Program-made: the position numbers and the translations under genes
Notes under the pieces: generated by a model
The model's database searches: none
Told to the model about the DNA's origin: nothing
What the model saw: only the letters and a program-made list of their open reading frames with translations
Origin: an uncultured Alphaproteobacteria bacterium
GTDB taxonomy: Bacteria; Pseudomonadota; Alphaproteobacteria; RF32; CAG-239
Reading direction: 5' to 3'
DNA: 64,000 nt
Assembly: GCA_944393205.1 (NCBI GenBank)
Contig: CALXZI010000001.1
Location: 5,725 to 69,724 of the forward strand
Part shown: piece after piece, positions 1 to 64,000 of the stretch
Layout: the number at the start of each line of letters is the position of its first letter
Position numbering within the stretch: position 1 is the stretch's first letter

Positions 1-347
1 AAAAAAAGCTTTCCCACGCGTACCCCGGGCGCGATTTCAAAACCCGAGGCGCCGCTCAAATTAATCTCGTCATATTTCAAGGGCGGAACTTTAACACTGC
101 GTGATGAACTCAAAATCAGACTACTGATTTTCGCTCCCTCGTCAATAGAACATTCTCTGGCCTGATTAAGAAAAATCCGACCGTATTTCCCCTGCGGGAT
201 ATTGGCACGGTAAGTATTATTCAAGATAAGAACTTTGATTTTGACTCCGGGTTCAATATAAAAACCTTTGGCACGGCTCAAATCAACTCTTTCATAAGAG
301 CCTTTCACGATTGTTGCGCCAAAAGTATCCTGCAGACTGAGCTTCAT
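1..347 (-). CDS. dCTP deaminase/dUTPase-superfamily-like protein, N-terminal part; gene start at 347, runs off the window edge
   Basis: Hand translation of the minus strand from ATG at 347 gives MKLSLQDTFGATIVKGSYERVDLSRAKGFYIEPGVKIKVLILNNTYRANIPQGKYGRIF..., an open frame to position 1. GFYIEPG resembles the FYLHPGE-type motif of Dcd. This ORF is below the ORF-track threshold because it is cut by the window. Confidence 0.3.
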   Translation of the reverse strand, partial: MKLSLQDTFGATIVKGSYERVDLSRAKGFYIEPGVKIKVLILNNTYRANIPQGKYGRIFLNQARECSIDEGAKISSLILSSSRSVKVPPLKYDEINLSGASGFEIAPGVRVGKLF

Positions 348-492
348 TTTTTTTCTCCCAACGTCTGACATTATTAGGATATAAAAAAATCACCCGCCCG
401 TCAATATTTTTCATACAACGATGCCATCATAAACCTCATAAAAAGAGCTATATACAAAAAAGTTTTACAAGTAATAACCTTGCAGATTGTTT

Positions 493-1260
493 TTAATCTT
501 CACCACGCCCACGCATTTTATCAAGCAAAACATCGCAAAGCTCGCCATAGCGCCTGACATTTTCATGGCTCATGGGTTTTTCTCTCTCATCGGTAATAGC
601 TTTTACCACGCCTTTATCGCCGGTTTTGAAAACAACTTCGCCGGCACGATTATAAATCATCATCGTATCATAAAGTTTTTCATCTTCAATTTTCTGCAAC
701 GTACCGAGCATACCCTGATAAGCTGCGTCATGCGCCGAACGCGATGTAAAACGCGCCAACGGATATCTGTCAAGCTGCTCCTGATAGCGGGCGTAAATAG
801 AAATCCGGCTTTCTATTTCCGGCACGGCCAACGCCAAAATATTGATTTTATAACCCTCCGCCCGCAAATTTTTGATTGTATCGCAAATCTGTGTGGTCCG
901 CATGGTTCCTTCAAAAATAATATTATAATGCCCGGCAATTGCCGCATCAAACACCGATTTTCCCCATGCCCGCACATCTGCATCGGTATATGCGGCAAAG
1001 TCCTTGTTATGTTTTGCAAAAATTTCCGGTGCCTGCGGATGATTCAAACGAAACTCATCACCGTTGATTATCACAATGTTTGAACTGCCAAAATTTTCAT
1101 AAACCCTTTTGGTTAAAACGCTTTTTCCGGCACCGGGCTGACCGCCCAAAATAAAAATCTGCGGGTTTGAAACCGGTTCTTTCCCGTCAAATAAACCTTT
1201 TTTTATTTCCTCACAAATAGCATCGTGAACTTCTGGCGGAAGTTTATAATCCTCTGTCAT
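493..1260 (-). CDS. zeta-toxin family P-loop kinase (toxin of an epsilon/zeta-type TA pair)
   Basis: Walker A motif GGQPGAGKS and about 255 aa, typical zeta/PezT size. The start may be at 1275 or at the internal MTEDYK (1260). It overlaps the upstream small ORF. Confidence 0.55.
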   Translation of the reverse strand: MTEDYKLPPEVHDAICEEIKKGLFDGKEPVSNPQIFILGGQPGAGKSVLTKRVYENFGSSNIVIINGDEFRLNHPQAPEIFAKHNKDFAAYTDADVRAWGKSVFDAAIAGHYNIIFEGTMRTTQICDTIKNLRAEGYKINILALAVPEIESRISIYARYQEQLDRYPLARFTSRSAHDAAYQGMLGTLQKIEDEKLYDTMMIYNRAGEVVFKTGDKGVVKAITDEREKPMSHENVRRYGELCDVLLDKMRGRGED

Positions 1261-1543
1261 TCTTTTTTCCCGCAAGATATTCTTTCATTTCTTTGGAATA
1301 TTCATTCAAAATTTTATCTCTGGTTTCCCGGTCGCCTTGATACATCAAATGACGTTCTTCATTAAGCAGTTGCAATTCTCTTTCCAAACGCGCCATAAGC
1401 TTATCGTCTCTTTCCTGTTCCGGCTTCATTTTTTCCAAAGCAAGACGCGTAATGCGGGTTGCCCGCATTCCGGCCATAATCTCAATGGCTGTGTCCGTCT
1501 GTGCCAAAACCGTCGGGTCGCTGTAATCTGCTTTTTCATCCAT
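1244..1543 (-). CDS. small acidic protein, candidate epsilon-like antitoxin
   Basis: About 100 aa starting at the internal ATG (MDEKADYSD) with an AAGGAG RBS 10 nt upstream. It sits immediately upstream of the zeta-like gene and overlaps it by ~17 nt, the typical antitoxin-toxin arrangement. Confidence 0.4.
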   Translation of the reverse strand: MDEKADYSDPTVLAQTDTAIEIMAGMRATRITRLALEKMKPEQERDDKLMARLERELQLLNEERHLMYQGDRETRDKILNEYSKEMKEYLAGKKNDRGL

Positions 1544-1879
1544 TGTTTTTTTCTCCTTATATATCCGCATTATAACACGATATTTTCCTTGGGCAAGCAA
1601 AATCACCAAACCTCGCCCTTGCCGCCGCCAAAGGCAACGAGTATATCCCCGCAAACCCCGAATTGCTGGAAACATATTTTACTTTTCATATCAATGTATC
1701 GTTATGGGGCGGCTTGTTAGCAATCGTACTGGCATTTTTGTACATAATAAAACAACACCTTGCCAAAGCCAAAACTCGCAGGACTCAAAGTACTACAAGC
1801 AAATCGCCTCCCCATACATAATTTCCATAAACAAAAAGCAGAGAGTATAAAAACTCCCTGCTTAAACTTTTTCTGTATC

Positions 1880-2452
1880 TCACTTTTCACAAGAGATAAT
1901 TTTGTCGTCATAAATGACAACTTTTACGGTATCCCCTGCATGGTAGTCCCAATCCTTGGCTACTTTAGAAGATACCTTAAAAATACCTCCTTCTTCCAAA
2001 GATATGTAGATGTTGTTTTCAGACTTCACATCCACCTGTTGAAGGACCACCGTTTGAGAAGGTTTTCTATCAGGAGAAGAAATATATACTCCCAATACCA
2101 CCAAACCTAAGATGGTGATAAAAGCAAATCCCACTATCTTTGGAAGAATCATCCCTATCACGCATCCCAGCCCGATCAAAATGACCACCCTGAAACACTC
2201 GCCGATAGTACTTGATGACGGTATCAGCCCAAAGAGCAACCCTGCAACAAGCAGGGATAATAATCCGACAATGCTCCTGCCTTTATGCATATCGCGGAAT
2301 TTGGTGATAATAATACACATTGCTACTACGAAAAAACCCAATGCTACAACTGAGCTTTTCCCCTTCCAAAGGAAGGCCTCTGCTGTCAAAATACTTAAAA
2401 ACAGCACACTGACAATTACATTTGTCAGAATTTCTTTACTCTTTTTATCCAT
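1880..2452 (-). CDS. membrane protein with 4-5 TM helices and a small C-terminal beta-rich (NfeD-like OB-fold?) domain
   Basis: Hydrophobic segments throughout. The C-terminus, ...KDWDYHAGDTVKVVIYDDKIIS, resembles the NfeD short C-terminal domain. Confidence 0.3.
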   Translation of the reverse strand: MDKKSKEILTNVIVSVLFLSILTAEAFLWKGKSSVVALGFFVVAMCIIITKFRDMHKGRSIVGLLSLLVAGLLFGLIPSSSTIGECFRVVILIGLGCVIGMILPKIVGFAFITILGLVVLGVYISSPDRKPSQTVVLQQVDVKSENNIYISLEEGGIFKVSSKVAKDWDYHAGDTVKVVIYDDKIISCEK

Positions 2453-2611
2453 ATCTATATCTTAATTTTTAATATTCTGGACTCAAGATATCCGATTTTC
2501 ACAATTTTGTCAATAAAAATATTTTGCCAAAATCAAAACTTCATAAAACCAAAAGCATACTGTGCGCTGACATTCTTTGACAACATTCATCCTCAAAAAA
2601 AACGAGGATAC

Positions 2612-2645
2612 CCAACGCAAAAAGGCGGAAAAACTTCCGCCTTTT
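2612..2645 (-). terminator. rho-independent terminator after rplO
   Basis: GGCGGAA-aaac-TTCCGCC hairpin with an A-run on the plus strand, which is a T-run on the minus strand, immediately downstream of the rplO stop. Confidence 0.6.
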
Positions 2646-2671
2646 ATGATAGTTGCTTAAAACTTCAGAGC

Positions 2672-3127
2672 TTAAGCAATAACGTTGACTTTACCGCCGG
2701 CTTTTTCAACCGCCTCAACCGCCGCCTTGGAAGCGGAGTTGACTGAAATGTTGATGCTGGTGGTAATCGCACCGCGAGCCAACAGACGAACACCGTCTTT
2801 TTTGCCGGAAATAATTCTGGATTTCAACAAAGCTTCAATATCAATAGCGCTGGCATCCAACTTGCCGGCGTCAATGGCTTTTTGAATGGTGTCCAGATTA
2901 ACAACCGCAAAATGAAGCGCAAACGGATTCTTAAAACCGCGTTTCGGCAAACGACGGTAAATCGGCATTTGTCCGCCTTCAAAACCGTTTTTGGCGCCGC
3001 CCGAGCGGGATTTCTGACCCTTAACGCCGCGGCCGCCGGTTTTACCCTTGCCACTGCCGATACCGCGTCCGACACGGATACGGTCCTTGGTCGCTCTCGG
3101 ATTGTTTTTCAATTCATTAAGTTTCAT
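2672..3127 (-). CDS. rplO: 50S ribosomal protein L15
   Basis: Gly/Arg/Lys-rich N-terminus ([15 protein letters not shown]) and position after rpmD. Confidence 0.9.
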
Positions 3128-3285
3128 TTTCTTTCACCTAACTAATTTTTAATTTTACTATAAAAAGTTTTGTCATAAACAGATTTCTACAAACGGGCTT
3201 GCCGTTGTCCGATTTGTAAGCGCCATATACAAACAGCTACATAAGTGAGCAAATCGGACAACTTGAAGCCTGCTTTGTAAAACCG

Positions 3286-3468
3286 TTACTCCTCAACTTT
3301 AACGAGGTGGCTAACCTTTTTAATCATCCCACGGATTGCCGGCGTATCTTCCAACACCGCAGTGCGATTCATTTTGTTCAAGCCCAATCCGATCAAAGTT
3401 GCTCTTTGGTCTTTCGGTTTGCCGATAGGGCTCGCGATTTGAGTAACTTTCAATGTCTTTTTAGCCAT
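3286..3468 (-). CDS. rpmD: 50S ribosomal protein L30
   Basis: 60 aa, [25 protein letters not shown]... Confidence 0.9.
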
Positions 3469-3471
3469 GGA

Positions 3472-4032
3472 TTAAGCCTCCTCTTTTTCCATTTTCACGT
3501 TTGAAGAATTTTCGCGGCGGCTGACAATATCCCCGACTTTTTTACCGCGTTTGGCGGCAATCATGCGCGGAGAATTAATAGACTGCAAAGCGTTAAAAGT
3601 TGCTTTAATCATATTATACGGGTTGTTTGAACCCAACGATTTTGCAACTACGTCCTGCACGCCCAAAACTTCAAACACGGCACGCATCGGACCGCCGGCA
3701 ATAACACCGGTACCGGCCGGAGCTGTTCTTAAAATAACCTTTCCGGCGCCGAAACGACCCGCCACATCGTGATGCAGCGTTCTGCCTTCACGCAGCGGAA
3801 TGCGAACCATATTCTTTTTCGCCTCATTAGTAGCTTTAACAATGGCTTCCGGAACCTCGGCGGCTTTGCCGGAACCAAACCCGACGCGCCCCTTTTGGTC
3901 GCCAACCACAACAACGGCTGCAAAAGACATCGTGCGGCCGCCTTTAACAGTTTTGGCAACGCGGTTGACGTGAACCAGTTTTTCTACCAATTCTTCGGTT
4001 TTTTCTTTTTTACTATGACGATCTACTGCCAT
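3472..4032 (-). CDS. rpsE: 30S ribosomal protein S5
   Basis: Conserved core [12 protein letters not shown]...FAAVVVVGD and position. Confidence 0.9.
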
Positions 4033-4042
4033 CTTACTTCTC

Positions 4043-4405
4043 CTAGAATTTTAATCCGGCTGCACGGGCAGCATCGGCCAAAGCTTTAACACGGCCGTGA
4101 TAAATATAGCCGCCGCGGTCAAAAACGACCTCGCTTACACCCGATTTGGCTGCTCTTTCAGCAATTAATTTACCGATGAAGCCGGCGGCTTCAACCGTAG
4201 ATGACTTTTTGATGCTGTCGCGAACTTCTTTATCCAAAGTGGATGCGGAAGCAATTGTTGCACCTTTGGCATCGTCAATAATCTGCGCGTAAATATGCTT
4301 GCCGCTGCGAAAAACCGACAATCTCAACTTCCCGTTGGCGGCTTTCTTCAAAGCGGTTCTGACACGCGCCTTTCTTTTTTCAAACAATTTTCTTGGTGTA
4401 TTCAT
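4043..4405 (-). CDS. rplR: 50S ribosomal protein L18
   Basis: 120 aa, [18 protein letters not shown] motif. Confidence 0.9.
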
Positions 4406-4419
4406 CTTAAGCTTATCCC

Positions 4420-4956
4420 TTATTTCTTCTTGCCTTCTTTACGACGTACATATTCGCCTTCATACTTCACGCCTTTGCCTTTGTAAGGTTCGGGTTTTCT
4501 GTATTTGCGAATTTCCGCAGCAACTTGTCCGACAAGCTGTTTATCCACACCAAAAATTTTAATCTGAGTCGGAGATTCGCAAGAAAATTTAATGCCTTCC
4601 GGAGCCGGAAAGTTCACATCATGCGAAAAGCCCAAAGACAAAACAAGTTTGTTACCTTCGGTACGGGCTTTGTAACCAACGCCGACCAATTCCAAATTTT
4701 TGGTGAAACCTTCGCTTACACCCTTTACCAACGTATTGATGTTTGCGCGGGTTGTTCCCCATAAAGCGCGAGCCGTCTGGCTGCTTGACAGCGGGGAAAC
4801 GACAATTTTATTGTCTTCCAGCTTGGCTGCAATATGGCTGTCGTCAAAAGTGCAGCTGAGTTCACCTAATTTTCCTTTAATCGTAACAACGTTGCCTTCA
4901 ATGGCCGCCGTTACGCCAGCCGGGATAATAACCGGATATTTACCTACTCTTGACAT
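4420..4956 (-). CDS. rplF: 50S ribosomal protein L6
   Basis: 178 aa, [15 protein letters not shown] start. Confidence 0.9.
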
Positions 4957-4968
4957 CCGCTTTCTCCC

Positions 4969-5367
4969 TTAAAATACCTGACACAAAATTTCACCGCCGA
5001 CATTGGCTTTACGGGCATCATTGTCGCTCATCACACCCTGCGGGGTGGAAACAATGGAAATACCTAAACCGTTATACACTCTCGGCAGGTCCTTAACGCT
5101 TGAATAAACGCGACGGCCCGGCGTTGAAACGCGGTAAATTTCTGTTATAACCGAAGCACCTTCATGGTACTTTAATTTAATGACGAGTTCATCAACGCCC
5201 GGTCTGACATTGCGCTTTTCATAGCCTTCAATGTAGCCTTCTTTTTTCAGAACTTCCAAAACATTTTCACGCAGGCGAGAGGCCGGTGATACAACATCAC
5301 TTTTCTTCGCTCTTTGTGCGTTTCTAATGCGTGTGAGCATATCGCCCAAAGGATCAGTCATTGACAT
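4969..5367 (-). CDS. rpsH: 30S ribosomal protein S8
   Basis: 132 aa, [17 protein letters not shown] start. Confidence 0.9.
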
Positions 5368-5379
5368 AATATCTCCTCC

Positions 5380-5685
5380 TTACCAGCTTGATTTTACCAA
5401 ACCCGGAATTTCGCCGAAGCTTGCCATGTTTCTCAATTCCACACGGCTCAAACCGAACTTCCGGTAATAACTACGTGAACGGCCGGTCAATTTGCAACGG
5501 TTTCTCACTCTGATTTTGGCAGAGTTGCGCGGCAATGCGGCCAATTTCAAAGTCGCTTGGAAACGTTCTTCCGGAGAAGCGTTCTTGTCCATAACGACAT
5601 CCTTTAATTTTTGACGGCGATTAGCATACTTCTCGGCCATCTTTACTCTTTTCAAGTTTCTATATACTGAACTTGTCTTTGACAT
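5380..5685 (-). CDS. rpsN: 30S ribosomal protein S14
   Basis: 101 aa, ends ...GEIPGLVKSSW. Confidence 0.9.
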   Translation of the reverse strand: MSKTSSVYRNLKRVKMAEKYANRRQKLKDVVMDKNASPEERFQATLKLAALPRNSAKIRVRNRCKLTGRSRSYYRKFGLSRVELRNMASFGEIPGLVKSSW

Positions 5686-5699
5686 AGTAAAATCTCCGC

Positions 5700-6239
5700 T
5701 TATTTCTTGTAAGGCAGGTTAAATGAAGTCAGCAAAAATTTCGCTTCTTCATCTGTCTTGGCCGATGTGCAAATAACAATATCCATTCCGCGAACATCTT
5801 CAACTTTTTCATAGTTGATTTCCGGAAAAATGACTTGTTCTTTAATACCAAAAGCAAAATTGCCTTTACCGTCAAAGTTTTTGCCCGATATGCCGTGAAA
5901 GTCTCTGATACGCGGCAAAGCCATGTTGATCAGTCTTTCCAAAAATTCATACATTCTGGTAGAGCGCAACGTCACTTTGCAGCCAATCGGCATACCTTCT
6001 CTCAACTTAAACGTGGCAATGGATTTGCGAGCCGTCGTCATCACCGGTTTCTGACCGGCAATCAAAGCCAACTCTTCCATAGCGTTGTTGAGCTTTTTCT
6101 TATCGGTAACGGCATCGCCGATACCCATGTTCAATACAATTTTCGTCAGCTTCGGAATCTCGTGTGGGTTCTTGTAACCGAATTTTTCCACAAGAGATTT
6201 CTTTATGACTTCATTGTAAAGTTTTTCAAAGTTTGTCAT
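5700..6239 (-). CDS. rplE: 50S ribosomal protein L5
   Basis: 179 aa, position between rplX and rpsN. Confidence 0.9.
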
Positions 6240-6250
6240 AAAATTTTCTC

Positions 6251-6565
6251 CTATTTATCGATTACTTCACCGGATTTACGTGCAACACGCACTTTAGTCC
6301 CTTTGTCATCCTTGTAACCAACGCGGGAAGCTTTCCCGTCCGAAGTTACAATCGCGACGTTTGAAACGTGAATAGCGGCTTCTTTGGTCACAATTCCGCC
6401 GGGAGTGGTCTGGCTGGGCTTGCTGTGTCTTTTAACCAAGTTGACACCTTGAACAACCACCTTGCTCTCTTTGGGCATCGCTTTCAAAACTTCGCCGGTT
6501 TTACCTTTGTCATCACCTGACAAGATAATAACTTTATCACCTTTTTTAATTTTCATTTTAGGCAT
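6251..6565 (-). CDS. rplX: 50S ribosomal protein L24
   Basis: 104 aa, [18 protein letters not shown] motif. Confidence 0.9.
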
Positions 6566-6933
6566 TACAATACCTCCGGTGCTAATGAAATGATTTTCAT
6601 AAATTTCTTTGCGCGCAGCTCTCTGGTAACAGGGCCGAAGATACGAGTACCAATCGGCTCACCGTCTTTGTTGATAAGAACTGCCGCGTTGCTGTCAAAA
6701 CGGATGACGCTACCGTCTTTGCGGCGAATATCACTGGCGGTTCTGACAATAACCGCTTTGCAAACGTCGCCTTTCTTGACGCGCCCTTTGGGCATCGCAT
6801 CCTTAATTGAAACAACAATAACATCACCTACGGAAGCATGCATTCTCTTGGACCCGCCAAGAACTTTAATGCACTGCACCTGACGTGCTCCAGAATTATC
6901 TGCAACATCTAGGTTGGTTTGCATCTGTATCAT
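6565..6933 (-). CDS. rplN: 50S ribosomal protein L14
   Basis: [17 protein letters not shown]...[12 protein letters not shown], near-universal L14 sequence. Confidence 0.95.
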
Positions 6934-6951
6934 TTTCTAATTCCTTCTTTT

Positions 6952-7188
6952 CTAGGCGTTATCAACTAATACAGTCCAACTTTTCGTCTTTGAATAAGGT
7001 TTGGATTCAATAATCGTCACCTGATCGCCAACCTTGAACTGGTTATTTTCATCGTGAGCGGCATATTTTTTGCTCTTCTTCACGAACTTCTTGTAAACAG
7101 GATGCATCACCTGACGCTCTACGCTGACCACGACGGTTTTATCCTGTTTATCGCTAACAACAACACCTTGAAGAATTCTTTTAGGCAT
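6952..7188 (-). CDS. rpsQ: 30S ribosomal protein S17
   Basis: Start trimmed to the internal [14 protein letters not shown] with an AGGAGA RBS; the longer ORF up to 7221 would overlap rpmC. Confidence 0.85.
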
Positions 7189-7198
7189 ATCTTTTCTC

Positions 7199-7396
7199 CT
7201 AACTATTCTTCTTGCGCTCACTTAAGAGCGTGTTGATTCTGGCTATTTCGCGGCGGACTTTACGGATTTGAGCCGTGTTGGTCAGTTGCCCCGTAGATTG
7301 CTGAATGCGTAAGTTAAACTGTTCCTTTTTATTTTCAGTCAGTTTAGCTTCCAATTCATCAATCGTCATAGCACGCAAATCTTTTGTTTTAACCAT
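7199..7396 (-). CDS. rpmC: 50S ribosomal protein L29
   Basis: 65 aa, position. Confidence 0.85.
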
Positions 7397-7824
7397 TATG
7401 CTTCTCCTTTATCCGAATTCAAGCGCTGAACAAATTTGCTTTTGACCGGCAATTTTGCAGCACCAAGGGCAAATGCTCTGCGAGCGGTTTCTTCATCAAT
7501 ACCTTCCGCCTCAAACATAATGCGACCCGGTTTTACTCTTGCAACCCAGAATTCAACAGCACCTTTACCTTTACCCATACGAACCTCGGCCGGTTTATCC
7601 GACACCGGAACATCAGGGAAAATTCTGATCCATAAACGGCCGGCTCTCTTCATCTCACGGGTAATTGCGCGACGGGCGGCCTCAATTTGGCGCGCCGTAA
7701 CGCGTTCCGGAGACAAAGCCTTCAGGCCGTATGTACCGAAACTCAATGTTGATCCGCCTTTGGCCAGACCGTGAATACGGCCTTTATGCTGTTTGCGGAA
7801 CTTCATACGTTTTGGACTTAACAT
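7396..7824 (-). CDS. rplP: 50S ribosomal protein L16
   Basis: [16 protein letters not shown] start. Confidence 0.9.
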
Positions 7825-7844
7825 CTTATTCTAACCTCACTATC

Positions 7845-8516
7845 TTATTTCTGTTCAGCCAGTTTTTTGTCCTGAGCCATCGGATCATGAGCCATAATTT
7901 CGCCCTTATAGATCCACACTTTAACGCCGCAAGCGCCATAAGTGGTATGCGCTGTAGAGGTAGCATAATCAATGTCCGCACGCAAAGTGTGCAAAGGCAC
8001 GCGACCTTCGCGGTAATATTCGGTACGAGCAATTTCAGCACCGCCCAAACGACCGCTGCAGCAAACTTTGATACCTTCTGCACCCAAACGCAGGGCAGAC
8101 TGCATCACGCGTTTCATCGCCCGACGGAAAGCAACGCGTCTTTCCAACTGTTGGGCAACCGAATCAGCCACCAATTTGGCATCCAACTCAGGTTTTCTGA
8201 CTTCCAGAATGTTCAACTGAACTTCCGAAGATGTCAGTTTCTGAATTTCTTTTCTCAAATTCTCAATGTCCTGACCTTTTTTGCCGATAACGACCCCCGG
8301 TCTGGCTGAATGAATAGTGACTCTGGCTTTTTTTGCCGGACGTTCAATCACGATGCGGCTAACGCCTGCCTGAGCCAATTTTTCCTTCAAGAATTCTTTA
8401 ATTTTCAAATCTTCGTGGAGATAGTCGGTAAACTTGTCATCATCAGCATACCAACGCGAGTCCCATGTGCGGTTAACGCCCAAACGAAGACTGGTAGGAT
8501 TTACTTTTTGTCCCAT
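7845..8516 (-). CDS. rpsC: 30S ribosomal protein S3
   Basis: [24 protein letters not shown] start. Confidence 0.95.
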
Positions 8517-8521
8517 CTCTT

Positions 8522-8896
8522 TTACTCCCCACGCTCGGTGACGACAACGGTCAGGCTGGAGAAAGGTTTCAACACCCGAGCCCCGCGCCCGCGACCGCGT
8601 GCGTGCATACGTTTCATAACTAAACCTTTACCGACAAAAGCTTCGCTGACAACGAGCTTATCAATATTCAGGTTATGGTTGTTTTCAGCATTGGCGATTG
8701 CTGATTGCAGCAAGCCCAATGCAACTTTAGCGATTCTCTTCTTTGAGAAAGAAAGCTCCGCAACGGCTTTTTCGGCCGACAGACCACGAATAGACTGGGC
8801 AACCAAGTTCAGTTTACGCGGGCTGGTGCGGATAGAGCGGCAAACGGCCATCGCCTGATTTTGAGCTACTCTTCTTGCATCTTTAGTTTTTCCCAT
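8522..8896 (-). CDS. rplV: 50S ribosomal protein L22
   Basis: 124 aa, position between rpsS and rpsC. Confidence 0.85.
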
Positions 8897-8898
8897 AA

Positions 8899-9177
8899 TT
8901 AACCTCTCTTCGCTGTCTTGTCTGCGGCGTGCCCGTAGAAAGTACGGGTCGGTGCAAATTCACCAAACTTGTGGCCGACCATATCCTCGGTAACCAAAAC
9001 CGGAATAAATTTGTGGCCGTTGTGAACGCCGAAAGTTAAACCTACGAACTGCGGCAACATCGTGGAACGACGTGACCAAATTTTAATCACCTCATTGCGA
9101 CCTGAAGCTCTGGCAGCGTCAGCTTTCTTAAGAAGATAACCATCAACAAAAGGTCCTTTCCAAACGGAACGTGTCAT
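8899..9177 (-). CDS. rpsS: 30S ribosomal protein S19
   Basis: [18 protein letters not shown] start. Confidence 0.95.
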
Positions 9178-9192
9178 TAGTTTTTCTCCTTA

Positions 9193-10026
9193 TTATTTCT
9201 TGTTATCATGACGTGATCTCATAATAAAGCGATCCGTCTTCTTGTTAGAACGAGTCTTGGCGCCCTTGGTCGGCTTACCCCACGGCGTAACCGGATGGCG
9301 GCCGCCGGAAGTTCTGCCCTCACCACCACCATGTGGGTGGTCAACCGGGTTCATCGCAACACCACGGACAACCGGTCTGATACCCAACCAACGAGAACGA
9401 CCAGCCTTACCGAGCGATTTGTTTTGATTGTCCGGATTGGAAACGGCACCAACCGTTGCCAGACATTCTTCACGGACGATTCTCAATTCACCGGAGCTCA
9501 ATTTTAATTGGGCATAACCGGCATCTTTACCGACAACTTGAGCGTAGCAACCGGCTGAACGAGCCAACTGGCCGCCCTTGCCTGCTTTCAACTCAACATT
9601 GTGAACAATCGTACCGACCGGCATACTCTTTAAAGGCATCGCATTGCCGGGTTTGATATCGGCTTTTGCTGAAGCAATAACCTTGTCGCCGACTTTCAAT
9701 CTTTGCGGAGCCAAAATATAAGCCAACATACCGTCATTATACTTAATTAAAGCAATGAAAGACGTACGGTTGGGATCATATTCAATCCGCTCAACTGTTG
9801 CTTCGCAGTCAAATTTATTGCGTTTAAAGTCGATAATTCTCAACTTGCGTTTATGTCCGCCGCCGATTCTCCGACTTGTAACATGTCCAAAATTATCACG
9901 CCCACCGGTCTTTGTCAAACCAACCGTTAATGTTTTTTCCGGCGCACCCTTGTACAGCTCACTTCTGTCAACAATAATCAGCTGACGAAGTCCCGGAGAT
10001 GTGGGCTTAAATGTTTTTAAAGCCAT
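9193..10026 (-). CDS. rplB: 50S ribosomal protein L2
   Basis: 277 aa, [13 protein letters not shown] motif. Confidence 0.95.
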
Positions 10027-10028
10027 GA

Positions 10029-10349
10029 CTAAATTCCTGTTGTAACATCAATGTTTTGACCATCAGCAAGCGTCACAACGGCTTTTTTATAATCAGAGCG
10101 AACGCCCTGACGGCCGCGGAATACTTTTACCTTGCCGAACTGACGAATGGTATTTACCTTATTTACCTTAACGTTGAAGATATTTTCAACGGCTGATTTG
10201 ACTTCATCTTTGGTCGCAGATAACGGCACCATAAAGGTAACCTTGCCGGCTTCTGATGAAACCATGGATTTTTCGGTAATTACCGGACGAACCAATGTAT
10301 CGTACATTTTTGCGGTAACATTGTTTGATTTCTTAAGATTTTTTACCAT
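10029..10349 (-). CDS. rplW: 50S ribosomal protein L23
   Basis: Start set to the internal MVKNLKK with a GAAGGAGAG RBS; the upstream ORF extension to 10370 overlaps the rplD end. Confidence 0.85.
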
Positions 10350-10975
10350 TTCAATCTCTCCTTCAAGCATTCAACCGCATCCGTGGTCAACACCAGTTTG
10401 TCTCTTCTCAAGATGTCATATACATTGGCACCGATTGTCGGCAGAACGTCAACGCCTGCGATATTGCGGCTGGCCAACGCAAAGTTTACATCTACTTCCT
10501 TGCCGTCAATGAACAAGCAGTTTTTCAAACCGCAAACATCCAACTTCGCTTTCAAGTCTTTTGTTTTCGGTGCTGACAACTTTGCTTGGTCAATAATAAC
10601 AAGGTTGCCCTCTTTGGCTTTCGCAGAGAGAGCCGTTTTCAAACCGAGTTTTCTGAATTTTTTGGTCAAATCGTGCGAATGGTCGCGGACAACCGGACCG
10701 AACACGATACCGCCCTTGCGGAACTGCGCTCCTTTACGGGAACCTTGACGCGCATTACCACTGCCTTTTTGCTTAAACGGCTTGGCCGGCGTCAAAGCAA
10801 CATCGGAACGTCCTTTGGTCTGGTGAGTACCAGCCTGCTGGCGGGCGAGTTGCCAAACAACAACACGGTGTAAAATATCAGCACGAACTTCAAGCCCGAA
10901 AATCGAGTCGTCAAGTTCAATTGTACCGACACTTTTATTATCTAAATTTAAGATGTCCTGTTTCATAATTTTCAA
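10343..10975 (-). CDS. rplD: 50S ribosomal protein L4
   Basis: 210 aa, position. Confidence 0.9.
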
Positions 10976-10986
10976 TCCTTACAATC

Positions 10987-11715
10987 TTATGCATTTTCAG
11001 CCGGAGCAACTTCTTCGGCTTTAACTGCAACAGGTTCATCAACTTTTTTCAATCCGGCCGGCATCGGCAGCTGCACATTGGCAGTTTTTTTCACGGCATC
11101 GGTAACGCGAACCCAAGTGTTTTCAGACCCCGGAACGGCACCTTTAACCATAATCAAACCTCTGGCAGCATCAATAGCAACAACTTTAAGGTTTTGCACG
11201 GTAACCCGTTCTGAACCCATATGTCCAGCCATTTTTTTGCCTTTGAACACTTTGCCGGGATCTTGTCTATTTCCCGTAGAACCGTGAGAACGGTGCGAAA
11301 CCGAAACGCCGTGCGTGGCCTCCAAACCGGCAAAGTTGTGGCGTTTCATAGCGCCGGCAAAACCCTTACCGATAGATGTGGCACAAACATCAACATACTG
11401 CCCCGGCACAAAGTGCTCAACCGACAGTTCGTTTCCGACCGAAAGCAGACAATCTTCAGAAACTCTGAACTCACCCAACTTTTTCTTCGGTTCAACATTG
11501 GCTTTTGCAAAATGTCCCTTCATCGGCTTGGATACATTTTTAGCCTTAACAGCGCCCGTCCCTAATTGAACGGCTGTATATCCATCCTTTTCCATCGTTT
11601 TAACGGCAACAACCTTCAACCCGTCTACACTTAAAACCGTAACCGGAACATGAACGCCGTTCGCCTCAAAAATGCGGGACATTCCCAATTTTTTTGCGAT
11701 CAGACCTGTACGCAT
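10987..11715 (-). CDS. rplC: 50S ribosomal protein L3 with an alphaproteobacterial-type C-terminal extension
   Basis: [16 protein letters not shown] start, 242 aa. Confidence 0.9.
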
Positions 11716-11782
11716 TATTATTTTTTCCTTTTCTAATTGGTTGACGCCTCATATTTCAAAACGCCAACATTAAAATTTATTA

Positions 11783-12094
11783 TTACAATTTAATCTCAAC
11801 ATTTACGCCGGCGGCCAAATCAAGCTTCATTAAAGCATCAACCGTCTGCGGTGTCGGATCTACAATATCCAGAAGTCTTTTGTGAGTACGGATTTCAAAC
11901 TGCTCGCGAGATTTTTTATCAACGTGCGGCGAACGGTTCACCGTAAACTTTTCAATTCTGGTCGGCAGAGGAATAGGCCCTCTGACGTTTGCCCCCGTTC
12001 TTTTGGCTGTATGCACAATCTCTTTTGTAGAAAGATCAAGCAAACGATGATCAAAAGCCTTGAGGCGAATTCTTATATTTTGGGTTTCCATCAT
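11783..12094 (-). CDS. rpsJ: 30S ribosomal protein S10, first gene of the S10 operon
   Basis: 103 aa, [14 protein letters not shown]...PLPTR. Confidence 0.95.
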
Positions 12095-12387
12095 ATTTTT
12101 ATTTTTCCCTATAACTAAACGGCAAAAGCCACCTTAACGGAACCTTGCCATTTAACTCGTTAAAACACTGACAAATCGTTCTATAGCAACGCTTTGCCCT
12201 ATATTTTATATTTAACATCACCGAGGTTTGTTAAAGACCCCGAACAAACGTTGTGAAGGGCTTATAACATAGCAAAACAAACTTTGCAAGCAAAAAATGC
12301 ACAAAAAATCAAAAAAAAGTTAACACCGCAAATCCTTGCTACGACTCTTATTGAGTCTCCCATCCGATTCACAGCATTAACCTTTTT

Positions 12388-12414
12388 GAGTCCAAAGAGT
12401 CCAATGAGTCCAAA
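12388..12414. repeat. 3x tandem 9-bp repeat GAGTCCAAW; three of the six clustered GANTC sites
   Basis: gagtccaaa gagtccaat gagtccaaa at 12388-12414. Further GANTC sites lie at 12343, 12353 and 12366. Confidence 0.8.
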
Positions 12415-12460
12415 AAACCGATGTTTCTCGTAAAAATATACCATAATATTATTTTTATTG

Positions 12461-12496
12461 CAAAACACGAAATTAAAGGTTGCATAATCTGTTTTT
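12461..12496 (+). promoter_or_regulatory. candidate sigma70-like promoter for the RHH gene (TTGCAA -17- TGCATAAT)
   Basis: ttgcaaaacacgaaattaaaggttgcataat, about 55 nt upstream of the ATG at 12551. Confidence 0.3.
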
Positions 12497-12550
12497 CTAT
12501 TATAAGTATATGCATATGTATTAATCAACTATTTGGAGAGGAACGCGCCA

Positions 12551-12844
12551 ATGACAAAGCTTGCCAACCGTGTTATTTCAATTTTTAATCGTAAAACCAG
12601 TATGCGTCTGGCCATGCCTGAATGGGATGCCGTGGATGATATTTGCCGCAGAGAAAACATTAAACGCAAACGGCTTTTTGAAATCATTGAAAACAACAAA
12701 GATCCCAAACTCGGTTTCACCTGTTCGGTACGCCTGTTTGCCATCACCTATATGCACAAACACCTGCCCAACTATCTTCCGAAACAGAAAAACGGCAAAA
12801 ACAATTATGAAGATATTTTTGAAACCATAAAATTTATGTCTTAA
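12551..12844 (+). CDS. ribbon-helix-helix (RHH_4-like) small protein
   Basis: Start at MTKLANR with a GGAGAGG RBS. The pattern S.RL...W.A...IC..E......L...I........L.SA.R.F.L matches the alphaproteobacterial RHH_4 family. Confidence 0.45.
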   Translation: MTKLANRVISIFNRKTSMRLAMPEWDAVDDICRRENIKRKRLFEIIENNKDPKLGFTCSVRLFAITYMHKHLPNYLPKQKNGKNNYEDIFETIKFMS

Positions 12845-12884
12845 CTCTTTAAATTGGCGAATCTGCGCATATATAGTACAATTA

Positions 12885-13343
12885 ATGAGGTTTATGATGA
12901 TAAGAGCAGTCACGTTAATGATTTTATATGCTTTTCCGGCGTTTGCCGAAACGCCCACAATTGTATACGGTGCCGCTGATACCGCCACAGGAAGCCAAAA
13001 TCAGTTTACGGTCGTCCAACCTGAAAATGCGCCCAATCCGCTGGGCAATCCAATCATAACCGTTCCCGATACGGCCACTGCTCATATGCCGCCACAGCCA
13101 ACGCCTGTAAATTCGGCAACGGAATCTGACCAAGCCGCGCCCTCTGATGCCATAAACCAAAGCGCCCTGCAAAATCCCGCACCTTTTTCAGAAAATCCCG
13201 AACAAGAGCAAAACCAAATCCAAAACACACTTTATCAAGGCGGCGACCGAATATACGATGTGCAGTCATTTCCAATAAACGATATTAAAACCATTACCGA
13301 ACCGAACATTCAGCCAACAATTACCACCTACCCTGAATATTGA
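12885..13343 (+). CDS. secreted Pro/Thr/Gln-rich hypothetical protein
   Basis: N-terminal signal peptide (MMIRAVTLMILYAFPAFA) followed by a low-complexity P/T/Q/N-rich body. Confidence 0.5.
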   Translation: MRFMMIRAVTLMILYAFPAFAETPTIVYGAADTATGSQNQFTVVQPENAPNPLGNPIITVPDTATAHMPPQPTPVNSATESDQAAPSDAINQSALQNPAPFSENPEQEQNQIQNTLYQGGDRIYDVQSFPINDIKTITEPNIQPTITTYPEY

Positions 13344-13352
13344 CACATACCG

Positions 13353-14099
13353 CTAAAGGCGTTCGTACTCAAAAAACACCGGCTTACGCCCTTCACGTAT
13401 TGCCTTTTTCTGGTACTTGGTCTCAACCCAATCTGCCGGCGGATTGCGCCAATCATCTGATTTTTTGGCCGTCCACGCAAAATCAGCATTATCACGCATT
13501 GTGTGCAAAACCCAATTTTTATATACTTTATGGTCGGTGGCAATTTGCAAAATACCGCCCGAACGTATAATTCGCGCCAGCTCTTTCAAATTTTCCGGAT
13601 TAACAAAACGTCGGGCGGCATGTCTTTTCTTTGGCCATGGATCAGGAAACAACAAATAAACCTTATCTATAAAACCATCGGGAATTTGCGGAAACAACAA
13701 TCGGGCATCATCATCAAAAACGCGTACATTATCACACCGTTCCGGCATAAGACAAATATTATCCGGAATATGATTGCCTTCCTTAACGCCTGTCAGTAAA
13801 TTAAGCAAATTAGCAACGCCGTTTTGAAAAACCTCAATCCCGATAAAGCCAACATTGGGTTTCATTAACGATAAACCGGCCAAATGCGCTCCATCGCCGA
13901 AACCAATTTCCAGACGTACTTCTTCAACCGGCTCGCCGAACATATTTCTTTTATCAAAAATCGTGTCCGATCCTATCCTGATTTTAGGTAAAAATTCTGC
14001 CAACAATGTACTTTTAGTCCGATGTAACACACGGCCTTTTCTTCTCCCGAAAAATTTCGGCGCGCTTTTCTGATTGATCAAAATTTGTGTTTGCTGCAT
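13353..14099 (-). CDS. trmB: tRNA (guanine-N7)-methyltransferase
   Basis: 248 aa, SAM-MTase motifs (IEIGFGDGAHL, LLFPDPWPKKRH). Confidence 0.8.
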   Translation of the reverse strand: MQQTQILINQKSAPKFFGRRKGRVLHRTKSTLLAEFLPKIRIGSDTIFDKRNMFGEPVEEVRLEIGFGDGAHLAGLSLMKPNVGFIGIEVFQNGVANLLNLLTGVKEGNHIPDNICLMPERCDNVRVFDDDARLLFPQIPDGFIDKVYLLFPDPWPKKRHAARRFVNPENLKELARIIRSGGILQIATDHKVYKNWVLHTMRDNADFAWTAKKSDDWRNPPADWVETKYQKKAIREGRKPVFFEYERL

Positions 14100-14163
14100 A
14101 AAAAAATTCCCGTTTTATACGATACGGGAATTTTTTATCTTAAAAATGACAAATAATCAAGAA

Positions 14164-14655
14164 TTATTCATCAGCCATCGTTGAATTTGATTTTGACATA
14201 CTGACAATCAAATCAAACAAATTTTTAGCGATTTTCCGATTTGAAATCCGATAATATGCCCGAACAAGTTCCAATGTTTCTTCTCTTTTCATCGGATCCA
14301 AATCCATATCATCAACATCTTCCGACAACATGCTGGCTTCTTCATTATCCGGCATCATCAACATCATCGGGCTTTGGCTCTCAACCGATTTATCCATATC
14401 TTCAAAAAAGAAGTCCATCGGTACTTTCAAAACCCTGCTGATATCCCACAACCGGCTGGCTCCAACGCGATTGCAACCTTTCTCATATTTCTGTACTTGT
14501 TGAAAAGTCAGCCCAAGTTTACGTGCCATAAACTGTTGGCTATATCCTAAAATGGTTCTCCGCAAACGAATTCTATTGCCGACATGAACATCCACCGGAT
14601 TAGGCACGCCGTCGGCCACTCTCCCGCGAATTGATTTTCCTTTTTTTAGTTCCAT
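14164..14655 (-). CDS. XRE-family helix-turn-helix protein
   Basis: HTH region RIRLRRTILGYSQQFMARKLGLTFQQVQKYEKG. Start set at the internal MELKKG with a GGGGGA RBS. Confidence 0.7.
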   Translation of the reverse strand: MELKKGKSIRGRVADGVPNPVDVHVGNRIRLRRTILGYSQQFMARKLGLTFQQVQKYEKGCNRVGASRLWDISRVLKVPMDFFFEDMDKSVESQSPMMLMMPDNEEASMLSEDVDDMDLDPMKREETLELVRAYYRISNRKIAKNLFDLIVSMSKSNSTMADE

Positions 14656-14714
14656 AGTTCCATAGTCCCCCATAAAATATAATATAATTATAAATAAACG
14701 ATTATACACAAAAG

Positions 14715-16256
14715 TCAACTATTTTTTGTACTTAAGATTTTATTCAACTTTTTATATGTTGCCAAAAAACACAAAATCAAGCACATAACCATCACGACGG
14801 TCGTGCTTCTGCATTGGGCATAAAATGTCGGAACACTTAAGTAATGCGGCAATCTGACATCTAAAATTCCGCGCTCGTTCAAAGGCAGGCCGGCCACGAT
14901 TTGTCCGAGCGGATTAACAACCGCGCTGATGCCGGAATTAGCGCTGCGTACCACCGTAATACCTTCTTCAACCGCGCGCATTTGTGCCGCCGCCAAGTGT
15001 TGGTGCGGACCGGCGCTGTCACCGTACCAACCGTCATTGCTTAACACCACCAACCAAGAGGGACGCTCGTTTGGATTGACCACTTCGCTTGGAAATATAA
15101 TCTCATAACAAATCAACGCTCCAAAAGCCGGATAATCATTAATTTTAATGTTTTTATATTTTTTACCGCTACCGAAATCCGCCATATTCGCCGCCACCGG
15201 TTTTATCCATTCCGGCAGATATTTCCGCAACGGAACATATTCTCCAAACGGAACCAAATGGCTCTTATCGTACACACCTTCCACCCCGCCTTCTTCATTA
15301 AAGACATATAACGAATTATATGCTTTTTCGCCATCAAAACGCACCATACCGCCAATCAGATAACCTTGTGGCGGCACGGCTTCTTTTAATTGTTGCAAAT
15401 GTCGCCAATCCCGATCCAAATCAAACGGTATTGCTGTTTCGCCCCAGATAACAAAATCAACATTCGTCAACGGTTTTTGTCGGCTCATCTCAATATAAGC
15501 AGCAAAATTTTCTTCCAATGCTTGTCTGTTCCATTTCATCTGTTGCGGAATGGCCGGTTGCACCAACCGTACGGTAATTTCACCGGCATAAGGCTTATAT
15601 TGCCCAATGCGCCACACACCGAACCCCATCATAAATAATAACATTGCAAAAAAAACGACTGCACCGCGTTTTTGCCCGTAACAACACGCATACAAACTAC
15701 CGGCCAAGCAAACCACCAAAAAGCTCAAGCCATAAACGCCCCATAGGCTTGCCGTCTGCATCCAAACCGGATGAAAAGCAAAAACCGAACCTAGCGGATT
15801 CCAAGGGAAACCGGTTAAAATAAAACTTCTGACCCATTCCATCAACACCCACGTCGCAGCAAAAGCAACTATTTTATGCCATATGCCCAAAGCCGAAAAT
15901 TTATGCCAGACCATAAACGGCACAATCGTAAACAGACCAAAAAAAGCACCGGCGCCGAACAATGCGAACGGATAAAGCCAGCCAAACGTCGCCGCATCAA
16001 TCAACAGCGCATTGCCAATCCAATAAAAACCGGCAGCAAACATACCAAAACCATACCAATAACCAACAGCCGCGACTTGCCGCAGATTTTGTATTTTATC
16101 AATTAAAACAAACGCCGCAAGCAATGAACACAACGTCACGAGCACGGCATAACTCGGCGCAAACCCGAATGCCGCCGCCAAACCAAGCACCAAAGCCGTT
16201 GTCTTGCGATGCTTAATAAAAAAATTTTCTTTTTTTTCTGCCGCTTGCTCTACCAC
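14715..16256 (-). CDS. lnt: apolipoprotein N-acyltransferase
   Basis: 513 aa, N-terminal multi-TM domain plus a C-terminal nitrilase-like CN hydrolase domain (VIWGETAIPF). Confidence 0.85.
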   Translation of the reverse strand: MVEQAAEKKENFFIKHRKTTALVLGLAAAFGFAPSYAVLVTLCSLLAAFVLIDKIQNLRQVAAVGYWYGFGMFAAGFYWIGNALLIDAATFGWLYPFALFGAGAFFGLFTIVPFMVWHKFSALGIWHKIVAFAATWVLMEWVRSFILTGFPWNPLGSVFAFHPVWMQTASLWGVYGLSFLVVCLAGSLYACCYGQKRGAVVFFAMLLFMMGFGVWRIGQYKPYAGEITVRLVQPAIPQQMKWNRQALEENFAAYIEMSRQKPLTNVDFVIWGETAIPFDLDRDWRHLQQLKEAVPPQGYLIGGMVRFDGEKAYNSLYVFNEEGGVEGVYDKSHLVPFGEYVPLRKYLPEWIKPVAANMADFGSGKKYKNIKINDYPAFGALICYEIIFPSEVVNPNERPSWLVVLSNDGWYGDSAGPHQHLAAAQMRAVEEGITVVRSANSGISAVVNPLGQIVAGLPLNERGILDVRLPHYLSVPTFYAQCRSTTVVMVMCLILCFLATYKKLNKILSTKNS

Positions 16257-16259
16257 CGC

Positions 16260-16772
16260 TTACTCCCGATACGGATTATCAATTCCCAGTTCCGCCAAAA
16301 CGTCAATTTCTCTGGCCTCCATTTCCGCCGCTTCATCCGGCATTATATGGTCATAACCCAAAATATGCAAAAGCCCATGCGCCCACAGGTGACAAAAATG
16401 ATCATGCAGGGAAACACCTTGTTCTTCAGCTTCCCGCTCCATGGTTTCAAACGCCACGATGATATCACCCAATTCTACAAAATCTTCATACGTCAAAACA
16501 TCATCAAAATCCGGATCATCAAGATTGGCAAAAGAAAGCACATTCGTCGGCTTGTCCATGCGCCGAAATTCCATATTAAGCTTATGCACCGCCGTATCGT
16601 TGCTCAAACAAAGATTAACACCAAAAGTTTTAGGCAGTGCCAAAAAATCAACCTCGCCTTCCACTCTTTTAAACACGGCCTCTTTGACCCGTTCAACAAC
16701 GGCAGCGATGTTCTCCACCGCCGCCGTCCATTTTGCCTCTTCAATATCAACAAATACTTTAATCTTTGTCAT
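16260..16772 (-). CDS. ybeY: endoribonuclease YbeY
   Basis: HxxxHxxGxxH zinc motif (HLWAHGLLHILGYDH). Start set at the internal MTKIKVF. Confidence 0.85.
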   Translation of the reverse strand: MTKIKVFVDIEEAKWTAAVENIAAVVERVKEAVFKRVEGEVDFLALPKTFGVNLCLSNDTAVHKLNMEFRRMDKPTNVLSFANLDDPDFDDVLTYEDFVELGDIIVAFETMEREAEEQGVSLHDHFCHLWAHGLLHILGYDHIMPDEAAEMEAREIDVLAELGIDNPYRE

Positions 16773-17730
16773 TTTCCTGCAACTTTTTGCTTTTTTCTTC
16801 ATAAGCTTTAACGATTTTAGCCACCAAACCATGACGCACAACATCAGCCGCACTGAACGTAACAGCGCTGATATTGCTGATATTCTTCAAGGTATCCAAC
16901 GCATCGCGCAGACCGGAAATCGTGCCGCGCGGCAAGTCAACTTGACTTAAATCACCGTTGACCACCATGCGTGAATTTTCACCCAGTCGGGTCAAAAACA
17001 TCTTCATCTGCATCGGTGTGGTGTTTTGCGCCTCATCCAAAATCACAAAAGCGTTAGATAACGTCCGACCACGCATAAACGCCAACGGCGCGATTTCAAT
17101 TTCGCCCAGCGCCAGTTTTTTATCTACCTGTTCAGCTGGCAACATCTCATACAAAGCGTCATACAACGGGCGCAAATACGGATCAACTTTTTCTTTCAAA
17201 TCCCCCGGCAAAAAGCCCAAATTTTCACCGGCTTCTACTGCCGGACGCGATAAGATGATTTTGTCAACCGCGCCTTCCAGCATCATGGAAACCGCTAAAG
17301 CCACCGCCAAATAAGTTTTACCTGTACCGGCAGGGCCGAGGCCGAACACCAACTCATTTTTCATCATTTCCTGAATATACTTGGCTTGTGTCGCCGAACG
17401 TGGATAAATATACCGTTTTTTGGTTTTCAAAACGATTTCATTTAAATTTTGCACTTCTTCATCATTGTGACAATCGCTGCAAATTCGTACGGCCGCTTTG
17501 ACCTCCTGCTCGCCGATTTCAATATTCTTGCTGACCTTGTCATACAAAACATTAATAGCGGCCTTGGCCTCTTCGGTCTCTTTGGGACTGCCTTTAATCG
17601 TAATCTGATTGCCAAAGCTCAAAATTTCCACATTAAGCATTTTCTCAATCAATCGCAAGTTGGCATCCGAAACACCGACCAGCTTTTGCACCAATTGATT
17701 ATTAAAAAGTTCCAATTCAATTTCAGCCAT
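16759..17730 (-). CDS. ybeZ: PhoH-like ATPase (YbeZ)
   Basis: Walker A motif GPAGTGKT, 323 aa, between miaB and ybeY. Confidence 0.85.
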   Translation of the reverse strand: MAEIELELFNNQLVQKLVGVSDANLRLIEKMLNVEILSFGNQITIKGSPKETEEAKAAINVLYDKVSKNIEIGEQEVKAAVRICSDCHNDEEVQNLNEIVLKTKKRYIYPRSATQAKYIQEMMKNELVFGLGPAGTGKTYLAVALAVSMMLEGAVDKIILSRPAVEAGENLGFLPGDLKEKVDPYLRPLYDALYEMLPAEQVDKKLALGEIEIAPLAFMRGRTLSNAFVILDEAQNTTPMQMKMFLTRLGENSRMVVNGDLSQVDLPRGTISGLRDALDTLKNISNISAVTFSAADVVRHGLVAKIVKAYEEKSKKLQENDKD

Positions 17731-19061
17731 TATAATACCTCTCCGCTTAAAGAATTTGTCGTTGCGTCCGTAACCCGAACTTCAACAATTTTATTTAATA
17801 TATTTTCATCGGCTTTCGCATGCAGATTCTGCATATACGGCGTCCGACCGATAAGTTGTCCGTTGTGCCGTCCTTTTTGTTCAAACAGCACCTCAAAAGC
17901 CTTTCCGATGCAAGCCTCGTTAAATTTTGTTTGATAATCAAACAACAGCTTTTGCAAAATATCCAAACGCTCTTTTTTAACCTTTTCTTCCACCTGTGCC
18001 GGCATCACGGCCGCCGGCGTTCCCGGCCGACGACTATATTTAAAAGAAAAAGCTTGAATATATTTAACTTCATTGACCAAACTCAAGGTTTGTTCAAAAT
18101 CTGCATCCGTTTCCCCCGGAAAGCCGACAATAAAATCCGATGAAAAACGCAGCTTGTCATTAGCTTTTTGCAATTTTTCAATCACCTCAAGATATTGCCT
18201 GCGGTCATGGCGACGGTTCATCGCCTTCAAAATTTTATCCGAACCGGACTGCACCGGCAAATGCAAATACGGCATCAATGCCTGCAAATCCCGATGACAG
18301 GCGATTAAATCATCATCAACATCGGCTGGATAAGAGGTCGTATAGCGCAACCGTTTCAAACCATCCAATTCAGCTATTTTTTGCAAAAGATAGGCCAAAT
18401 TCCGTTCTTTGCCGGATTCGTCTTCTCCATGATATGAATTAACATTTTGCCCCAACAGATTGATTTCCAAGGTACCGGTCGCCAGCAAGCGCTTTGCTTC
18501 CGCCACCACTTCCGCCACCGGCCGTGAATATTCCGCACCGCGGGTATAAGGCACCACGCAATAAGTGCAAAAATTGTTGCAACCTTCCTGCACCGCCAAA
18601 AAAGAACATCCGCCCTCGGCGCGGTTTTCAGGCAAAAAATCAAACTTTGCTTCAGCCGGAAAATCCGTATCTATTAATGTTGTTCCCCGCTCACGGCTGA
18701 TTTTTGCCAACATCTCCGGCAAGCGATGATATGTCAACGGCCCGAGAGCAAAATCAACATACGGCGCCCGTTTGGCAATTTCTTCATCTTCGGCCTGCAC
18801 CACACAGCCGGCAACACCGATGATTGTATCCAACCCTTTTTCAGCACGCTCTTGCTTAATTAAATACGCGCGTCCCAAATCGGAAAAAACTTTTTCTGCG
18901 GCTTTTTCCCGAATATGACAGGTGTTAAACAACACCAAATCCGCTTCGGTCTGATTTTTTGCCGGCGTGTATCCAAAATTTTCCAACATAACCGCCATTC
19001 GGTGTGAATCATAAACATTCATCTGGCAGCCAAAAGTTTTGATAAAATATTTTTTAGACAT
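17730..19061 (-). CDS. miaB: tRNA-2-methylthio-N6-dimethylallyladenosine synthase
   Basis: MSKKYFIKTFGCQMNVYDS start, radical-SAM CxxxCxxC (CNNFCTYC), 443 aa. Confidence 0.9.
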   Translation of the reverse strand: MSKKYFIKTFGCQMNVYDSHRMAVMLENFGYTPAKNQTEADLVLFNTCHIREKAAEKVFSDLGRAYLIKQERAEKGLDTIIGVAGCVVQAEDEEIAKRAPYVDFALGPLTYHRLPEMLAKISRERGTTLIDTDFPAEAKFDFLPENRAEGGCSFLAVQEGCNNFCTYCVVPYTRGAEYSRPVAEVVAEAKRLLATGTLEINLLGQNVNSYHGEDESGKERNLAYLLQKIAELDGLKRLRYTTSYPADVDDDLIACHRDLQALMPYLHLPVQSGSDKILKAMNRRHDRRQYLEVIEKLQKANDKLRFSSDFIVGFPGETDADFEQTLSLVNEVKYIQAFSFKYSRRPGTPAAVMPAQVEEKVKKERLDILQKLLFDYQTKFNEACIGKAFEVLFEQKGRHNGQLIGRTPYMQNLHAKADENILNKIVEVRVTDATTNSLSGEVL

Positions 19062-19223
19062 GCTTCTTTCTTTTTAACTTCATTTAATTTTTTATTATGC
19101 TATGCCAATCCTTAATATTTTTCAAACACTTTTTTAATTTTGCCGGCAATATCAAAAACTCTCTTTTTCTATTGAAAAAAACATAAATTTCTTTATGATG
19201 TGAATATTAAAAGGAGAAAAGAT

Positions 19224-19661
19224 ATGACTTACACTGAAAGCCTTAAGAACAACAGTCATTTTCTAAATTTAAATGAAGAACAAAAAATTATCTTTCTAAA
19301 AGCATTGGCCTATATGGCAAAAATTGATGGCCGCCTTAATGAGGATGAAATTAAATACATTAAAGACATTGCCGCCGAGTACCAAATTTCCCAATCTACC
19401 GAAATTTTTGATTTTAAAGAGGAAGAATTTTTCAATCAGATAAAAAAACTTAACAACCGCCGCATTTGTCTTGAACTTATCAAAGAACTATGTTTTCTGG
19501 GTCATTCCGACAGCGATTTATCCGATGAAGAGGTTTTGTTTATCGGCAAAATCGGCGCTGCCATGAACATCGGGCTTGAAAAAATAGAACAAATCAGCAA
19601 CTGGGTCGTTGATAAAATCATCTGGGAAGAACAGGGAAAACTTATTTTTGAGGAAGCTTAA
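19224..19661 (+). CDS. TerB-like domain protein
   Basis: Start at MTYTESL with an AAGGAG RBS. Two TerB-like segments (LAYMAKIDGRLNEDEIKYIKDIA and LCFLGHSDSDLSDEEVLFIGKIGAAM). Confidence 0.4.
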   Translation: MTYTESLKNNSHFLNLNEEQKIIFLKALAYMAKIDGRLNEDEIKYIKDIAAEYQISQSTEIFDFKEEEFFNQIKKLNNRRICLELIKELCFLGHSDSDLSDEEVLFIGKIGAAMNIGLEKIEQISNWVVDKIIWEEQGKLIFEEA

Positions 19662-19681
19662 CCCGCCAACGGAGAAAATTT

Positions 19682-20698
19682 ATGGACACAAACGTAACAA
19701 ACACGGAAGAAACCGCTAAAAAGGAAAAAGAAGCCGACATCATTAAACGCGCATTGCTTTCTACATACAAGGATCTTAATGAAAAAGCCTTGCGTCGGAC
19801 TACAAGAGAAACTGTTTTTGCGCCGCAAGACCGTCAAATAAAAATAGGCGGTCGCAAAATTTCCGCCTCCGATTTACGTTACGAAGTTGCCGACACGATT
19901 GAAAAATTGGGTAATTCTAAAAATGTCTCGGAAATTCAGGAAAACGTTTCACACGCAGAAGATCTCCAATCTATGTTAGCGCAAAGCATGGAAAGCATCA
20001 ACAGCGAAACCTCGTCTTCCCAAGAATATTTTCGCTGGCTTGACGAAACAACCGATATCTTAAAAAACATGAATGACGGTTTTGTCACCGAGGAAGATTT
20101 GGAAAAAAGAAACGAATTTCTTGATTTCAGCCATCAGCGCGAAGCAGAACTTCTGGTTTGTTTAGGGCTCTATCAAAGCAGTAAAAACCCTGAAGCTCAA
20201 GAAAAAGCCAAACAAATTCGTTACAAACTGACCAAACTGCGCGAAATGCGCTCGGCCATTGAAAATCGCACCCGCAATCAAGCCGACAAAGAAGTGTCGC
20301 GCGCCGAATATGAGGCGGCAATTCCTTATTATAAATTATACCGCGGCTTGGCCAAGCTTCCTTTCGGCTATGATATTGCTTATCAAAAAAAAATCCAGTT
20401 AGGTATCAACCATGACGATGATGATGATTTAGATGAAGATTTTAATTATTATGATAATTTGCTCAATGTCATCCTTGACGGAATGGAAGAAGAAGATCGC
20501 GACTACATTTCGCGCGAATATCAGTTGGCACATGATATGGCGCGCCAACCAGAAACGCCTTCTCATTTTTCAACCAATGATACGCAAGAAATTGCTGATA
20601 AACTGCAAGAATTATCTGGACGTAAAAATACATTTCGTGTAAAGTATGATATTGTGAATGCCAAACTTAATGAAAAACTCAATGAACGTGAATATTAA
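19682..20698 (+). CDS. acidic hypothetical protein (338 aa)
   Basis: Long ORF 20 nt after the TerB-like gene. Coiled-coil/acidic composition with a D-rich stretch HDDDDDLDEDFNYYD. Confidence 0.45.
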   Translation: MDTNVTNTEETAKKEKEADIIKRALLSTYKDLNEKALRRTTRETVFAPQDRQIKIGGRKISASDLRYEVADTIEKLGNSKNVSEIQENVSHAEDLQSMLAQSMESINSETSSSQEYFRWLDETTDILKNMNDGFVTEEDLEKRNEFLDFSHQREAELLVCLGLYQSSKNPEAQEKAKQIRYKLTKLREMRSAIENRTRNQADKEVSRAEYEAAIPYYKLYRGLAKLPFGYDIAYQKKIQLGINHDDDDDLDEDFNYYDNLLNVILDGMEEEDRDYISREYQLAHDMARQPETPSHFSTNDTQEIADKLQELSGRKNTFRVKYDIVNAKLNEKLNEREY

Positions 20699-20718
20699 TT
20701 ACTATAAGGAGAAAAATT

Positions 20719-21018
20719 ATGGGTATGCTTTTGGTTCCTTTTTTTGACACACTGGCGCTGATTGTTGATATTTATTTCAAAATCGTCGTGGTTGAAATTG
20801 TGCTGTTCTGGTTGTTGCATTTCAAAATCATCACCATTACCAACAAATATGCGCAAAAATTTATGGATATTTTAAAGAAAGTTACCGAACCGGTATATAA
20901 AAAAGTTCGGGAAAAAATCCCGCCGTTTGCTGACTTTGACGCTTCACCGTTCATTGTTTTGCTCGTGTTGTTCTTTATTGCGCGTCTGATTTTTGTATTA
21001 AGGGAAATGGCCTTGTAA
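20719..21018 (+). CDS. yggT: YggT-family membrane protein
   Basis: 99 aa, two hydrophobic segments, followed by a YggU-like gene. Confidence 0.55.
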   Translation: MGMLLVPFFDTLALIVDIYFKIVVVEIVLFWLLHFKIITITNKYAQKFMDILKKVTEPVYKKVREKIPPFADFDASPFIVLLVLFFIARLIFVLREMAL

Positions 21019-21039
21019 GCAACCGGACACAAACAACTT

Positions 21040-21339
21040 ATGTTTTTTACGAAAAAGGATGATAGCTTTTTATTAAGAGTTAGGTTAACGCCTAACTCTT
21101 CTTGTTGTCGGACAAACGGCATTTTTTGCGATGAAAACAACGAGATGTACCTAAAGATAACTGTTCGCGCCGCACCGGAGAACGGCAAAGCCAATAAAGA
21201 GCTTATTGACTTTTTGGCCAAAACGCTTAACATATCCAAATCATGCATAACGCTTATCGGCGGTGCACAAAACCGGTTAAAAAAAATCCGTATTACTGAC
21301 ATTGAGGAAAACACGCTTTTAAAATTAACGAAAGAGTAA
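21040..21339 (+). CDS. yggU: YggU/DUF167-family protein
   Basis: LLRVRLTPNSS...LKITVRAAPENGKANKELIDFLAKTL matches the DUF167 signature. The start codon is uncertain. Confidence 0.55.
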   Translation: MFFTKKDDSFLLRVRLTPNSSCCRTNGIFCDENNEMYLKITVRAAPENGKANKELIDFLAKTLNISKSCITLIGGAQNRLKKIRITDIEENTLLKLTKE

Positions 21340-21341
21340 AT

Positions 21342-22196
21342 ATGAGTGCAAAAATTATTAACGGTAAAAAAATTGCCGAAGAGCTTCAAAACTTATTAAA
21401 AAAAGACGTTGCCGCACTTCCTTCCGCCATTGGTCTGGCCATTGTTCAAATCGGCGATGATGAAGCCAGCACCATATATGTTCGCAACAAGCTCAAAGCG
21501 GCTGCCGCTGTTGGCATAAATGCCGTTTTGCACAAATTTTCCGAAGACGTCTCTCAAACAAAAGTTTCTTCTTTAATAACCAAATTAAATGCTGACCCCG
21601 ATGTAAACGGCATTATCATTCAACTGCCGTTGCCTGCACATTTGGATGAAGAAACATTGCTTGAAAGCATCAAACCAGAAAAAGATGTTGACGGTTTTCA
21701 CCCCTTAAACATTGGACGTCTGCAAAACGGTTCTGATAAGGCTTTAATTGCAGCCACCCCAAAAGGCATTCTATACCTTCTGGAAAACTGCGGCATAGAT
21801 TTATGCGGCGGCAATGCTTTGATCATCGGTTGTTCAAAAATTGTCGGACGTCCTGCCGGCATGCTCTTGCTACAAAAAGGCTGTACGGTCACTTTGGCTC
21901 ACATTCACACTAAAAATTTGCCGGAACTCATTAAAAATGCGGATATCATCATTGCCGCTTGCGGCTGTCCGCAAACGGTCAAAGCCGAATGGGTCAAACA
22001 AGGCGCTGTTCTGATTGACGTCGGCATCAATCGTCTTAACGGCAAACTTTGCGGCGACATTGAACCCGCTGCTATCCAAAAGGCTTCGTTTATAACTCCT
22101 GTCCCCGGAGGTGTTGGCCCAATGACGGTGGCCATGCTTTTGCACAACACTTATGAGGCTTATTTAAAACAAAAGCAGGAAAAACCTACAAAATAA
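21342..22196 (+). CDS. folD: bifunctional methylenetetrahydrofolate dehydrogenase/cyclohydrolase
   Basis: 284 aa with conserved FolD features (IIGCSKIVGRPAG, PVPGGVGPMTVAML). Confidence 0.9.
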   Translation: MSAKIINGKKIAEELQNLLKKDVAALPSAIGLAIVQIGDDEASTIYVRNKLKAAAAVGINAVLHKFSEDVSQTKVSSLITKLNADPDVNGIIIQLPLPAHLDEETLLESIKPEKDVDGFHPLNIGRLQNGSDKALIAATPKGILYLLENCGIDLCGGNALIIGCSKIVGRPAGMLLLQKGCTVTLAHIHTKNLPELIKNADIIIAACGCPQTVKAEWVKQGAVLIDVGINRLNGKLCGDIEPAAIQKASFITPVPGGVGPMTVAMLLHNTYEAYLKQKQEKPTK

Positions 22197-22248
22197 TGCA
22201 TCAAATATTATATTTATCTCCGACGCAACACTCTGTTGGAGAAATACA

Positions 22249-22629
22249 ATGCCTGTTCTCGGTAAAATTTTTATCTTTGAAAATGTGCCCGAACATAACT
22301 CGGTAAAGGCTTTTTACAACGAGTTGGAAGCTTGGGGATTTTTAGTTTTCTGTACCGACAATCTGTATTGTTTTTTACAATATGCCGGTGAAATTAAACC
22401 GGATATTGTCATTTTGCATATACCGAATGACTTTCATCCCGACAAACAAACTTGGAAAATTGTTGAAGAAAGTTTATGCCGTAACAAATACCTGCAAATA
22501 TATGCCAACATACCATACAGATTTACGAACTATCCGAATTTTCATTACGTGAAATTCGGCACCGGTACCCTTAAAAAAGAGCAAATTTTAAGCATCATTA
22601 AAAAAAATCAAATAAAATATCTGCATTAA
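22249..22629 (+). CDS. degenerate receiver-like (pseudo-receiver) domain protein
   Basis: CheY-like layout, but the acidic pocket and phospho-acceptor positions are replaced (IFIFEN for ILIVDD; KPDIVILHIPND with His in place of Asp). Confidence 0.3.
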   Translation: MPVLGKIFIFENVPEHNSVKAFYNELEAWGFLVFCTDNLYCFLQYAGEIKPDIVILHIPNDFHPDKQTWKIVEESLCRNKYLQIYANIPYRFTNYPNFHYVKFGTGTLKKEQILSIIKKNQIKYLH

Positions 22630-22702
22630 ACAAATAAGATGTTGTCAAAATAAAATTTATACGCCATAAATTGATGGAGTTTAATTTTATCTGGGGAAAT
22701 CA

Positions 22703-23299
22703 ATGCACCGCATACACCGCCTTTTACATCAAATGTATGATTTGATGCTCAACCTTTCAGGCCACACCAATGCCATGTTCTTTTTGTTTTTGGTGGCTTT
22801 TGCTGAAAGTTCGTTTTTTCCGATTCCACCGGATGTTATGATTATTCCGATGGTCTTGGCCACACCAAATAAAGCTTGGCGGATTGCCGGTCTTGCAACT
22901 TTAGCAAGTGTTTTGGGCGGATATTTCGGCTATATCATCGGCGCTTTCTGTTTTGACTGGATTGCCAAGCCGATTTTAGAAATGTACAATGCTCTTGAGC
23001 AATTTCAAGAATTTGAAGACTACTACCACAAATTCGGCGCGTGGATTGTTTTTGCTGCCGGCTTAACCCCGTTTCCCTATAAAATCATCACTATTGCCAG
23101 CGGTGTTGTTCATTTGGATTTGTTTGTCTTTACCGTTGCCTCAATTTTGGCGCGCGGCATGCGGTTTTTCTTTGTAGCGTGGCTTCTGAAAAAATATGGC
23201 GAACCAATGAAAATTTTTATTGAAAAAAATTTAGGCTGGCTGTCCGTCTTGTTTTTAGTTCTTCTCATTGGTAGTTTTATGCTGATAAAATACATATAA
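22703..23299 (+). CDS. DedA/YqaA-family membrane protein
   Basis: 198 aa, multi-TM, with a YqaA-like C-terminal segment. Confidence 0.5.
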   Translation: MHRIHRLLHQMYDLMLNLSGHTNAMFFLFLVAFAESSFFPIPPDVMIIPMVLATPNKAWRIAGLATLASVLGGYFGYIIGAFCFDWIAKPILEMYNALEQFQEFEDYYHKFGAWIVFAAGLTPFPYKIITIASGVVHLDLFVFTVASILARGMRFFFVAWLLKKYGEPMKIFIEKNLGWLSVLFLVLLIGSFMLIKYI

Positions 23300-23327
23300 C
23301 ACAATTATATGTTGCTCTAAAAAAAAC

Positions 23328-23363
23328 CGCCTATAAATCGGCGGTTTTTTTATCACTTGCGAT
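23328..23363. terminator. bidirectional rho-independent terminator between the DedA-like and Cys-rich genes
   Basis: CCGCC-tataaat-cGGCGG hairpin flanked by an A7 run and a T8 run. Confidence 0.6.
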
Positions 23364-23367
23364 ATAA

Positions 23368-24207
23368 TTAATTTGCTGACTGACAATAAATATAACTGCT
23401 GTCAAACGGGCATTTCAAACCGGTGTTTTTCCCTTGGCAGTTTCCGGCTTTAACATAACCCAGCTGCTCACAATCGGTTATAATCGCTTTTGTGACATCA
23501 CACCAATACGCCGCCAGATTTACATCGTCTTTCTCGCTACAGGTTTCCGCGCCGCAATGATAACAGTTATCAACACCATTATACACTTCTTCCAGTAAAG
23601 TCGTACAACCATCTGTACGGGATGAACATTCAACCGTTGTCCAATTATCATCGCAAATACAAAACGGATACCACTTTTCACCGTCTGAATCTTCACAATA
23701 CTCTACACCGCTGGGTTCTTTCAAGCCGGTTTCCTTACAGTCATAAGGATAAACCGTTTTAGAGCAGCTGCATTTTTCATACCAAATAACACCATCGGCC
23801 GGACTACGGCAAGATCCGCCACTACCGGTAGCGCCCACATAATCAGCGCAACCTTCGTAAGGAAAACGAGAGGTATTGCATATAGTTTCCGAACCGGCGC
23901 ATCCGCATTCCGGATCCAAGACACCGTTGCAAACATACTTACCGCCTTCCATATTAAGAACCCGATCACTGGCGCAAGTACAGCGATAATATGTCTTGCC
24001 TTTATAAGTACATGTTTGTTCTTGATATCCTTCCTCACAAGGCGTCGTTCGGGTGTAACCTTCGCAACCGACCATCCAGCTGGAATTATCCAAACATCCG
24101 TCGCCATTTAAAATTCCGGGTAAAAAACAAACTTTGGCCTCCGCGCCAGATACTGATACAATCAGTGTTAAAACAAAAAACATCAGGATTTTTACCGGTG
24201 TTCGCAT
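23368..24207 (-). CDS. secreted cysteine-rich protein (~34 Cys in 279 aa)
   Basis: Signal peptide MRTPVKILMFFVLTLIVSVSGAEA. Dense CxC/CxxC spacing throughout, no recognisable family. Confidence 0.55.
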   Translation of the reverse strand: MRTPVKILMFFVLTLIVSVSGAEAKVCFLPGILNGDGCLDNSSWMVGCEGYTRTTPCEEGYQEQTCTYKGKTYYRCTCASDRVLNMEGGKYVCNGVLDPECGCAGSETICNTSRFPYEGCADYVGATGSGGSCRSPADGVIWYEKCSCSKTVYPYDCKETGLKEPSGVEYCEDSDGEKWYPFCICDDNWTTVECSSRTDGCTTLLEEVYNGVDNCYHCGAETCSEKDDVNLAAYWCDVTKAIITDCEQLGYVKAGNCQGKNTGLKCPFDSSYIYCQSAN

Positions 24208-24312
24208 AACTTAAGTCCTTAAACCTCAAAAATTTTACCTAAATAAAGCGTATAACATAAAAACAAGAGCGTCAAGATTTTTCATTGATATTCAAAGCTC
24301 TCATTAATCATG

Positions 24313-24840
24313 TTATCCGTATTTTTCTTTCAGTTGATAAATATAATCAATCACATCTTCTCTGTCCCATTTTGCACTACCTCGGATACGGCCGATTTCT
24401 TGACCGCTTTCATTAATCAAAACAGTGTGCGGACTGCTGAATATGCCAAAATCAGAGGCGACAATGCCACGTTCATCCACATAAAAATCAACATCCGTTG
24501 CACCATAACGTTTTAAAAAGCGTTTTTGTTCGGCAACAGATGACCATTCTTCGTTTGGTGATATCAACAATAATTTAACGCCATAATCTTTGGTCGCATT
24601 ATGAAAGCCGTTCAAGCTTTTAAGTTCGCCGATACACGGACCGCAATCACGCGACCAAAAAACCGCCAGCACAAAATCGCCTTTAAAATCCGATAAGCTG
24701 TAGCGCTGACCGCTTTCATGAATGATTGTATGTCTCGGCACTTCACGCGGTTCGGCATATATATTAACACCTTCTTCGGCAAAAACCGGAAACACAAACA
24801 AAAACACCGAAAAGATTGTTTGAATAATAAGTTTCAACAT
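24313..24840 (-). CDS. periplasmic thioredoxin-like thiol:disulfide oxidoreductase (TlpA/ResA-like)
   Basis: Signal peptide plus WSRDCGPCIGE (CxxC in thioredoxin-fold context), 175 aa. Confidence 0.7.
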   Translation of the reverse strand: MLKLIIQTIFSVFLFVFPVFAEEGVNIYAEPREVPRHTIIHESGQRYSLSDFKGDFVLAVFWSRDCGPCIGELKSLNGFHNATKDYGVKLLLISPNEEWSSVAEQKRFLKRYGATDVDFYVDERGIVASDFGIFSSPHTVLINESGQEIGRIRGSAKWDREDVIDYIYQLKEKYG

Positions 24841-24930
24841 AGCCTGTTAAAATCCTCAATTTTACTTTGTAATTTTCAATCATATTAAATATAATTATTA
24901 TCAATCTTAATACAATAAAAAGGTTAAAAA

Positions 24931-25065
24931 ATGAAATACATTTTCAAATTTTTTATTATCGCCGTCATTGTATTGACCATATGCGGGTTAGCAGCCTGCG
25001 GCAAAGTTTCTGACCCTGTGCCGCTTGAAGACAGCGGCTATCCGCACAGCTACCCGCGGCGTTAA
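24931..25065 (+). CDS. small lipoprotein (44 aa) immediately upstream of the vWA gene
   Basis: Hand-called ORF below the track threshold: MKYIFKFFIIAVIVLTICGLAACGKVSDPVPLEDSGYPHSYPRR. Lipobox LAAC, AAAGG RBS 8 nt upstream, stop 20 nt before the vWA start. Confidence 0.5.
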   Translation: MKYIFKFFIIAVIVLTICGLAACGKVSDPVPLEDSGYPHSYPRR

Positions 25066-25084
25066 AAATCAAAGGATGGTAAAA

Positions 25085-25771
25085 ATGGATGAACAGAAAA
25101 AAATTACCGATGAAACAATTCCTTATGTAGAATTTGCCGACAATGCAAACGAACGCACACCCTGTGTGTTGGTATTGGATTGTTCCGGTTCCATGCGCGG
25201 CGAACCGATAAAACAACTCAATGCCGGCTTAAGTGCTTTGGAAAAAGAATTAAAAGAAGATATTGATGCCAGCTCGCGCGTTCAACTCTTAATCATCAAA
25301 GCCTGTGGCAAAGATGAAGCCGTCATCAGTTCGGATTGGGTAGACGCCATGAACTTTACCGCACCGGTCATGGAAGCCGGTGGTTTGACACCTCTTGGTA
25401 AAGCCATGGAATTAGCTCTGCAAAAAATTGAAGAACAAAAATGTCTGTATGACAGCTGCGGTGTTACCTCCAAACGTCCGTGGATATTTTTAATCAGCGA
25501 TGGCGAACCGACGGATTACGGCTGGGAGCAAGCCGCCGAAAAATGCCGTTACGCCCAACAGAACAAAAAAGTAATTATTCATGCCGTCGGCACGCAAGGA
25601 GCCAATCTGGATAAATTAGCCAAATTTTCATTAATGTCGCCCAAACGCCTGACCGGCCTAAAATTTACCGAATTTTTCTTATGGTTAAGCCGTAGCGTTT
25701 CCTGCATTTCCAAAGCAGCACCCAACGCCGACGATTTACTTGAGGATATTGAAGACTGGAATGATGAATAA
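25085..25771 (+). CDS. von Willebrand factor A (TerY-like) protein
   Basis: MIDAS motif LDCSGSM, typical vWA length. Start at MDEQKK with an AAAGGATGG RBS. Confidence 0.75.
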   Translation: MDEQKKITDETIPYVEFADNANERTPCVLVLDCSGSMRGEPIKQLNAGLSALEKELKEDIDASSRVQLLIIKACGKDEAVISSDWVDAMNFTAPVMEAGGLTPLGKAMELALQKIEEQKCLYDSCGVTSKRPWIFLISDGEPTDYGWEQAAEKCRYAQQNKKVIIHAVGTQGANLDKLAKFSLMSPKRLTGLKFTEFFLWLSRSVSCISKAAPNADDLLEDIEDWNDE

Positions 25772-26510
25772 AAAACAAAATATGCACATTGTCGCCACCA
25801 GCGTGACCGGCCCGTACCATCGTGCCAAAAATTTGCCTTGTCAAGATTTTTATGCACATGCTTGCCGCGGTGATCGGTTGGTTGCTGTCGTGTCTGATGG
25901 AGCCGGTTCAGCCCGATACGGCAAAATTGGCGCCAAAACCGTATGCGATACCTTGTGCGATATTTTAATTTCAGGTTCCTTGCACAATGTGCGGCAAAAA
26001 GTAATTGATGCTTTGGAAGCGGCGCGGCAAAAACTGATATATCATCGTTTCAATAAATCTAAAAGTGAAAACGGGTTAATAGATTTTGCCGCCACGGTTG
26101 TCGGCACCGTATACACCAAAAAGGGCGGTTTGTTTTTTCATATCGGTGATGGCGCGGCCATTGCTTTAAATGATTCGCATCCGCATATTATTGTCTCTCG
26201 TCCCGAAAATGGTTTATTCTCATGCGAAACATATTTTTTTACCATGGACGATTGGAAAGACAGTTTGCGCTTTACTCCGTTTGATAAAGCAAATAGTCTG
26301 ATGCTAATGACTGACGGCGTTACCAGCTTTGCCTTTACCAAGGGATTTGACAATATTGAAAATGGTTTTGTTGAACCCATTAACCGTTTTTTGCATAGTG
26401 AAAGCAACCGCCGCAAAGCCGTTCGCGCGTTGAATAACACGCTTGATGCGCCACGTGCCTGTCATTTGAACCCTGATGACAAAACACTTTTATGGGTTGG
26501 CTTAAGATGA
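25761..26510 (+). CDS. PP2C-family Ser/Thr phosphatase
   Basis: PP2C-like motifs VVSDGAGSARYG, HIGDGAAIAL and LMTDGV. The start overlaps the vWA stop by 11 nt. Confidence 0.7.
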   Translation: MMNKKQNMHIVATSVTGPYHRAKNLPCQDFYAHACRGDRLVAVVSDGAGSARYGKIGAKTVCDTLCDILISGSLHNVRQKVIDALEAARQKLIYHRFNKSKSENGLIDFAATVVGTVYTKKGGLFFHIGDGAAIALNDSHPHIIVSRPENGLFSCETYFFTMDDWKDSLRFTPFDKANSLMLMTDGVTSFAFTKGFDNIENGFVEPINRFLHSESNRRKAVRALNNTLDAPRACHLNPDDKTLLWVGLR

Positions 26511-27967
26511 ACACACAAAATGCTATGACCGAACAAAATTTTTTATATTATAACGCCATATACGGTGACGGTCATTTTGAACGCGAAAAGCTGGGAGAAC
26601 TTTTAAACAAAGGCGGAGCCGCCGGTAAAATCTATCGCGACGTCAACCATCCGAAATTTGTTGCAAAAATTTTTCACGACCGCACCAAGAGCCATACCAA
26701 CCGCCAAAAATTAGAAGCAATGCTACACAATCGTCCCAACATTCCCCCGATTGAATACGATGGGAAAATGTATGTTCAGATTGCATGGCCGGAAGCCGTA
26801 TTGGAAGACGACGATGGTTTTTGTGTCGGTTATCTGATGCCGTTGATTAATATGGATGAAGCTGTTTCTTTAGACCATCTGATGCAAAAAGCTGTGCGCA
26901 AAAAACTCGGCCTTTCCGAAAGTTACAGCAATCGTTTATATGCGGCATACAATGTGGCTTCAATGGTGGCGGCATTGCACAAATGCGGGCATTACATTGT
27001 AGATTTAAAACCGGCAAACGTATCAGTTTACAAAGAAAATATGTTGGTGGCAATGTTTGATTGTGACGGCTTTTCCATCAAAGGTGAAAAAGGCCGTTAT
27101 CCGGCAGAATTTGTAAGCGAGGAATATATTTATCCCGAAGGTATGCGGCAAAATTGCGAAGATATGGGCGAAGAACAAGATAAATTTGCCTTGGCGGTAA
27201 TTATTTTCAAATTACTAAACAACGGCATCCACCCTTTTTCCGGCACACCGCGCAAAAACACCGAGATGCTTACCATTCAAACCCGCATAGAACAATATCA
27301 CTATGCCTATGGCCTGTGGCCAGATTCCTATCAGGCGCCCAACCCATACAGCATCCATCATTTCTTTGATAAAAAAACACTGGAACTGTTTGATCGGGCT
27401 TTTTTAAAAGGCCAAAAACGACCGGCAGCTAAAGAATGGCAAGCTCATCTGGAGTACCTTTTTCGCAATTTAAAAACCTGCAAACAAAATCCCGACCACA
27501 TTTACTTCACATCCAAAGGCTGTGGTTTATGTGCCATAGAAGAAAAATTTAAACAAAACATGGCCGCCGTCAAAGAAGAAAAAGCCATGCCGGTTAAAAT
27601 CCGTGGACTTGAAATCTCCGAACTTTCTACCGAAAAAAATGAACAGTTAAAACTGGAAAGACGTTTAAAATTCGTCAAACTTAATAAAGTTACATTAGCC
27701 GGCATAGTTTTTTATTTGTTTTTTTTCGGAAGCTTATCCTTTATTTTAAAACCGTTTCATAAACTTTTATCTTCCGGCGGATACGCTATACAACTGATTG
27801 TATGCGCCCTTGTCATCAAAGCTTTATATACGGCAGGAACATATTTGCAAAACAAATTACCCCTTTTGCAAAATCAAGCTTTGTTTAATATGCTCAAAAT
27901 TTATGCTTTAATTAATATCATCGTTGCTTTTATTATCTTAAATAATTTAACACTTTCCTCTTATTAA
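26507..27967 (+). CDS. Hanks-type Ser/Thr protein kinase with a C-terminal 3-TM anchor
   Basis: Gly loop GGAAGKIY, catalytic loop HYIVDLKPANV, DFG-like FDCDGF. Three C-terminal hydrophobic helices. ATGA start/stop overlap with the PP2C gene. Confidence 0.75.
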   Translation: MNTQNAMTEQNFLYYNAIYGDGHFEREKLGELLNKGGAAGKIYRDVNHPKFVAKIFHDRTKSHTNRQKLEAMLHNRPNIPPIEYDGKMYVQIAWPEAVLEDDDGFCVGYLMPLINMDEAVSLDHLMQKAVRKKLGLSESYSNRLYAAYNVASMVAALHKCGHYIVDLKPANVSVYKENMLVAMFDCDGFSIKGEKGRYPAEFVSEEYIYPEGMRQNCEDMGEEQDKFALAVIIFKLLNNGIHPFSGTPRKNTEMLTIQTRIEQYHYAYGLWPDSYQAPNPYSIHHFFDKKTLELFDRAFLKGQKRPAAKEWQAHLEYLFRNLKTCKQNPDHIYFTSKGCGLCAIEEKFKQNMAAVKEEKAMPVKIRGLEISELSTEKNEQLKLERRLKFVKLNKVTLAGIVFYLFFFGSLSFILKPFHKLLSSGGYAIQLIVCALVIKALYTAGTYLQNKLPLLQNQALFNMLKIYALINIIVAFIILNNLTLSSY

Positions 27968-28125
27968 AATTGACCAACAAATTTTTTAACATTTTTTTAC
28001 TCTAAAAAGCGCACAAACACGCTTTAGTATCCTCAAAGAAACTATCTGTCTTACAAGTGCCTACTTTTCTTTTTATAAAAAAGAGCATAAATAGATTTAA
28101 GTAAAATTTTTTTAAGGAAAAAGCA

Positions 28126-29514
28126 TTGAAAAACCTAAATCCAATTCTTTTATCAGGTAAAGAAGTTCTGCCTCTGATTGAAGGCGGCAAAGGCATCAAC
28201 GGCAGTAACGGTTACAGCTCGGGCGCTTGGGCTAAAGAAAACTGCGTCGGAACTTTTTCGGCTGTCAGTCCCGATGTTGTTGACAACAAAGGCAACGTGA
28301 TTATTGAAACATTTAAGAAAAAAATCCGTGCTGAACGCCACGAAGAAATGGTGCAATACGCCATTCAAGGTGGTATAGATCAGGCAAAAATTGCCCATGA
28401 AGTTTCTGGTGGAAATGGACGTATCCACATGAACATGCTTTGGGAAATGGCCGATTCCGAACGTATAATCGCTGCAATTTTGGAAAGAAGCAAAGGGCTC
28501 ATTCATGGTGTAACTTGCGGTGCCGGTCTGCCTTATCATTTAGGCGAACTTGCTTCAAAATTCAAAGTTTATTATTACCCGATTGTTTCTTCGGCTCGCG
28601 CGTTTCAGGTTTTATGGAAACGGGCTTATTCTAAATGTTCGGAATATTTAGGCGGTGTGGTTTATGAAGATCCATGGTTGGCCGGTGGTCATAACGGTCT
28701 ATCCAATGCCGAAAATCCTATGCTCCCGCAAGCGCCCTACAACCGTTTGGTTGAGTTACGCAAACTTTTGCGCGAGCTGGGACTTGAAAAAACACCAATC
28801 ATTATTGCCGGAGGTGTCTGGAAATTAAGCGACTGGCAAGATTATATTGATAATCCCGAATTAGGCGACGTTGCATTCCAGTTCGGCACCCGTCCGATGA
28901 TAACCAAAGAAAGCCCGATAAGCGATGCATGGAAAAATGTAATGATGCATGTCAAAAAAGGCGATGTAATTTTACAAAAATTCAGCCCAACCGGCTTTTT
29001 CTCATCAGCCATAAAAAACACCTTTTTAGAAAAACTGATTGAACGTAAAAAAGGTGAAATCTCTTTCAAAAACGAACCGGATGCCGAATATTCACACGCA
29101 TTACAAATGAACGCACACCGTATGGTTTATATCAAGCCGGAAGATGCTGATAAAGCGCAAAATCAAATTAACGCCGGTTTAAGCGTCATTCAAGAAACCC
29201 CTGATCAAACAGTTGTATTTATGAGCGAAGAAGACTGGAAAAAGATGAAACAAGACCGCGCTGAATGTGTCGGTTGCTTATCACAATGTCAGTTTTCAAC
29301 ATGGTCACGCGCAAACGGCACCACCGGCAAACTGCCGGATCCGCGTACCTATTGTATTCATAAGACCCTTTATGAAGTCGGCCATGGCGGCAGCGTTAAA
29401 GACCACTTGTTGTTTGCCGGTCATCAGGTTTATCGTTTTGCCACTGACCCATTGTACCGCAACGGTATTCCGACGGTAAAAGAATTGATTGAAAAAATCA
29501 AAGTCGGTGAATAA
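28126..29514 (+). CDS. nitronate monooxygenase/FabK-like FMN-dependent oxidoreductase with a C-terminal extension
   Basis: TIM-barrel NMO-like motifs (GVTCGAGLPYHLGE, IIAGGVWKLSDW). TTG start with an AAGGAAAAAG RBS. Extra ~100 aa C-terminal with CVGCLSQC. Confidence 0.4.
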   Translation: MKNLNPILLSGKEVLPLIEGGKGINGSNGYSSGAWAKENCVGTFSAVSPDVVDNKGNVIIETFKKKIRAERHEEMVQYAIQGGIDQAKIAHEVSGGNGRIHMNMLWEMADSERIIAAILERSKGLIHGVTCGAGLPYHLGELASKFKVYYYPIVSSARAFQVLWKRAYSKCSEYLGGVVYEDPWLAGGHNGLSNAENPMLPQAPYNRLVELRKLLRELGLEKTPIIIAGGVWKLSDWQDYIDNPELGDVAFQFGTRPMITKESPISDAWKNVMMHVKKGDVILQKFSPTGFFSSAIKNTFLEKLIERKKGEISFKNEPDAEYSHALQMNAHRMVYIKPEDADKAQNQINAGLSVIQETPDQTVVFMSEEDWKKMKQDRAECVGCLSQCQFSTWSRANGTTGKLPDPRTYCIHKTLYEVGHGGSVKDHLLFAGHQVYRFATDPLYRNGIPTVKELIEKIKVGE

Positions 29515-29525
29515 ATAAACCAAAA

Positions 29526-29560
29526 CTAAAGCCCCCGCCCTTAACAGAGCGGGGGCTTTC
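29526..29560. terminator. hairpin between the convergent NMO-like gene and trpS
   Basis: GCCCCCGC-cttaacaga-GCGGGGGC stem; the flanking A/T runs are short. Confidence 0.45.
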
Positions 29561-29585
29561 ATTGCCAACACTTTCAAAATAGAAA

Positions 29586-40692: not shown

Positions 40693-41022
40693 CTACTCTT
40701 CCGTTGCAAGATTGGCGCAGTCAAATGTTGCCCGCCGCAAGTTATTATGGTATAAAATAATTTCCCGCAGATAAGCTTGCCGACCACCCGATGCATCGCA
40801 ATACATTGCCGCCAACGGCGCCAACTCGTCAATACGGATGTCTTTGTACTCATAAGTTACATAATCCGGTGTCTCGGCCTTAACCGCCACGTTTTGCCGA
40901 TAACGCTCGGCATCATCGGCATAATAACTGCCCTGCACTTTTGCCGGTTCGGACTGAAACGCACTGCACGCCGACAGCAAGCAGCACACGCCGACTATAA
41001 TTTTCAATTTGTTCATAAACAT
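40693..41022 (-). CDS. small lipoprotein, hypothetical
   Basis: Lipobox LLSAC after a hydrophobic leader. Confidence 0.45.
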   Translation of the reverse strand: MFMNKLKIIVGVCCLLSACSAFQSEPAKVQGSYYADDAERYRQNVAVKAETPDYVTYEYKDIRIDELAPLAAMYCDASGGRQAYLREIILYHNNLRRATFDCANLATEE

Positions 41023-41065
41023 ATCCTTTCAAAATATATCTTATCGGACGACCCTTAAACAATCC

Positions 41066-41374
41066 TTAACTTAACTCATCATAAAGCTCTTTTCCGGCGC
41101 GCTGTAAAATTTCATAGACGCGGCGATTGGTGCCATTTTTTGATTTTGAGTTGTTTAATTGATCAAGCATCTTCTGCAATCTTTTATTAAAACGTTTGTC
41201 CTGGCGGAGTTTTTCAACATCACGCAAAGTTTCCTCATCATTAATTTTATAATCGGCAATTGCTTTAACAGTAGCCAAATATGCTGCCTCTTTTTGTGAA
41301 GCATATTGAGCGCAAACCGGTTGGCAAAAAATAAACCCCAAACCAAATATTAAAAAAAACATCATATATTTCAT
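41066..41374 (-). CDS. small secreted hypothetical protein
   Basis: Signal peptide MKYMMFFLIFGLGFIFCQPVCA. Confidence 0.45.
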   Translation of the reverse strand: MKYMMFFLIFGLGFIFCQPVCAQYASQKEAAYLATVKAIADYKINDEETLRDVEKLRQDKRFNKRLQKMLDQLNNSKSKNGTNRRVYEILQRAGKELYDELS

Positions 41375-41461
41375 GCGATTCTCCTTGACCTGTTAAAAAG
41401 GATGTGATTAAAATTTCCTATAATATAATCTAAACTTTAATTTTAGGAAAGTACTATTTTC

Positions 41462-42430
41462 ATGAAAAAAAAATTATGGGTTCTTTTAGATAGTCGCACC
41501 GGTAGCGTCGGACAAGCACGCGGCGTTGTTCAACAACTCAATCCTGAACATTATGATATCACTGAAAAAGTGCTTGATTATACAAAATTTTCAGGGCTAC
41601 CTAATTTTCTGCGCGGTAAAACCCTTATCGGCTTAACCCCTGCCAGCAAGCAAGCCATCGTTGCACCGTTTCCGGATTTGGTTCTTTCCACAAGCCGTCG
41701 CACCGTGCCTGTTGCCCGTTTTATCAAAAAGCAAAATCCAAACACCAAACTTATTCAATTAATGCACCCCGGTCGTACCGGTCTGCGTGAATTTAATTTG
41801 GCGATTGTTCCCGAACATGATAAAAACAAAGTTTCATATCCCAACATCAAATATATTGTCGGCGCGCCGCATCGTATTACTGAAAAAGTACTTACCGAAG
41901 CACGTGAAACTTGGCAGCCAAAGTTCGCTGACCTGCCCAAACCCTTAACAGCCGTAGTTATCGGCGGCGCCATTAAAAACAAAGAATTTTCTCTTGAAAA
42001 CGCCGCATCCCTCGGTCATAAAATCAAAGAGATAAAAGAAAAAATCGGCGGTTCAATTTTGATTACCACTTCGCGCCGCACCGGCGCCAAAGCCGAAAAG
42101 GTCATTATGGATGCTCTTGCCGGCATACCAGCTTATACTTTTTTGTGGGGTGATAAAAAAGAAAACCCTTATATGGGATATTTAGCCTGTGCGGACAATA
42201 TTATCGTCACCGGCGATTCCGTTTCCATGTGTTGCGAAGCCTGCGGCACAGGCAAACCGGTCTTTGTCTTTACCGGACGCCATTGGCTCACCCGCAAACA
42301 TATTCGTTTCATTGCCTCGCTTTATAAAAACGGTTATGCTGCTGCGCTTAAAACACATAATCTTAATTTCAAACCCAAAAGAAAATTAAACGCCGCCGTT
42401 GATGCCGCCGCCATGATTGATGCGCTCTAA
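41462..42430 (+). CDS. ELM1/DUF1022-family protein (mitochondrial-fission ELM1-like)
   Basis: 322 aa, layout of the alphaproteobacterial ELM1-like family (LLDSRTGSVGQARGV N-terminus). Confidence 0.45.
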   Translation: MKKKLWVLLDSRTGSVGQARGVVQQLNPEHYDITEKVLDYTKFSGLPNFLRGKTLIGLTPASKQAIVAPFPDLVLSTSRRTVPVARFIKKQNPNTKLIQLMHPGRTGLREFNLAIVPEHDKNKVSYPNIKYIVGAPHRITEKVLTEARETWQPKFADLPKPLTAVVIGGAIKNKEFSLENAASLGHKIKEIKEKIGGSILITTSRRTGAKAEKVIMDALAGIPAYTFLWGDKKENPYMGYLACADNIIVTGDSVSMCCEACGTGKPVFVFTGRHWLTRKHIRFIASLYKNGYAAALKTHNLNFKPKRKLNAAVDAAAMIDAL

Positions 42431-42437
42431 ACCAACG

Positions 42438-43511
42438 TCAAATACGCTCAAAATTAATCCGCGGATCCACAAGCGAATAGGTAATGTCGCTGATAAGCTT
42501 TAAGACCAAACCGATTAAAGCAAAAATGTATAACGTGCCGAAAACAACCGGATAATCGCGCGTCATGATAGCTTCATACCCCAAAAGCCCCAAACCGTTT
42601 AAGGAAAATATGACCTCTATCAAAAGCGAACCGGTAAACAACATTTTAATCAAAAGCGATGGAAATCCGGCAATAACAATCAGCATCGCATTGCGAAAGA
42701 CATGCTTGTAAAGGATTTGTTTTTCACTTAATCCCTTGGCGCGTGCCGTTAAAACATATTGTTTGCCAATCTCATCTAAAAAAGAATTTTTGGTCAACAT
42801 AGTCAGCGAGGCAAACCCGCCGATAACAATAGACAACACCGGCAAAGCAATATGCCAAAAATAATCTCCGATTTTTGCCATGAAAGAAAGTTCATCCCAA
42901 TTATCCGAGGTCAACCCGCGCAACGGAAACCATTGCAAATAAACCCCGCCGGCGAAAAACACGATTAAAAAAACCGCAAACAAAAACACCGGAATGGCAG
43001 AACCGACAATCACCGCTAAAGACGTATACACATCAAACCGGCTGCCGTCGCACAAGGCTTTTTTAATCCCGAGCGGAATGGATATAAGATAAATAATCAG
43101 CGTTGACCAAAGCCCCAGAGAAACCGAAACCGGCATTCGCTCCCAAATCAATTCACCCACGCTTTTATCACGATAATAACTGCGCCCAAAATCAAACACG
43201 GCATATTCTTTTATCATCTTACCAAAACGCTCCGGCCACGGCTTGTCAAACCCGAATTGTTTTTCCAATGCCTTGACCAAATCATCGGGAACACCTTGCG
43301 CTCCTTGATACTTTTGCATACCGGAAGATTGTTGCATCGGCGCGGTGGCCGTAAACTGTGCCTTACTGTCAACATTCATTCCCTGATATTTTGCCAACAT
43401 ATATTCCACCGGTCCACCGGGCGCCAGCTGGATGATTCCGAAATTAACGGTTAAAATACCCAAAAGTGTTAATGGTATCAATAAAAGTCTTTTAATAATA
43501 TAATTTCTCAT
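42438..43511 (-). CDS. yejB: ABC peptide/microcin-type transporter permease (YejB-like)
   Basis: 6-TM OppB-family permease, [29 protein letters not shown]. Confidence 0.75.
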
Positions 43512-45319
43512 GGTTTTTCCTCCAGCCACCATGTAAAAGGTTGGAAACCGGCTTCTACAGTGCTTTGAGGCATCCCGAACTTATTGACATATCCAACCCT
43601 GTTGTATGGCGAATACCACTGAAAAATAAGATAATATTCGTGCAGCAAAACCCTATCCAACGCTTTAACAGAAGCTTCAAAATCTTCCCGATTTTGCGCT
43701 TGTACAACGTCGTTGATTAAAGCATCAACCACCGGATTTTTAATGCCCATCACATTATAACTTCCGGTAACATCCGCCGCGCGGCTGCCGAACATTTCTT
43801 TCAACTCATTGCCGGGCATAGCGCTCATACCGTAAGACATGATAGCCACATCAAAATCAAAATTATCCATCCGGTTTTTAAAAATATTGATTTCCAAATT
43901 ACGGAACGTTGCCTCAACCCCGATTTTTTTCAAATTGGCAATAAACGGTAACATCACGCGGGTAAAACTTGATCCGTTGGCCGAATTGCTTAAAATTTCA
44001 AATTTTAACGGCTCTCCGGTTTTGAGATTTGTCATTTTGCCGTCTACAAAATCATATCCGGATTCGTTTAACAATCGTACCGCTTGTTTTAAATTTTGTC
44101 GCACTTTTGCAGGCGTTGAATTATCCGGAAGTCTAAATTCTTCCGTAAATACCGTCTCATCAATTTGTCCGCGGTATTTCTCCAAAATTTCCAATTCTCT
44201 GCCCTCCGGAAGCCCCGTTGCTTCCATGCCGCTGTTGGTAAAATAGCTGTATAGGCGCTGATACTGTCCATAAAATAATTTTTCGTTTGCCCATTCAAAA
44301 TTAAAAGCCAAATCTATGGCACGGCGCACCCGCTTATCTTGAAATTTTGGTAGCCGCAAATTAAAAGCAAAATGTTGCAATATCGCCGGATTATGGTGCT
44401 CAAATGCATGCTTGACTATTTTACCGCTCTGCACCGGTTCGTTATCATAACCCGTTGCCCAAATTTTAGCGATATACTCTTCCCGCACATCAATATTACC
44501 GGCAAACAACGCTTGCAAGGTAATCGTCGTATCTTGATAATAATCCAGCCTAATCTCGTCAAAATTATAAAATCCGCGCCGCGTTGGCAAATTATTGCCC
44601 CAATAATCACGCCGGCGTTTTAAAGTAATATATTTTCCCGCTTCAAAATCACTGATTTCATACGGCCCGCCGCCCAATGGAACCTGCAACGAAGGTCTTG
44701 AAAAATCCCGATTTTCCCAATCTTTTTTGGGAAAAATTTTAAGCTGCGACAAAATAAGCGGCAATTCTTTATTATTACTCCCTTTTTTAAAAACAAACCG
44801 CACATGCCGTTCTCCGATTTTTTCCACCCGCTCAACATCGCCGTAATAAACCCGATAAATCGGCGCCCCTTGCTCGGTCAACGCCTTAAAACTAAAAATC
44901 ACATCATCGGCGGTAACCGGCATTCCATCGGCAAACTTTGCCCGTTCATCTAAAATAAACCCAACATAAGAGTAATCTTCCGGCAATTCAAATTCTTTTG
45001 CCAACAACGGATAAGCCACCGACATATCATCAACCGGCGAATACCCCAAACTGTCCCAGATCAAGTCCGCGGCAATTCCCGATGCCGAACCTTTAAAAAT
45101 AAACGGATTAAAATTATCAAAACTGCCGTATTCGGGCATTACCAGCCGTCCGCCTTGCGGCGCCTCGGGATTAACATATTCAAAATGCGTAAAATTATCC
45201 GGATATTTGGCATCACCGTATAAAGCCAAACGTGTCAAAGCCGCATTTGCCGCACTGCCGCACAACATTATGCCCATCAGCATAAAAATAAATAGCTTAT
45301 TTTTTATAATTTTCTTCAT
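43508..45319 (-). CDS. yejA: periplasmic substrate-binding protein, family 5 (YejA-like)
   Basis: 603 aa with signal peptide, SBP_bac_5 size and architecture, immediately upstream of yejB. Confidence 0.75.
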
Positions 45320-46553
45320 TCATCCATCCGCCGAACGGATAAGCAAAATCATTATTTTGCGGATTTTCTGTCCGCACCGATGGCTTGCCTTCATCAGAAG
45401 ATACCGACATATAACTGTTTTCCGGAACTCCAGCGGAATTCTTATTTTCATTGATAAAAGGAACATCATATACTTTTCCGGATTGTACCGCTTCGGCATT
45501 GTTTTCCGACATCTTAATTTTTGTTTCCGTAAACAAGCGGCCTTCATAATGCGCGGCTTGCGATTCGTCCTGAATATCTTCATCTTCGGCAACATAATTT
45601 TGCGTATAATTTTTATGCGTTTCTTCAGGAGAATTCAGGCTTTTCTGCAACGCCGTAAAAAACGCCTCATCACTCTGCTGTTCAGTTTCCGATATTTCAT
45701 CTTCTGATTTTTTCTTTTTCTTAAACGGATTTAAGCGGCTTAAAAACGAAACTTTTTCATCATCGTTTTGCGGCGCTTCCATTGTTAAAATATTAGGCGA
45801 AACCTCAAATGTTTTCTCATCCGCATCCGGTTGCGGTGATTGCTCCGGCGCAACGTTTTCCAGAGCATCGGCCGCCGGCGCCAAAATAGAATAAACCTTG
45901 CCCATCACACCGGTTTCCACAATCGTGATAAATACGCGGTCGCGATCATGCTTTTCCAACAGTGCGTTCAAATTCTGATAACGGGCGCAAAATTCCAACA
46001 GAGTCCCTTTAAACACGCTGTCTTTACGTGCTTTTTCTGCCAAATAAGCACTAAAATCATCATAATTTTTGGCAGCTTCAATCAAGGTCTTGCCGATTGT
46101 CCAACGTTCACCGTTTTTCACCCGCGCCCAAAGCTGTTCCAACTGCAAAGAAGAAGCGGCATTACAACGTAACACAATATCAGCCAAAAGCTCATTCATA
46201 TCGGCGATAAACACATCAAACTTATTGATAACAAAACCATCTTTGATTTCATGTTCGGCATCAAGCATAACCCGCACCACCAAATCCGTATAGTCTTGAT
46301 TTTTTTTCATCTGATTAAAAAGCTGATTTAAACGCAAATTAAAATTTGAATCTTTAATATAATGGTTAATAAGTCCAAAAATCTGCCACATAGCCCATGC
46401 CGGCAACACAACAAGCCCGATATACAAAGCAAGCCGTTCGGCGCTCACAGAGCTCAAATCCGCTCCTGCCAACTGGCCGTGGATATAAAGCAACGCATAT
46501 GCCGTCCAAGACAGTGAAGAAAAAAGCGTTGCAAAAAACAAAACTCTCAACAA
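45297..46553 (-). CDS. hypothetical membrane-anchored protein (418 aa) with an acidic C-terminal tail
   Basis: Two N-terminal TM segments, soluble alpha-rich body, D/E-rich C-terminus. Confidence 0.45.
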   Translation of the reverse strand: MLRVLFFATLFSSLSWTAYALLYIHGQLAGADLSSVSAERLALYIGLVVLPAWAMWQIFGLINHYIKDSNFNLRLNQLFNQMKKNQDYTDLVVRVMLDAEHEIKDGFVINKFDVFIADMNELLADIVLRCNAASSLQLEQLWARVKNGERWTIGKTLIEAAKNYDDFSAYLAEKARKDSVFKGTLLEFCARYQNLNALLEKHDRDRVFITIVETGVMGKVYSILAPAADALENVAPEQSPQPDADEKTFEVSPNILTMEAPQNDDEKVSFLSRLNPFKKKKKSEDEISETEQQSDEAFFTALQKSLNSPEETHKNYTQNYVAEDEDIQDESQAAHYEGRLFTETKIKMSENNAEAVQSGKVYDVPFINENKNSAGVPENSYMSVSSDEGKPSVRTENPQNNDFAYPFGGWMNEENYKK

Positions 46554-46733
46554 TGATTCACTCCGTCATTTGCCTGTTAAACTCGTTTCATAGTATTTAA
46601 CTTTGCATCATTTTTCAATTAAAATTCTCATACTGTGAAAAGAAAAAATCAACAATATGAAAATTATTTAGTGAAATCTGAAAAAAAAAGTGTTATGAGA
46701 ACATTAAGTCTTAAACTAATGTACGAGGAAAAA

Positions 46734-47720
46734 ATGACAACCGATTCTACTGAAGTCGTCTTGGATTTTGAAAAGAATATTGTTGAAATTGAAGAAAAAA
46801 TTAAGCATTTGCAAGAACTTGCCAAAAGCGAAGATGTTGATATCACAAAAGAGACTAAACGCTTACAACACAAGCTCACCAAATCGCTCAACGCCACGTA
46901 TCATAACCTAACCGCTTGGCAAAAGACGCAAATTGCCCGCCACCCACAGCGGCCGCATTGTTTAGATTATATCAAAGCTCTGATTACCGACTTTGTGCCA
47001 CTTTGCGGTGACCGTCGTTTTGGCGAAGACGAAGCCATGATTGCAGGCATCGGTAAGTTTGAAGGCGTTTCGGTGGTGGTTATCGGTCAAGAAAAAGGGC
47101 ATGATTTGGAAACCCGTATGAAACATAATTTCGGCATGGCCAAACCGGAAGGTTACCGTAAGGCTCAACGCTTAATGGATATGGCTTCCCGCTTCAATAT
47201 GCCGGTTTTAAGTTTTGTGGATACGGCCGGCGCTTACCCCGGCATGGACGCCGAAGAACGCGGCCAAGCCGAAGCCATTGCCGCTTCCATGGAAAAATGT
47301 TTTGAAGTAAAGGCTCCGATTATTGCCACTGTCATCGGCGAAGGCGGTTCCGGCGGCGCCATTGCCATTGCCACCGCCAATGTTGTCATGATGCTGGAAC
47401 ATTCCATTTATTCGGTTATTTCACCGGAAGGTTGTGCCTCCATTTTATGGCGTTCGGCCGACAAAACCAAAGAAGCGACGGAAGCCCTAAAGTTAACAGC
47501 TCAAGATTTAAAATCTTTCGGTATTATTGATGATATTGTACCAGAACCGCTGGGCGGCGCACATCGTAAACCGGAAGTCGTTTTTGAAAATTTGCGCAAA
47601 AGCTTGCGTAAACACATCAACGAATTGGCGCGTTTTAATGGCGAAGAACTCAAAAAACAACGCACCGAAAAGTTTTTAGCCATGAGCCGCAATTTTGAAA
47701 AAACAAATTCGGCAAAATAA
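46734..47720 (+). CDS. accA: acetyl-CoA carboxylase carboxyltransferase alpha subunit
   Basis: Start trimmed to MTTDSTEVVLDFEKN with a GAGGAAAAA RBS. Conserved ARHPQRP and GEGGSGGA motifs. Confidence 0.9.
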   Translation: MTTDSTEVVLDFEKNIVEIEEKIKHLQELAKSEDVDITKETKRLQHKLTKSLNATYHNLTAWQKTQIARHPQRPHCLDYIKALITDFVPLCGDRRFGEDEAMIAGIGKFEGVSVVVIGQEKGHDLETRMKHNFGMAKPEGYRKAQRLMDMASRFNMPVLSFVDTAGAYPGMDAEERGQAEAIAASMEKCFEVKAPIIATVIGEGGSGGAIAIATANVVMMLEHSIYSVISPEGCASILWRSADKTKEATEALKLTAQDLKSFGIIDDIVPEPLGGAHRKPEVVFENLRKSLRKHINELARFNGEELKKQRTEKFLAMSRNFEKTNSAK

Positions 47721-47727
47721 ACCCCAT

Positions 47728-47760
47728 TAAAAAAACCTGCCTAACAGCAGGTTTTTTTTA
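47728..47760. terminator. bidirectional terminator between accA and clpX
   Basis: AACCTGC-ctaaca-GCAGGTT hairpin flanked by an A7 run and a T8 run. Confidence 0.65.
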
Positions 47761-47766
47761 AGTTAA

Positions 47767-49029
47767 TTAAGCGCTTTTACTGTCCGGCTTTCGCACCAAA
47801 ATCGGTTCGGCATCTTCCGTAATGGCTTTTTCATTGATGATGATTTCCGTAACATCTTTCATATCCGGAATTTCATACATCAAATTCAGCAAAATCCCTT
47901 CCATAATCGCCCGCAAACCACGCGCGCCGGTTTTACGTTCAATCGCCTTGCGGGCGATAGCGCGTAAAGCATCATCGGTAACCGTCAGTTTAACATTTTC
48001 CATATCAAACAATGTCACATATTGTTTGAGTAAGGCGTTTTTCGGCTCGGTCAAAACCTTCATCAATGCGTCTTCATCCAAATCATTTAAGGTGGCAATA
48101 ATCGGCAAACGCCCGATAAACTCCGGAATAAGCCCGTATTTAAGCAAATCTTCCGGCTGTACATCCTTGATGATTTCACCGATTCCTTTGTCTTCCGGTG
48201 CTTCAACTTTAGCTCCGAAACCAATGGATGTATCTTTGCCACGACCGGCAACGATTTTTTCCAAACCGGCAAAAGCACCGCCGCAAATAAACAAAATATT
48301 GGTGGTATCAACGTGCAAAAATTCCTGTTGCGGATGCTTGCGCCCGCCTTGCGGCGGCACATTGGCAATTGTTCCTTCAATAATTTTCAGCAACGCTTGC
48401 TGCACACCCTCGCCGGACACATCGCGCGTGATGGACGGACCGTCGGTTTTACGCGTAATCTTATCAATTTCATCAATATACACAATGCCGCGTTGAGCTT
48501 TTTCAATGTCATAGTTCGCCGCCTGCACCAGTTTTAAGATGATGTTTTCCACATCTTCGCCGACATAACCGGCTTCAGTCAAAGTCGTTGCATCGGCAAT
48601 GGCAAACGGCACGTCCAAGATTTTAGCCAGCGTCTGCGCTAAAAGCGTTTTGCCCGAACCGGTGGAACCTATTAAAATCACATTTGACTTGGCAACATCA
48701 ACATCTTTATGATCTTTTTGGCAGTTCAAGCGTTTATAATGGTTATAAACCGCCACCGACAAAACTTTCTTGGCATAATCCTGACCGATAACATATTGAT
48801 CCAAAAATTCCCTGATTTTAGAAGGCGTCGGCAAATTTTCCGACAAGTTTCCGCCTTCGGGTGCATTTTCATCTTTATGCATTTCATCGGAAACGATATT
48901 GATGCATACTTCTATACATTCATCGCAAATATAAACGCCGCGACCGGCAATCAGTTTTTTTACTTCATTCTGGCTTTTACCGCAGAACGAGCAATGCAGT
49001 GTTTTATCTTCTTCTTTTTTATCGCTCAT
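47767..49029 (-). CDS. clpX: ATP-dependent Clp protease ATP-binding subunit ClpX
   Basis: N-terminal zinc finger CSFCGK...CDEC, Walker A GSTGSGKT, 420 aa. Confidence 0.95.
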
Positions 49030-49037
49030 CTCAACTC

Positions 49038-49664
49038 CTATTTGGCAATTTCCTGCCGATTAGCTACAATCTCGTCAATCAAACCGAAATCTTTGGCTTC
49101 TTGCGGCGTCATAAAATTATCGCGATCCATCGCTTTTTCAATCACCTCAAGCGGCTGACCGGTGTTTTCGGCATAAATCTGGTTCAAACGTTTACGTAAA
49201 TCCAAAATCAGCTTGGCCTGAATTTCAATATCCGCCGCTTGTCCTTTGGCACCGCCCGAAGGCTGATGAATCATAATCTGCGAATTCGGCAACGAAAATC
49301 TTTTGCCCTTGGTGCCGCCGGCCAACAAAAACGAACCCATGGAACAAGCCTGCCCGATGCAAAGTGTGGAAACATCGCAGCTGATATAACGCATAGTATC
49401 ATACATCGCCATACCGGAGGTTACCACCCCGCCCGGTGAATTAATGTATAGATAAATATCTTTTTTCGGATTTTCCGATTCCAAAAACAACAACTGGGCG
49501 CAAACAAGCGAAGAGACCTCGTCGTTAACCTCGCCTGTCAAAAAAACAATTCGTTCTTTCAATAGTCTTGAAAAAATATCAAATGAGCGCTCACCGCGGG
49601 AAGTTTGTTCTATTACCATCGGCACAAGCGTATTATCATAAACTTCTATGGCACTTTTTGTCAT
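49038..49664 (-). CDS. clpP: ATP-dependent Clp protease proteolytic subunit
   Basis: 208 aa, ClpP catalytic region ([22 protein letters not shown]). Confidence 0.95.
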
Positions 49665-49823
49665 AATTTACCTCAAAAAATTACAAAATCTTAATGATTA
49701 TAAATTACATTTATTCAATAAAATGTAAACAAAAATCGTAAAAACCTTAAAAAAATATGTGTTTTGCGGGTTTACAGACATTATAAAATTTGTTAAGGTA
49801 AATAAAAACAGGAGATTGGTTTT

Positions 49824-50276
49824 ATGTTTGCCCCCAAAAGCTTTGAGAAATTGCCTTCAACGGCTCGGGAAGTTTACCGCAACAAACTGCGTTTGGATGA
49901 ATTGGCAGTTTTTGATCCGTTTGAAACCGTTAATTTAAATGGATTGCAGGTTTTGCGTCATCCTGAATTTGAAGATTTCTTCAAAGTTCTGAATTCTCTG
50001 CGGGTTATGGATGACAACGGCACCTACCGGCCGCGCCAAACGGAAGATTTGAAAAAAGATATTATACGTACGGCCAAGCAAGAAACTTTTTTAGAGCTTC
50101 TTTATGATATTAAAGTACCCGAACAAGACACTTATCTTGATATTCTAAAAGAAAAACTGATGATAAATCTTGTTAACCTGGTTTTGGAAAAAGAAATCCC
50201 CACTGACCGCGGCTTAAGCGGACCCGAAATTTTACAGGTCAAAGAAACATTCAAACAAATGCTGGCCTCTTCTTAA
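49824..50276 (+). CDS. hypothetical protein (150 aa)
   Basis: Clean ORF followed by a strong terminator. Confidence 0.4.
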   Translation: MFAPKSFEKLPSTAREVYRNKLRLDELAVFDPFETVNLNGLQVLRHPEFEDFFKVLNSLRVMDDNGTYRPRQTEDLKKDIIRTAKQETFLELLYDIKVPEQDTYLDILKEKLMINLVNLVLEKEIPTDRGLSGPEILQVKETFKQMLASS

Positions 50277-50306
50277 AAGTCGGTTGTGGCATCAATCTTT
50301 ATAGAT

Positions 50307-50333
50307 ATCCCCGGGTAAACCCGGGGTTTTTTG
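50307..50333 (+). terminator. rho-independent terminator
   Basis: CCCCGGG-taaa-CCCGGGG followed by TTTTTT. Confidence 0.7.
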
Positions 50334-50469
50334 TATGGATTATAATAAACAACGGCTCCTGTTCAAAAAAACAGGAGCCTTGGCTCATAGAAACACTTTA
50401 ATTCCTTTAACCAAGCATTATTAGTACTTCTCTGTCTATTTTATATGACACTGTACAACCTGATATCTA

Positions 50470-51063
50470 TTAACGCCCGGTATTTAAAAAATCAGAAATA
50501 AGTTGATTTTCTGCATCTTTTTCAGACTGTATTTTTTCCCGGCTTTCTGTCATTCTCTTCTCACGATCTTCTTCCTGCTGCCGGATGTATTCCTGTTCTT
50601 TCGGTCTTATTTCGGAAACTGCGGCATTGGCAGCCATCAGGACAATAACATCATAAGGCTCTTCCGGCAAAGGAAAGCTATTGATTTTACTTCCCAAAGA
50701 AACCCCTTTGGAAAAATTACTTGTCCCAAAACGTTTTTCCTTATAACCATCAAAGGATATACCCACATTCAACGCATTTATATAACCGGCACTGTCTGGA
50801 GTGTATATATCATGCGATCCCCAAGAATCATATTTTCCGTCAAATTCTACAACCGCCTTCTGATGATTGCTTTTATTGACCATCTCCACGGCAACTTTAC
50901 CATTACCTTTAACGGCCTTTTCCGGATCAAAATCTTTCAAATTAACTTTAATGTTATAACCCCGGCTCTTTTCCAAAGCATCTTTTTGGAGTTTATCCAT
51001 TTTTCTTTTTGCTTGTTCTTGCTGCTTTCTGGCTTCAATTTTTTGGCGCAATGATTTAAACAT
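50470..51063 (-). CDS. hypothetical protein (197 aa), charged N- and C-termini, no signal peptide
   Basis: ORF 80 nt downstream of the VirB8-like gene on the same strand. Confidence 0.4.
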   Translation of the reverse strand: MFKSLRQKIEARKQQEQAKRKMDKLQKDALEKSRGYNIKVNLKDFDPEKAVKGNGKVAVEMVNKSNHQKAVVEFDGKYDSWGSHDIYTPDSAGYINALNVGISFDGYKEKRFGTSNFSKGVSLGSKINSFPLPEEPYDVIVLMAANAAVSEIRPKEQEYIRQQEEDREKRMTESREKIQSEKDAENQLISDFLNTGR

Positions 51064-51143
51064 TAAAAAATCTCCTCATTGTTATGACAAACTTTCTTTA
51101 CTTTTGATAATAGTAATATTTGAGTTTTTTGTCAAGTTTTTTT

Positions 51144-51914
51144 CTATTGTCCTTGTGCCTGACGACGCGCCGTATCAATATATGATTCTTTGTCGCCTTC
51201 AGCACCATGATATGCAAGCGAATAGCTTGCCACCAAAAAGCCATAAGGGTTGTTCAGACGATCTGCCGGCTCGGCGAAATTTAAACGTACATACATAATC
51301 CGCATGGTTGCCCGCCAATAAGAAACAGCCGGTACCGGATTATTACCGGTAAAATCATAAGTTGTAAACTGCGCTTGCCAAAGCCCGCGCGACAACGGCC
51401 GCACCCATGCGATTTCAATATACCGCTGTAGCCCGTTACGCCGAAACATCATAATACTGGCACGAGCATCTGTATTCACAAAGCTTTCATATTCTGTCGG
51501 TGTAGAATACCAATACAGCAATGAACCGCGTCCCCAACGTGACACCAGTTCATCAAAATCATTCGTAACCGTATAACGAGCGATTAAATATTCCCGAATA
51601 TAGTTTTCCGTCACTAAATCACTAACCGGATAACTGACCTCTCGCTTCTGCACTTGTTCAATCTGGCTGAAATACTTATTAATGTTATAAAATTCCGGAG
51701 TCACGCGTATCAAAGGCAACATCAAATAAATAGCGCTGGCCAGCATCATGTTAAAACAAATACTCAACCCCGACAAAATCACCAAAAGCCGCGACGTCCA
51801 CAGATAACGTCGTTCAGGAAAAGCCTCTACGTGTACCTTTTCCGGAAAATTCCCCAACTGATCCGGACTTTCTTTTTCCTTATATTTAAAGAGCGTGCGA
51901 AAAATATCAAACAT
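51144..51914 (-). CDS. VirB8-like type IV secretion component (NTF2-like periplasmic domain)
   Basis: ~40-aa cytoplasmic N-terminus, single TM (LLVILSGLSICFNMMLASAIYLMLPL), periplasmic domain with a VirB8-like NPxGF motif (RLNNPYGFLVASY). Confidence 0.45.
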   Translation of the reverse strand: MFDIFRTLFKYKEKESPDQLGNFPEKVHVEAFPERRYLWTSRLLVILSGLSICFNMMLASAIYLMLPLIRVTPEFYNINKYFSQIEQVQKREVSYPVSDLVTENYIREYLIARYTVTNDFDELVSRWGRGSLLYWYSTPTEYESFVNTDARASIMMFRRNGLQRYIEIAWVRPLSRGLWQAQFTTYDFTGNNPVPAVSYWRATMRIMYVRLNFAEPADRLNNPYGFLVASYSLAYHGAEGDKESYIDTARRQAQGQ

Positions 51915-52051
51915 ATGCTGATTTTAACCTCAATTTTACATTTATACGTTATTTTATACATCAAAGTTGTATAAAAGCAATTAAATACTATCAATTTTTA
52001 AAAAATAGTATAACAATGTTTTTTATAAACACGTGGTTAAGGATATAAAAA

Positions 52052-53947
52052 ATGAAAAAACTTTTCTGTTTTGCGGCAAGCCTGCTGATGTTGGCATCTT
52101 GCCATTTAGAAGGCTATAACGCCAATCGCGGCCAACAGCCGGCGCCTGCTTATTATTCCGACTGGGATCGCGCCATTCGTATTGACGTTGATATGCAAAA
52201 TATGTACCTCAACACCCCACGCAAGATAGAGCGGCCGATTGATATGTACATGGCCATGGCTTTAGCCCTAAAATACAATTACACCCGCCGCATGATAAGC
52301 TATGAAGAAAACCTCTTAAAAGCCGGAAATTCCTCATTTGCCCAATTACAGGAAATTTTAAACAATGCCGGCTATATCAACACCAACAATTCCGCGCACT
52401 TAAGTCCCGACTTAAAAATTGCTTGGAATATTTTGGATTTATCCACCGTTTATTATCAAACAAGCGACCCCTCATTTAAGGCCAATGTTGCCTTTGAGCA
52501 AAGCCGCAAAGTTATCCACAACATCTTGCAGGAAACGCGTCTTTTATATTGGCAAACCCTGACCGCTCAACGTCTGTTGCCTGTCATTAATGACATGACC
52601 GAATACATGACCCTTGAAGTAGATGAAATGAATTCAGCCGCCCGCGAATTGGCTGCCAAAAACGAGTCTCCTTCGCGCGAGGCTTTGGTCAAAAAAAGAA
52701 AATATATGGAAGCGGTTAAAAATTTGTCTGCTTTGAAACACAATCTGGAGACAGCGCAAAACCGCATGGCAAGTTTAATGGGTTTTCACCCCTCCACGGA
52801 TTTCAAGCTTGTCGGTGCGCAATACGGCAACTTTGAATTGCCCGAAATCCGCTCCAATTTGAGCCAGTTGGAATGGTTGGCGCTGTCAAATCGTCCTGAA
52901 CTGCGCGTGCATGATCTGATTTCAAGCGCTGAAGATAAAGAGATCATCATCCGTCAATTTCGTGAGAAAAACCAAAACAAATACCAAAACAATCCGCGTT
53001 ATAATCGTCAATGGTCAAAACAAGGATGCGAAATCGGCATGAACGTCATTGAAGAAGTCCGCAAAGAAAACGCCGCAACATTAGAATCTTTGCGTCGCCA
53101 ACGCATGACTTCGTTAATTTTGAATCAGGTTTATGTTTCTTGGGCATTATACATGGCTGCGGTTGAAGATTATCAAATCAACATGGAAATTGCCGCAACG
53201 TCTGAAAACATCGCCGAAGATTACACAATTGCCGATGGCGCCAAAAACGAGCAAAGCCAGCTTGAAGCTGCGCGCGCCATTGAAGACGAAGTTAAAGCAT
53301 TTTCTTCCTACGTAGACGTACAAGAAGCGTTAGGCAATATGTATGCCACCATTGGTTTGGACGCCCTGCCGTATTATATGTTGGGTGAAAAACCGTCAAA
53401 AATCGCATTGTATCTGCGTGCCACCATGGAAAAGTGGAACGAAGGCAAATTTTTGCCCGACAATCGTCCGTATCTGATGAACATACCGTCAAAACGGCCG
53501 CCGGTTAACCTATCTTCATCAACCGTACTGCCTGATGTGGTGGTTGAAACCGGTCAACCAATACACATCAACGTACCGTTAGACTTATTTGAAAAACTCG
53601 GTTGGAAAGGCAAAGTAAAAACACGCGCCGGCTTGATTGATGACAGTCGCTTGCCCAAATGGCTTCATTATGATGAAAACAGTTGGGTTTTCAGTGGCAA
53701 AGCCATGCCCAAAGACGGTGGTGTTTATCACATAAAGATATATGGCGTGGACGACAGCGGCAACGTGGCGTATGCCACATTCAAACTGACCGTGCGTGAG
53801 GTTTATGTTCCATCGCTGCGTTTGCGCGGTCTGACCGATGGACGCAAGGCGACCGTCCTAAAACGTTGCCATGGCGCCAACTGTAAAGATGCCTACATCA
53901 ACCCAGATGACTTGGGCAAAGAAGTGGAAAAAGCACCCACTTTCTAA
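52052..53947 (+). CDS. outer-membrane efflux factor (TolC/OMF-like) lipoprotein with a C-terminal Ig-like extension
   Basis: Lipobox LMLASC. OMF-like heptad segments (LYWQTLTAQRLL, LALSNRPELR). A C-terminal ~150 aa beta-rich region resembles a putative Ig/cadherin-like domain. Confidence 0.4.
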   Translation: MKKLFCFAASLLMLASCHLEGYNANRGQQPAPAYYSDWDRAIRIDVDMQNMYLNTPRKIERPIDMYMAMALALKYNYTRRMISYEENLLKAGNSSFAQLQEILNNAGYINTNNSAHLSPDLKIAWNILDLSTVYYQTSDPSFKANVAFEQSRKVIHNILQETRLLYWQTLTAQRLLPVINDMTEYMTLEVDEMNSAARELAAKNESPSREALVKKRKYMEAVKNLSALKHNLETAQNRMASLMGFHPSTDFKLVGAQYGNFELPEIRSNLSQLEWLALSNRPELRVHDLISSAEDKEIIIRQFREKNQNKYQNNPRYNRQWSKQGCEIGMNVIEEVRKENAATLESLRRQRMTSLILNQVYVSWALYMAAVEDYQINMEIAATSENIAEDYTIADGAKNEQSQLEAARAIEDEVKAFSSYVDVQEALGNMYATIGLDALPYYMLGEKPSKIALYLRATMEKWNEGKFLPDNRPYLMNIPSKRPPVNLSSSTVLPDVVVETGQPIHINVPLDLFEKLGWKGKVKTRAGLIDDSRLPKWLHYDENSWVFSGKAMPKDGGVYHIKIYGVDDSGNVAYATFKLTVREVYVPSLRLRGLTDGRKATVLKRCHGANCKDAYINPDDLGKEVEKAPTF

Positions 53948-53963
53948 CAATATGCACCAATAT

Positions 53964-54000
53964 GAAAGCCTCTGATTGCATTCAGAGGCTTTTGTTTTTT
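53964..54000 (+). terminator. rho-independent terminator after the TolC-like gene
   Basis: AAGCCTCTGA-ttgcat-TCAGAGGCTT followed by TTTGTTTTTT. Confidence 0.7.
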
Positions 54001-54019
54001 AAAACACATTTTTTATTGT

Positions 54020-54811
54020 TTATGACAAACAAATTTTTATTTGTTCAATTTTGAGCGCCAAACCGGTTGCATCATCAGTTTCAACATATATACCCATAAG
54101 TGTTCCTTTGCCTTTGGCAGGTACCAATCGTTCCGAAGGATATTTCCGACACAATCGCTGAACAGGAGCTTCCGGCTCAAACCCCAAAACCGAATCATAA
54201 TCGCCGCACATACCCACATCGGTAATATAGGCCGTCCCTTTTGGCAAAAGCTTAAAATCTGCCGTCGGCACATGTGTATGTGTACCCGCAACAACTGAAA
54301 CCTTGCCGTCCAAATAATACCCGAAAGCCAGCTTTTCAGCCGTTGCCTCGGCATGCACATCTACCAAAATTGCCGCCACGTTTTTGCCCAATATGTATTG
54401 TTTTAAAAGTTTATCAAGTGCCTGCACCGGACAATCCAACGCTTCCATAAAAACGCGCCCCATCACCTGTGCCACCACCAATTTTTTGCCGTTTGTCAGT
54501 TCAATTTCGCAACTGCCGCAGCCAATTGTTCCTTCTGGATAATTAAGAGGACGAATGACTTTTTTGCACTCATCAAGATATGGCACAATCTCACGTTGAT
54601 CCCAAACATGGTTTCCGGTAGTAATTGCATCAACGCCGGCATTAAAAAAATCGCGGCAAATCCCCGGCGTCAAACCAAAACCGTGTGCAGCATTTTCTGC
54701 ATTGACAATAACGGCGTCCATCTTATATTTCTCCCTTAACAAAGGCAGATTATTCAAGACAGCTTCCCGTCCGGAGCGGCCGACCACATCGCCGCAATAA
54801 ACAATCTTCAT
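54020..54811 (-). CDS. ymdB: YmdB-like metallophosphoesterase (2',3'-cNMP phosphodiesterase family)
   Basis: MKIVYCGDVVGRSGREAV...NAENAAHGFG...GNHVWD metallophosphatase motifs. Start at the internal MKIVYCGD. Confidence 0.7.
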   Translation of the reverse strand: MKIVYCGDVVGRSGREAVLNNLPLLREKYKMDAVIVNAENAAHGFGLTPGICRDFFNAGVDAITTGNHVWDQREIVPYLDECKKVIRPLNYPEGTIGCGSCEIELTNGKKLVVAQVMGRVFMEALDCPVQALDKLLKQYILGKNVAAILVDVHAEATAEKLAFGYYLDGKVSVVAGTHTHVPTADFKLLPKGTAYITDVGMCGDYDSVLGFEPEAPVQRLCRKYPSERLVPAKGKGTLMGIYVETDDATGLALKIEQIKICLS

Positions 54812-54930
54812 AATGTTTCCTTTCTTTAAATCCGGATTAAATTTAACGGTCAATACCGTCCAATGCAAGAAAAATTTTTACCATAAGCTGCTTGCAAAAA
54901 AGCACATAAACCTGCGGCGGCGCAGCTGCA

Positions 54931-54966
54931 TGAAAAAGGGGAGATTACCTCCCCTTTGTTTTTTAT
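54931..54966. terminator. hairpin terminator downstream of the giant pilin-like gene
   Basis: AGGGGAG-attac-CTCCCCT with T-runs on both strands. Confidence 0.55.
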
Positions 54967-57900
54967 TACCACGGCTCGTCATATTTAAGCGCCGGATCAT
55001 TCAAACGATTAATATATTCACTGTTTGAACCTCCGCCGGCCGTCGGTCCTGACTTACTGTAACCTTTTCTGAAGTTGTTCAGTTGGTCATAGCGGTCAAC
55101 ATATATATTGCTGGTACCGGAACCATACAAGTCCGTGCGGTCAAAATAGCAGTAAACCGTAGCATAAGCCTCTAAAGTTTGCGCCCGCACCGGAAAGACA
55201 TTCCAATAAACCTCATCCGGATCAGCGTTTACTTGAAGTTTTGCAAGCAATTTGCTGTAAAAGCTTCCCGGATAAACAAAGCCCATAATAGCCGACCAAC
55301 CCAAAAAGCCATCGCCGCATTCACCGCCGATACTTTCACCGCATGCACCGGCGACATTTTCGGCCTGCGGTTGCACTTTGCTTCGCAACCATGTGTTCTG
55401 TTGAAAATACAACGGCTGTGGCGAATAAGGACGTGTAACATTGTTAGTCGTCACTTGCACTGTCGGCTCTGCCGCATGACCTAAATAATATATTTGGTGT
55501 TCTTCGCCGCTTTCATCGCGAAAACTGGTGGTTGTGTATTGCGCACCGGTCACCGTCTGCGCCGCACCTAAAGAAGCCACATCGCCAAGTTTATTGATTT
55601 CTGAATGCTCGTCCACCACAAAACGGGTATTACCATCAAGAGTATCACCCACTTTATGAGCGTCACGCGTAATCGGACCGGCTTGAGCCATCATAAAACC
55701 AGCCGGTGTAATCGTAATCACGCGGGCATAACCGGGCGGACATTGCGGCGCCGGCACCACGCCCATAAACGGCGACGCCCATTGATTAGCACCGCTCAAC
55801 GTACCGCTACCGACTTCCTCAACACACGTACCGCTACCTGCGCAACTGGCGCTTGTTACTTCCAAACGTCCGCCGCTTTCAGCAACTTTAATACTATCCA
55901 AATCAATACCTGTGTCTAAATAACTGTTGTTTACCACATAAATACCTTTATTGATAAAATCCGGTAAAATATCGCTCAAACGGGCACCGCCGCGTGTAGT
56001 AAGTTTGATATCATGCATCACTGAAGTGTATGCCGGATTAACCATATAACGATCATAAAGAGCTTCACCGGTATCATATGGATCCCCTTCCCGCGTATAA
56101 TCAAGCGAATATACCGGTTGTGCCAAACTGTTATTGTACAAAGCGTTAGAAACCAAACGATTGGCTTCAATATAGCCAAGGCCGCTGTCGGCTGCATAGC
56201 CGCTGTCCCCTGATAAAGGTGCTTCCACCTCTATCGCACCGCGGCGGATATAAACGCTGCTACCGGTATCGCTATCTCTGCTGCCTTCATCTTTAGGTTC
56301 AAAATCAAGAGCATCCACATACAAAACTGCATCTGAAGTCAGAACACTTCCATCAGACGCTGGAGCGCTTAAAGAAGATACTCTCAAACTTTGGTCATCA
56401 ACTTCAACCACCGCCTCTGCGTTTGTCGGACGTACTTCCGCAGCATCGCCGTACACTCTGAACAACGGGTTGGAATCAATCGTCAAGCTTCCAGAATTGA
56501 TAAAGACTTCGCCTTCACCGGCCGTATTGACATACAAGCGGTCTTCAAGCATACCGTTATTATCGTCGCTAGAAGTTTTAACAACCTGAAAAACACCATC
56601 AAGAACCGATGTTGTATTGGCAGAGATATTTACCGTATTAACATCAGCACCGGGTGACCCGTCTATTTCCAATGCGCCGTTTTGAATACTAACCTTTTCA
56701 TCAGCATCCGCTGTATAAATCTCTATCCTATTAGCACCGCGTAGTTGAGAAGTTGTCTCACTTAAAATAAGAGCCGAACTGTCACCGCCGTTTTGGCCAT
56801 TCGGTCCATATAATTGCGTTGTCGTATTATTAATTAACATAATTTCATTTGTCGTTCCCGGATTAGTTACTGATACTCCCGCTCCGGTCGCGTGCAACCA
56901 ACGATTATCCCGATTGTCCGAAAAATCCGTACCACCGGCATGCAATTCTTTTGTATTAAATTTTTCCGTATATAGCGTATCGCCCACTTCCAAATTATCC
57001 CGAACATAAGTGCTACCCTGAACATTAAGTTTCGGGTTCGTCACCACTTGCGCCGCCCGTCCGCCATCGGCAGTTGTACCAATGACTGTATCACCGGTAA
57101 TATTGGTATTGGTGCTGGTAATGTTGGTTTGTCCGGTTTTAATATTGGTTGTAGAAGTGGCCCCCTCTCCGGCCGCACGGGCAATTTCCACATTACCATC
57201 CATCAAAGCCACCCGATTAGCATCGGCCGTGATATACGATCCGTCCGGACCGGCCTTAAACGAAGTCGTCTCATCGGCGCTGGCGACCGTGGTGCTTCCA
57301 CTCACATCTAAAGTGTTGCGGATGATGGTGGCATAATCGGTATCAACTTCACCGTCAACATCGGTACCACGTGTTACGGCCAAACCGACACTGCCTTCAT
57401 TGCCAAAAAGTTCTGCCCGATTCTGGTTGACATACAAGAAATTATCATCTTCCAAGCCAAAAACCATTTCCGGTGTATCCACATTGCCGCCGACATAAAA
57501 AGCATCGCTCAAAGCCGAAAGTGAGCCCGCCAACCATGCTGAACCGCTGTAACCATTCTCATTGGTCAACACCAAATCTTCTTCATGGTTTTCCCAGTCC
57601 GTGCTACCAAGAATAAGCTGATCAACACCCAAAATCTTGTGCATCTCGTCCGCACCGGCAACACCACCCATATAAAGATCTGTCACCATTGTATTACGCC
57701 ATAGTTGGTCAGTAGATTCAACTTCCGTACGTTGCAAATATTTTTCGTTTTCCAATGCTCCGGATGTTGCCGAGTTAATGGCGTCTGACGAAGCCACCAC
57801 AATAGAACCTTTTGTACCGGTAAGTCCCAATGAGTTTAACTCACCATTATCCAAACTCCAAACGCCGCCCACACCCATGGCATCACCATCAGCATTAACA

Positions 57901-58382
57901 TAACCGCCGTTACTTCCAATCATGGAAGCGATTCGTGCCGCGCGCATCTCGCCAATATCCATGCCTTTTGGGAGCTCTACAAACGACGTGATAGACATAC
58001 CTTGTCTTTTTAACACTACCTTCGGTATACCAAAGTTTTTAACTTCATTAAAATTGTAACCATACGGGAAATAGTCATGAATACCTTTAGCAATTTGATC
58101 TTGCTCACTGGATAAATCAATGGCCAAGGAATCATCTTCCGATTTCAGTTGGTCTTCCAACAAACTCTGGTAGTTGGCTGAAACATAACTGTCCACCGCC
58201 TTCATAATGGTACGCAAATGCGTGGCCGTATTGATATCCTGCAACTCGGTTGTCCGTTCCGCAGACTTTTTATAAAGCGTTGGCGTCACCAAAGCAATCA
58301 AACCCAACATAGCCATGGCCTCAATCATCATGCTGCCGGCTTGGCTTATTCTGCTTAACAAAGTTTTGGATTTCATTTTCAT
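54966..58382 (-). CDS. giant type IV pilin-like protein (~1138 aa), secreted fibre/adhesin-like
   Basis: Start trimmed to MKMKSKTLLSRISQAG|SMMIEAMAMLGLIALV with a GGAGAAAG RBS: prepilin-like leader, Gly, and Glu at +5. The body is a long G/D/T/S/N-rich beta-type region with C-terminal Cys pairs. Confidence 0.5.
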   Translation of the reverse strand: MKMKSKTLLSRISQAGSMMIEAMAMLGLIALVTPTLYKKSAERTTELQDINTATHLRTIMKAVDSYVSANYQSLLEDQLKSEDDSLAIDLSSEQDQIAKGIHDYFPYGYNFNEVKNFGIPKVVLKRQGMSITSFVELPKGMDIGEMRAARIASMIGSNGGYVNADGDAMGVGGVWSLDNGELNSLGLTGTKGSIVVASSDAINSATSGALENEKYLQRTEVESTDQLWRNTMVTDLYMGGVAGADEMHKILGVDQLILGSTDWENHEEDLVLTNENGYSGSAWLAGSLSALSDAFYVGGNVDTPEMVFGLEDDNFLYVNQNRAELFGNEGSVGLAVTRGTDVDGEVDTDYATIIRNTLDVSGSTTVASADETTSFKAGPDGSYITADANRVALMDGNVEIARAAGEGATSTTNIKTGQTNITSTNTNITGDTVIGTTADGGRAAQVVTNPKLNVQGSTYVRDNLEVGDTLYTEKFNTKELHAGGTDFSDNRDNRWLHATGAGVSVTNPGTTNEIMLINNTTTQLYGPNGQNGGDSSALILSETTSQLRGANRIEIYTADADEKVSIQNGALEIDGSPGADVNTVNISANTTSVLDGVFQVVKTSSDDNNGMLEDRLYVNTAGEGEVFINSGSLTIDSNPLFRVYGDAAEVRPTNAEAVVEVDDQSLRVSSLSAPASDGSVLTSDAVLYVDALDFEPKDEGSRDSDTGSSVYIRRGAIEVEAPLSGDSGYAADSGLGYIEANRLVSNALYNNSLAQPVYSLDYTREGDPYDTGEALYDRYMVNPAYTSVMHDIKLTTRGGARLSDILPDFINKGIYVVNNSYLDTGIDLDSIKVAESGGRLEVTSASCAGSGTCVEEVGSGTLSGANQWASPFMGVVPAPQCPPGYARVITITPAGFMMAQAGPITRDAHKVGDTLDGNTRFVVDEHSEINKLGDVASLGAAQTVTGAQYTTTSFRDESGEEHQIYYLGHAAEPTVQVTTNNVTRPYSPQPLYFQQNTWLRSKVQPQAENVAGACGESIGGECGDGFLGWSAIMGFVYPGSFYSKLLAKLQVNADPDEVYWNVFPVRAQTLEAYATVYCYFDRTDLYGSGTSNIYVDRYDQLNNFRKGYSKSGPTAGGGSNSEYINRLNDPALKYDEPW

Positions 58383-58392
58383 GAGCTTTCTC

Positions 58393-59184
58393 CTAACCAT
58401 AAATCTGCTGAATGGCAAACAGACAATGTACATCTTCTTGATCACAGCCAATACGCTTAAAATCTTCATCGCTTTGGACTGCTTCATAGATTTCAAAATA
58501 TTCAAACTCCTCGTCACCAACCGGAACTCCGCCGGCATCATAATGCTGAACCATACGTCCGCCGCTCAAAACCAGCTTACCATCAACCGTTTCCGTGTAA
58601 CCAAAAGTGCTGCCATATCCGCGAATTTTAGCTACCGCCATTCTCATATCGGCATTGGGATTGAGCGTTTCTTTATTAATCCAACGTGACGGCATCTGGG
58701 TAAAAGACACAACATAAATACCCGAACAAACACCATCTTCCAAACAATCGTTACTACAGCAACTGCCATCACCGCCGGAAACACATTGTTTGGTTGTATC
58801 CCCCTCTTCAAAGCAAAAAACCTTACTCACAATCTCACCACCGCCGGTAATATTAGCCACATCTTCAAGCTGGTCACCGGCTCTGGCATATCCGACCGGC
58901 AAATAATCCCGAATATCATCAATTGTAAGTGTGCCCTCGCCAGTTTCGCCTTGTGTGGTAACATTCACGCCGTCGCCCGGATAATAAGTTACGTAATCTT
59001 GTCCGGTTTTGGACGGCGCCTGTGAGTTAAAATAATCTTTTACGCCATTGTGCAGTGCTCTAAATTTAGCTAATACGACACCTGCTCTGGTTTCCGCAAA
59101 AATCCGATCCATATCGGAACGAACCGACAGGTTAAAAGAAGACAATGCAACAATAAAAGTCGCCAAAACAACCCACAAATACAT
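58393..59184 (-). CDS. secreted/membrane-anchored Cys-containing protein, possible minor pilin-like partner (263 aa)
   Basis: N-terminal hydrophobic helix then an amphipathic helix (MYLWVVLATFIVALSSFNL...), Cys cluster CVSGGDGSCCSNDCLEDGVCSG. Ends 10 nt before the giant gene. Confidence 0.4.
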   Translation of the reverse strand: MYLWVVLATFIVALSSFNLSVRSDMDRIFAETRAGVVLAKFRALHNGVKDYFNSQAPSKTGQDYVTYYPGDGVNVTTQGETGEGTLTIDDIRDYLPVGYARAGDQLEDVANITGGGEIVSKVFCFEEGDTTKQCVSGGDGSCCSNDCLEDGVCSGIYVVSFTQMPSRWINKETLNPNADMRMAVAKIRGYGSTFGYTETVDGKLVLSGGRMVQHYDAGGVPVGDEEFEYFEIYEAVQSDEDFKRIGCDQEDVHCLFAIQQIYG

Positions 59185-59325
59185 TTTTTAAGCCTGCACC
59201 ATATAGTTTTCCATTATTATATCATAACATAAAAAAACCTCTGTTTCTACATTTTATCAAACATTCGGCTAAATATTCATAATTCTGTAACAATATTTTT
59301 ATACGCCCGCATGAGTAAAAATTTA

Positions 59326-59356
59326 ATTAAAAAAGCCCGCTCATCGCGGGCTTCAA
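59326..59356 (-). terminator. rho-independent terminator after the fadL-like gene
   Basis: AGCCCGC-tcat-cGCGGGCT with an A6 run on the plus strand, which is a T-run on the minus strand. Confidence 0.65.
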
Positions 59357-59375
59357 AACAAAAAAACTTTTTACC

Positions 59376-60587
59376 TTAAAATTTGTACTGCAGTTGCAAA
59401 CCCAACATATTGCTGTAGCTCTTGTAATGAGCTTTAATATTGTGCGCAGCCGTTGAGTTTTGCATAAACAAATGGGCAAAACCGGCATCAATCTGCATAT
59501 TACCTTGCCGATAGCTGGCACCCAAAGAAAGCCAAATACGATTACTGTCCGGAATGCGCGTTGTGCGGTGATATTTATTTCTGACCGGACTTTGATCCCA
59601 AGCCGTACCGGCGCGCAATGTCCAGTTTTCGTTCAGATAATAATCCGCACCCAAAGAAATCGTCCACGTTGAACGCCATTTTTCCTGCGTGGTATTTTTG
59701 CCTGTCGGTTGCAAAATCAGCGCGCTTGATTTTAGCGTAAACTCCTCAAAACTATCTTCCCAATCGGTCCAACGAACTGAAGCCGAAAGCCCCCATTTAT
59801 CATTAAGCTGATGATATCCGGAAACCAAAATGCTTTGCGGCAAATCAGGTGAAGCTTCGCCATTATTAACCACCTGATTGAACACGGGCAAATCCGCGCC
59901 GCTGACTGTGTCGTCGCCTTTGACCGTCTGCATGCTTCTACCTTTATATGACACACCGACTCTCGTACGGTCTGAAAACTCGTACATTGCGCCGACGCTC
60001 CACGCCACTGTCCAACCATCAAGGTCAAATTCACTAAAGCCTCCCTGCCCGATTGCCGGCACCGTATTGGTCATCTTGCCGTGAATATAACGAGCAATCA
60101 CCGAAGCGCCCAACGAAAGCTTGTCGGTTGCCTTATATGCTACTGCCGGTGCAATATCTATAATTTCCAACAGAGATTCCACACCATCGGCAGCCACAAA
60201 GCTGTTTCTTTTATAGCGGGTTTTTAAGCCATACGGAGCATAAACGCCCAAACCTGCAAAAAGACGATCATTAAACTGATATTGAGCAAAAACATTCGGT
60301 AGCGGCACACCAAAATTCATTTTAGTACGTTCATCGCCGTCACGCACTTTTGAATGAATTTGTGCCACTGTCAAGCCCGCCTGCATACCGGTGCCTTGTT
60401 TAAGCGTCATACCCGCGGGATTATAAGCCAGTGCCGAATAATCATCACCAACGATGCCGGCGCCAGCAAACGAACGTCCAAGACCGGTTACCGAATATTC
60501 ATTGAGTTGATAACCTGCCGCCTGTACATTAAACCCCCATAAGCTCGCCGTTAAAATAATAGCCGCCGATATTTTGTTTTTATTCAT
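59376..60587 (-). CDS. fadL: FadL/OmpP1-family outer-membrane long-chain fatty acid/hydrophobic compound channel
   Basis: Signal peptide, beta-barrel pattern, C-terminal ...LQLQYKF. Confidence 0.75.
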   Translation of the reverse strand: MNKNKISAAIILTASLWGFNVQAAGYQLNEYSVTGLGRSFAGAGIVGDDYSALAYNPAGMTLKQGTGMQAGLTVAQIHSKVRDGDERTKMNFGVPLPNVFAQYQFNDRLFAGLGVYAPYGLKTRYKRNSFVAADGVESLLEIIDIAPAVAYKATDKLSLGASVIARYIHGKMTNTVPAIGQGGFSEFDLDGWTVAWSVGAMYEFSDRTRVGVSYKGRSMQTVKGDDTVSGADLPVFNQVVNNGEASPDLPQSILVSGYHQLNDKWGLSASVRWTDWEDSFEEFTLKSSALILQPTGKNTTQEKWRSTWTISLGADYYLNENWTLRAGTAWDQSPVRNKYHRTTRIPDSNRIWLSLGASYRQGNMQIDAGFAHLFMQNSTAAHNIKAHYKSYSNMLGLQLQYKF

Positions 60588-60697
60588 AAATTTCCTCCAT
60601 TGCTTAAAAAGTTCATATTTTGCTTGATAAATTATATTGTTCTGCTATAAAAAGATAGTACGCACTTCAAAGTGCGATAGGGGCCGATAGGAAACTG

Positions 60698-61078
60698 ATG
60701 TCGGTTTTTAATGCATTACAAGGAAAAAAGATGTCTGAATATTTGCCCGATGGATTGGCTGAAATGACGCTTAAAATGATTGGCGACCGATGGAAAGTTT
60801 TGATTATCCAAAACTTAATGAATGGTACCAAGCGATTCGGTGAACTTAAAAAAGAACTGGGCGATATCACCCAAAAAGTTTTAACTTCAAACTTGCGCTT
60901 GTTGGAAGAAAAAGGTATTTTGGTACGCAAGGTTTATGCACAGATCCCGCCGCGGGTGGATTATACTCTAACCCAACTCGGTTATGAACTAAAACCGGTA
61001 ATTGATTCCATGATTGCATGGGCCGAGGAATACCGTCGCGATATGGCTAAAATATTAAAAGTAGACATCAGCGACTGA
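60698..61078 (+). CDS. HxlR-family winged-helix transcriptional regulator
   Basis: KMIGDRWKVLIIQNLMNGTKRFGELKK...RVDYTLTQLG matches the HxlR/DUF24 pattern. The start may be the internal MSEYLP. Confidence 0.7.
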   Translation: MSVFNALQGKKMSEYLPDGLAEMTLKMIGDRWKVLIIQNLMNGTKRFGELKKELGDITQKVLTSNLRLLEEKGILVRKVYAQIPPRVDYTLTQLGYELKPVIDSMIAWAEEYRRDMAKILKVDISD

Positions 61079-61167
61079 TTTACAAAAAGGGAACCCCCGC
61101 GTAAAACGCGGGGTTTTCCTATTACAAAAAGAGCTCCGCAACAGATACGGAGCTCTTTTATAAATAG

Positions 61168-61491
61168 TCAAAAGACCCAACCTAGCCAAGCATTTTCCAC
61201 CCGACTATACAGGTTAAACCATTTTGCCCTGTTTTTGGCCGTGCCCGTCTTTTGCCAAATATAGGTCAAAAGATAGTCAATATCTGCCGGAGACATGGCG
61301 GCGATATTAGCCGGCTTCAAGCGAAAAATCTGCTTATCATTGGGAAAAACTTTTCCCGAAGGATAACTTTTGTTTTGAGCTGAACTTTTTTTATGACAGC
61401 CAATAATCAAAAAGAAGTGCACGGCAAGCATCAAAGCCGAAATAACGGCTAGAGCAAAAAGGAAAGCAACAACAAACATTAATAGCTTCAT
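61168..61491 (-). CDS. small membrane-anchored hypothetical protein
   Basis: N-terminal TM helix, 107 aa. Confidence 0.35.
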   Translation of the reverse strand: MKLLMFVVAFLFALAVISALMLAVHFFLIIGCHKKSSAQNKSYPSGKVFPNDKQIFRLKPANIAAMSPADIDYLLTYIWQKTGTAKNRAKWFNLYSRVENAWLGWVF

Positions 61492-61576
61492 AATTTAATA
61501 ATTTTAATTTTGTCTACAATCTATCATAATATTTGAAAAAATCAATAAAAAAACGGCTGCATACACAGCCGTTTTT

Positions 61577-61828
61577 TTAATAAGTATCAGTTAACACCCC
61601 TCTCCACACATCATCCCACTTTGAGGCGGCTTCTTCATAAGTGAAGTAAATGTCAATATCAACATTAGCTACCTTTTTAGCAAGGGTATGGCAACGCTCC
61701 TGCTGCTGCCATGCGTACCTGCGTACTATTCCCTTGTTTTTCCGATTCAGTTTATGGAACCAGCGAATCTTCAAGTACGGGTGTTCAAGATAACACTCCG
61801 ATTCGGGATTGGGGTACTTCTTTTCCAC
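61577..61828 (-). CDS. small hypothetical protein with faint AP2-like (phage/HNH-associated) signature
   Basis: 83 aa. The IYFTYEEAASKWDD segment resembles the AP2 LGTF.T.EEAA.AYD core. Confidence 0.25.
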   Translation of the reverse strand: MEKKYPNPESECYLEHPYLKIRWFHKLNRKNKGIVRRYAWQQQERCHTLAKKVANVDIDIYFTYEEAASKWDDVWRGVLTDTY

Positions 61829-62194
61829 TCTCTTGTTTATCAGGGCAAAACGAACCTGATAAAATAATAAACCACAACTTCTTTAATCGCCAATATGGCA
61901 AAAGTGATGCATCCACCGATTATAACAACGCATACATCCGGTAACAACTCTTTCATAATAGTAAAAGCATTAAGTTAAGTTAAATAATATATTTTATAAG
62001 CATATTATATTCAGTATGATTTTTTTCAGTATGATTTTTTTGTCAAGATAATTAACAAAAAAAATCACTTGCTGTTTTTGCTTGCATTTTAAAACGGAAG
62101 AGTATATAAACGCTTTTGAACGGGCGGTTCGGGCCAATCGGCATGCCTGACAGCCCTTAACATTAATCCAACAACCAAAGAAAGGATTTTTAAA

Positions 62195-62392
62195 ATGCCT
62201 AAATTAAAAACCAAGAGTTCCGCCAAAAAACGCTTCAGCGTTACCGGAACCGGAAAACTTAAAAGAAATTATGCATTCAAGAGACACTGCCTCTTCTGCA
62301 AATCCCAAAAAATGAAAAGACAGGCTCGCGGTTCTGTTCTGTTGAACGAAGCCGATGTTCAGATTGTCAAAAAGTTTTTACCGTATTTGTAA
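62195..62392 (+). CDS. rpmI: 50S ribosomal protein L35
   Basis: MPKLKTKSSAKKRF start, 65 aa. Confidence 0.95.
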   Translation: MPKLKTKSSAKKRFSVTGTGKLKRNYAFKRHCLFCKSQKMKRQARGSVLLNEADVQIVKKFLPYL

Positions 62393-62405
62393 GGAGGAAT
62401 AGAAG

Positions 62406-62765
62406 ATGTCACGTGTTAAAAGAGGTATGACCGCTCACGCCCGCCACAAGAAAATTCTTGATATGGCCAAAGGTTACAGAGGTCGCAATAAAAACGTATT
62501 CAGAGTTGCTGTTGAAAAGGTTGAAAAAGGTTTGCAATATGCATACCGTGACCGCAGAGCCAAGAAAAGAAGTTTCCGCGCTTTGTGGATTCAGCGCATC
62601 AACGCTGCAACCCGTTTGCATGATATGACTTACTCCCGATTTATCAGCGGGCTCGTTAAGGCAGGCATTGAGCTTGACCGTAAAGTCCTTGCTGATATCG
62701 CCTTAAAAGAGCCCCAAGCTTTTGCTAAACTGGTAGAATCTGCCAAAGCGGCTCTTAATAAGTAA
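62406..62765 (+). CDS. rplT: 50S ribosomal protein L20
   Basis: [18 protein letters not shown] start, 119 aa. Confidence 0.95.
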
Positions 62766-62853
62766 GCAAATACCGTATTCTTAAAAAAGCAATAAAAAGA
62801 GTCATCTTGGCAGTCCAAGAAGGCTCTTTTTACGTATAAGAAAGTTTTAAACT

Positions 62854-63963
62854 ATGGAAGATTTAGAAAGTCTGAAAACGCAAATTTTGCAAAACATTGC
62901 CGCAGCGGCGGATTTGAAAAGCCTTGACGAGGTCAGGGTTGCCGCCATGGGCAAAAAAGGCGCGGTAACCGAAATGATGAAAGGCTTGGGTGCTTTGCCG
63001 CAAGAACAAAAAATTGAGGCCGGTAAAAAACTCAACGTTTTGAAAAACGAAATTGAACAAGCCGTTTCAAACCGTCGTGAAATTTTGGAAAGCGAAGCCT
63101 TAAACCAAAAACTCGCAACCGAAACCGTAGATATCACCCTGCCGGTGCGGCCGGAAGTTCAGGGGCGTGTGCATCCGGTTTCCAAAATTTATGAAGAAGT
63201 TGTCGCCATTTTCGGCCAAATGGGTTTTGACGTGGCTGAAGGTCCCGACATTGAAGACCAGTTCCACAACTTCAACGCCTTGAACATGCCGCCCAATCAT
63301 CCGGCACGCCAAATGCAAGACACTTTCTATCTTCCTCATGACGCGAACGAACCGTTTGACATGGACAAATCCTATGTTATCCGCACCCACACCTCGGGCA
63401 TGCAGATTCGCACCATGGAAAACAAAAAACCGCCGATTCGCATCATTGCTCCGGGGCGCACTTATCGTTCCGATTATGACGCCACCCACACCCCGATGTT
63501 TCATCAGGTGGAAGGTTTGGTAATTGACAAGACCACCACCATGGCGCACTTAAAAGGCTGCTTGTATGACTTTGTCAAAGCCTTTTTTGAGTTAGATGAA
63601 ATTCCGGTGCGCTACCGCCCGTCATATTTTCCGTTTACCGAACCGTCGGCGGAAATGGACATCGGCTGCTTAAAAACCAAAACCGAATTAAAAGTCGGCG
63701 CCGGCAGCGACTGGCTGGAAATTTTGGGCTGCGGCATGGTTCACCCCAATGTTTTAAAAGCCGGCGGCATAGATTCTGATGAATATCAAGGCTTTGCCTT
63801 TGGCGTCGGGCTTGACCGTCTGGCTATGCTCAAATACGGCATTCCTGATTTGCGGACGTTCTTTGAATCCGACGTCCGGTGGTTAAAAAATTACGGCTTC
63901 GCACCGCTGGATTTCTCTTCCATGACCGGCGGCTTAAGCAACAACGGAGGGCAGACACGATGA
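62854..63963 (+). CDS. pheS: phenylalanine--tRNA ligase alpha subunit
   Basis: 369 aa, class II aaRS motifs (RTHTSGMQIR, FRPSYFPFTEPSAE, GFAFGVGLDRLAMLKYGI). Confidence 0.95.
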   Translation: MEDLESLKTQILQNIAAAADLKSLDEVRVAAMGKKGAVTEMMKGLGALPQEQKIEAGKKLNVLKNEIEQAVSNRREILESEALNQKLATETVDITLPVRPEVQGRVHPVSKIYEEVVAIFGQMGFDVAEGPDIEDQFHNFNALNMPPNHPARQMQDTFYLPHDANEPFDMDKSYVIRTHTSGMQIRTMENKKPPIRIIAPGRTYRSDYDATHTPMFHQVEGLVIDKTTTMAHLKGCLYDFVKAFFELDEIPVRYRPSYFPFTEPSAEMDIGCLKTKTELKVGAGSDWLEILGCGMVHPNVLKAGGIDSDEYQGFAFGVGLDRLAMLKYGIPDLRTFFESDVRWLKNYGFAPLDFSSMTGGLSNNGGQTR

Positions 63964-64000
63964 AATTCACGTTATCTTGGCTGAAATCGCACTTGGAAAC
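63960..64000 (+). CDS. pheT: phenylalanine--tRNA ligase beta subunit, 5' end, 3' partial at window edge
   Basis: ATGA overlap with the pheS stop. MKFTLSWLKSHLE is the canonical PheT start. Confidence 0.8.
   Translation, partial: MKFTLSWLKSHLE

Follow-up and report, generated by a model that had tools for sequence, protein, structure and literature searches.

An array of GA(C/G)TC boxes upstream of the predicted S10 operon promoter in uncultured Alphaproteobacteria

A compact array of short GA(C/G)TC boxes lies upstream of the predicted promoter of the S10 ribosomal-protein operon in an uncultured gut alphaproteobacterium and in most of the related lineages compared. Comparison of these loci shows that the array belongs to the predicted rpsJ promoter and not to the ribbon-helix-helix (RHH) gene on its other side. 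Judged from its conservation, it is very probably a functional cis-regulatory array that binds protein at the S10 operon promoter. The DNA analysed (the window) is a stretch of 64,000 nucleotides with a GC content of 43%; identical or near-identical contigs occur in human gut metagenome assemblies and among uncultured Alphaproteobacteria MAGs.

The GANTC cluster and the rpsJ promoter

On the + strand the six GANTC sites of the cluster read GACTC (12343), GAGTC (12353), GATTC (12366) and three times GAGTC (12388, 12397 and 12406). The three distal sites are the first five bases of each copy of a 9-mer (GAGTCCAAA/T, 12388-12414), which Tandem Repeats Finder reports as a repeat of period 9 with 3.0 copies and the consensus GAGTCCAAA. 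An earlier note on this DNA had described six sites in ~70 bp, including the threefold 9-mer, and this is borne out, the exact span being 72 bp. The same note had expected one site per ~256 bp; the window holds 86 sites, so that the true density is ~1 per 744 bp. Dinucleotide-preserving shuffles of the window contain 178 +/- 12 sites, and outside the cluster GANTC is depleted ~2.7-fold. Six sites in 72 bp appeared in none of 20,000 uniform placements of 86 sites (0 of 20,000). Because three of the six derive from one tandem repeat, the relevant test counts the repeat once, and four independent events in 72 bp arise in 0.8% of placements. The count of the region against the window accordingly marks the cluster as non-random in DNA otherwise poor in GANTC. 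The second-densest group of the window (three sites in 61 bp, 61744-61800) sits within an 83-aa ORF (61577-61828, - strand) and not in a promoter.

The flanking genes are those named earlier, rpsJ and a divergent RHH gene, with an intergenic region of 456 bp (Table 1). rpsJ is the first gene of the S10-spc cluster, a long series of - strand genes for ribosomal proteins. Its predicted promoter consists of a -35 element (TTGCAA, 12289-12284), a 17-nt spacer ending in TGn and a -10 element (TATAAG, 12266-12261), followed by a GC-rich discriminator, and transcription is predicted to start near 12254. The -35/extended -10 pair is conserved in all the related rpsJ loci collected (36 lineages), at a constant 188-197 nt from the rpsJ ATG. 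A consensus promoter scan did not call this promoter (12289-12261), since the scan demands T at position 6 of the -10 whereas TATAAG ends in G; the assignment is therefore drawn from conservation. The scan did call another promoter, at 12463-12435 (-), with a putative start near 12428. Relative to that start the boxes would lie at +14 to +85, but this region is unconserved in relatives and the call was not adopted. Directly upstream of the -35 lies a T-tract, nearly invariant in both clades described below, whose position and composition suggest that it acts like an UP element.

With a start near 12254, the boxes fall at -89 to -156, so the placement of the cluster in an S10-operon leader, as the earlier note had it, is wrong: the sites lie upstream of the rpsJ promoter. 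In the leader proper (12254-12095) there is no GANTC site. The position upstream of the -35 and -10 also sets the cluster apart from an L4-type attenuator RNA, an element inside the transcribed leader. The leader is of interest in its own right. It is highly conserved in more than 25 species, contains an invariant AAATATAAAATATAG block and can form two hairpins with some compensatory changes, as well as a 5' hairpin that covaries between clades. A search of the region against Rfam gave no match, either at the gathering threshold or at E <= 10, and the leader may be a ribosomal-protein autoregulatory leader not yet described.

Table 1. Coordinates of the features discussed (positions in the window)
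Feature	Position	Strand	Remarks
rpsJ (ribosomal protein S10)	11783..12094	-	ORF; PF00338 annotation on identical proteins
rpsJ 5' untranslated leader, ~160 nt	12095..12254	-	highly conserved; contains no GANTC
Predicted rpsJ (S10 operon) promoter	12261..12289	-	conservation-based
T-tract, UP-element-like	12290..12318	-	directly upstream of -35; TTTTTTTTGATTTTTTGTGCATTTTTTGC on rpsJ strand
GTTAAC element	12319..12324		distal edge of A/T-rich UP-like tract
Box 1, promoter-proximal	12343..12347	-	GAGTC on rpsJ strand; ~-93 to -89 from predicted start
Box 2	12353..12357	-	GACTC on rpsJ strand; ~-103 to -99 from predicted start
Box 3, optional	12366..12370	-	GAATC on rpsJ strand; ~-116 to -112 from predicted start
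TTAACCTT element	12377..12384	+	abuts box array; part of GACTCAAAAnGGTTAAy block (rpsJ strand)
Boxes 4-6, 3x tandem 9-mer	12388..12414	-	+ strand GAGTCCAAA / GAGTCCAAT / GAGTCCAAA; ~-156 to -134
Putative RHH promoter (TTGCAT ... TATAAG)	12480..12506	+	65 bp past distal array end; inferred
RHH_4 (PF13467) ribbon-helix-helix gene, 97 aa	12551..12844	+	conserved ATG at 12551; Pfam match

Read on the rpsJ strand, the array has the order [GACTCa-N3]x3 - AAAAGGTTAAT - N8 - GAATC - N8 - GACTCAATAAGAGTC - N18 - GTTAAC, which is followed by the T-rich tract, TTGCAA, the 17 nt ending in TGn, TATAAG and the GC-rich discriminator. Box starts are 9, 9 and 10 bp apart in the window.

Conservation of the array and its ties to rpsJ

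Related loci were collected in four sets: same-species contigs; 69 species-representative loci found via the RHH protein; ten loci found via the S10 protein, several species having the same S10 sequence; and 35 metagenome loci found via a promoter/leader DNA pattern. They yield 36 rpsJ promoter lineages from alphaproteobacterial MAGs of gut and rumen, counted as separate where identity over the 125 nt preceding the -35 is below 90%. In 30 of the 36, two or more GANTC sites lie between -30 and -130 of the -35, where the chance expectation, calculated at the GANTC density of the clade, is ~1.3% per lineage. The array is thus conserved in most lineages; the remaining six (L073, L090, L100, L102, L114 and L116) have one site or none. 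In the 538 kb of DNA sampled from the clade, pairs of GANTC sites at a spacing of 9-11 bp occur almost exclusively upstream of rpsJ, and the exceptions checked are intragenic (e.g. in tgt of L046).

In clade A, the window's own clade (10 lineages), the offsets of the boxes from the -35 are fixed and spacer lengths are kept, while the spacer sequences have almost fully diverged. Offsets are counted from the first base of the -35 or from the base before it, which gives discrepancies of 1 nt. Box 1 is found in 10/10 lineages at -57/-58 with GAGTC invariant, and a within-species polymorphism in L005 changes its central base alone (GAGTC to GAATC). Box 2, at -67, keeps G, A, T and C in 10/10 lineages with C or T in the centre. 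Together the two form an invariant block, GAyTC-AAnnA-GAGTC, 10 bp from start to start. Box 3 occurs at -80/-81 in six lineages and is missing in L009, L011, L013 and L053. The innermost 9-mer copy (12388) is universal, with its GACTC at -102 inside the invariant block GACTCAAAAnGGTTAAy, and additional tandem GACTC copies at -111/-120 are optional: there is one copy in L011 and L013, there are two at 20-bp spacing in L007, L008 and L077, and three in the window, L083, L009 and L053. Two further elements accompany the boxes. The TTAACCTT element is kept in nine of the 10 lineages, as exact TTAACCAT in L007, L008 and L009, and presumably resembles the CtrA half-site TTAACCAT. GTTAAC is kept throughout the clade at a constant 18 nt from box 1, the sequence between them having diverged.

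Clade B (16 sequences) has a simpler arrangement. Nothing upstream of the promoter core is invariant except the block TWGACTC-N4-TWGACTC, centred near -90, in which the GACTC cores are 11 bp apart and box orientation is the same in 16/16 sequences; the 6-nt gap between the cores varies freely, with at least eight different gap sequences. A further lineage (L088, L108 and L112) has two GAATC sites, 12 bp apart, in a comparable position. Whereas the sites of the window lie at -89 to -156, those of other lineages lie at -65 to -100. Over all lineages, box starts are separated by 9, 10, 11, 12 or 20 bp. In L092 and L103 the boxes lie 15-19 bp nearer the -35, so that strict helical phasing is not universal.

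What is conserved is narrower than GANTC. Of 103 distinct array sites, 75% have C or G as the central base; among 610 isolated GANTC sites in the same genomes the share is 19.5%. This identifies the conserved unit as t(A/T)GACTCaa and not as generic GANTC. The flanks of the boxes are partly conserved (tAGACTCaa), and all distal boxes, like both boxes of clade B, read GACTC on the rpsJ strand. The bias of the central base, the conserved orientation and the partly conserved flanks point to a sequence-specific protein reader with a narrower target than that of a GANTC methylase. The central base is itself less constrained than G, A, T and C, as at -67 and in L005. Such tolerance suits a symmetric reader centred on the pentamer, and also suits a methylation-linked reader with a central-base preference.

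The array stays with rpsJ and not with the RHH gene. It is kept where the RHH gene and its promoter have been cleanly deleted (L077-L080, L082, L084 and L085), where other genes lie upstream (tuf and two hypothetical genes in L076; also L103), where insertions of ~370-640 bp separate the RHH gene from rpsJ (L007 and L008) and where the RHH gene is 2.5 kb distant (L071). Conversely, the 250-600 bp upstream of 54 RHH genes located away from rpsJ contain essentially no GANTC and no arrays of ACTC/GAGT boxes, and thus show no sign of autoregulation. The constant distance from the -35 across species and the passage of the array with rpsJ through rearrangements make it a property of the rpsJ promoter. 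Among close relatives, the rpsJ-RHH intergenic region is a rearrangement hotspot: the insertions in L007 (about 2440-3000) and L008 lie between the array and the RHH promoter, and the deletion of the RHH gene and promoter in L077 (2100-2500), a common human-gut species type, is precise.

The RHH gene has a putative promoter of its own. A TTGCA-N15-17-TATAxx pattern recurs upstream of RHH homologues, and its distance from the array differs between species (~50-100 bp). An A(T/A)(T/A)CAAC(T/C) motif (in the window TAATCAACTATTT, 12515-12535) is found ~20 nt upstream of the RHH start codon and is kept whether the gene adjoins rpsJ or not (e.g. L007-L011, L049 and L052); it may be a regulatory or translational element of the RHH gene itself.

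Several other assignments of the cluster were rejected. The GC skew stays uniformly negative over the whole window, which speaks against a replication origin in it, and the array follows rpsJ into different neighbourhoods. An ORF over the repeats (12284-12433, 49 aa) is unlikely to be coding, as variants in copy number and the 20-bp spacing break its frame in relatives. Nor is the array a general feature of ribosomal promoters: the window's rpmI-rplT promoter has the TTTTTGCTTGCA core but no GANTC. That promoter region (62010-62115) has the TTTTTGCTTGCA -35 context in common with the rpsJ promoter, and just upstream of it lies an exact twofold direct repeat of a 15-mer, TTCAGTATGATTTTT (62010-62041). 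Elsewhere in the window, three tandem paralogous ORFs of 165, 176 and 176 aa (32359-33896, +) have '...AFKDDWEIDPK...HGLHKPTGFEI...' in common, the last two being seemingly identical over the first 50 residues listed.

Candidate readers of the boxes

The earlier note had offered, as one of two readings, a direct-repeat binding site for a regulator, possibly the adjacent RHH protein. The regulator site is the best fit to the data and the neighbour is a plausible binder, with the amendment that the array goes with rpsJ. That RHH_4 is the protein which reads the boxes is a tentative model, and on the sequence evidence we would give it somewhat less than an even chance. That the neighbour encodes an RHH fold is indicated by its Pfam match (PF13467; E = 1.8e-7; score 31.6 bits, cut-off 25), by an AlphaFold model in which a strand (residues 17-19) precedes two helices (22-35 and 39-49), and by a profile search whose sole PDB neighbour is the uncharacterized protein 3KK4. 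The residues of the ribbon predicted to face the DNA (K15, S17 and R19) are invariant or nearly so. A literature search on PF13467/RHH_4 found nothing, and the family is without a characterized member. The array is present in 21 of 22 lineages with a divergent RHH gene, among which the RHH proteins are 41% to 100% identical, and in seven of 10 lineages without an adjacent RHH gene; this association falls short of significance (Fisher p = 0.08), and phylogeny confounds it. L073 has an adjacent RHH gene, yet no boxes.

Short repeated boxes in mixed orientation with A/T-rich spacers, as found here, are typical of RHH operators. RHH repressors usually autoregulate, whereas the 54 RHH genes away from rpsJ lack box arrays upstream. 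The heptads bound by the omega repressor are another type of RHH operator array. A close likeness is to the OF and parH sites of ParG (plasmid TP228), in which very short ACTC boxes are arranged as direct and inverted repeats with short A/T-rich spacers and bind one RHH dimer per box (PMC3413123). The core GACTC of the present boxes contains ACTC, their orientations are mixed, their spacers are A/T-rich and an RHH gene adjoins them. However, the spacer between ParG boxes is always 4 bp, and the boxes are placed downstream of the -10, where they serve to repress the protein's own operon, whereas the spacers here are 4-6 bp or longer and the array lies 90-155 bp upstream of a ribosomal-protein promoter. 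Cooperativity of the ParG type requires constant box spacing (PMC3413123), and the spacing here is less uniform than in ParG arrays. In addition, RHH genes located elsewhere are without such boxes, and RHH_4 is a different, uncharacterized family.

A transcription factor encoded elsewhere, such as a response-regulator dimer of the OmpR/PhoB type, might instead act as an upstream activator of the S10 promoter by sitting on the 18-bp TWGACTC-N4-TWGACTC direct repeat. This reading is doubtful, but several features of clade B agree with it: two 7-bp direct repeats with a 4-bp spacer and an 11-bp period, which we take to be an architecture of the Pho-box type, a centre near -90 and an orientation that never varies among the 16 sequences. 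The survival of the array without an adjacent RHH gene also speaks for an unlinked factor. The 9-bp tandem and the 10-bp inverted pair of clade A, on the other hand, are a misfit for a head-to-tail dimer; no candidate factor was identified, and the conserved divergent RHH gene would be left unexplained.

As an activator site the array recalls Escherichia coli rrnB P1, which has Fis sites at -71, -102 and -143 together with an UP element. In both cases multiple phased sites lie far upstream of a strong promoter for the translation machinery, with an A/T-rich UP-like tract. The clade A block GAyTC-N5-GAGTC even fits what we take to be the loose Fis outline, G-N2-Y-N7-R-N2-C. However, the direct repeat of clade B at 11 bp is unlike a Fis site, and to our knowledge no Fis is expected in Alphaproteobacteria, so that the likeness is one of logic and not of membership. 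Fis-like and IHF-like readings of the boxes were not adopted, as the geometry of the boxes is not conserved between the clades.

The other reading in the earlier note, a CcrM methylation-sensitive promoter, is not supported as claimed, and we consider it unlikely that the boxes matter as GANTC methylation sites. Under such control, a GcrA-like reader or methylation-sensitive competition would tie S10 transcription to the state of replication or of the cell cycle. It is true that every box fits GANTC and that orthologous boxes exchange the central base (C/T at -67, G-to-A at -57 in L005 and the GAATC pairs of L088, L108 and L112) but never G, A, T or C. Nevertheless, central base and orientation are far more constrained than methylation alone demands, and the conserved unit is narrower than GANTC. 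Coding DNA shows a 2.2- to 2.4-fold depletion of GANTC, as is reported for Alphaproteobacteria with CcrM (PMC3973325), but the depletion is not specific, since AGNTC, CTNGA and GTNAC are equally depleted. Observed/expected ratios for GANTC are 0.41-0.45 in coding DNA and 0.82 in intergenic DNA, and the intergenic excess vanishes once the rpsJ arrays are removed (0.52, against 0.45 in coding DNA).

The sites also differ in position from those of known targets. The likeness to CcrM/GcrA-controlled promoters of Caulobacter (ctrA P1, mipZ and ftsZ) consists in the GANTC motif, in the alphaproteobacterial host and in the commonest heptamer, TGAGTCT, which fits the GcrA preference YGAKTCK (PMC4647560); this preference is met by 47% of array sites and 32% of background sites, but by only one of the six sites in the window. 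GcrA-responsive sites in Caulobacter are single or few and lie at ~-20 or at +2 to +30 (PMC4647560), whereas the arrays have two to six sites at ~-65 to -160, those of the window at -89 to -156, with a constrained central base and orientation. No ribosomal operon is reported among CcrM/GcrA targets in the literature searched.

The enzyme itself was sought at three levels. A scan of the 64-kb window for the DPPY motif found no ccrM, nor was gcrA found there; tblastn found neither gene in ~0.7 Mb of related loci; and protein database searches with Caulobacter CcrM and a low-GC representative (P0237) as queries gave no CcrM tied to the clade; the matches are Caulobacter-like, or are low-GC homologues in unrelated contexts or linked to HinfI restriction systems. 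The clade does have a CtrA orthologue, 71% identical to Caulobacter CtrA, which counts in favour of methylation control. In L108 its gene (11744-12421, +) lies ~11.5 kb downstream of the rpsJ promoter and is preceded by TTAA-N6-TTAA and TTAAC elements, with no GANTC. Clustered potential methylation sites inside putative regulator sites upstream of a promoter also recall the Dam switches of pap (Lrp) and agn43 (OxyR), but these involve another methylase and motif and serve phase variation of surface structures, whereas the operon here is an essential ribosomal one; no signs of a Dam-type switch were found at the rpsJ array.

Another short motif is also rare in this DNA. CTNAG occurs only 10 times in the 64-kb window, 0.04 of the expectation from composition, compared with 0.41 in 69 related species. 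A general bias against CTNAG is known (PMC3973325); its scarcity in the window suggests a species-specific restriction pressure, possibly DdeI-like.

Finally, it is very improbable that the boxes have no specific reader and were produced by slippage, or belong to an intrinsically bent A-tract element in which GANTC occurs by chance: the copy number of the 9-mer does vary from 1 to 3 between species and A-tracts do flank the boxes, but the box cores are invariant amid spacers saturated with substitutions and return at fixed positions even in lineages with unalignable flanks.

Proposed mechanism and implications

The array would act as an upstream operator or activator module of the promoter of the rpsJ (S10) ribosomal-protein operon. 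Its GA(C/G)TC boxes (consensus t(A/T)GACTCaa), arranged as direct and inverted repeats 9-11 bp apart with A/T-rich spacers, would each be bound by one sequence-specific protein, roughly on one face of the DNA. The bound protein would then modulate the recruitment of RNA polymerase at the strong promoter downstream, with its UP-like tract and extended -10. Among possible readers the small RHH_4 protein, encoded divergently beside rpsJ in most lineages, is the most likely. The RHH and methylation models are not mutually exclusive. In a host with a CcrM-type methylase, the boxes would also carry methyl groups, and protein binding could depend on their methylation state. A replication-coupled epigenetic control of the S10 operon, in which CcrM methylation of the GACTC boxes gates the binding of RHH_4, is quite improbable; if true, ribosome synthesis would be reset whenever a replication fork hemimethylates the locus.

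The usual view of ribosomal-protein operons is that growth-rate signals and feedback on translation control them, and not operator arrays dedicated to them upstream, and no published GANTC or GACTC array at a ribosomal-protein promoter was found in the literature searched. Here, an array of boxes has long been retained in evolution at a promoter that drives more than 20 ribosomal-protein genes, and an uncharacterized RHH_4 gene accompanies it in most lineages. If a link to the RHH protein is true, it would provide the first candidate function and DNA target for the widespread RHH_4 family. Since the box is a CcrM target as well, the locus is a simple one at which to ask whether ribosome synthesis in Alphaproteobacteria is linked to methylation. 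Even if the array is merely an ordinary activator site, it would still be a clean, lineage-specific motif, useful for annotating uncultured gut bacteria.

Follow-up and report, generated by a model that had tools for sequence, protein, structure and literature searches.

A cysteine-rich exported protein of an uncultured alphaproteobacterium and the modular family to which it belongs

Proteins that bacteria export usually contain little cysteine. The presence of a markedly cysteine-rich one in an uncultured alphaproteobacterium raises the questions of what its cysteines are for, what kind of protein they belong to, and whether the thioredoxin-like protein encoded next to it is its partner. The gene lies on the minus strand at positions 23368..24207 of the 64,000-nucleotide stretch of DNA that we analysed (the window), starts with ATG, and encodes a protein of 279 residues.

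An exported protein with 29 cysteines

The protein begins with a predicted signal peptide, as had been proposed in a preliminary description of the locus. It spans residues 1–24 (24136..24207, minus strand) and reads MRTPVKILMFFVLTLIVSVSGAEA|K, with an n-region containing R2 and K6, a hydrophobic core, and an AxA-type signal peptidase I site (AEA|K); every homologue has an AxA|K site. Cleavage would expose the mature N-terminus KVCFLPG (residues 25–31; 24115..24135, minus strand), a linear motif that is better conserved than any other in the superfamily. A lipoprotein reading was considered and rejected, as there is no lipobox and C27 is preceded by A-K-V, placing a charged residue at -2 and valine at -1; a canonical L-A-A-C lipobox is found at the same locus in a neighbouring 44-residue ORF (24931-25065).

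We count 29 cysteines rather than the approximately 34 (~12%) first reported, which amounts to 10.4% of all precursor residues and to 11.4% once the chain is reduced to its 255 mature residues. Four CxC motifs (at 76/78, 101/103, 146/148, and 183/185) and one CxxC (215/218) are present as described, but the CC pairs that were also claimed are absent, and the gaps between cysteines are mostly 7–15 residues. The density is indeed unusual: it is the highest of any window ORF of at least 150 residues, with the next at 5.8% and typical genes at or below 3%. The window protein leads these ORFs by so far, and its cysteines are so well kept (29 of 29 are invariant across 14 homologues at 36–67% identity, while other positions diverge), that the enrichment is beyond chance. 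The protein has 30 aromatic residues but only one histidine, which is not conserved; together with the wide spacing of the cysteines, this argues for a disulfide-rich composition rather than thiolate clusters. A haem or Fe-S protein was also rejected, since CxxCH is absent and the only histidine, which lies beside the single CxxC, is not conserved.

The alignments on which these comparisons rest (A1–A4) each have the window protein as first sequence; in A2, residues A24, K25, V26, C27, F28, L29, and P30 are invariant. The pattern [KR][VI]CFL persists in the distant 'RICFLGD' subfamily, L016 and P0073, despite different downstream modules. An identical protein is found on 19 public contigs, which were retrieved by exact protein match, and only single-residue variants were met. 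The gene is among the fastest evolving of its neighbourhood, with dN of 0.23–0.38 compared with 0.13–0.17 for the thioredoxin gene and 0.02–0.05 for the VWA and DedA genes. The other fast gene, orf126 (dN 0.31–0.32), exceeds it in the comparison with L001 (0.31 vs 0.23). Synonymous sites are saturated (pS 0.6–0.8), so that only dN, and not dN/dS, is informative.

Predicted fold and family architecture

An AlphaFold2 model, built from a 33-sequence alignment as part of the structural follow-up, shows a cysteine-rich β-hairpin core between residues 48 and 222 (23542..24066, minus strand) that contains 21 of the cysteines and three hairpin motifs of the form C-x(3-6)-G-x(2,3)-[YW]Y-x2-C-x-C. The prediction is confident, with pLDDT values of 85–98 over residues 51–220, and consists entirely of β-hairpins, although without a fold match in the PDB (Foldseek best E 0.57); confidence is low in the stretches 25–47 and 223–246. 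A sequence-profile search of the PDB returned one chance match (E 0.45), and scans with Pfam, NCBIfam, and PADLOC gave none, in keeping with the earlier statement that no family is recognisable; an Rfam search of the window was likewise empty. The suggested eukaryote-like cysteine-rich domains did not materialise, as neither sequence profiles nor fold comparison place the protein among EGF, furin-like, Giardia VSP, or TNFR repeats. Our literature search found no relevant account of such cysteine-rich proteins, and the DUF1566 literature serves as background only. The family is unnamed, is not represented by a model in Pfam or NCBIfam, and has no fold relative that could be detected.

A search among 1.84 billion proteins returned 37 representative clusters at E ≤ 1e-30, and the family itself comprises roughly 50. 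The family was met only in alphaproteobacterial MAGs of gut and rumen; the sixteen species-level genome loci belong to gut, rumen, or further uncultured Alphaproteobacteria. Its proteins span 274 to 2,907 residues, the longest with about 290 cysteines, and when seven long relatives (those of 2,270 and 2,902 residues among them) were scanned with Pfam, only sub-threshold matches resulted. Common to all members is the mature N-terminus KVCFLPG followed by an N-module, and then hypervariable extensions that are either cysteine-rich or weakly similar to Lcl_C/DUF1566; these C-terminal parts are entirely different from one close species to the next, the proteins being 279, 398, 443, 613, and 636 residues long. 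The window protein has the signal peptide, the [KR][VI]CFLP motif, and all 29 aligned cysteines of the N-module. It is the bare N-module and, as such, the minimal form in a modular family whose size extends to about 2,900 residues. The existence of these long modular relatives is a feature that the preliminary description had missed.

Near its C-terminus the protein contains a four-cysteine mini-domain, which we refer to as LGY-CPFD (residues 236–275, CDVTKAIITDCEQLGYVKAGNCQGKNTGLKCPFDSSYIYC; 23383..23502, minus strand), with the pattern C-x(2-4)-P-x-C-x2-LGY-x(4-8)-C-x(4-8)-KCPFD-x5-C over 36–40 residues. The mini-domain is absent from Pfam and NCBIfam, but reciprocal HMM tests place it also in small secreted proteins that make up about 55 representative clusters, and an HMM built from these unrelated proteins matches the window protein. 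The small proteins share with it the mini-domain, which is N-terminal there, and Sec export, but lack KVCFLPG and the 21-cysteine core; several have a weakly lectin-like C-terminal domain, and five of the seven scanned with Pfam have a weak, sub-threshold match to Lcl_C/DUF1566. The window protein itself has no match to Lcl_C (PF07603) at E ≤ 0.1. Among its relatives, the C-terminal extension of L005 is weakly Lcl_C/DUF1566-like and P0026/27 have a comparable region by alignment alone; the Lcl_C matches in relatives score 27.2 bits, below the Pfam gathering cut-off of 34.9 bits. Defining the family and the mini-domain would provide annotation for roughly 50 family clusters and, beyond the family, for about 55 clusters of hypothetical proteins in which the mini-domain occurs alone.

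The thioredoxin neighbour and transcription of the gene

The gene immediately upstream (24313..24840, minus strand) encodes an exported TlpA/ResA-like protein of 175 residues with a thioredoxin fold. Its N-terminus, MLKLIIQTIFSVFLFVFPVFA|EE, has an export signal as judged by eye, and the motif WSRDCGPC at residues 62–69 contains a CGPC active site (residues 66–69; 24634-24645), so that the position, strand, signal, and motif given earlier all hold. In Pfam it exceeds the gathering scores of two families, Redoxin (E 2.9e-14) and AhpC-TSA (E 7.7e-14), and its PDB sequence matches include TlpA (1jfu, E 1.4e-10) and ResA. With these TlpA/ResA/CcmG reductants it shares the Redoxin fold, the N-terminal export signal or anchor, and the CxxC site. 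It differs from them in its classical CGPC active site and in NCBIfam scores far below the cut-offs (60.9 vs 230 bits for TlpA and 52.6 vs 170 for ResA), and its conserved genomic partner is an operon of micro-lipoprotein, VWA, PP2C, and kinase genes rather than cytochrome or copper genes.

The proposal that this is a dedicated partner implies a two-gene functional module in which the thioredoxin mainly folds, isomerises, or keeps reduced the cysteine-rich protein. The arrangement at the locus is suggestive, in that the genes lie on the same strand, 105 nt apart, with no terminator in the interval. The gene order is also maintained in 17 loci, down to 34–35% identity of the cysteine-rich protein, whereas the gene on the downstream side has been exchanged five times or more (DedA, LpxA-like, Elm1, sulfatase, and L31). 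The association breaks down in both directions, however. A nearby thioredoxin gene is missing from L016, from the giant members (L012-L015), and from the distant subfamily L025/26, the giant and distant members having none within 5–8 kb, and thioredoxin orthologues at 49–55% identity remain in the same location, divergent from the VWA-PP2C-kinase operon, with no cysteine-rich gene downstream; these two observations argue that the thioredoxin is not dedicated. Its rate of evolution is also two to three times lower than that of the cysteine-rich protein, with which it shows no sign of co-variation. Conservation of gene order is therefore the part of the proposal that survives, and the thioredoxin seems best described as a frequent, long-standing neighbour; we regard a dedicated pair as unlikely.

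The transcription signals bear on the same question. A putative sigma-70-type promoter is located between the two genes (24247..24275, minus strand), with a -35 element TTGACG (24275-24270), a 17-nt spacer, and a -10 element TACGCT (24252-24247). The motif CTTGACG-N17-TA(C/T)(A/T/G)CT is conserved in this intergenic region in ten loci, and precedes the gene in L008 and in L012-L015 as well, the latter having no thioredoxin gene upstream; it is present at every related locus with a canonical N-module, and not in the divergent L016. Its conservation with or without the thioredoxin gene is a further point against the dedicated pair. A ribosome-binding site, AAGGA, can be read 8 nt before the ATG (24216..24220, minus strand). 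Downstream, a bidirectional intrinsic terminator (A7-CCGCC-loop-GGCGG-T8; 23319..23351, both strands) is shared with the convergent DedA/VTT gene. Its predicted folding energies are -18.3 kcal/mol (minus strand, z = -4.5) and -17.2 kcal/mol (plus strand, z = -4.9), and none of 200 shuffled sequences was as stable in either case. The terminator is thus where the preliminary description had placed it, and together with the conserved putative promoter it supports the view that the gene is a separate transcription unit, although read-through from the thioredoxin gene is possible.

Possible roles and comparison with known systems

The reading that we favour, and to which we give about an even chance of being correct, is that the protein is a disulfide-knotted, fast-evolving, Sec-exported scaffold, and the minimal member of a lineage-specific modular extracytoplasmic family. 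Transcribed from its own conserved promoter, exported through Sec, and cleaved at AEA|K to leave the invariant KVCFLPG terminus, it would undergo oxidative folding in the periplasm and form stacked small β-hairpin modules with up to 14 disulfides. An odd number of cysteines requires that at least one lie outside any intramolecular disulfide, and this one may be unpaired or free for an intermolecular link. The outcome would be a protease-resistant scaffold whose non-cysteine surface changes rapidly. In relatives the N-module would bear hypervariable cysteine-rich repeat arrays or weakly Lcl_C/DUF1566-like (lectin-like) domains, and the role of the family is most likely binding or surface interaction outside the cytoplasm, with the N-module as a constant part that may anchor or target the protein. 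The adjacent CGPC thioredoxin would be a general periplasmic thiol reductant that may help to reshuffle incorrect disulfides.

Several points count against the scaffold reading: besides the odd number of cysteines, the window protein is without the extensions and lectin-like domains from which the idea of binding is drawn, and the Lcl_C matches in relatives lie under the Pfam gathering score. Moreover, 14 disulfides would need an oxidant in an anoxic habitat, and inspection of CxxC motifs revealed no DsbA, DsbB, DsbD, or CcdA candidates among the window ORFs. A conserved family with about 10% cysteine that reaches 2,900 residues in never-cultured anaerobic gut bacteria is unusual, and it raises the questions of how 14 to about 140 disulfides form in such organisms and what the family binds.

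An alternative would be a periplasm-resident envelope protein whose cysteines, including the unpaired one, form intermolecular disulfide cross-links that stiffen the envelope, functionally as with chlamydial OmcA/OmcB. This would fit the signal peptidase I signal with no further secretion signal recognised, the invariant N-terminal cysteine motif, and the presence of an outer membrane, which accords with the favoured scaffold reading as well and is indicated by a FadL-type outer-membrane protein encoded at 59376-60587. It would also fit the odd cysteine count: at least eight independent 50%-identity clusters of short forms (274–288 residues) have exactly 29 cysteines each, and the counts are odd in most long forms. 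We nonetheless consider it distinctly improbable. Counts in the distant subfamily are even, there is no Pfam match to the chlamydial families, fast divergence is atypical of a structural envelope component, and the plasticity in length and domains, with lectin-like C-terminal domains in relatives, is better suited to exposed binding proteins.

The preliminary description had left open a choice between disulfide bonding and metal binding. Disulfides are the most plausible reading, and metal binding is disfavoured by the spacing, the aromatic residues, and the lone histidine. A thiolate metal-binding or storage protein (metallothionein-like or copper-storage-like), its cysteines kept reduced by the neighbouring thioredoxin, would have in its favour the high cysteine content, the four CxC motifs, the anoxic habitat, and an adjacent reductant-type thioredoxin; elsewhere in the Alphaproteobacteria, TlpA-type proteins are used to service copper sites. 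Cysteine makes up just 10% of the protein, however, whereas a metallothionein would be expected to have at least 15–30% in CxC/CxxC/CC clusters, few or no aromatics, and a match to the family HMM; no metallothionein or Csp family match was found, a confident all-β fold is predicted without metal, and relatives of 2,900 residues with about 290 cysteines are implausible as metal stores. We therefore think this very unlikely. Least credible is a decayed remnant of a longer adhesin-like gene with little function of its own: the closest species carry versions of 398–636 residues and the gene is split into 538 and 115 residues in one relative, but the window ORF stops four residues past the last module cysteine and directly before a strong terminator, its putative promoter and ribosome-binding site are intact, the 29-cysteine short architecture recurs independently, and the same protein is maintained on 19 contigs.

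Returning to the favoured disulfide scaffold, several known systems invite comparison. OmcA/OmcB, Helicobacter Hcp (Sel1-like), bacterial metallothioneins, and Csp are likewise exported or metal-binding proteins with unusually many cysteines, but none matches the window protein in sequence; Hcp and Csp are helical rather than all-β, and metallothioneins differ in cysteine density and spacing. The Legionella collagen-like adhesin Lcl is an extracellular glycosaminoglycan-binding adhesin (PMC11162425), and DUF1566 proteins are diversified binding proteins exposed at the surface (PMC5758913). Weakly Lcl_C-like ends occur in L005 and, by alignment, in P0026/27, but the window protein has neither an Lcl_C domain nor collagen repeats.

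There is also a resemblance in general design to cysteine-rich surface proteins of gut and blood protozoa, which were the top Foldseek matches, albeit at a level (best E 0.57) that does not constitute a fold match. Giardia VSPs, the heavy chain of the Entamoeba Gal/GalNAc lectin, and Plasmodium Pfs25/Pvs25 similarly have about 10–12% cysteine in tandem small disulfide modules, vary greatly in size, and are extracellular in protease-rich habitats. It is possible, if doubtful, that the bacterial family is a counterpart of the cysteine-rich coats of intestinal protozoa, in which a constant, disulfide-knotted N-module with the KVCFLPG motif and one free cysteine anchors or targets the protein and bears hypervariable arrays or lectin-like heads. 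Were this so, arrays of up to about 2,900 residues and 290 cysteines, or the lectin-like heads, would protect against proteases and serve in binding to host, mucus, or particles. New structural families would then be represented by the fold of the N-module and by the LGY-CPFD mini-domain, and the window gene would encode a free-standing anchor module.

A cysteine-rich exported protein of an undescribed family

The 279-aa ORF at 23368..24207 (minus strand, ATG start) is a real and unusual feature of the window. The charge, hydrophobic core and AxA site at its N-terminus (MRTPVKILMFFVLTLIVSVSGAEA|KVC) are those of a signal peptidase I-type signal. Cysteine accounts for 29 residues, or 10.4% of the precursor (11.4% of the mature chain of 255 aa), the highest content by a wide margin among window ORFs of at least 150 aa. 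The outline of the preliminary description (a cysteine-rich protein with a signal peptide and a thioredoxin neighbour) holds, but its cysteine count of about 34 does not, and of the arrangements that it listed CC is absent, with CxC occurring four times and CxxC once.

The protein has no match in Pfam, NCBIfam or PADLOC and no relative is named in any source, in agreement with its description as lacking a recognisable family. Only four related clusters came from a word-indexed search (5.8 billion proteins) and ten from a profile search of the same proteins; HMMER, run exhaustively against 1.84 billion representatives, gave 110 matches at E <= 0.001, 37 of them at E <= 1e-30. The exact protein is carried by 19 contigs, and a one-genome-per-species scan yielded 16 loci with the family, nearly all labelled as uncultured Alphaproteobacteria, in metagenomes of the human gut, the rumen, reindeer and other animals. 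All 29 of the 29 cysteines are invariant in a 14-sequence alignment (36–67% identity), as is the mature N-terminal stretch A-K-V-C-F-L-P. We conclude that cysteine-rich exported proteins of this kind make up an undescribed family of narrow taxonomic range, of which this is the founding, short member.

Relative to three close genomes, dN is 0.23–0.38 for this gene, compared with 0.13–0.17 for the adjacent thioredoxin gene, 0.14–0.19 for FolD, 0.08–0.12 for PP2C and 0.02–0.05 for VWA and DedA. Synonymous sites are saturated and we therefore do not claim positive selection; the pattern is one of a frozen cysteine skeleton with free surface residues. A 126-aa ORF between FolD and DedA (22249–22629, plus strand), syntenic in all close relatives and without a Pfam or NCBIfam family, evolves as fast (dN 0.31–0.32).

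The thioredoxin neighbour and the transcription unit

Directly upstream, at 24313..24840 (minus strand), lies the gene of an exported protein of 175 aa with a thioredoxin fold, whose residues 62–69 read WSRDCGPC. It matches Pfam Redoxin and AhpC-TSA, falls far below the cut-offs of NCBIfam TlpA and ResA, and in the PDB matches TlpA (1jfu, E 1.4e-10) and also ResA. The thioredoxin gene precedes the cysteine-rich gene in the window and in loci L001–L011, L017, L018, L027, L035 and L034 of other contigs (L017, L018, L027 and L035 being further contexts retrieved by the exact protein), with a varying downstream neighbour (DedA, LpxA-like acyltransferase, Elm1-like, sulfatase or L31), and the pair therefore outlasts local rearrangement.

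The proposition that the two form a dedicated thioredoxin–substrate pair is nonetheless only partly supported. Although the order is kept in these loci, no such thioredoxin was found within the 5–8 kb fetched on each side of the giant family members of L012–L015, the motif-only L016 or the distant 'RICFLGD' subfamily (L025/26). Moreover, the orthologues P0200, P0258 and P0271 (49–55% identity) keep their position, divergent from a block of micro-lipoprotein, VWA, PP2C, kinase and NMO genes, and are followed by a phosphoribosyltransferase or T2SSE-type ATPase gene with the cysteine-rich gene absent. The thioredoxin is thus anchored to the VWA–PP2C–kinase block, which is its constant neighbour rather than the cysteine-rich gene, and with 113 clusters it is spread far more widely than the cysteine-rich family. 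It is plausible that this CGPC reductant helps in disulfide reshuffling.

Within the block (25025–27967, plus strand), the genes for the VWA protein, the PP2C phosphatase and the Ser/Thr kinase overlap and are ordered as in the TerY-P-like triad (PMC10542128). They are followed by an NMO-like gene, with a TerB-domain ORF 5 kb away (further coordinates of this group of genes, 28126–29514 and 19200–19661); PADLOC gave no defence-system assignment. A 44-aa micro-lipoprotein ORF at 24931–25065 (plus strand; MKYIFKFFIIAVIVLTICGLAAC|GKVSDPVPLEDSGYPHSYPRR, canonical lipobox) heads this operon in every related locus covering the region, with 39–70% identity and a near-invariant C-terminal SGYPHxYPR, and VWA therefore probably starts near 25067 and not at the TTG at 25025.

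Between the thioredoxin and cysteine-rich genes, a spacer of 105 nt contains a promoter-like TTGACG-N17-TACGCT (24275–24247, minus strand) and an AAGGA ribosome-binding site. Ten syntenic loci keep CTTGACG-N17-TA(C/T)NCT 5' of their homologue of the cysteine-rich gene, as do L008 and L012–L015, the last four lacking a preceding thioredoxin. On the 3' side, a terminator on both strands (A7-CCGCC-N8-GGCGG-T8, 23319–23351) folds significantly in either orientation (z = -4.5 and -4.9) and is common to the convergent DedA/VTT gene. Both features bear out the earlier reading of a separate unit with a bidirectional terminator; no terminator for transcripts arriving from the thioredoxin gene lies between the two genes.

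Predicted structure and proposed oxidative folding

AlphaFold2 predicts a fold composed almost entirely of beta-hairpins, with a mean pLDDT of 71.8 from 10 sequences and 82.0 from 33. With the latter, aa 51–220 form a confident core (pLDDT 85–98), the least confident stretches are aa 25–50 (51–64) and aa 221–250 (61–66), and the C-terminal mini-domain (here aa 251–279) reaches 72–79. A PDB sequence-profile search was empty and a Foldseek search with the model gave nothing significant (best E 0.57), its top insignificant matches being Pvs25/Pfs25 and the Entamoeba lectin cysteine-rich region.

We propose that the protein would be exported by Sec, cleaved at AEA|K and oxidatively folded with up to 14 disulfides, one cysteine being left over because 29 is odd, to give a protease-resistant scaffold. 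A FadL-type outer-membrane protein encoded in the window indicates an organism with an outer membrane, and the protein would therefore be periplasmic unless some secretion system moves it on. Rival readings of the same cysteine-rich chain, which has 30 aromatic residues and one histidine, are that it cross-links the envelope or that it stores metal.

Modular relatives and a putative extracytoplasmic role

Members of the family are 274 to 2,907 aa long and share a start of about 255 aa, comprising the signal peptide, KVCFLPG and a 29-cysteine N-module, beyond which the C-terminal continuation is wholly different even among close species: the window protein has 279 aa and its nearest relatives 398, 443, 613 and 636 aa, with neighbouring proteins 73–96% identical. 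A reading of the short ORF as a decayed remnant is contradicted by the bare N-module (274–288 aa, exactly 29 cysteines) recurring in eight or more independent clusters at 50% identity, which marks the short form as a stable architecture, not debris. One homologue is a single 663-aa ORF in L010 (7998–9989) and two ORFs of 538 and 115 aa in the near-identical L034 (4630–6621); a frameshift or a nonsense variant could explain the split, as could an assembly error.

Extensions of the relatives are cysteine-rich repeat arrays without a Pfam family; those of L005 and, by alignment, of the proteins P0026/27 are weakly Lcl_C/DUF1566-like domains. Giant relatives in L012 (7580–14392; 2,270 aa, 225 cysteines), L013 (7995–16703; 2,902 aa, 287 cysteines), L014 (7995–12803; 1,602 aa) and L015 (7995–11210; 1,071 aa) have 96–287 cysteines each, internal repeats of the C-P-x-G-Y...C-G-x-G...G-W...C-Y-x-C-x-A-K-x-C type and no Pfam family. 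In L016 (3239–5317) and the protein P0073 the same signal and an AKVCFLPN motif precede entirely different cysteine-rich modules, which suggests that the N-terminal heptapeptide can be separated from what follows and may serve in targeting. Elsewhere in the window, a 520-bp unit in three tandem copies (32347–33896, plus strand; repeat cores 90–95% identical to the reference copy) encodes paralogous ORFs of 165, 176 and 176 aa without a Pfam family.

The last 40 residues (aa 236–275) form a separate four-cysteine mini-domain. Small secreted proteins (~250 aa) in about 55 representative clusters match the profile in this part only. An HMM of 56 mini-domain copies, built solely from these small proteins, matches aa 244–275 of the 279-aa protein (41.2 bits, E 7e-9) and no other window ORF. 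This mini-domain, absent from Pfam and NCBIfam, is a second undescribed element, more widespread than the cysteine-rich family; in five of seven of the small proteins a Pfam scan places a weak, sub-threshold Lcl_C/DUF1566 domain C-terminal to it.

The product of 52052–53947 (plus strand; 631 aa) has a lipobox-like LLMLASC in its N-terminus and a putative Ig domain (He_PIG), and is probably another surface protein. For the cysteine-rich protein, the lectin-like extensions and giant repeats of its relatives suggest a role outside the cytoplasm in binding, at the surface or as an anchor, as do the known properties of Lcl and DUF1566 proteins (PMC11162425, PMC5758913).

Follow-up and report, generated by a model that had tools for sequence, protein, structure and literature searches.

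The four open reading frames between positions 24931 and 27967 (+ strand) of the analysed window, a stretch of 64,000 nt, encode a 44-aa lipoprotein precursor, a MIDAS vWA protein, a PP2C phosphatase, and a Hanks-type kinase. Judged by sequence, the locus is a TerY-P triad of an already known kind, composed of a vWA protein, a PP2C, and a membrane Ser/Thr kinase of the YegL-PphC-YegI type. The triad itself is ordinary, and the new part is the small lipopeptide gene that in this clade always precedes it. We consider that the operon probably encodes a TerY-P Ser/Thr phospho-switch of the YegL-PphC-YegI type, with the gene for a 22-residue lipopeptide at its head. All four reading frames lie where a preliminary description of this DNA had placed them, and the gene overlaps, the motifs, and the small ORF all recur, beyond chance, across 76 species-level genomes. 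The features of the locus are:

19200-19661: TerB-like gene; Pfam TerB match of 30.7 bits, above the cut-off
24313..24840 (-): secreted thioredoxin-fold redoxin (AhpC/TSA-Redoxin family, CGPC motif), the divergent neighbour
24867..24895 (+): promoter-like site TTGTAA-17 nt-TATAAT, ~36 nt upstream of the small ORF, a consensus match
24931..25065 (+): small lipoprotein precursor gene, 44 aa (76/76 species loci, lipobox, coding signature)
24931-24996 (+): predicted signal peptide
24997-24999 (+): predicted lipidated Cys23
24997-25062 (+): mature 22-residue peptide
25085..25771 (+): TerY/YegL-like cytoplasmic vWA protein, 228 aa (Pfam VWA, YegL homology, complete MIDAS)
25178-25192 (+): MIDAS D32xSxS36 (D32-C-S-G-S36); GxTPxG and SDGxPTD motifs also present
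25761..26510 (+): PP2C-type Ser/Thr phosphatase, 249 aa (Pfam PP2C_2, PphC homology)
26507..27967 (+): Hanks-type Ser/Thr kinase, 486 aa (Pfam Pkinase, YegI homology)
about 26543-27466 (+): kinase domain
27479-27532 (+): Zn-ribbon motif C325-x5-H331-x7-C339-x2-C342, aligned with the YegI motif
27689-27949 (+): three C-terminal hydrophobic helices (hydrophobicity, predicted structure)

The profile searches proposed for the three large proteins all returned significant matches, with scores of 29.6 bits for the vWA protein against Pfam VWA (cut-off 23.8), 126.6 bits for the phosphatase against PP2C_2 (E 1.3e-36, full-length match), and 38.6 bits for the kinase against Pkinase (cut-off 31.7). Against E. 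coli YegL the vWA protein shows 41% identity over 211 aa (E 2e-50), and against the TerY paralogues of ter plasmids 29-31% over >80% of its length, while the phosphatase shares 26% identity with E. coli PphC/YegK (E 3e-16). For the kinase, the identity with E. coli YegI is 28% over 336 aa (E 2e-28), the C..H..C..C motif included. These homologies uphold the original assignment of the locus to the TerY-P triad and of its first large protein to the TerY-like vWA family with a MIDAS. The catalytic and metal-binding motifs of all three proteins are intact. Both the MIDAS motifs (DxSxS, T, D) and the metal-binding motifs of the PP2C (DGAGS, GDG, TDG, DDKT) are kept in 76/76 species, and K54, D166-L-K-P-x-N171, D185-C-D-G-F, and the four Zn-ribbon residues of the kinase are invariant among 86 sequences. 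The PP2C product is predicted to be cytoplasmic and the vWA protein has no hydrophobic segment. With a median identity of 87% among the 76 species (80-98%), the highest of the neighbourhood, the vWA protein is more constrained than any other component and for this reason the likely hub.

The genes are closely packed. The vWA gene starts 19 nt after the stop of the small ORF, a spacing first given as 20 nt. The vWA and PP2C genes overlap by 11 nt in the window, as originally reported, and by 8-20 nt in 76/76 species; the PP2C/kinase junction is indeed ATGA, with an alternative in-frame ATG at 26492. No terminator-like site on the + strand was found inside the operon. The site at 24867..24895, which scores 10/12, is the top sigma-70-like match in 24200-28300. 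A TTG -35 / -10 match of at least 9/12 is found upstream of the small ORF in 23/76 species, compared with 6.7 +/- 2.9 in shuffles, and these promoter-like matches mostly lie 35-41 nt from the small-ORF ATG. On the strength of the consensus match, a four-gene transcript likely starts at this site.

Beyond its Zn ribbon, the kinase ends in a linker helix and three hydrophobic helices, a membrane topology that is predicted. The hydrophobic segments are centred near residues 405, 432, and 471, where the AlphaFold2 model (mean pLDDT 89) has helices; the model also places short strands at the predicted Zn ribbon, and its best Foldseek matches are the kinase domains of PDK1, PknB, and CaMKII. The three-helix anchor recognized at the outset is therefore present, but it is not special to this copy, as a hydrophobic segment follows the Zn ribbon in 128/149 nearest relatives and in YegI. 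In all, 623 cluster representatives match the kinase at E <1e-30.

The gene order redoxin / small ORF-vWA-PP2C-kinase is syntenic in at least 76 species while the outer flanks change, and a relative is present in 277 species genomes. The G+C content of the block is that of its surroundings, which are housekeeping genes among which the triad stands alone. The block is probably chromosomal and vertically inherited in uncultured gut Alphaproteobacteria related to Candidatus Scatocola and CAG:495. Synteny and vertical inheritance across the clade argue that it is not a mobile defence island. The preliminary description had put the locus forward as a candidate phospho-signalling or conflict system, and it could be a TerY-P-type anti-phage system (Gao et al. 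2020, or attached to CoCoNuT/McrBC) in which infection triggers the phospho-switch. Reports of TerY-P-like triads include defence systems that stand alone as well as Type II/III-A CoCoNuT restriction systems (PMC11090510), and a triad on an Azospirillum plasmid sits among genes for a GIY-YIG nuclease and a DNA methyltransferase. The present block, however, holds no effector gene (nuclease, helicase, McrBC, or other), no defence genes adjoin it, and island-like patchiness was not found in a block with such synteny, with vWA proteins 80-98% identical and with G+C like its flanks. In the account of Gao et al. 2020 given by PMC11090510, the anti-phage system has the same three-gene composition and its kinase is fused to an OB fold; the present kinase ends instead in membrane helices, and an OB-fold fusion was not found. 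Searches of the PADLOC library, whose inclusion of TerY-P models is unconfirmed, gave no match for the vWA protein, a chance-level match for the PP2C, weak matches to PD-T4-6 kinases for the kinase, and none to TerY-P. The kinase matches, which might be read in favour of defence, represent weak generic kinase similarity, and E. coli YegI gives the same ones; E. coli YegL, PphC, and YegI as a whole behave like the present triad. The synteny, the G+C, and the lack of adjoining defence genes disfavour the conflict-system proposal, which we regard as improbable.

The TerB-like gene noted ~5 kb upstream suggests another context, in which the triad would belong with this gene to a tellurite/metal (Ter) stress system. 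Homology links the vWA protein to TerY of ter clusters, and the Pfam TerB match at 19200-19661 is real, but this match spans profile positions 64-111 only. Furthermore, no TerZ/A/C/D/E-type gene occurs among the ORFs of 19000-32500, and the housekeeping genes YggT and FolD lie between the TerB-like gene and the triad. In locus L020 the TerB-like gene accompanies MiaB/YggT/FolD and is located beyond the other end of the triad, on the opposite strand; because of this placement the two do not form a conserved unit, and the suggested association does not hold. We consider a Ter role highly improbable.

Turning to the leading gene of the operon, the small ORF is a real, coding gene by its pattern of conservation. 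In 76/76 species loci it precedes the vWA gene by 4-28 nt on the same strand, and comparing the neighbourhoods of homologous triads, as had been recommended, located it upstream wherever a related genome has DNA preceding the triad. Neither of the two outcomes that the preliminary description named as refuting its reading was obtained. In pairwise comparison, codon positions 1/2/3 differ by 0.25/0.20/0.57, dN/dS is ~0.17, and the remaining frames are mostly closed. AAAGG stands 9-13 nt before the ATG, and a Shine-Dalgarno-like motif precedes the small ORF in 69/76 species. The precursor consists of a signal peptide, MKYIFKFFIIAVIVLTICGLAAC, followed by the mature part, GKVSDPVPLEDSGYPHSYPRR, with the lipobox LAAC; coordinates, lipobox, and ribosome-binding site are all as first described. 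The bacterial lipoprotein signature of a positively charged N-terminus, a hydrophobic core, and a lipobox of the form [LVI][ASTVI][GAS]C is present, and lipidation is predicted. Across the 76 species, a lipobox-type tripeptide (most commonly LSA-C) is always followed by an invariant Cys. The signal region varies in sequence and in length (18-33 residues) while always remaining hydrophobic, and the mature peptide is constant at 22 aa with the consensus C-G-K-[MVI]-S-x-P-x-P-x-E-G-S-G-Y-P-H-x-Y-P-[RK]-x. No curated family matched the small protein in profile searches, its sub-threshold matches being spread over many unrelated lipoprotein signal-peptide models. The ORF was initially said to fall below gene-calling thresholds, and on contigs carrying exactly this locus it is uncalled; elsewhere, however, public assemblies already list the identical peptide (P0123) and >100 homologues of 40-50 aa as hypothetical proteins. 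The small ORF also makes a clean case of inconsistent gene calling for a real gene of 40-50 aa.

Conservation of the small ORF peaks in its last 10 codons, up to the stop. This feature, together with the very short gap of 4-28 nt to the vWA start, would also suit a cis-acting leader or upstream ORF whose translation, perhaps by stalling on the Pro/Tyr-rich C-terminus, controls the vWA gene while the peptide itself is functionless. The arrangement resembles that of regulatory leader peptides, of which SecM, TnaC, and MifM are examples. On the other hand, an invariant lipobox behind a variable hydrophobic signal fits selection for export and lipidation, which a leader does not need, and none of the 76 sequences has a terminal Pro. 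A chain of 44 residues would, moreover, probably be too short to engage secretion while its C-terminus is still within the ribosome. A leader function thus appears very improbable.

A second possibility for the small gene, less easily set aside, concerns the redoxin encoded on its other side, which matches Pfam Redoxin (E 2.9e-14) and AhpC-TSA (E 7.6e-14). The redoxin adjoins the small ORF divergently in 74/74 species loci whose upstream DNA is long enough, and additional metagenome loci show the same arrangement; it is not found next to the outside-clade triads. The lipoprotein might then be an independent envelope protein, either a redoxin partner or substrate-handling factor or an envelope-biogenesis lipoprotein, that shares only a transcript with the triad. 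By this count the redoxin is tied to the small ORF as tightly as the triad is, and redoxin and peptide are both predicted to be extracytoplasmic, in contrast to the vWA and PP2C proteins. In addition, the five outside-clade triads (E. coli, L170, L171, L172, and the Azospirillum plasmid) lack the lipopeptide gene, which marks it as a clade-specific addition; as those triads work without such a peptide, it is not a general TerY-P component. Weak matches to LptM models could be taken to suggest a role in envelope biogenesis, but they fall below the cut-off and cover the signal peptide and Cys-Gly only. The strand and position of the small ORF relative to the vWA gene in 76/76 loci, with a promoter-like site upstream, also argue against independence. 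A partnership with the redoxin is further disfavoured by the absence of a second cysteine in the mature peptide: because the lipidated Cys is its sole cysteine, the peptide is not an obvious thiol-redox client. We consider an independent envelope function possible but unlikely.

For the favoured reading, a phospho-switch headed by a lipopeptide, a mechanism can be outlined. By comparison with the E. coli homologues, the C-terminal helices would anchor the kinase in the inner membrane, leaving its catalytic domain and Zn ribbon on the cytoplasmic side; the kinase would autophosphorylate, and the PP2C would strip the phosphate and so reset the switch. The TerY-P literature and the conservation of the vWA protein suggest that this soluble component serves as the output or adaptor, and that its MIDAS would bind a partner in a manner dependent on metal and on phosphorylation. 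The small protein would, after export and lipidation at Cys23, stay attached to a membrane on its periplasmic side, which is the weakest step of the scheme. Since the kinase has no extracytoplasmic sensor domain, the lipopeptide would be the operon's sole periplasmic component, and we therefore propose that it modulates or localizes the membrane module of the kinase. It may act on this module together with the neighbouring periplasmic redoxin, and an envelope cue could thereby be coupled to the cytoplasmic switch. That the lipopeptide is a periplasmic partner of the kinase is something we infer solely from the gene arrangement. The strongest version of the proposal, in which a dedicated, tethered periplasmic partner gates a sensor-less YegI-like kinase via the three-helix module and the operon serves this gut alphaproteobacterial order as a core device for signalling from envelope to cytoplasm, is speculative and in its full form rather unlikely. 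If true, it would give a TerY-P triad its first identified input component and provide the first case of a eukaryotic-like kinase regulated by a lipopeptide.

Triads of the TerY-P / YegL-PphC-YegI type are widespread, and we know of no input signal, substrate besides the kinase itself, or phenotype for any of them. Nor, to our knowledge, has the vWA protein of any such triad been shown to be phosphorylated. The triad described here is a core, strongly conserved set and not an island passenger, which suggests that at least one branch of the family serves a housekeeping function. The lipopeptide, highly conserved, predicted to be periplasmic, and probably co-transcribed with the triad, offers a concrete candidate for the input that is missing from the picture.

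The gene order vWA, PP2C, kinase is that of YegL-PphC (YegK)-YegI in E. coli B. The kinase YegI spans the inner membrane twice, autophosphorylates, and is dephosphorylated by PphC (bioRxiv 10.1101/819920, 10.1101/303594). It follows the same plan as the present kinase, with membrane helices after the Zn ribbon and no periplasmic sensor domain. The two differ in that YegI has 648 aa and two transmembrane helices, continues into another cytoplasmic region at its C-terminus, and is missing some of the canonical kinase motifs, whereas the present kinase has 486 aa, three terminal hydrophobic helices, and a canonical D-L-K-P-x-N loop. Upstream of yegL lies sibA/ibsA and no lipoprotein gene. The E. 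coli genes yegL-pphC-yegI are accessory and poorly expressed, and neither a phenotype nor an inducing condition is known for them (PMC13232886).

As cited in PMC11090510, Anantharaman, Iyer, and Aravind (2012) define TerY-P by a TerY-like vWA, a PP2C, and a Ser/Thr kinase that bears a Zn ribbon at its C-terminus, and all four sequence-level features, a MIDAS vWA, an adjoining PP2C, an intact kinase, and a C-terminal Zn-ribbon motif, are found here. The triads described in that account lie mostly inside DNA/RNA-processing, restriction, or secretion clusters and mobile islands (PMC11090510), whereas the present one stands alone among housekeeping genes, appears to be vertically inherited, and has an extra lipopeptide gene. 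The TerY proteins of ter plasmids, homologous to the present vWA protein, adjoin a PP2C-family gene in Klebsiella plasmids; compared with ter clusters, the present locus has no TerD/TerZ/TerA/TerC/TerE, one vWA copy instead of three, and no TerY-C domain.

The small protein was also compared with LptM (YifL), the LptD maturation lipoprotein, which is likewise small and proteobacterial with a mature part beginning Cys-Gly. Sub-threshold NCBIfam LptM matches occur in 25/32 members of the peptide family. The NCBIfam score is 16.4 bits against a cut-off of 27.7, with a match to model positions 1-21 only, the best E value for Pfam LptM_cons is 0.026, and hhalign against E. coli LptM covers the signal peptide and Cys-Gly only, so an assignment to LptM was rejected. 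The mature part of E. coli LptM starts CGLKGPLYFPP, which differs from the motif CGK.S.P.P.EGSGYPH.YP. of the present peptide. Small envelope modulators of sensor kinases include MgrB and SafA, acting on PhoQ, NlpE on CpxA, and RcsF on Rcs. These proteins act on histidine kinases and have no sequence similarity to the present peptide (one A2 member of its family matches Pfam SafA at chance level, E 0.055), but a likeness may be seen in the pairing of a tiny envelope-anchored protein with a membrane kinase that has no ligand-binding domain of its own.

The triad, comprising a vWA protein, a PP2C phosphatase and a Hanks-type Ser/Thr kinase, stands behind a small lipoprotein ORF and a promoter-like element.

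24867-24895, + strand: promoter-like TTGTAA-17-TATAAT, consensus match upstream of the small ORF
24931-25065, + strand: small lipoprotein ORF, 44 aa
25085-25771, + strand: vWA gene, 228 aa
25761-26510, + strand: PP2C gene, 249 aa, 11-nt overlap with the vWA gene
26507-27967, + strand: kinase gene, 486 aa, ATGA junction with the PP2C gene and a further in-frame ATG at 26492

The preliminary description of the four-ORF sequence proved correct when set against the ORF coordinates, overlaps, Pfam matches, kinase model and Foldseek results. The vWA gene does begin shortly after the small ORF, but 19 nt and not 20 nt separate the two. A terminator scan gave no + strand terminator-like site within or downstream of the operon. 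An Rfam search of the entire window returned no RNA family, so that no known riboswitch or leader lies ahead of the operon.

HMM searches bore out the domain assignments of all three triad proteins, with matches to Pfam VWA (29.6 bits, cut-off 23.8), PP2C_2 (E 1.3e-36) and Pkinase (38.6 bits, cut-off 31.7). The MIDAS of the vWA protein is complete (D32-C-S-G-S36, GxTPxG and SDGxPTD); this protein lacks a hydrophobic segment and the PP2C protein is likewise predicted to be soluble. The kinase has all its catalytic motifs (GxGxxG-like loop, VAK, D-L-K-P-x-N and D-C-D-G-F), followed by a C-x5-H-x7-C-x2-C motif C-terminal to the kinase domain and by three hydrophobic segments near residues 405, 432 and 471. 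An AlphaFold2 model of the kinase, built from 86 sequences with a mean pLDDT of 89, places the kinase fold at residues 13-320 and predicts short strands for the Cys/His motif, a poorly ordered linker and confident helices for the hydrophobic region. Foldseek with this model recovered generic kinase domains only, such as PDK1 and PknB, while a PDB sequence search gave one weak match to the vWA protein (8s05, E 0.0013) and none to the PP2C or kinase.

The exact triad proteins are present on human-gut metagenome contigs, with the BRZ and ONAT22 cohorts as examples. The kinase has relatives with 61-89% identity in uncultured Alphaproteobacteria from the guts of humans, ruminants, rabbits and chickens, Candidatus Scatocola and CAG:495 among them. 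In all, 277 species-level genomes yielded a relative, and loci were fetched for the best 80 of these. The order of a divergent redoxin gene on the - strand followed by the small ORF, vWA, PP2C and kinase genes on the + strand is constant in the 80 loci. The DNA outside the block varies between species, and the block has the same G+C content (0.40-0.42) as its flanks; together these features form the pattern of a vertically inherited core gene set. In the 76 species compared, the vWA and PP2C genes always overlap, by 8-20 nt, and all catalytic and metal-binding motifs are retained. The kinase gene either overlaps the PP2C gene or follows it by no more than 7 nt, except in three species, where the distance is 11-12 nt. 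The comparison shows that the four genes form one unit whose coupling is conserved and whose active sites are intact.

Of the gene products in the neighbourhood, the vWA protein is under the tightest constraint, with a median identity to the window of 87% (minimum 80%) across the 76 species, against 78% for an NMO-like protein, 64% for the kinase, 56% for the PP2C and 53% for the redoxin. Such strong conservation is unusual for a protein without a known role. The vWA protein also ranks first in comparison with E. coli, at 41% versus 28% for the kinase and 26% for the PP2C.

The small ORF was found upstream of the triad in 76 of 76 clade loci with DNA ahead of the vWA gene, 4-28 nt from the vWA start, and the conservation on which the preliminary proposal hinged is therefore present. 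Its first 18-33 residues vary in sequence among the 76 species but consistently show a basic N-terminus, then a hydrophobic stretch, and a lipobox that is most commonly L-S-A-C. From the Cys to the stop, the length is fixed at 22 residues in all species, with the consensus C-G-K-[MVI]-S-x-P-x-P-[IYLV]-E-G-S-G-Y-P-H-[TS]-Y-P-[RK]-x; a tryptic peptide predicted for the small lipoprotein is VSDPVPLEDSGYPHSYPR. In pairwise comparison, codon positions 1, 2 and 3 differed by 0.25, 0.20 and 0.57, the Nei-Gojobori dN/dS was ~0.17, and the remaining five frames contain stops in most species, which together indicate that the ORF is coding and is a real gene. A Shine-Dalgarno-like AAGG/AGGA precedes it in 69 of 76 species. 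Pairs of a TTG -35 and a TATAAT-like -10 element scoring at least 9/12 occur in 23 of the 76 upstream regions, compared with 6.7 +/- 2.9 in shuffles, mostly 35-41 nt from the ATG. The coding, ribosome-binding and promoter-like signals mark the small ORF as the first cistron of the unit. We consider a leader-peptide or arrest-peptide role for the small ORF quite improbable, as the lipobox is invariant.

The small ORF had been called hidden, and it is indeed uncalled on the contigs that carry the present locus, but public collections already list the identical peptide and more than 100 homologues of 40-50 aa as 'hypothetical protein', including one in a genome annotated by NCBI; where called, the ORF directly precedes the vWA gene. 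Its product matched no curated family. Matches below threshold covered the signal-peptide portion of numerous unrelated lipoprotein models, most often that of LptM; identity with LptM was rejected, the score being below cut-off and the coverage limited to the signal peptide and Cys-Gly.

The membrane anchor of the kinase had been presented as a feature of this copy. In an exhaustive kinase search the entire clade formed one 50% cluster, and the next relatives (at most 47% identity) aligned only over residues ~20-350, the kinase domain and Zn ribbon. At least one hydrophobic segment directly follows this region in 128 of 149 such relatives, so membrane anchoring is not special to the clade. The triad at L164 (1617-4766), from outside the clade, has a kinase of 1049 aa whose Zn ribbon is followed by one hydrophobic segment and which also has a large C-terminal region, illustrating how variable the stretch past the Zn ribbon is in this family.

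By contrast, neither the small ORF nor the YPH.YP motif was present upstream of vWA in the outside-clade triads examined (L170, L171, L172, L174 and E. coli), and the divergent redoxin is also confined to the clade's version of the locus. The three nearest relatives, L170, L171 and L172, have only 56-89 nt ahead of vWA, and L174, an Azospirillum plasmid triad, is set among genes for a GIY-YIG nuclease and a DNA methyltransferase. A further metagenome scan, queried with an alignment of outside-clade kinases, returned 78 of 80 loci from the present clade again; neither of the two outsiders was informative, L139 being too short and L164 offering no more than ~130 nt ahead of vWA. On the comparison with L170, L171, L172, L174 and E. 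coli, the lipopeptide is a special feature of the clade's triad.

Several neighbours fall outside the unit. An NMO-like gene (28126-29514, 462 aa; Pfam NMO 27.6 bits, just below the 28-bit cut-off) is usually next after the kinase in the 80 loci, 158 nt past it in most species; since it is absent or relocated upstream in several (L040, L068), it is a frequent neighbour only. The TerB-like gene ~5 kb upstream (19200-19661, 153 aa from the GTG at 19200, called as 145 aa on source contigs) is genuine by Pfam, with a partial TerB match. Housekeeping genes intervene and in the related locus L020 it lies on the opposite side and strand, so we do not count it in the system; a Ter metal-stress system in which the triad works with this gene is very improbable. 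After the TerB-like ORF comes an acidic ORF of 338 aa that has no family match (pair at 19200-20698), and the pair goes with MiaB/YggT/FolD rather than the triad. Downstream of the kinase gene, an ORF of 501 aa whose C-terminal region is rich in Glu and Lys (30749-32254, - strand), also present in one related locus (L013), had no PADLOC match, and its 491-aa homologue on L001, a contig of the same organism, has no Pfam on record. Three tandem paralogous ORFs (32359-32856, 32846-33376 and 33366-33896; 165, 176 and 176 aa) are almost the same in their C-terminal halves; L001 has only two copies, so their number varies. Antisense ORFs at 32359-33896 look like artefacts.

We regard the locus as probably a housekeeping phospho-switch operon with the lipopeptide as a co-expressed component. 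By analogy with the E. coli homologues, the kinase would reside in the inner membrane and autophosphorylate, and the PP2C would reset it. Family literature and the conservation ranking suggest that the vWA/MIDAS protein may be the output or an adaptor. From the gene arrangement, the lipopeptide might be exported, lipidated at Cys23 and tethered on the periplasmic face, where it could act on the membrane module of the kinase and so supply the extracytoplasmic component that is missing, perhaps together with the redoxin. Direct regulatory contact between lipopeptide and kinase is a doubtful proposition. The redoxin is secreted, carries a CGPC motif and is divergent to the operon; that the lipoprotein has an unrelated envelope function, for example with this redoxin, is a rather unlikely alternative. 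Beyond the redoxin lies a cysteine-rich secreted protein of 279 aa (23368-24207, - strand) with no Pfam match, fast-evolving (29-67% identity) and found in only part of the clade, which might be a client of the adjoining periplasmic redoxin.

By the published definition (PMC11090510; see also PMC4978471), a TerY-P triad combines a TerY-like vWA protein, a PP2C and a Ser/Thr kinase that bears a Zn ribbon on its C-terminal side. [quoted passage not shown] A conflict or defence role had been raised for the present locus as well; the core synteny of the block, its lack of an effector and the kinase without an OB fold make this improbable. The sequence-testable defining features of the TerY-P triad are all present. 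The vWA protein is homologous to E. coli YegL (41% identity, E 2e-50) and matches three TerY paralogues of ter plasmids over >80% of its length, the PP2C is homologous to PphC/YegK (26%, E 3e-16), and the kinase matches YegI (28% over 336 residues, E 2e-28) through the Cys/His motif past the kinase domain. Together with the Pfam domains, these homologies sustain the TerY-P-like identity first suggested, and the locus very probably belongs to the TerY-P/YegLKI kind. PADLOC gave no TerY-P match, but the E. coli YegL/PphC/YegI control was equally negative, so this result says little. A Klebsiella pneumoniae plasmid (L179, NZ_CP095577.1) shows the classic ter-plasmid arrangement of the TerY paralogues: positions 4961-9786 encode a vWA protein, a TerD-family protein, a second vWA protein and a vWA protein with a TerY-C domain, then a 582-aa PP2C-family protein whose gene abuts an IS3000 transposase, and the annotation of this interval includes no separate kinase gene. 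E. coli YegI crosses the membrane with two helices, lacks a periplasmic sensor domain and is dephosphorylated by PphC (bioRxiv 10.1101/819920, 10.1101/303594). The finding is real and correctly identified, but the triad itself belongs to a known kind whose E. coli homologues have been characterised; new are the clade-wide conserved lipopeptide gene heading the operon and the core-genome status of the block.

Follow-up and report, generated by a model that had tools for sequence, protein, structure and literature searches.

Can a protein of more than a thousand residues be a type IV pilin? The question is raised by a two-gene locus in the window (the whole 64-kb stretch of DNA analysed here), where the gene for a very large protein, hereafter the giant, follows that for a smaller partner. 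On balance, and with some reserve, we favour the explanation that giant and partner together make up a dedicated tip module on the type IVb pilus of uncultured gut Alphaproteobacteria, with the giant as a modular minor pilin.

The two-gene unit

The elements of the unit are as follows.

54935..54957, no strand assigned: GC-rich hairpin (AAAGGGGAGGTAATCTCCCCTTT), terminator-like on both strands, beginning 9 nt past the giant stop
54966..58382, minus strand: giant gene, 1138 aa plus stop (ORF list)
58386..58393, minus strand: ribosome-binding site GGAGAAAG, read straight off the sequence
58393..59184, minus strand: partner gene, 263 aa, with a leaderless hydrophobic N-terminal helix and a predicted Cys-rich extracytoplasmic domain (ORF; 58 homologs)
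59221..59249, minus strand: candidate sigma-70-like promoter (TAGAAA, 17 nt, TG-TATGAT), 37 nt before the partner ATG (consensus scan)
59332..59354, minus strand: intrinsic terminator-like hairpin (GAAGCCCGC-GATGA-GCGGGCTTT, then a T-run), which follows the upstream FadL-family gene and bounds the unit on its 5' side

Both ORFs and the 10-nt gap between them bear out the minus-strand operon of a ~1138-aa protein and a 263-aa partner proposed in an earlier, sequence-only reading of this DNA. In its longest version the giant ORF spans 54966..58541 on the minus strand and encodes 1191 aa; from the ATG at 58382, which sits 10 nt past the partner stop codon (TAG, 58395-58393), it encodes 1138 aa. 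The ribosome-binding site shares one base with that stop codon (its last), and 7 nt separate the GGAG end from the giant ATG. The start at 58382, behind this site, is supported because an identical database protein (P0001) has 1138 aa, because all 120 homologs among the matches listed align from that Met, because a start at 58541 would create a 149-nt overlap with the partner coding sequence, and because the upstream extensions at other loci are not conserved. The start at 58541, which the sequence-only reading had set against its own choice, thus finds no support.

The terminator-like hairpin before the genes, the 10-nt gap, the ribosome-binding site and the hairpin behind the giant together fit a single transcriptional unit. 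The FadL/Toluene_X gene upstream of the pair occupies 59376..60587. The candidate promoter has 9/12 consensus matches and an extended -10 TG, and such sites are no commoner in the region than in shuffles.

A word-indexed search returned 532 giant homologs, and an exhaustive HMM search 636 representatives at 50% identity, of which the best 150 all belong to the same family and range from 432 to 1471 aa. The partner gene lies directly upstream of the giant gene in 77/78 loci, and at least 198 species have the pair as a single-copy core unit of the chromosome; its GC content matches that of its surroundings, and its loci show no mobile-element signs. Its hosts are uncultured Alphaproteobacteria of gut and rumen. 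The neighbours of the pair are housekeeping genes, and in ~25 loci it is divergent from fliL-fliM.

The N-terminus and predicted architecture of the giant

Seven regions can be distinguished along the giant, the first two of them at its N-terminus.

58335..58382, minus strand: residues 1-16, basic leader MKMKSKTLLSRISQAG, whose last residue, Gly(-1), is present in 78/78 genome homologs
58272..58334, minus strand: residues 17-37, SMMIEAMAMLGLIALVTPTLY, hydrophobic alpha1N-like segment with Glu at +5 (E21 invariant)
57783..58334, minus strand: residues 17-200, pilin-like module, predicted as a ~66-residue N-terminal helix packed on a beta-sheet
57513..57782, minus strand: residues 201-290, low-confidence linker (pLDDT <50), yet fairly well conserved (column identity 0.57-0.76)
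56058..57512, minus strand: residues 291-775, variable, indel-rich, beta-rich and G/D/T/S/N-rich (column identity 0.3-0.6)
55908..56057, minus strand: residues 776-825, near-invariant motif YDRYMVNPAYTSVMHDIKLTTRGGARLSDILPDFINKGIYVVNN (column identity 0.98 and 0.89; pLDDT <50)
54969..55907, minus strand: residues 826-1138, conserved C-terminal alpha/beta domain with C881, C1014, C1022 and C1078 (invariant and near-invariant columns)

The giant begins MKMKSKTLLSRISQAG/SMMIEAMAMLGLIALVTPTLY, the slash marking the point after Gly16 at which we infer cleavage by an A24 prepilin peptidase. It has the features expected of a type IV pilin, namely a short hydrophilic, basic leader with Gly(-1), a Glu at +5, and a hydrophobic alpha1N of about 20 residues that continues as a long helix. 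None of the 78 homologs from species-level genomes has lost Gly(-1) or Glu(+5), though overall identity drops to ~30% (pairwise identity in the family is otherwise only 30-65%), and ~20 hydrophobic residues follow the motif in all of them. Residue +1 is S, G or T, and G16 is either invariant or kept in at least 90% of sequences, depending on the alignment. Across the six reading frames of the window, the giant N-terminus is the sole occurrence of G/A-x4-E followed by a hydrophobic stretch. The prepilin-type motif noticed in the sequence-only reading is both strictly conserved and singular in the window. Column identity averages 0.97 over residues 26-50. The most conserved part of the protein is the helix right after the hydrophobic segment; pilins, too, are usually most conserved in that N-terminal helix.

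Signature models do not recognise this N-terminus. Pfam N_methyl (PF07963 / IPR012902) found nothing at E<=10 in the first 70 residues of any of four diverse members; a PilS-type pilin of the same lineage reaches just 14.9 bits with this model, under the 21.2-bit cut-off. No pilin family HMM matches the giant, nor does any Pfam family at E<=0.1, and a profile search of PDB sequences returned no pilin (best E 0.89).

The full-length structural model is poor (pLDDT 62.7, pTM 0.38). It places a single helix over residues 2/4-69, and the fold predicted for residues 17-200 is pilin-like, with alpha1C against an antiparallel beta-sheet. Residues 291-775 are modelled almost wholly as beta-strands (pLDDT 65-87 in two blocks) and G, D, T, S and N each make up 8-10% of this middle region, in agreement with the beta-rich body suggested earlier; self-BLAST found no internal repeats in it. 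The C-terminal region 826-1138 has pLDDT 50-82, falling below 50 in the tail (1076-1138), which ends in the conserved RLNDPxLKYxxPW-COOH. The giant's cysteines are at 847/853, 881, 1014/1022 and 1078; C881 and C1078 are invariant, while C1014 and C1022 occur in at least 90% of sequences, so that the C-terminal cysteines pointed out in the sequence-only reading are present and conserved. Its description of the protein as 'kilodalton-scale' needs correction to ~120 kDa.

The variable middle region and the two-gene cassette layout could also suit a tail-fibre-like protein of phage origin, or else a secreted toxin-like protein (a contact-dependent effector, for instance), whose accessory or immunity gene lies beside it. 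Foldseek with the whole model points weakly the same way, to the long tail fibre gp34 of T4 (E=0.02) and the tail tip of T5 (probability 0.96, E=0.07). However, all fold matches fall short of significance, including that to the T4 gp34 fibre, the best for residues 291-775, and a PHROGs search found nothing. A single-copy core chromosomal unit with housekeeping flanks, ordinary GC content and no signs of mobile elements is not what a phage or toxin cassette would lead one to expect, and the partner, membrane-anchored and Cys-rich, is unlike an immunity protein. We consider such an origin very improbable.

Filament genes in the lineage

If the giant is a pilin, it is encoded away from the machinery that would assemble it. 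Pfam searches found no pilus, T2SS or Tad machinery genes in the 64-kb window, as the sequence-only reading had stated; no pilus machinery lies within 10 kb of the pair in 78 loci, and in 22 contigs from this species the syntenic site yielded none either. That reading had also tied its interpretation to the existence of type IV filament machinery, and such genes do exist in the lineage. On the contig of the window, ~4 kb beyond the window end, a PilS/bundlin-type prepilin (…LCG/RSMVEMLGVLAIIGVLS…) adjoins ProRS, and neighbouring genes in relatives match Pfam PilS and Bundlin above threshold. Close relatives have a complete type IVb cluster that comprises a TcpQ-like lipoprotein, a secretin, PilO, a T2SSE ATPase, a T2SSF platform protein, pilins and a second ATPase. 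A syntenic flank, 55-88% identical in aa sequence, is common to the window and these cluster-bearing relatives, whose contigs have just 70-75% DNA identity to the window. There is no large minor pilin within this cluster, which leaves that role vacant. In one contig (L042) the pair lies 3.2 kb from a Peptidase_A24 gene (60 bits). Together with the strict conservation of the motif, these pilins, this cluster and this peptidase uphold the type IV pilin-like reading of the giant.

The Gly and Glu of the lineage's PilS/bundlin-type pilins are in register with those of the giant, and sequence similarity between them is limited to 19 columns. So short a match, and the failure of every pilin HMM, would be expected if the giant had nothing to do with type IV filaments and were just an ordinary bitopic protein of the inner membrane, held by a signal anchor and carrying a large beta-rich domain outside the cytoplasm. 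Gly and Glu would then be conserved as part of a transmembrane helix in contact with the helix of the partner, which likewise has just an N-terminal anchor, and the housekeeping neighbours, with fliL-fliM alongside in some genomes, might point to a function in the envelope or flagellum. We regard this alternative as rather unlikely.

Another way to account for a class III N-terminus is that it anchors a surface or periplasmic protein outside any long pilus, tethering the large beta-rich part either to the membrane or to a short pseudopilus in the manner of T2SS pseudopilins or archaeal bindosome proteins, or that the giant is a substrate or adaptor of such a system. Against this, no T2SS genes were seen at any locus of the pair, a single filament system was found in the lineage, which is of type IVb and includes a secretin, and the closest structural matches of the giant are type IVb pilus proteins, not pseudopilins. 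This, too, seems to us unlikely.

The partner, the proposed tip module and known systems

The partner has two recognisable parts.

59122..59184, minus strand: residues 1-21 (MYLWVVLATFIVALSSFNLSV), hydrophobic and leaderless, then R22-x-D24-x-D26-R27 (invariant positions in 43 sequences)
58726..58815, minus strand: Cys cluster C124, C134, C142, C143, C147 and C153

It begins MYLWVVLATF..., with neither a leader nor Glu5, and an in-frame stop codon lies just 5' of its start. M1, Y2, W4, A8, T9, F10, S16, R22, D24, D26 and R27 are invariant in the 43 sequences. Besides the cluster there are cysteines at 247 and 254; C124, C142 and C143 are invariant, and C134 is found in at least 90% of sequences. 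A helix lacking a canonical cleavage motif and a dense Cys cluster (here residues 124-153) are what had been described earlier. The conserved cysteines of both proteins fit an extracytoplasmic location. All 58 partner homologs are unannotated, and the partner has no match in Pfam (T2SSK and other pilin families included), NCBIfam, PHROGs or PDB sequences. A weak collinear profile alignment with the giant's pilin module (score 35.1, P=2.4e-4; shuffle maximum 25.6, n=30) suggests that the partner may be a diverged pilin-like module without Glu5. A local alignment extended over just 17 columns (38% probability).

In the tip module that we favour, the giant would enter the inner membrane through its class III-type N-terminus and be cut after Gly16. 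Residues 17 to ~200 would then join the filament by the hydrophobic alpha1 helix, via Glu5, and the >900 remaining residues would stick out from the pilus tip, in part as a stalk that is variable and beta-rich, in part as a conserved C-terminal domain with disulfides. This projecting part is probably an adhesin, and it may also prime assembly in the way of TcpB and CofB. The partner, presumably co-translated from the same operon and anchored by its leaderless hydrophobic N-terminus, would be an obligatory co-factor that may cap or chaperone the giant pilin.

A fuller version, to which we give a low but appreciable probability, makes the pair a self-contained tip-initiation module apart from the machinery. 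The partner would be the first (capping) subunit and the giant a PilY1-sized adhesin with an acquired pilin module; beta-strand complementation by the invariant ...PW tail or by the invariant 776-825 motif, either in cis or with the partner, would lock the complex. Such a module would replace the minor pilins absent from the alphaproteobacterial type IVb cluster and attach gut bacteria to host mucosa or other microbes.

If the favoured reading is true, no family of larger pilin-type proteins (here ~830-1470 aa) has yet been described, and a PilY1-sized adhesin can be fused straight to a pilin module. The leaderless partner, with its strict coupling to the giant, and the two islands of invariant sequence would then be handles on how type IVb tip complexes are built. 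A conserved single-copy surface protein in so many species would be a candidate determinant of the attachment of these little-known commensals to host or other cells.

Among known systems, PilC/PilY1 and MshQ, tip adhesins of ~1,000-1,200 aa, resemble the giant in size and presumed role. Neither PilY1 nor MshQ is a pilin or has a class III N-terminus, whereas the giant in effect carries its own pilin module; nor does it match the PilY1 beta-propeller (Pfam E<=0.1; no significant propeller in the fold search). These adhesins act together with a minor pilin of PilK/GspK type that lacks Glu5, by way of a C-terminal peptide (10.64898/2026.02.14.705861), and first-subunit pilins are characteristically without Glu5 (PMC5207764). 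The partner is like GspK/PilK/PilX-type minor pilins in its hydrophobic N-terminal helix without Glu at position 5; however, GspK-type proteins keep a cleavable leader ending in Gly, while the partner starts at M-Y-L-W.

CpaL/TadG, a minor-pilin-like tip protein of ~600 aa from the Tad pili of Alphaproteobacteria, has an N-terminal pilin-like domain and a large middle part on the tip, and its conserved extreme C-terminus returns to complete the pilin beta-sheet (10.64898/2026.02.14.705861). The giant likewise has a near-invariant C-terminal tail, which is unplaced in its monomer model, but it has no Pfam TadE/TadG or vWA match (E<=0.1), and the filament genes of its lineage are type IVb, not Tad.

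The closest parallels are TcpB (V. cholerae TCP) and CofB (ETEC CFA/III), large type IVb minor pilins that act as tip-located initiators at ~1 per pilus and retain Glu5 (PMC5207764). Judged by its model and conservation profile, the giant has, like them, a pilin domain, a linker, beta-rich C-terminal domains, conserved Cys pairs and Glu5. With 1138 aa it is 2-3 times their size (TcpB has 423 aa, PMC5207764, and the CofB chain 496 residues), it shares no detectable sequence homology with them (Pfam, PDB-sequence profile search), and its C-terminal domains have no recognisable fold. Moreover, tcpB and cofB lie inside their pilus operons, whereas the giant is encoded outside such operons with a dedicated upstream partner.

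In modular type IV pilins more generally, the pilin module bears grafted functional modules that the filament shows off; they are widespread, and the >1,200 proteins known, of 264 architectures, include PilB and PilC of S. sanguinis (PMC8179133). What defined them was the IPR012902/N_methyl signature together with an additional known domain, neither of which the giant matches, so that, if the favoured reading is true, surveys built on this signature undercount modular pilins. Giant and partner are an undescribed family and a variation on a known theme: since large modular pilins are already known (TcpB, CofB, and up to 860 residues in the 2021 survey, PMC8179133), the giant's size is extreme and its principle is not new.

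The gene pair and its N-terminal motif

The sequence-only reading had proposed a two-gene operon, the giant gene starting at 58382 after a 10-nt gap. The following features were located (window coordinates):

58393..59184, minus strand: partner ORF, 263 aa
54966..58541, minus strand: giant ORF at its maximal extent, from the ORF scan
58393-58386, minus strand: ribosome-binding site GGAGAAAG, read from the sequence, running from the last base of the partner stop toward the giant ATG

The partner stop is a TAG at 58395-58393, and the gap to the giant ATG (58382) is indeed 10 nt. Translation from this ATG yields 1138 aa, the length of an identical protein in the database; among the matches listed (1074-1209 aa), 120 of 120 homologs align from the Met at 58382; and the ORF stretch upstream of it is read-through of the partner 3' end that is not conserved in other loci. 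The start is therefore placed at 58382, as previously proposed, and the alternative at 58541 is rejected. Three flanking signals, all consensus matches only, agree with transcription of the two genes as one operon: a strong terminator-like hairpin 3' of the FadL-family gene that lies upstream, an extended -10 promoter-like site 37 nt ahead of the partner ATG, and a GC-rich hairpin beginning 9 nt past the giant stop codon.

The giant N-terminus reads MKMKSKTLLSRISQAG before the predicted prepilin cleavage site and SMMIEAMAMLGLIALVTPTLY after it. Gly(-1) and Glu(+5) occur in all 78 homologs from species-representative genomes, and these have S, G or T at +1. Conservation peaks at residues 26-50 (column identity 0.97), the family being 30-65% identical elsewhere. 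When all six frames of the 64-kb window were scanned for the G/A-x4-E pattern with a hydrophobic stretch, only this N-terminus was found. Judged from conservation and uniqueness, the motif is real and not a product of chance, which bears out the prepilin-type leader with Gly at -1, Glu at +5 and a hydrophobic helix that had been described earlier. The Pfam N_methyl model does not match this N-terminus even at E<=10.

Family, layout and partner

A word-indexed search returned 532 homologs of the giant, and an exhaustive HMM search across 1.84 billion representatives returned 636 at E<=1e-3, the best 150 of which all belong to one family (432-1471 aa). None of these carries a Pfam domain or any name beyond 'hypothetical protein'. 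When each species was represented by a single genome, the scan found 198 encoding stretches; essentially all come from MAGs of uncultured Alphaproteobacteria from gut, rumen or faeces, among them Candidatus Scatocola, placed by NCBI under Rhodospirillales. The layout combines the conservation profile with an AlphaFold model (84 sequences), of which only the domains are usable because the mean pLDDT is 62.7:

residues 1-16: leader
residues 17 to about 200: alpha/beta module, N-terminal helix of ~66 residues at pLDDT 80-90
residues 201-290: linker, modelled poorly
residues 291-775: variable, indel-rich, all-beta region rich in G, D, T, S and N
residues 776-825 (window 55908..56057): near-invariant island YDRYMVNPAYTSVMHDIKLTTRGGARLSDILPDF…, modelled at pLDDT below 50
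C-terminal region: conserved alpha/beta domain, C881 and C1078 invariant, C1014 and C1022 in at least 90% of sequences
C-terminus (window 54969..55010): conserved tail …RLNDPxLKYxxPW-COOH, final Trp invariant, pLDDT below 50

Composition and model thus uphold the G/D/T/S/N-rich, beta-rich character claimed earlier, for residues 291-775, and the four conserved cysteines match those noticed toward the C-terminus. Self-BLAST of the middle region detected no internal repeats. A fold search with the whole giant model gave no significant match, the best being weak matches to phage fibres, and neither protein matched Pfam, NCBIfam or PHROGs; a reading of the pair as a phage-fibre-like or toxin cassette has very little support. 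Searching PDB sequences with the profiles of both families returned nothing meaningful.

The partner gene lies directly upstream of the giant gene in 77 of 78 loci. The pair is the conserved unit, since its flanks otherwise differ between loci and are drawn from housekeeping genes. The partner begins M-Y-L-W, with M1, Y2, W4, R22, D24, D26 and R27 invariant; it has neither leader nor Glu5 and its Cys cluster is conserved, in keeping with the earlier description of a cysteine-rich protein lacking a canonical cleavage motif. Pairwise BLAST and local hhalign align partner and giant only at a YLPxGY motif. A permissive profile alignment of the partner with the mature giant module runs collinearly for 201 columns and scores 35.1 (P=2.4e-4), while 30 column-shuffled controls gave 10.6-25.6; this weak support is suggestive of the partner being a diverged pilin-like paralog.

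Two genes downstream of the pair, on the opposite strand, lies a gene (52052..53947, plus strand) whose 631-aa product is a predicted lipoprotein (…LMLASC…) and carries a He_PIG Ig-like domain at its C-terminus. A lone VirB8 (PF04335) domain gene (51144..51914, minus strand) is followed by a gene for a 197-aa protein without family, and no other type IV secretion genes were found nearby. Elsewhere in the window, a tandem set of two or three ORFs (32359..33896, plus strand), each of about 165-176 aa, has no Pfam match and adjoins a gene for a 491-aa protein without family.

In the L039 locus (3563..8946) and about 24 others (e.g., L045), the pair is divergent from fliL and fliM, together with a DUF6468 gene, an MgtE_N-like gene, a gene for a protein of 860-1000 aa, and uvrB; some 3 kb downstream there is a DsbA-like gene. 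The giants of this subclade are about 30-33% identical to that of the window, and the fliL and fliM neighbours indicate that the lineage has flagellar genes. Our literature search on gut Alphaproteobacteria and type IV pili turned up only a paper on Rs-D84, in which no flagella are reported; Rs-D84 is probably a different lineage, since the giant-bearing subclade has fliL and fliM.

Pilins, assembly machinery and peptidase in the lineage

No pilus machinery was found within the 64-kb window, neither prepilin peptidase nor assembly genes, as first noted. Several giant loci in relatives encode 200-280-aa proteins with G before the cleavage site and RSMVEMLGVLAIIGVLS after it; these score above threshold for Pfam PilS and Bundlin, which are families of type IVb major pilins. 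Such a gene also adjoins ProRS on the window's own contig, about 4.1-4.7 kb past the window end:

L089 7887..8591, minus strand, and L001 1..302 (database loci): PilS/bundlin-type prepilin, …AALCG before the cleavage site and RSMVEMLGVLAIIGVLSIGAISGYSKAM… after it, adjoining ProRS

The copy on the window's contig is shorter (198 aa, ending …PPYCRS*) than that in another sample (234 aa). The PilS-like family is very large and diverse, with 5,869 matches at E<=1e-5 (loci L090-L093 and L094-L173). Its genes are mostly orphan singletons among housekeeping genes, one adjoining dprA, and occur in two or three tandem copies on some contigs; when machinery was sought beside them, the first contexts were such orphans. 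By hhalign, the partner has no similarity to PilS-type pilins and the giant aligns only over a 19-column signal motif.

Scanning metagenomes with the pilin profile yielded nine loci at which a type IVb cluster is complete:

L168 352..12309; also L141, L145, L150, L155, L164, L170, L171 and L173: type IVb cluster

It encodes a TcpQ-like lipoprotein, secretin, R64-type PilO, a 532-aa protein without known family, T2SSE ATPase, T2SSF platform, a bundlin-like protein of 191 aa that has no leader, between one and three pilins, and a short second ATPase. The cluster lacks both a large minor pilin and an A24 peptidase, and neither giant nor partner matched any protein of the pilin and cluster loci by BLAST or HMM. 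Downstream, the cluster is flanked by redoxin, VWA, PP2C, kinase and NMO-like genes in synteny with window 24313-29514 (55-88% amino acid and 70-75% nucleotide identity), so the cluster-bearing contigs come from close relatives of the window and not from the same species. At the syntenic site the cluster is absent from 22 contigs of the window's species. Comparison of cluster-bearing with giant-bearing contigs by DNA identity matched only the window's VWA-NMO block (70-75%).

That block (25085..29514, plus strand) comprises VWA, PP2C phosphatase, Ser/Thr kinase and NMO-like genes, the first three resembling a vWA-phosphatase-kinase signalling triad. Adjoining the redoxin gene, in the position of the relatives' cluster, the window encodes a secreted protein of 279 aa (23368..24207, minus strand) that has 29 cysteines and matches no Pfam family, an arrangement identical in the 22 contigs.

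A prepilin peptidase was found together with the pair in one database locus:

L042 16588..17301, minus strand: Peptidase_A24 prepilin peptidase, adjoining groES/groEL

It scores 60.3 bits (cut-off 26.5) and lies 3.2 kb downstream of the giant gene; the record's label 'Bacteroidaceae' is probably a binning or labelling error. At the level of the lineage, pilins, machinery and peptidase all exist; in the window's genome the prepilin gene alone was shown. In a rival explanation, the giant would be a class III-anchored surface protein and not a component of long pili.

A proposed tip pilin and its relation to known systems

By analogy with TcpB and CofB, we propose that the giant may be a minor pilin at the pilus tip. 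Each of those two is present at about one copy per pilus and initiates assembly, Glu5 being needed only for insertion below another subunit (PMC5207764). The additional residues of the giant, more than 900, would be presented as an adhesin. The partner might serve as a cap, being Glu5-less like the GspK-type first-subunit pilins, which characteristically lack this residue (PMC5207764). In PilC/PilY1, the last ~10 residues are reported to complete the beta-sheet of a PilK-type pilin; the same has been modelled for MshQ and shown in cis for CpaL/TadG (2026 preprint 10.64898/2026.02.14.705861). The giant's tail, invariant yet badly modelled in the monomer, is an obvious candidate for such completion, purely by analogy.

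TcpB, CofB and the modular pilins already exemplify the principle of a pilin module with grafted domains at a type IVb tip; a 2021 survey counted more than 1,200 modular pilins, the largest having 860 residues (PMC8179133). What is new is an undescribed family invisible to signature models, a giant that equals PilY1 or MshQ in size but has its own pilin module, an obligatory leaderless partner, a pair consistently apart from the pilus operon, and two near-invariant islands in the giant.
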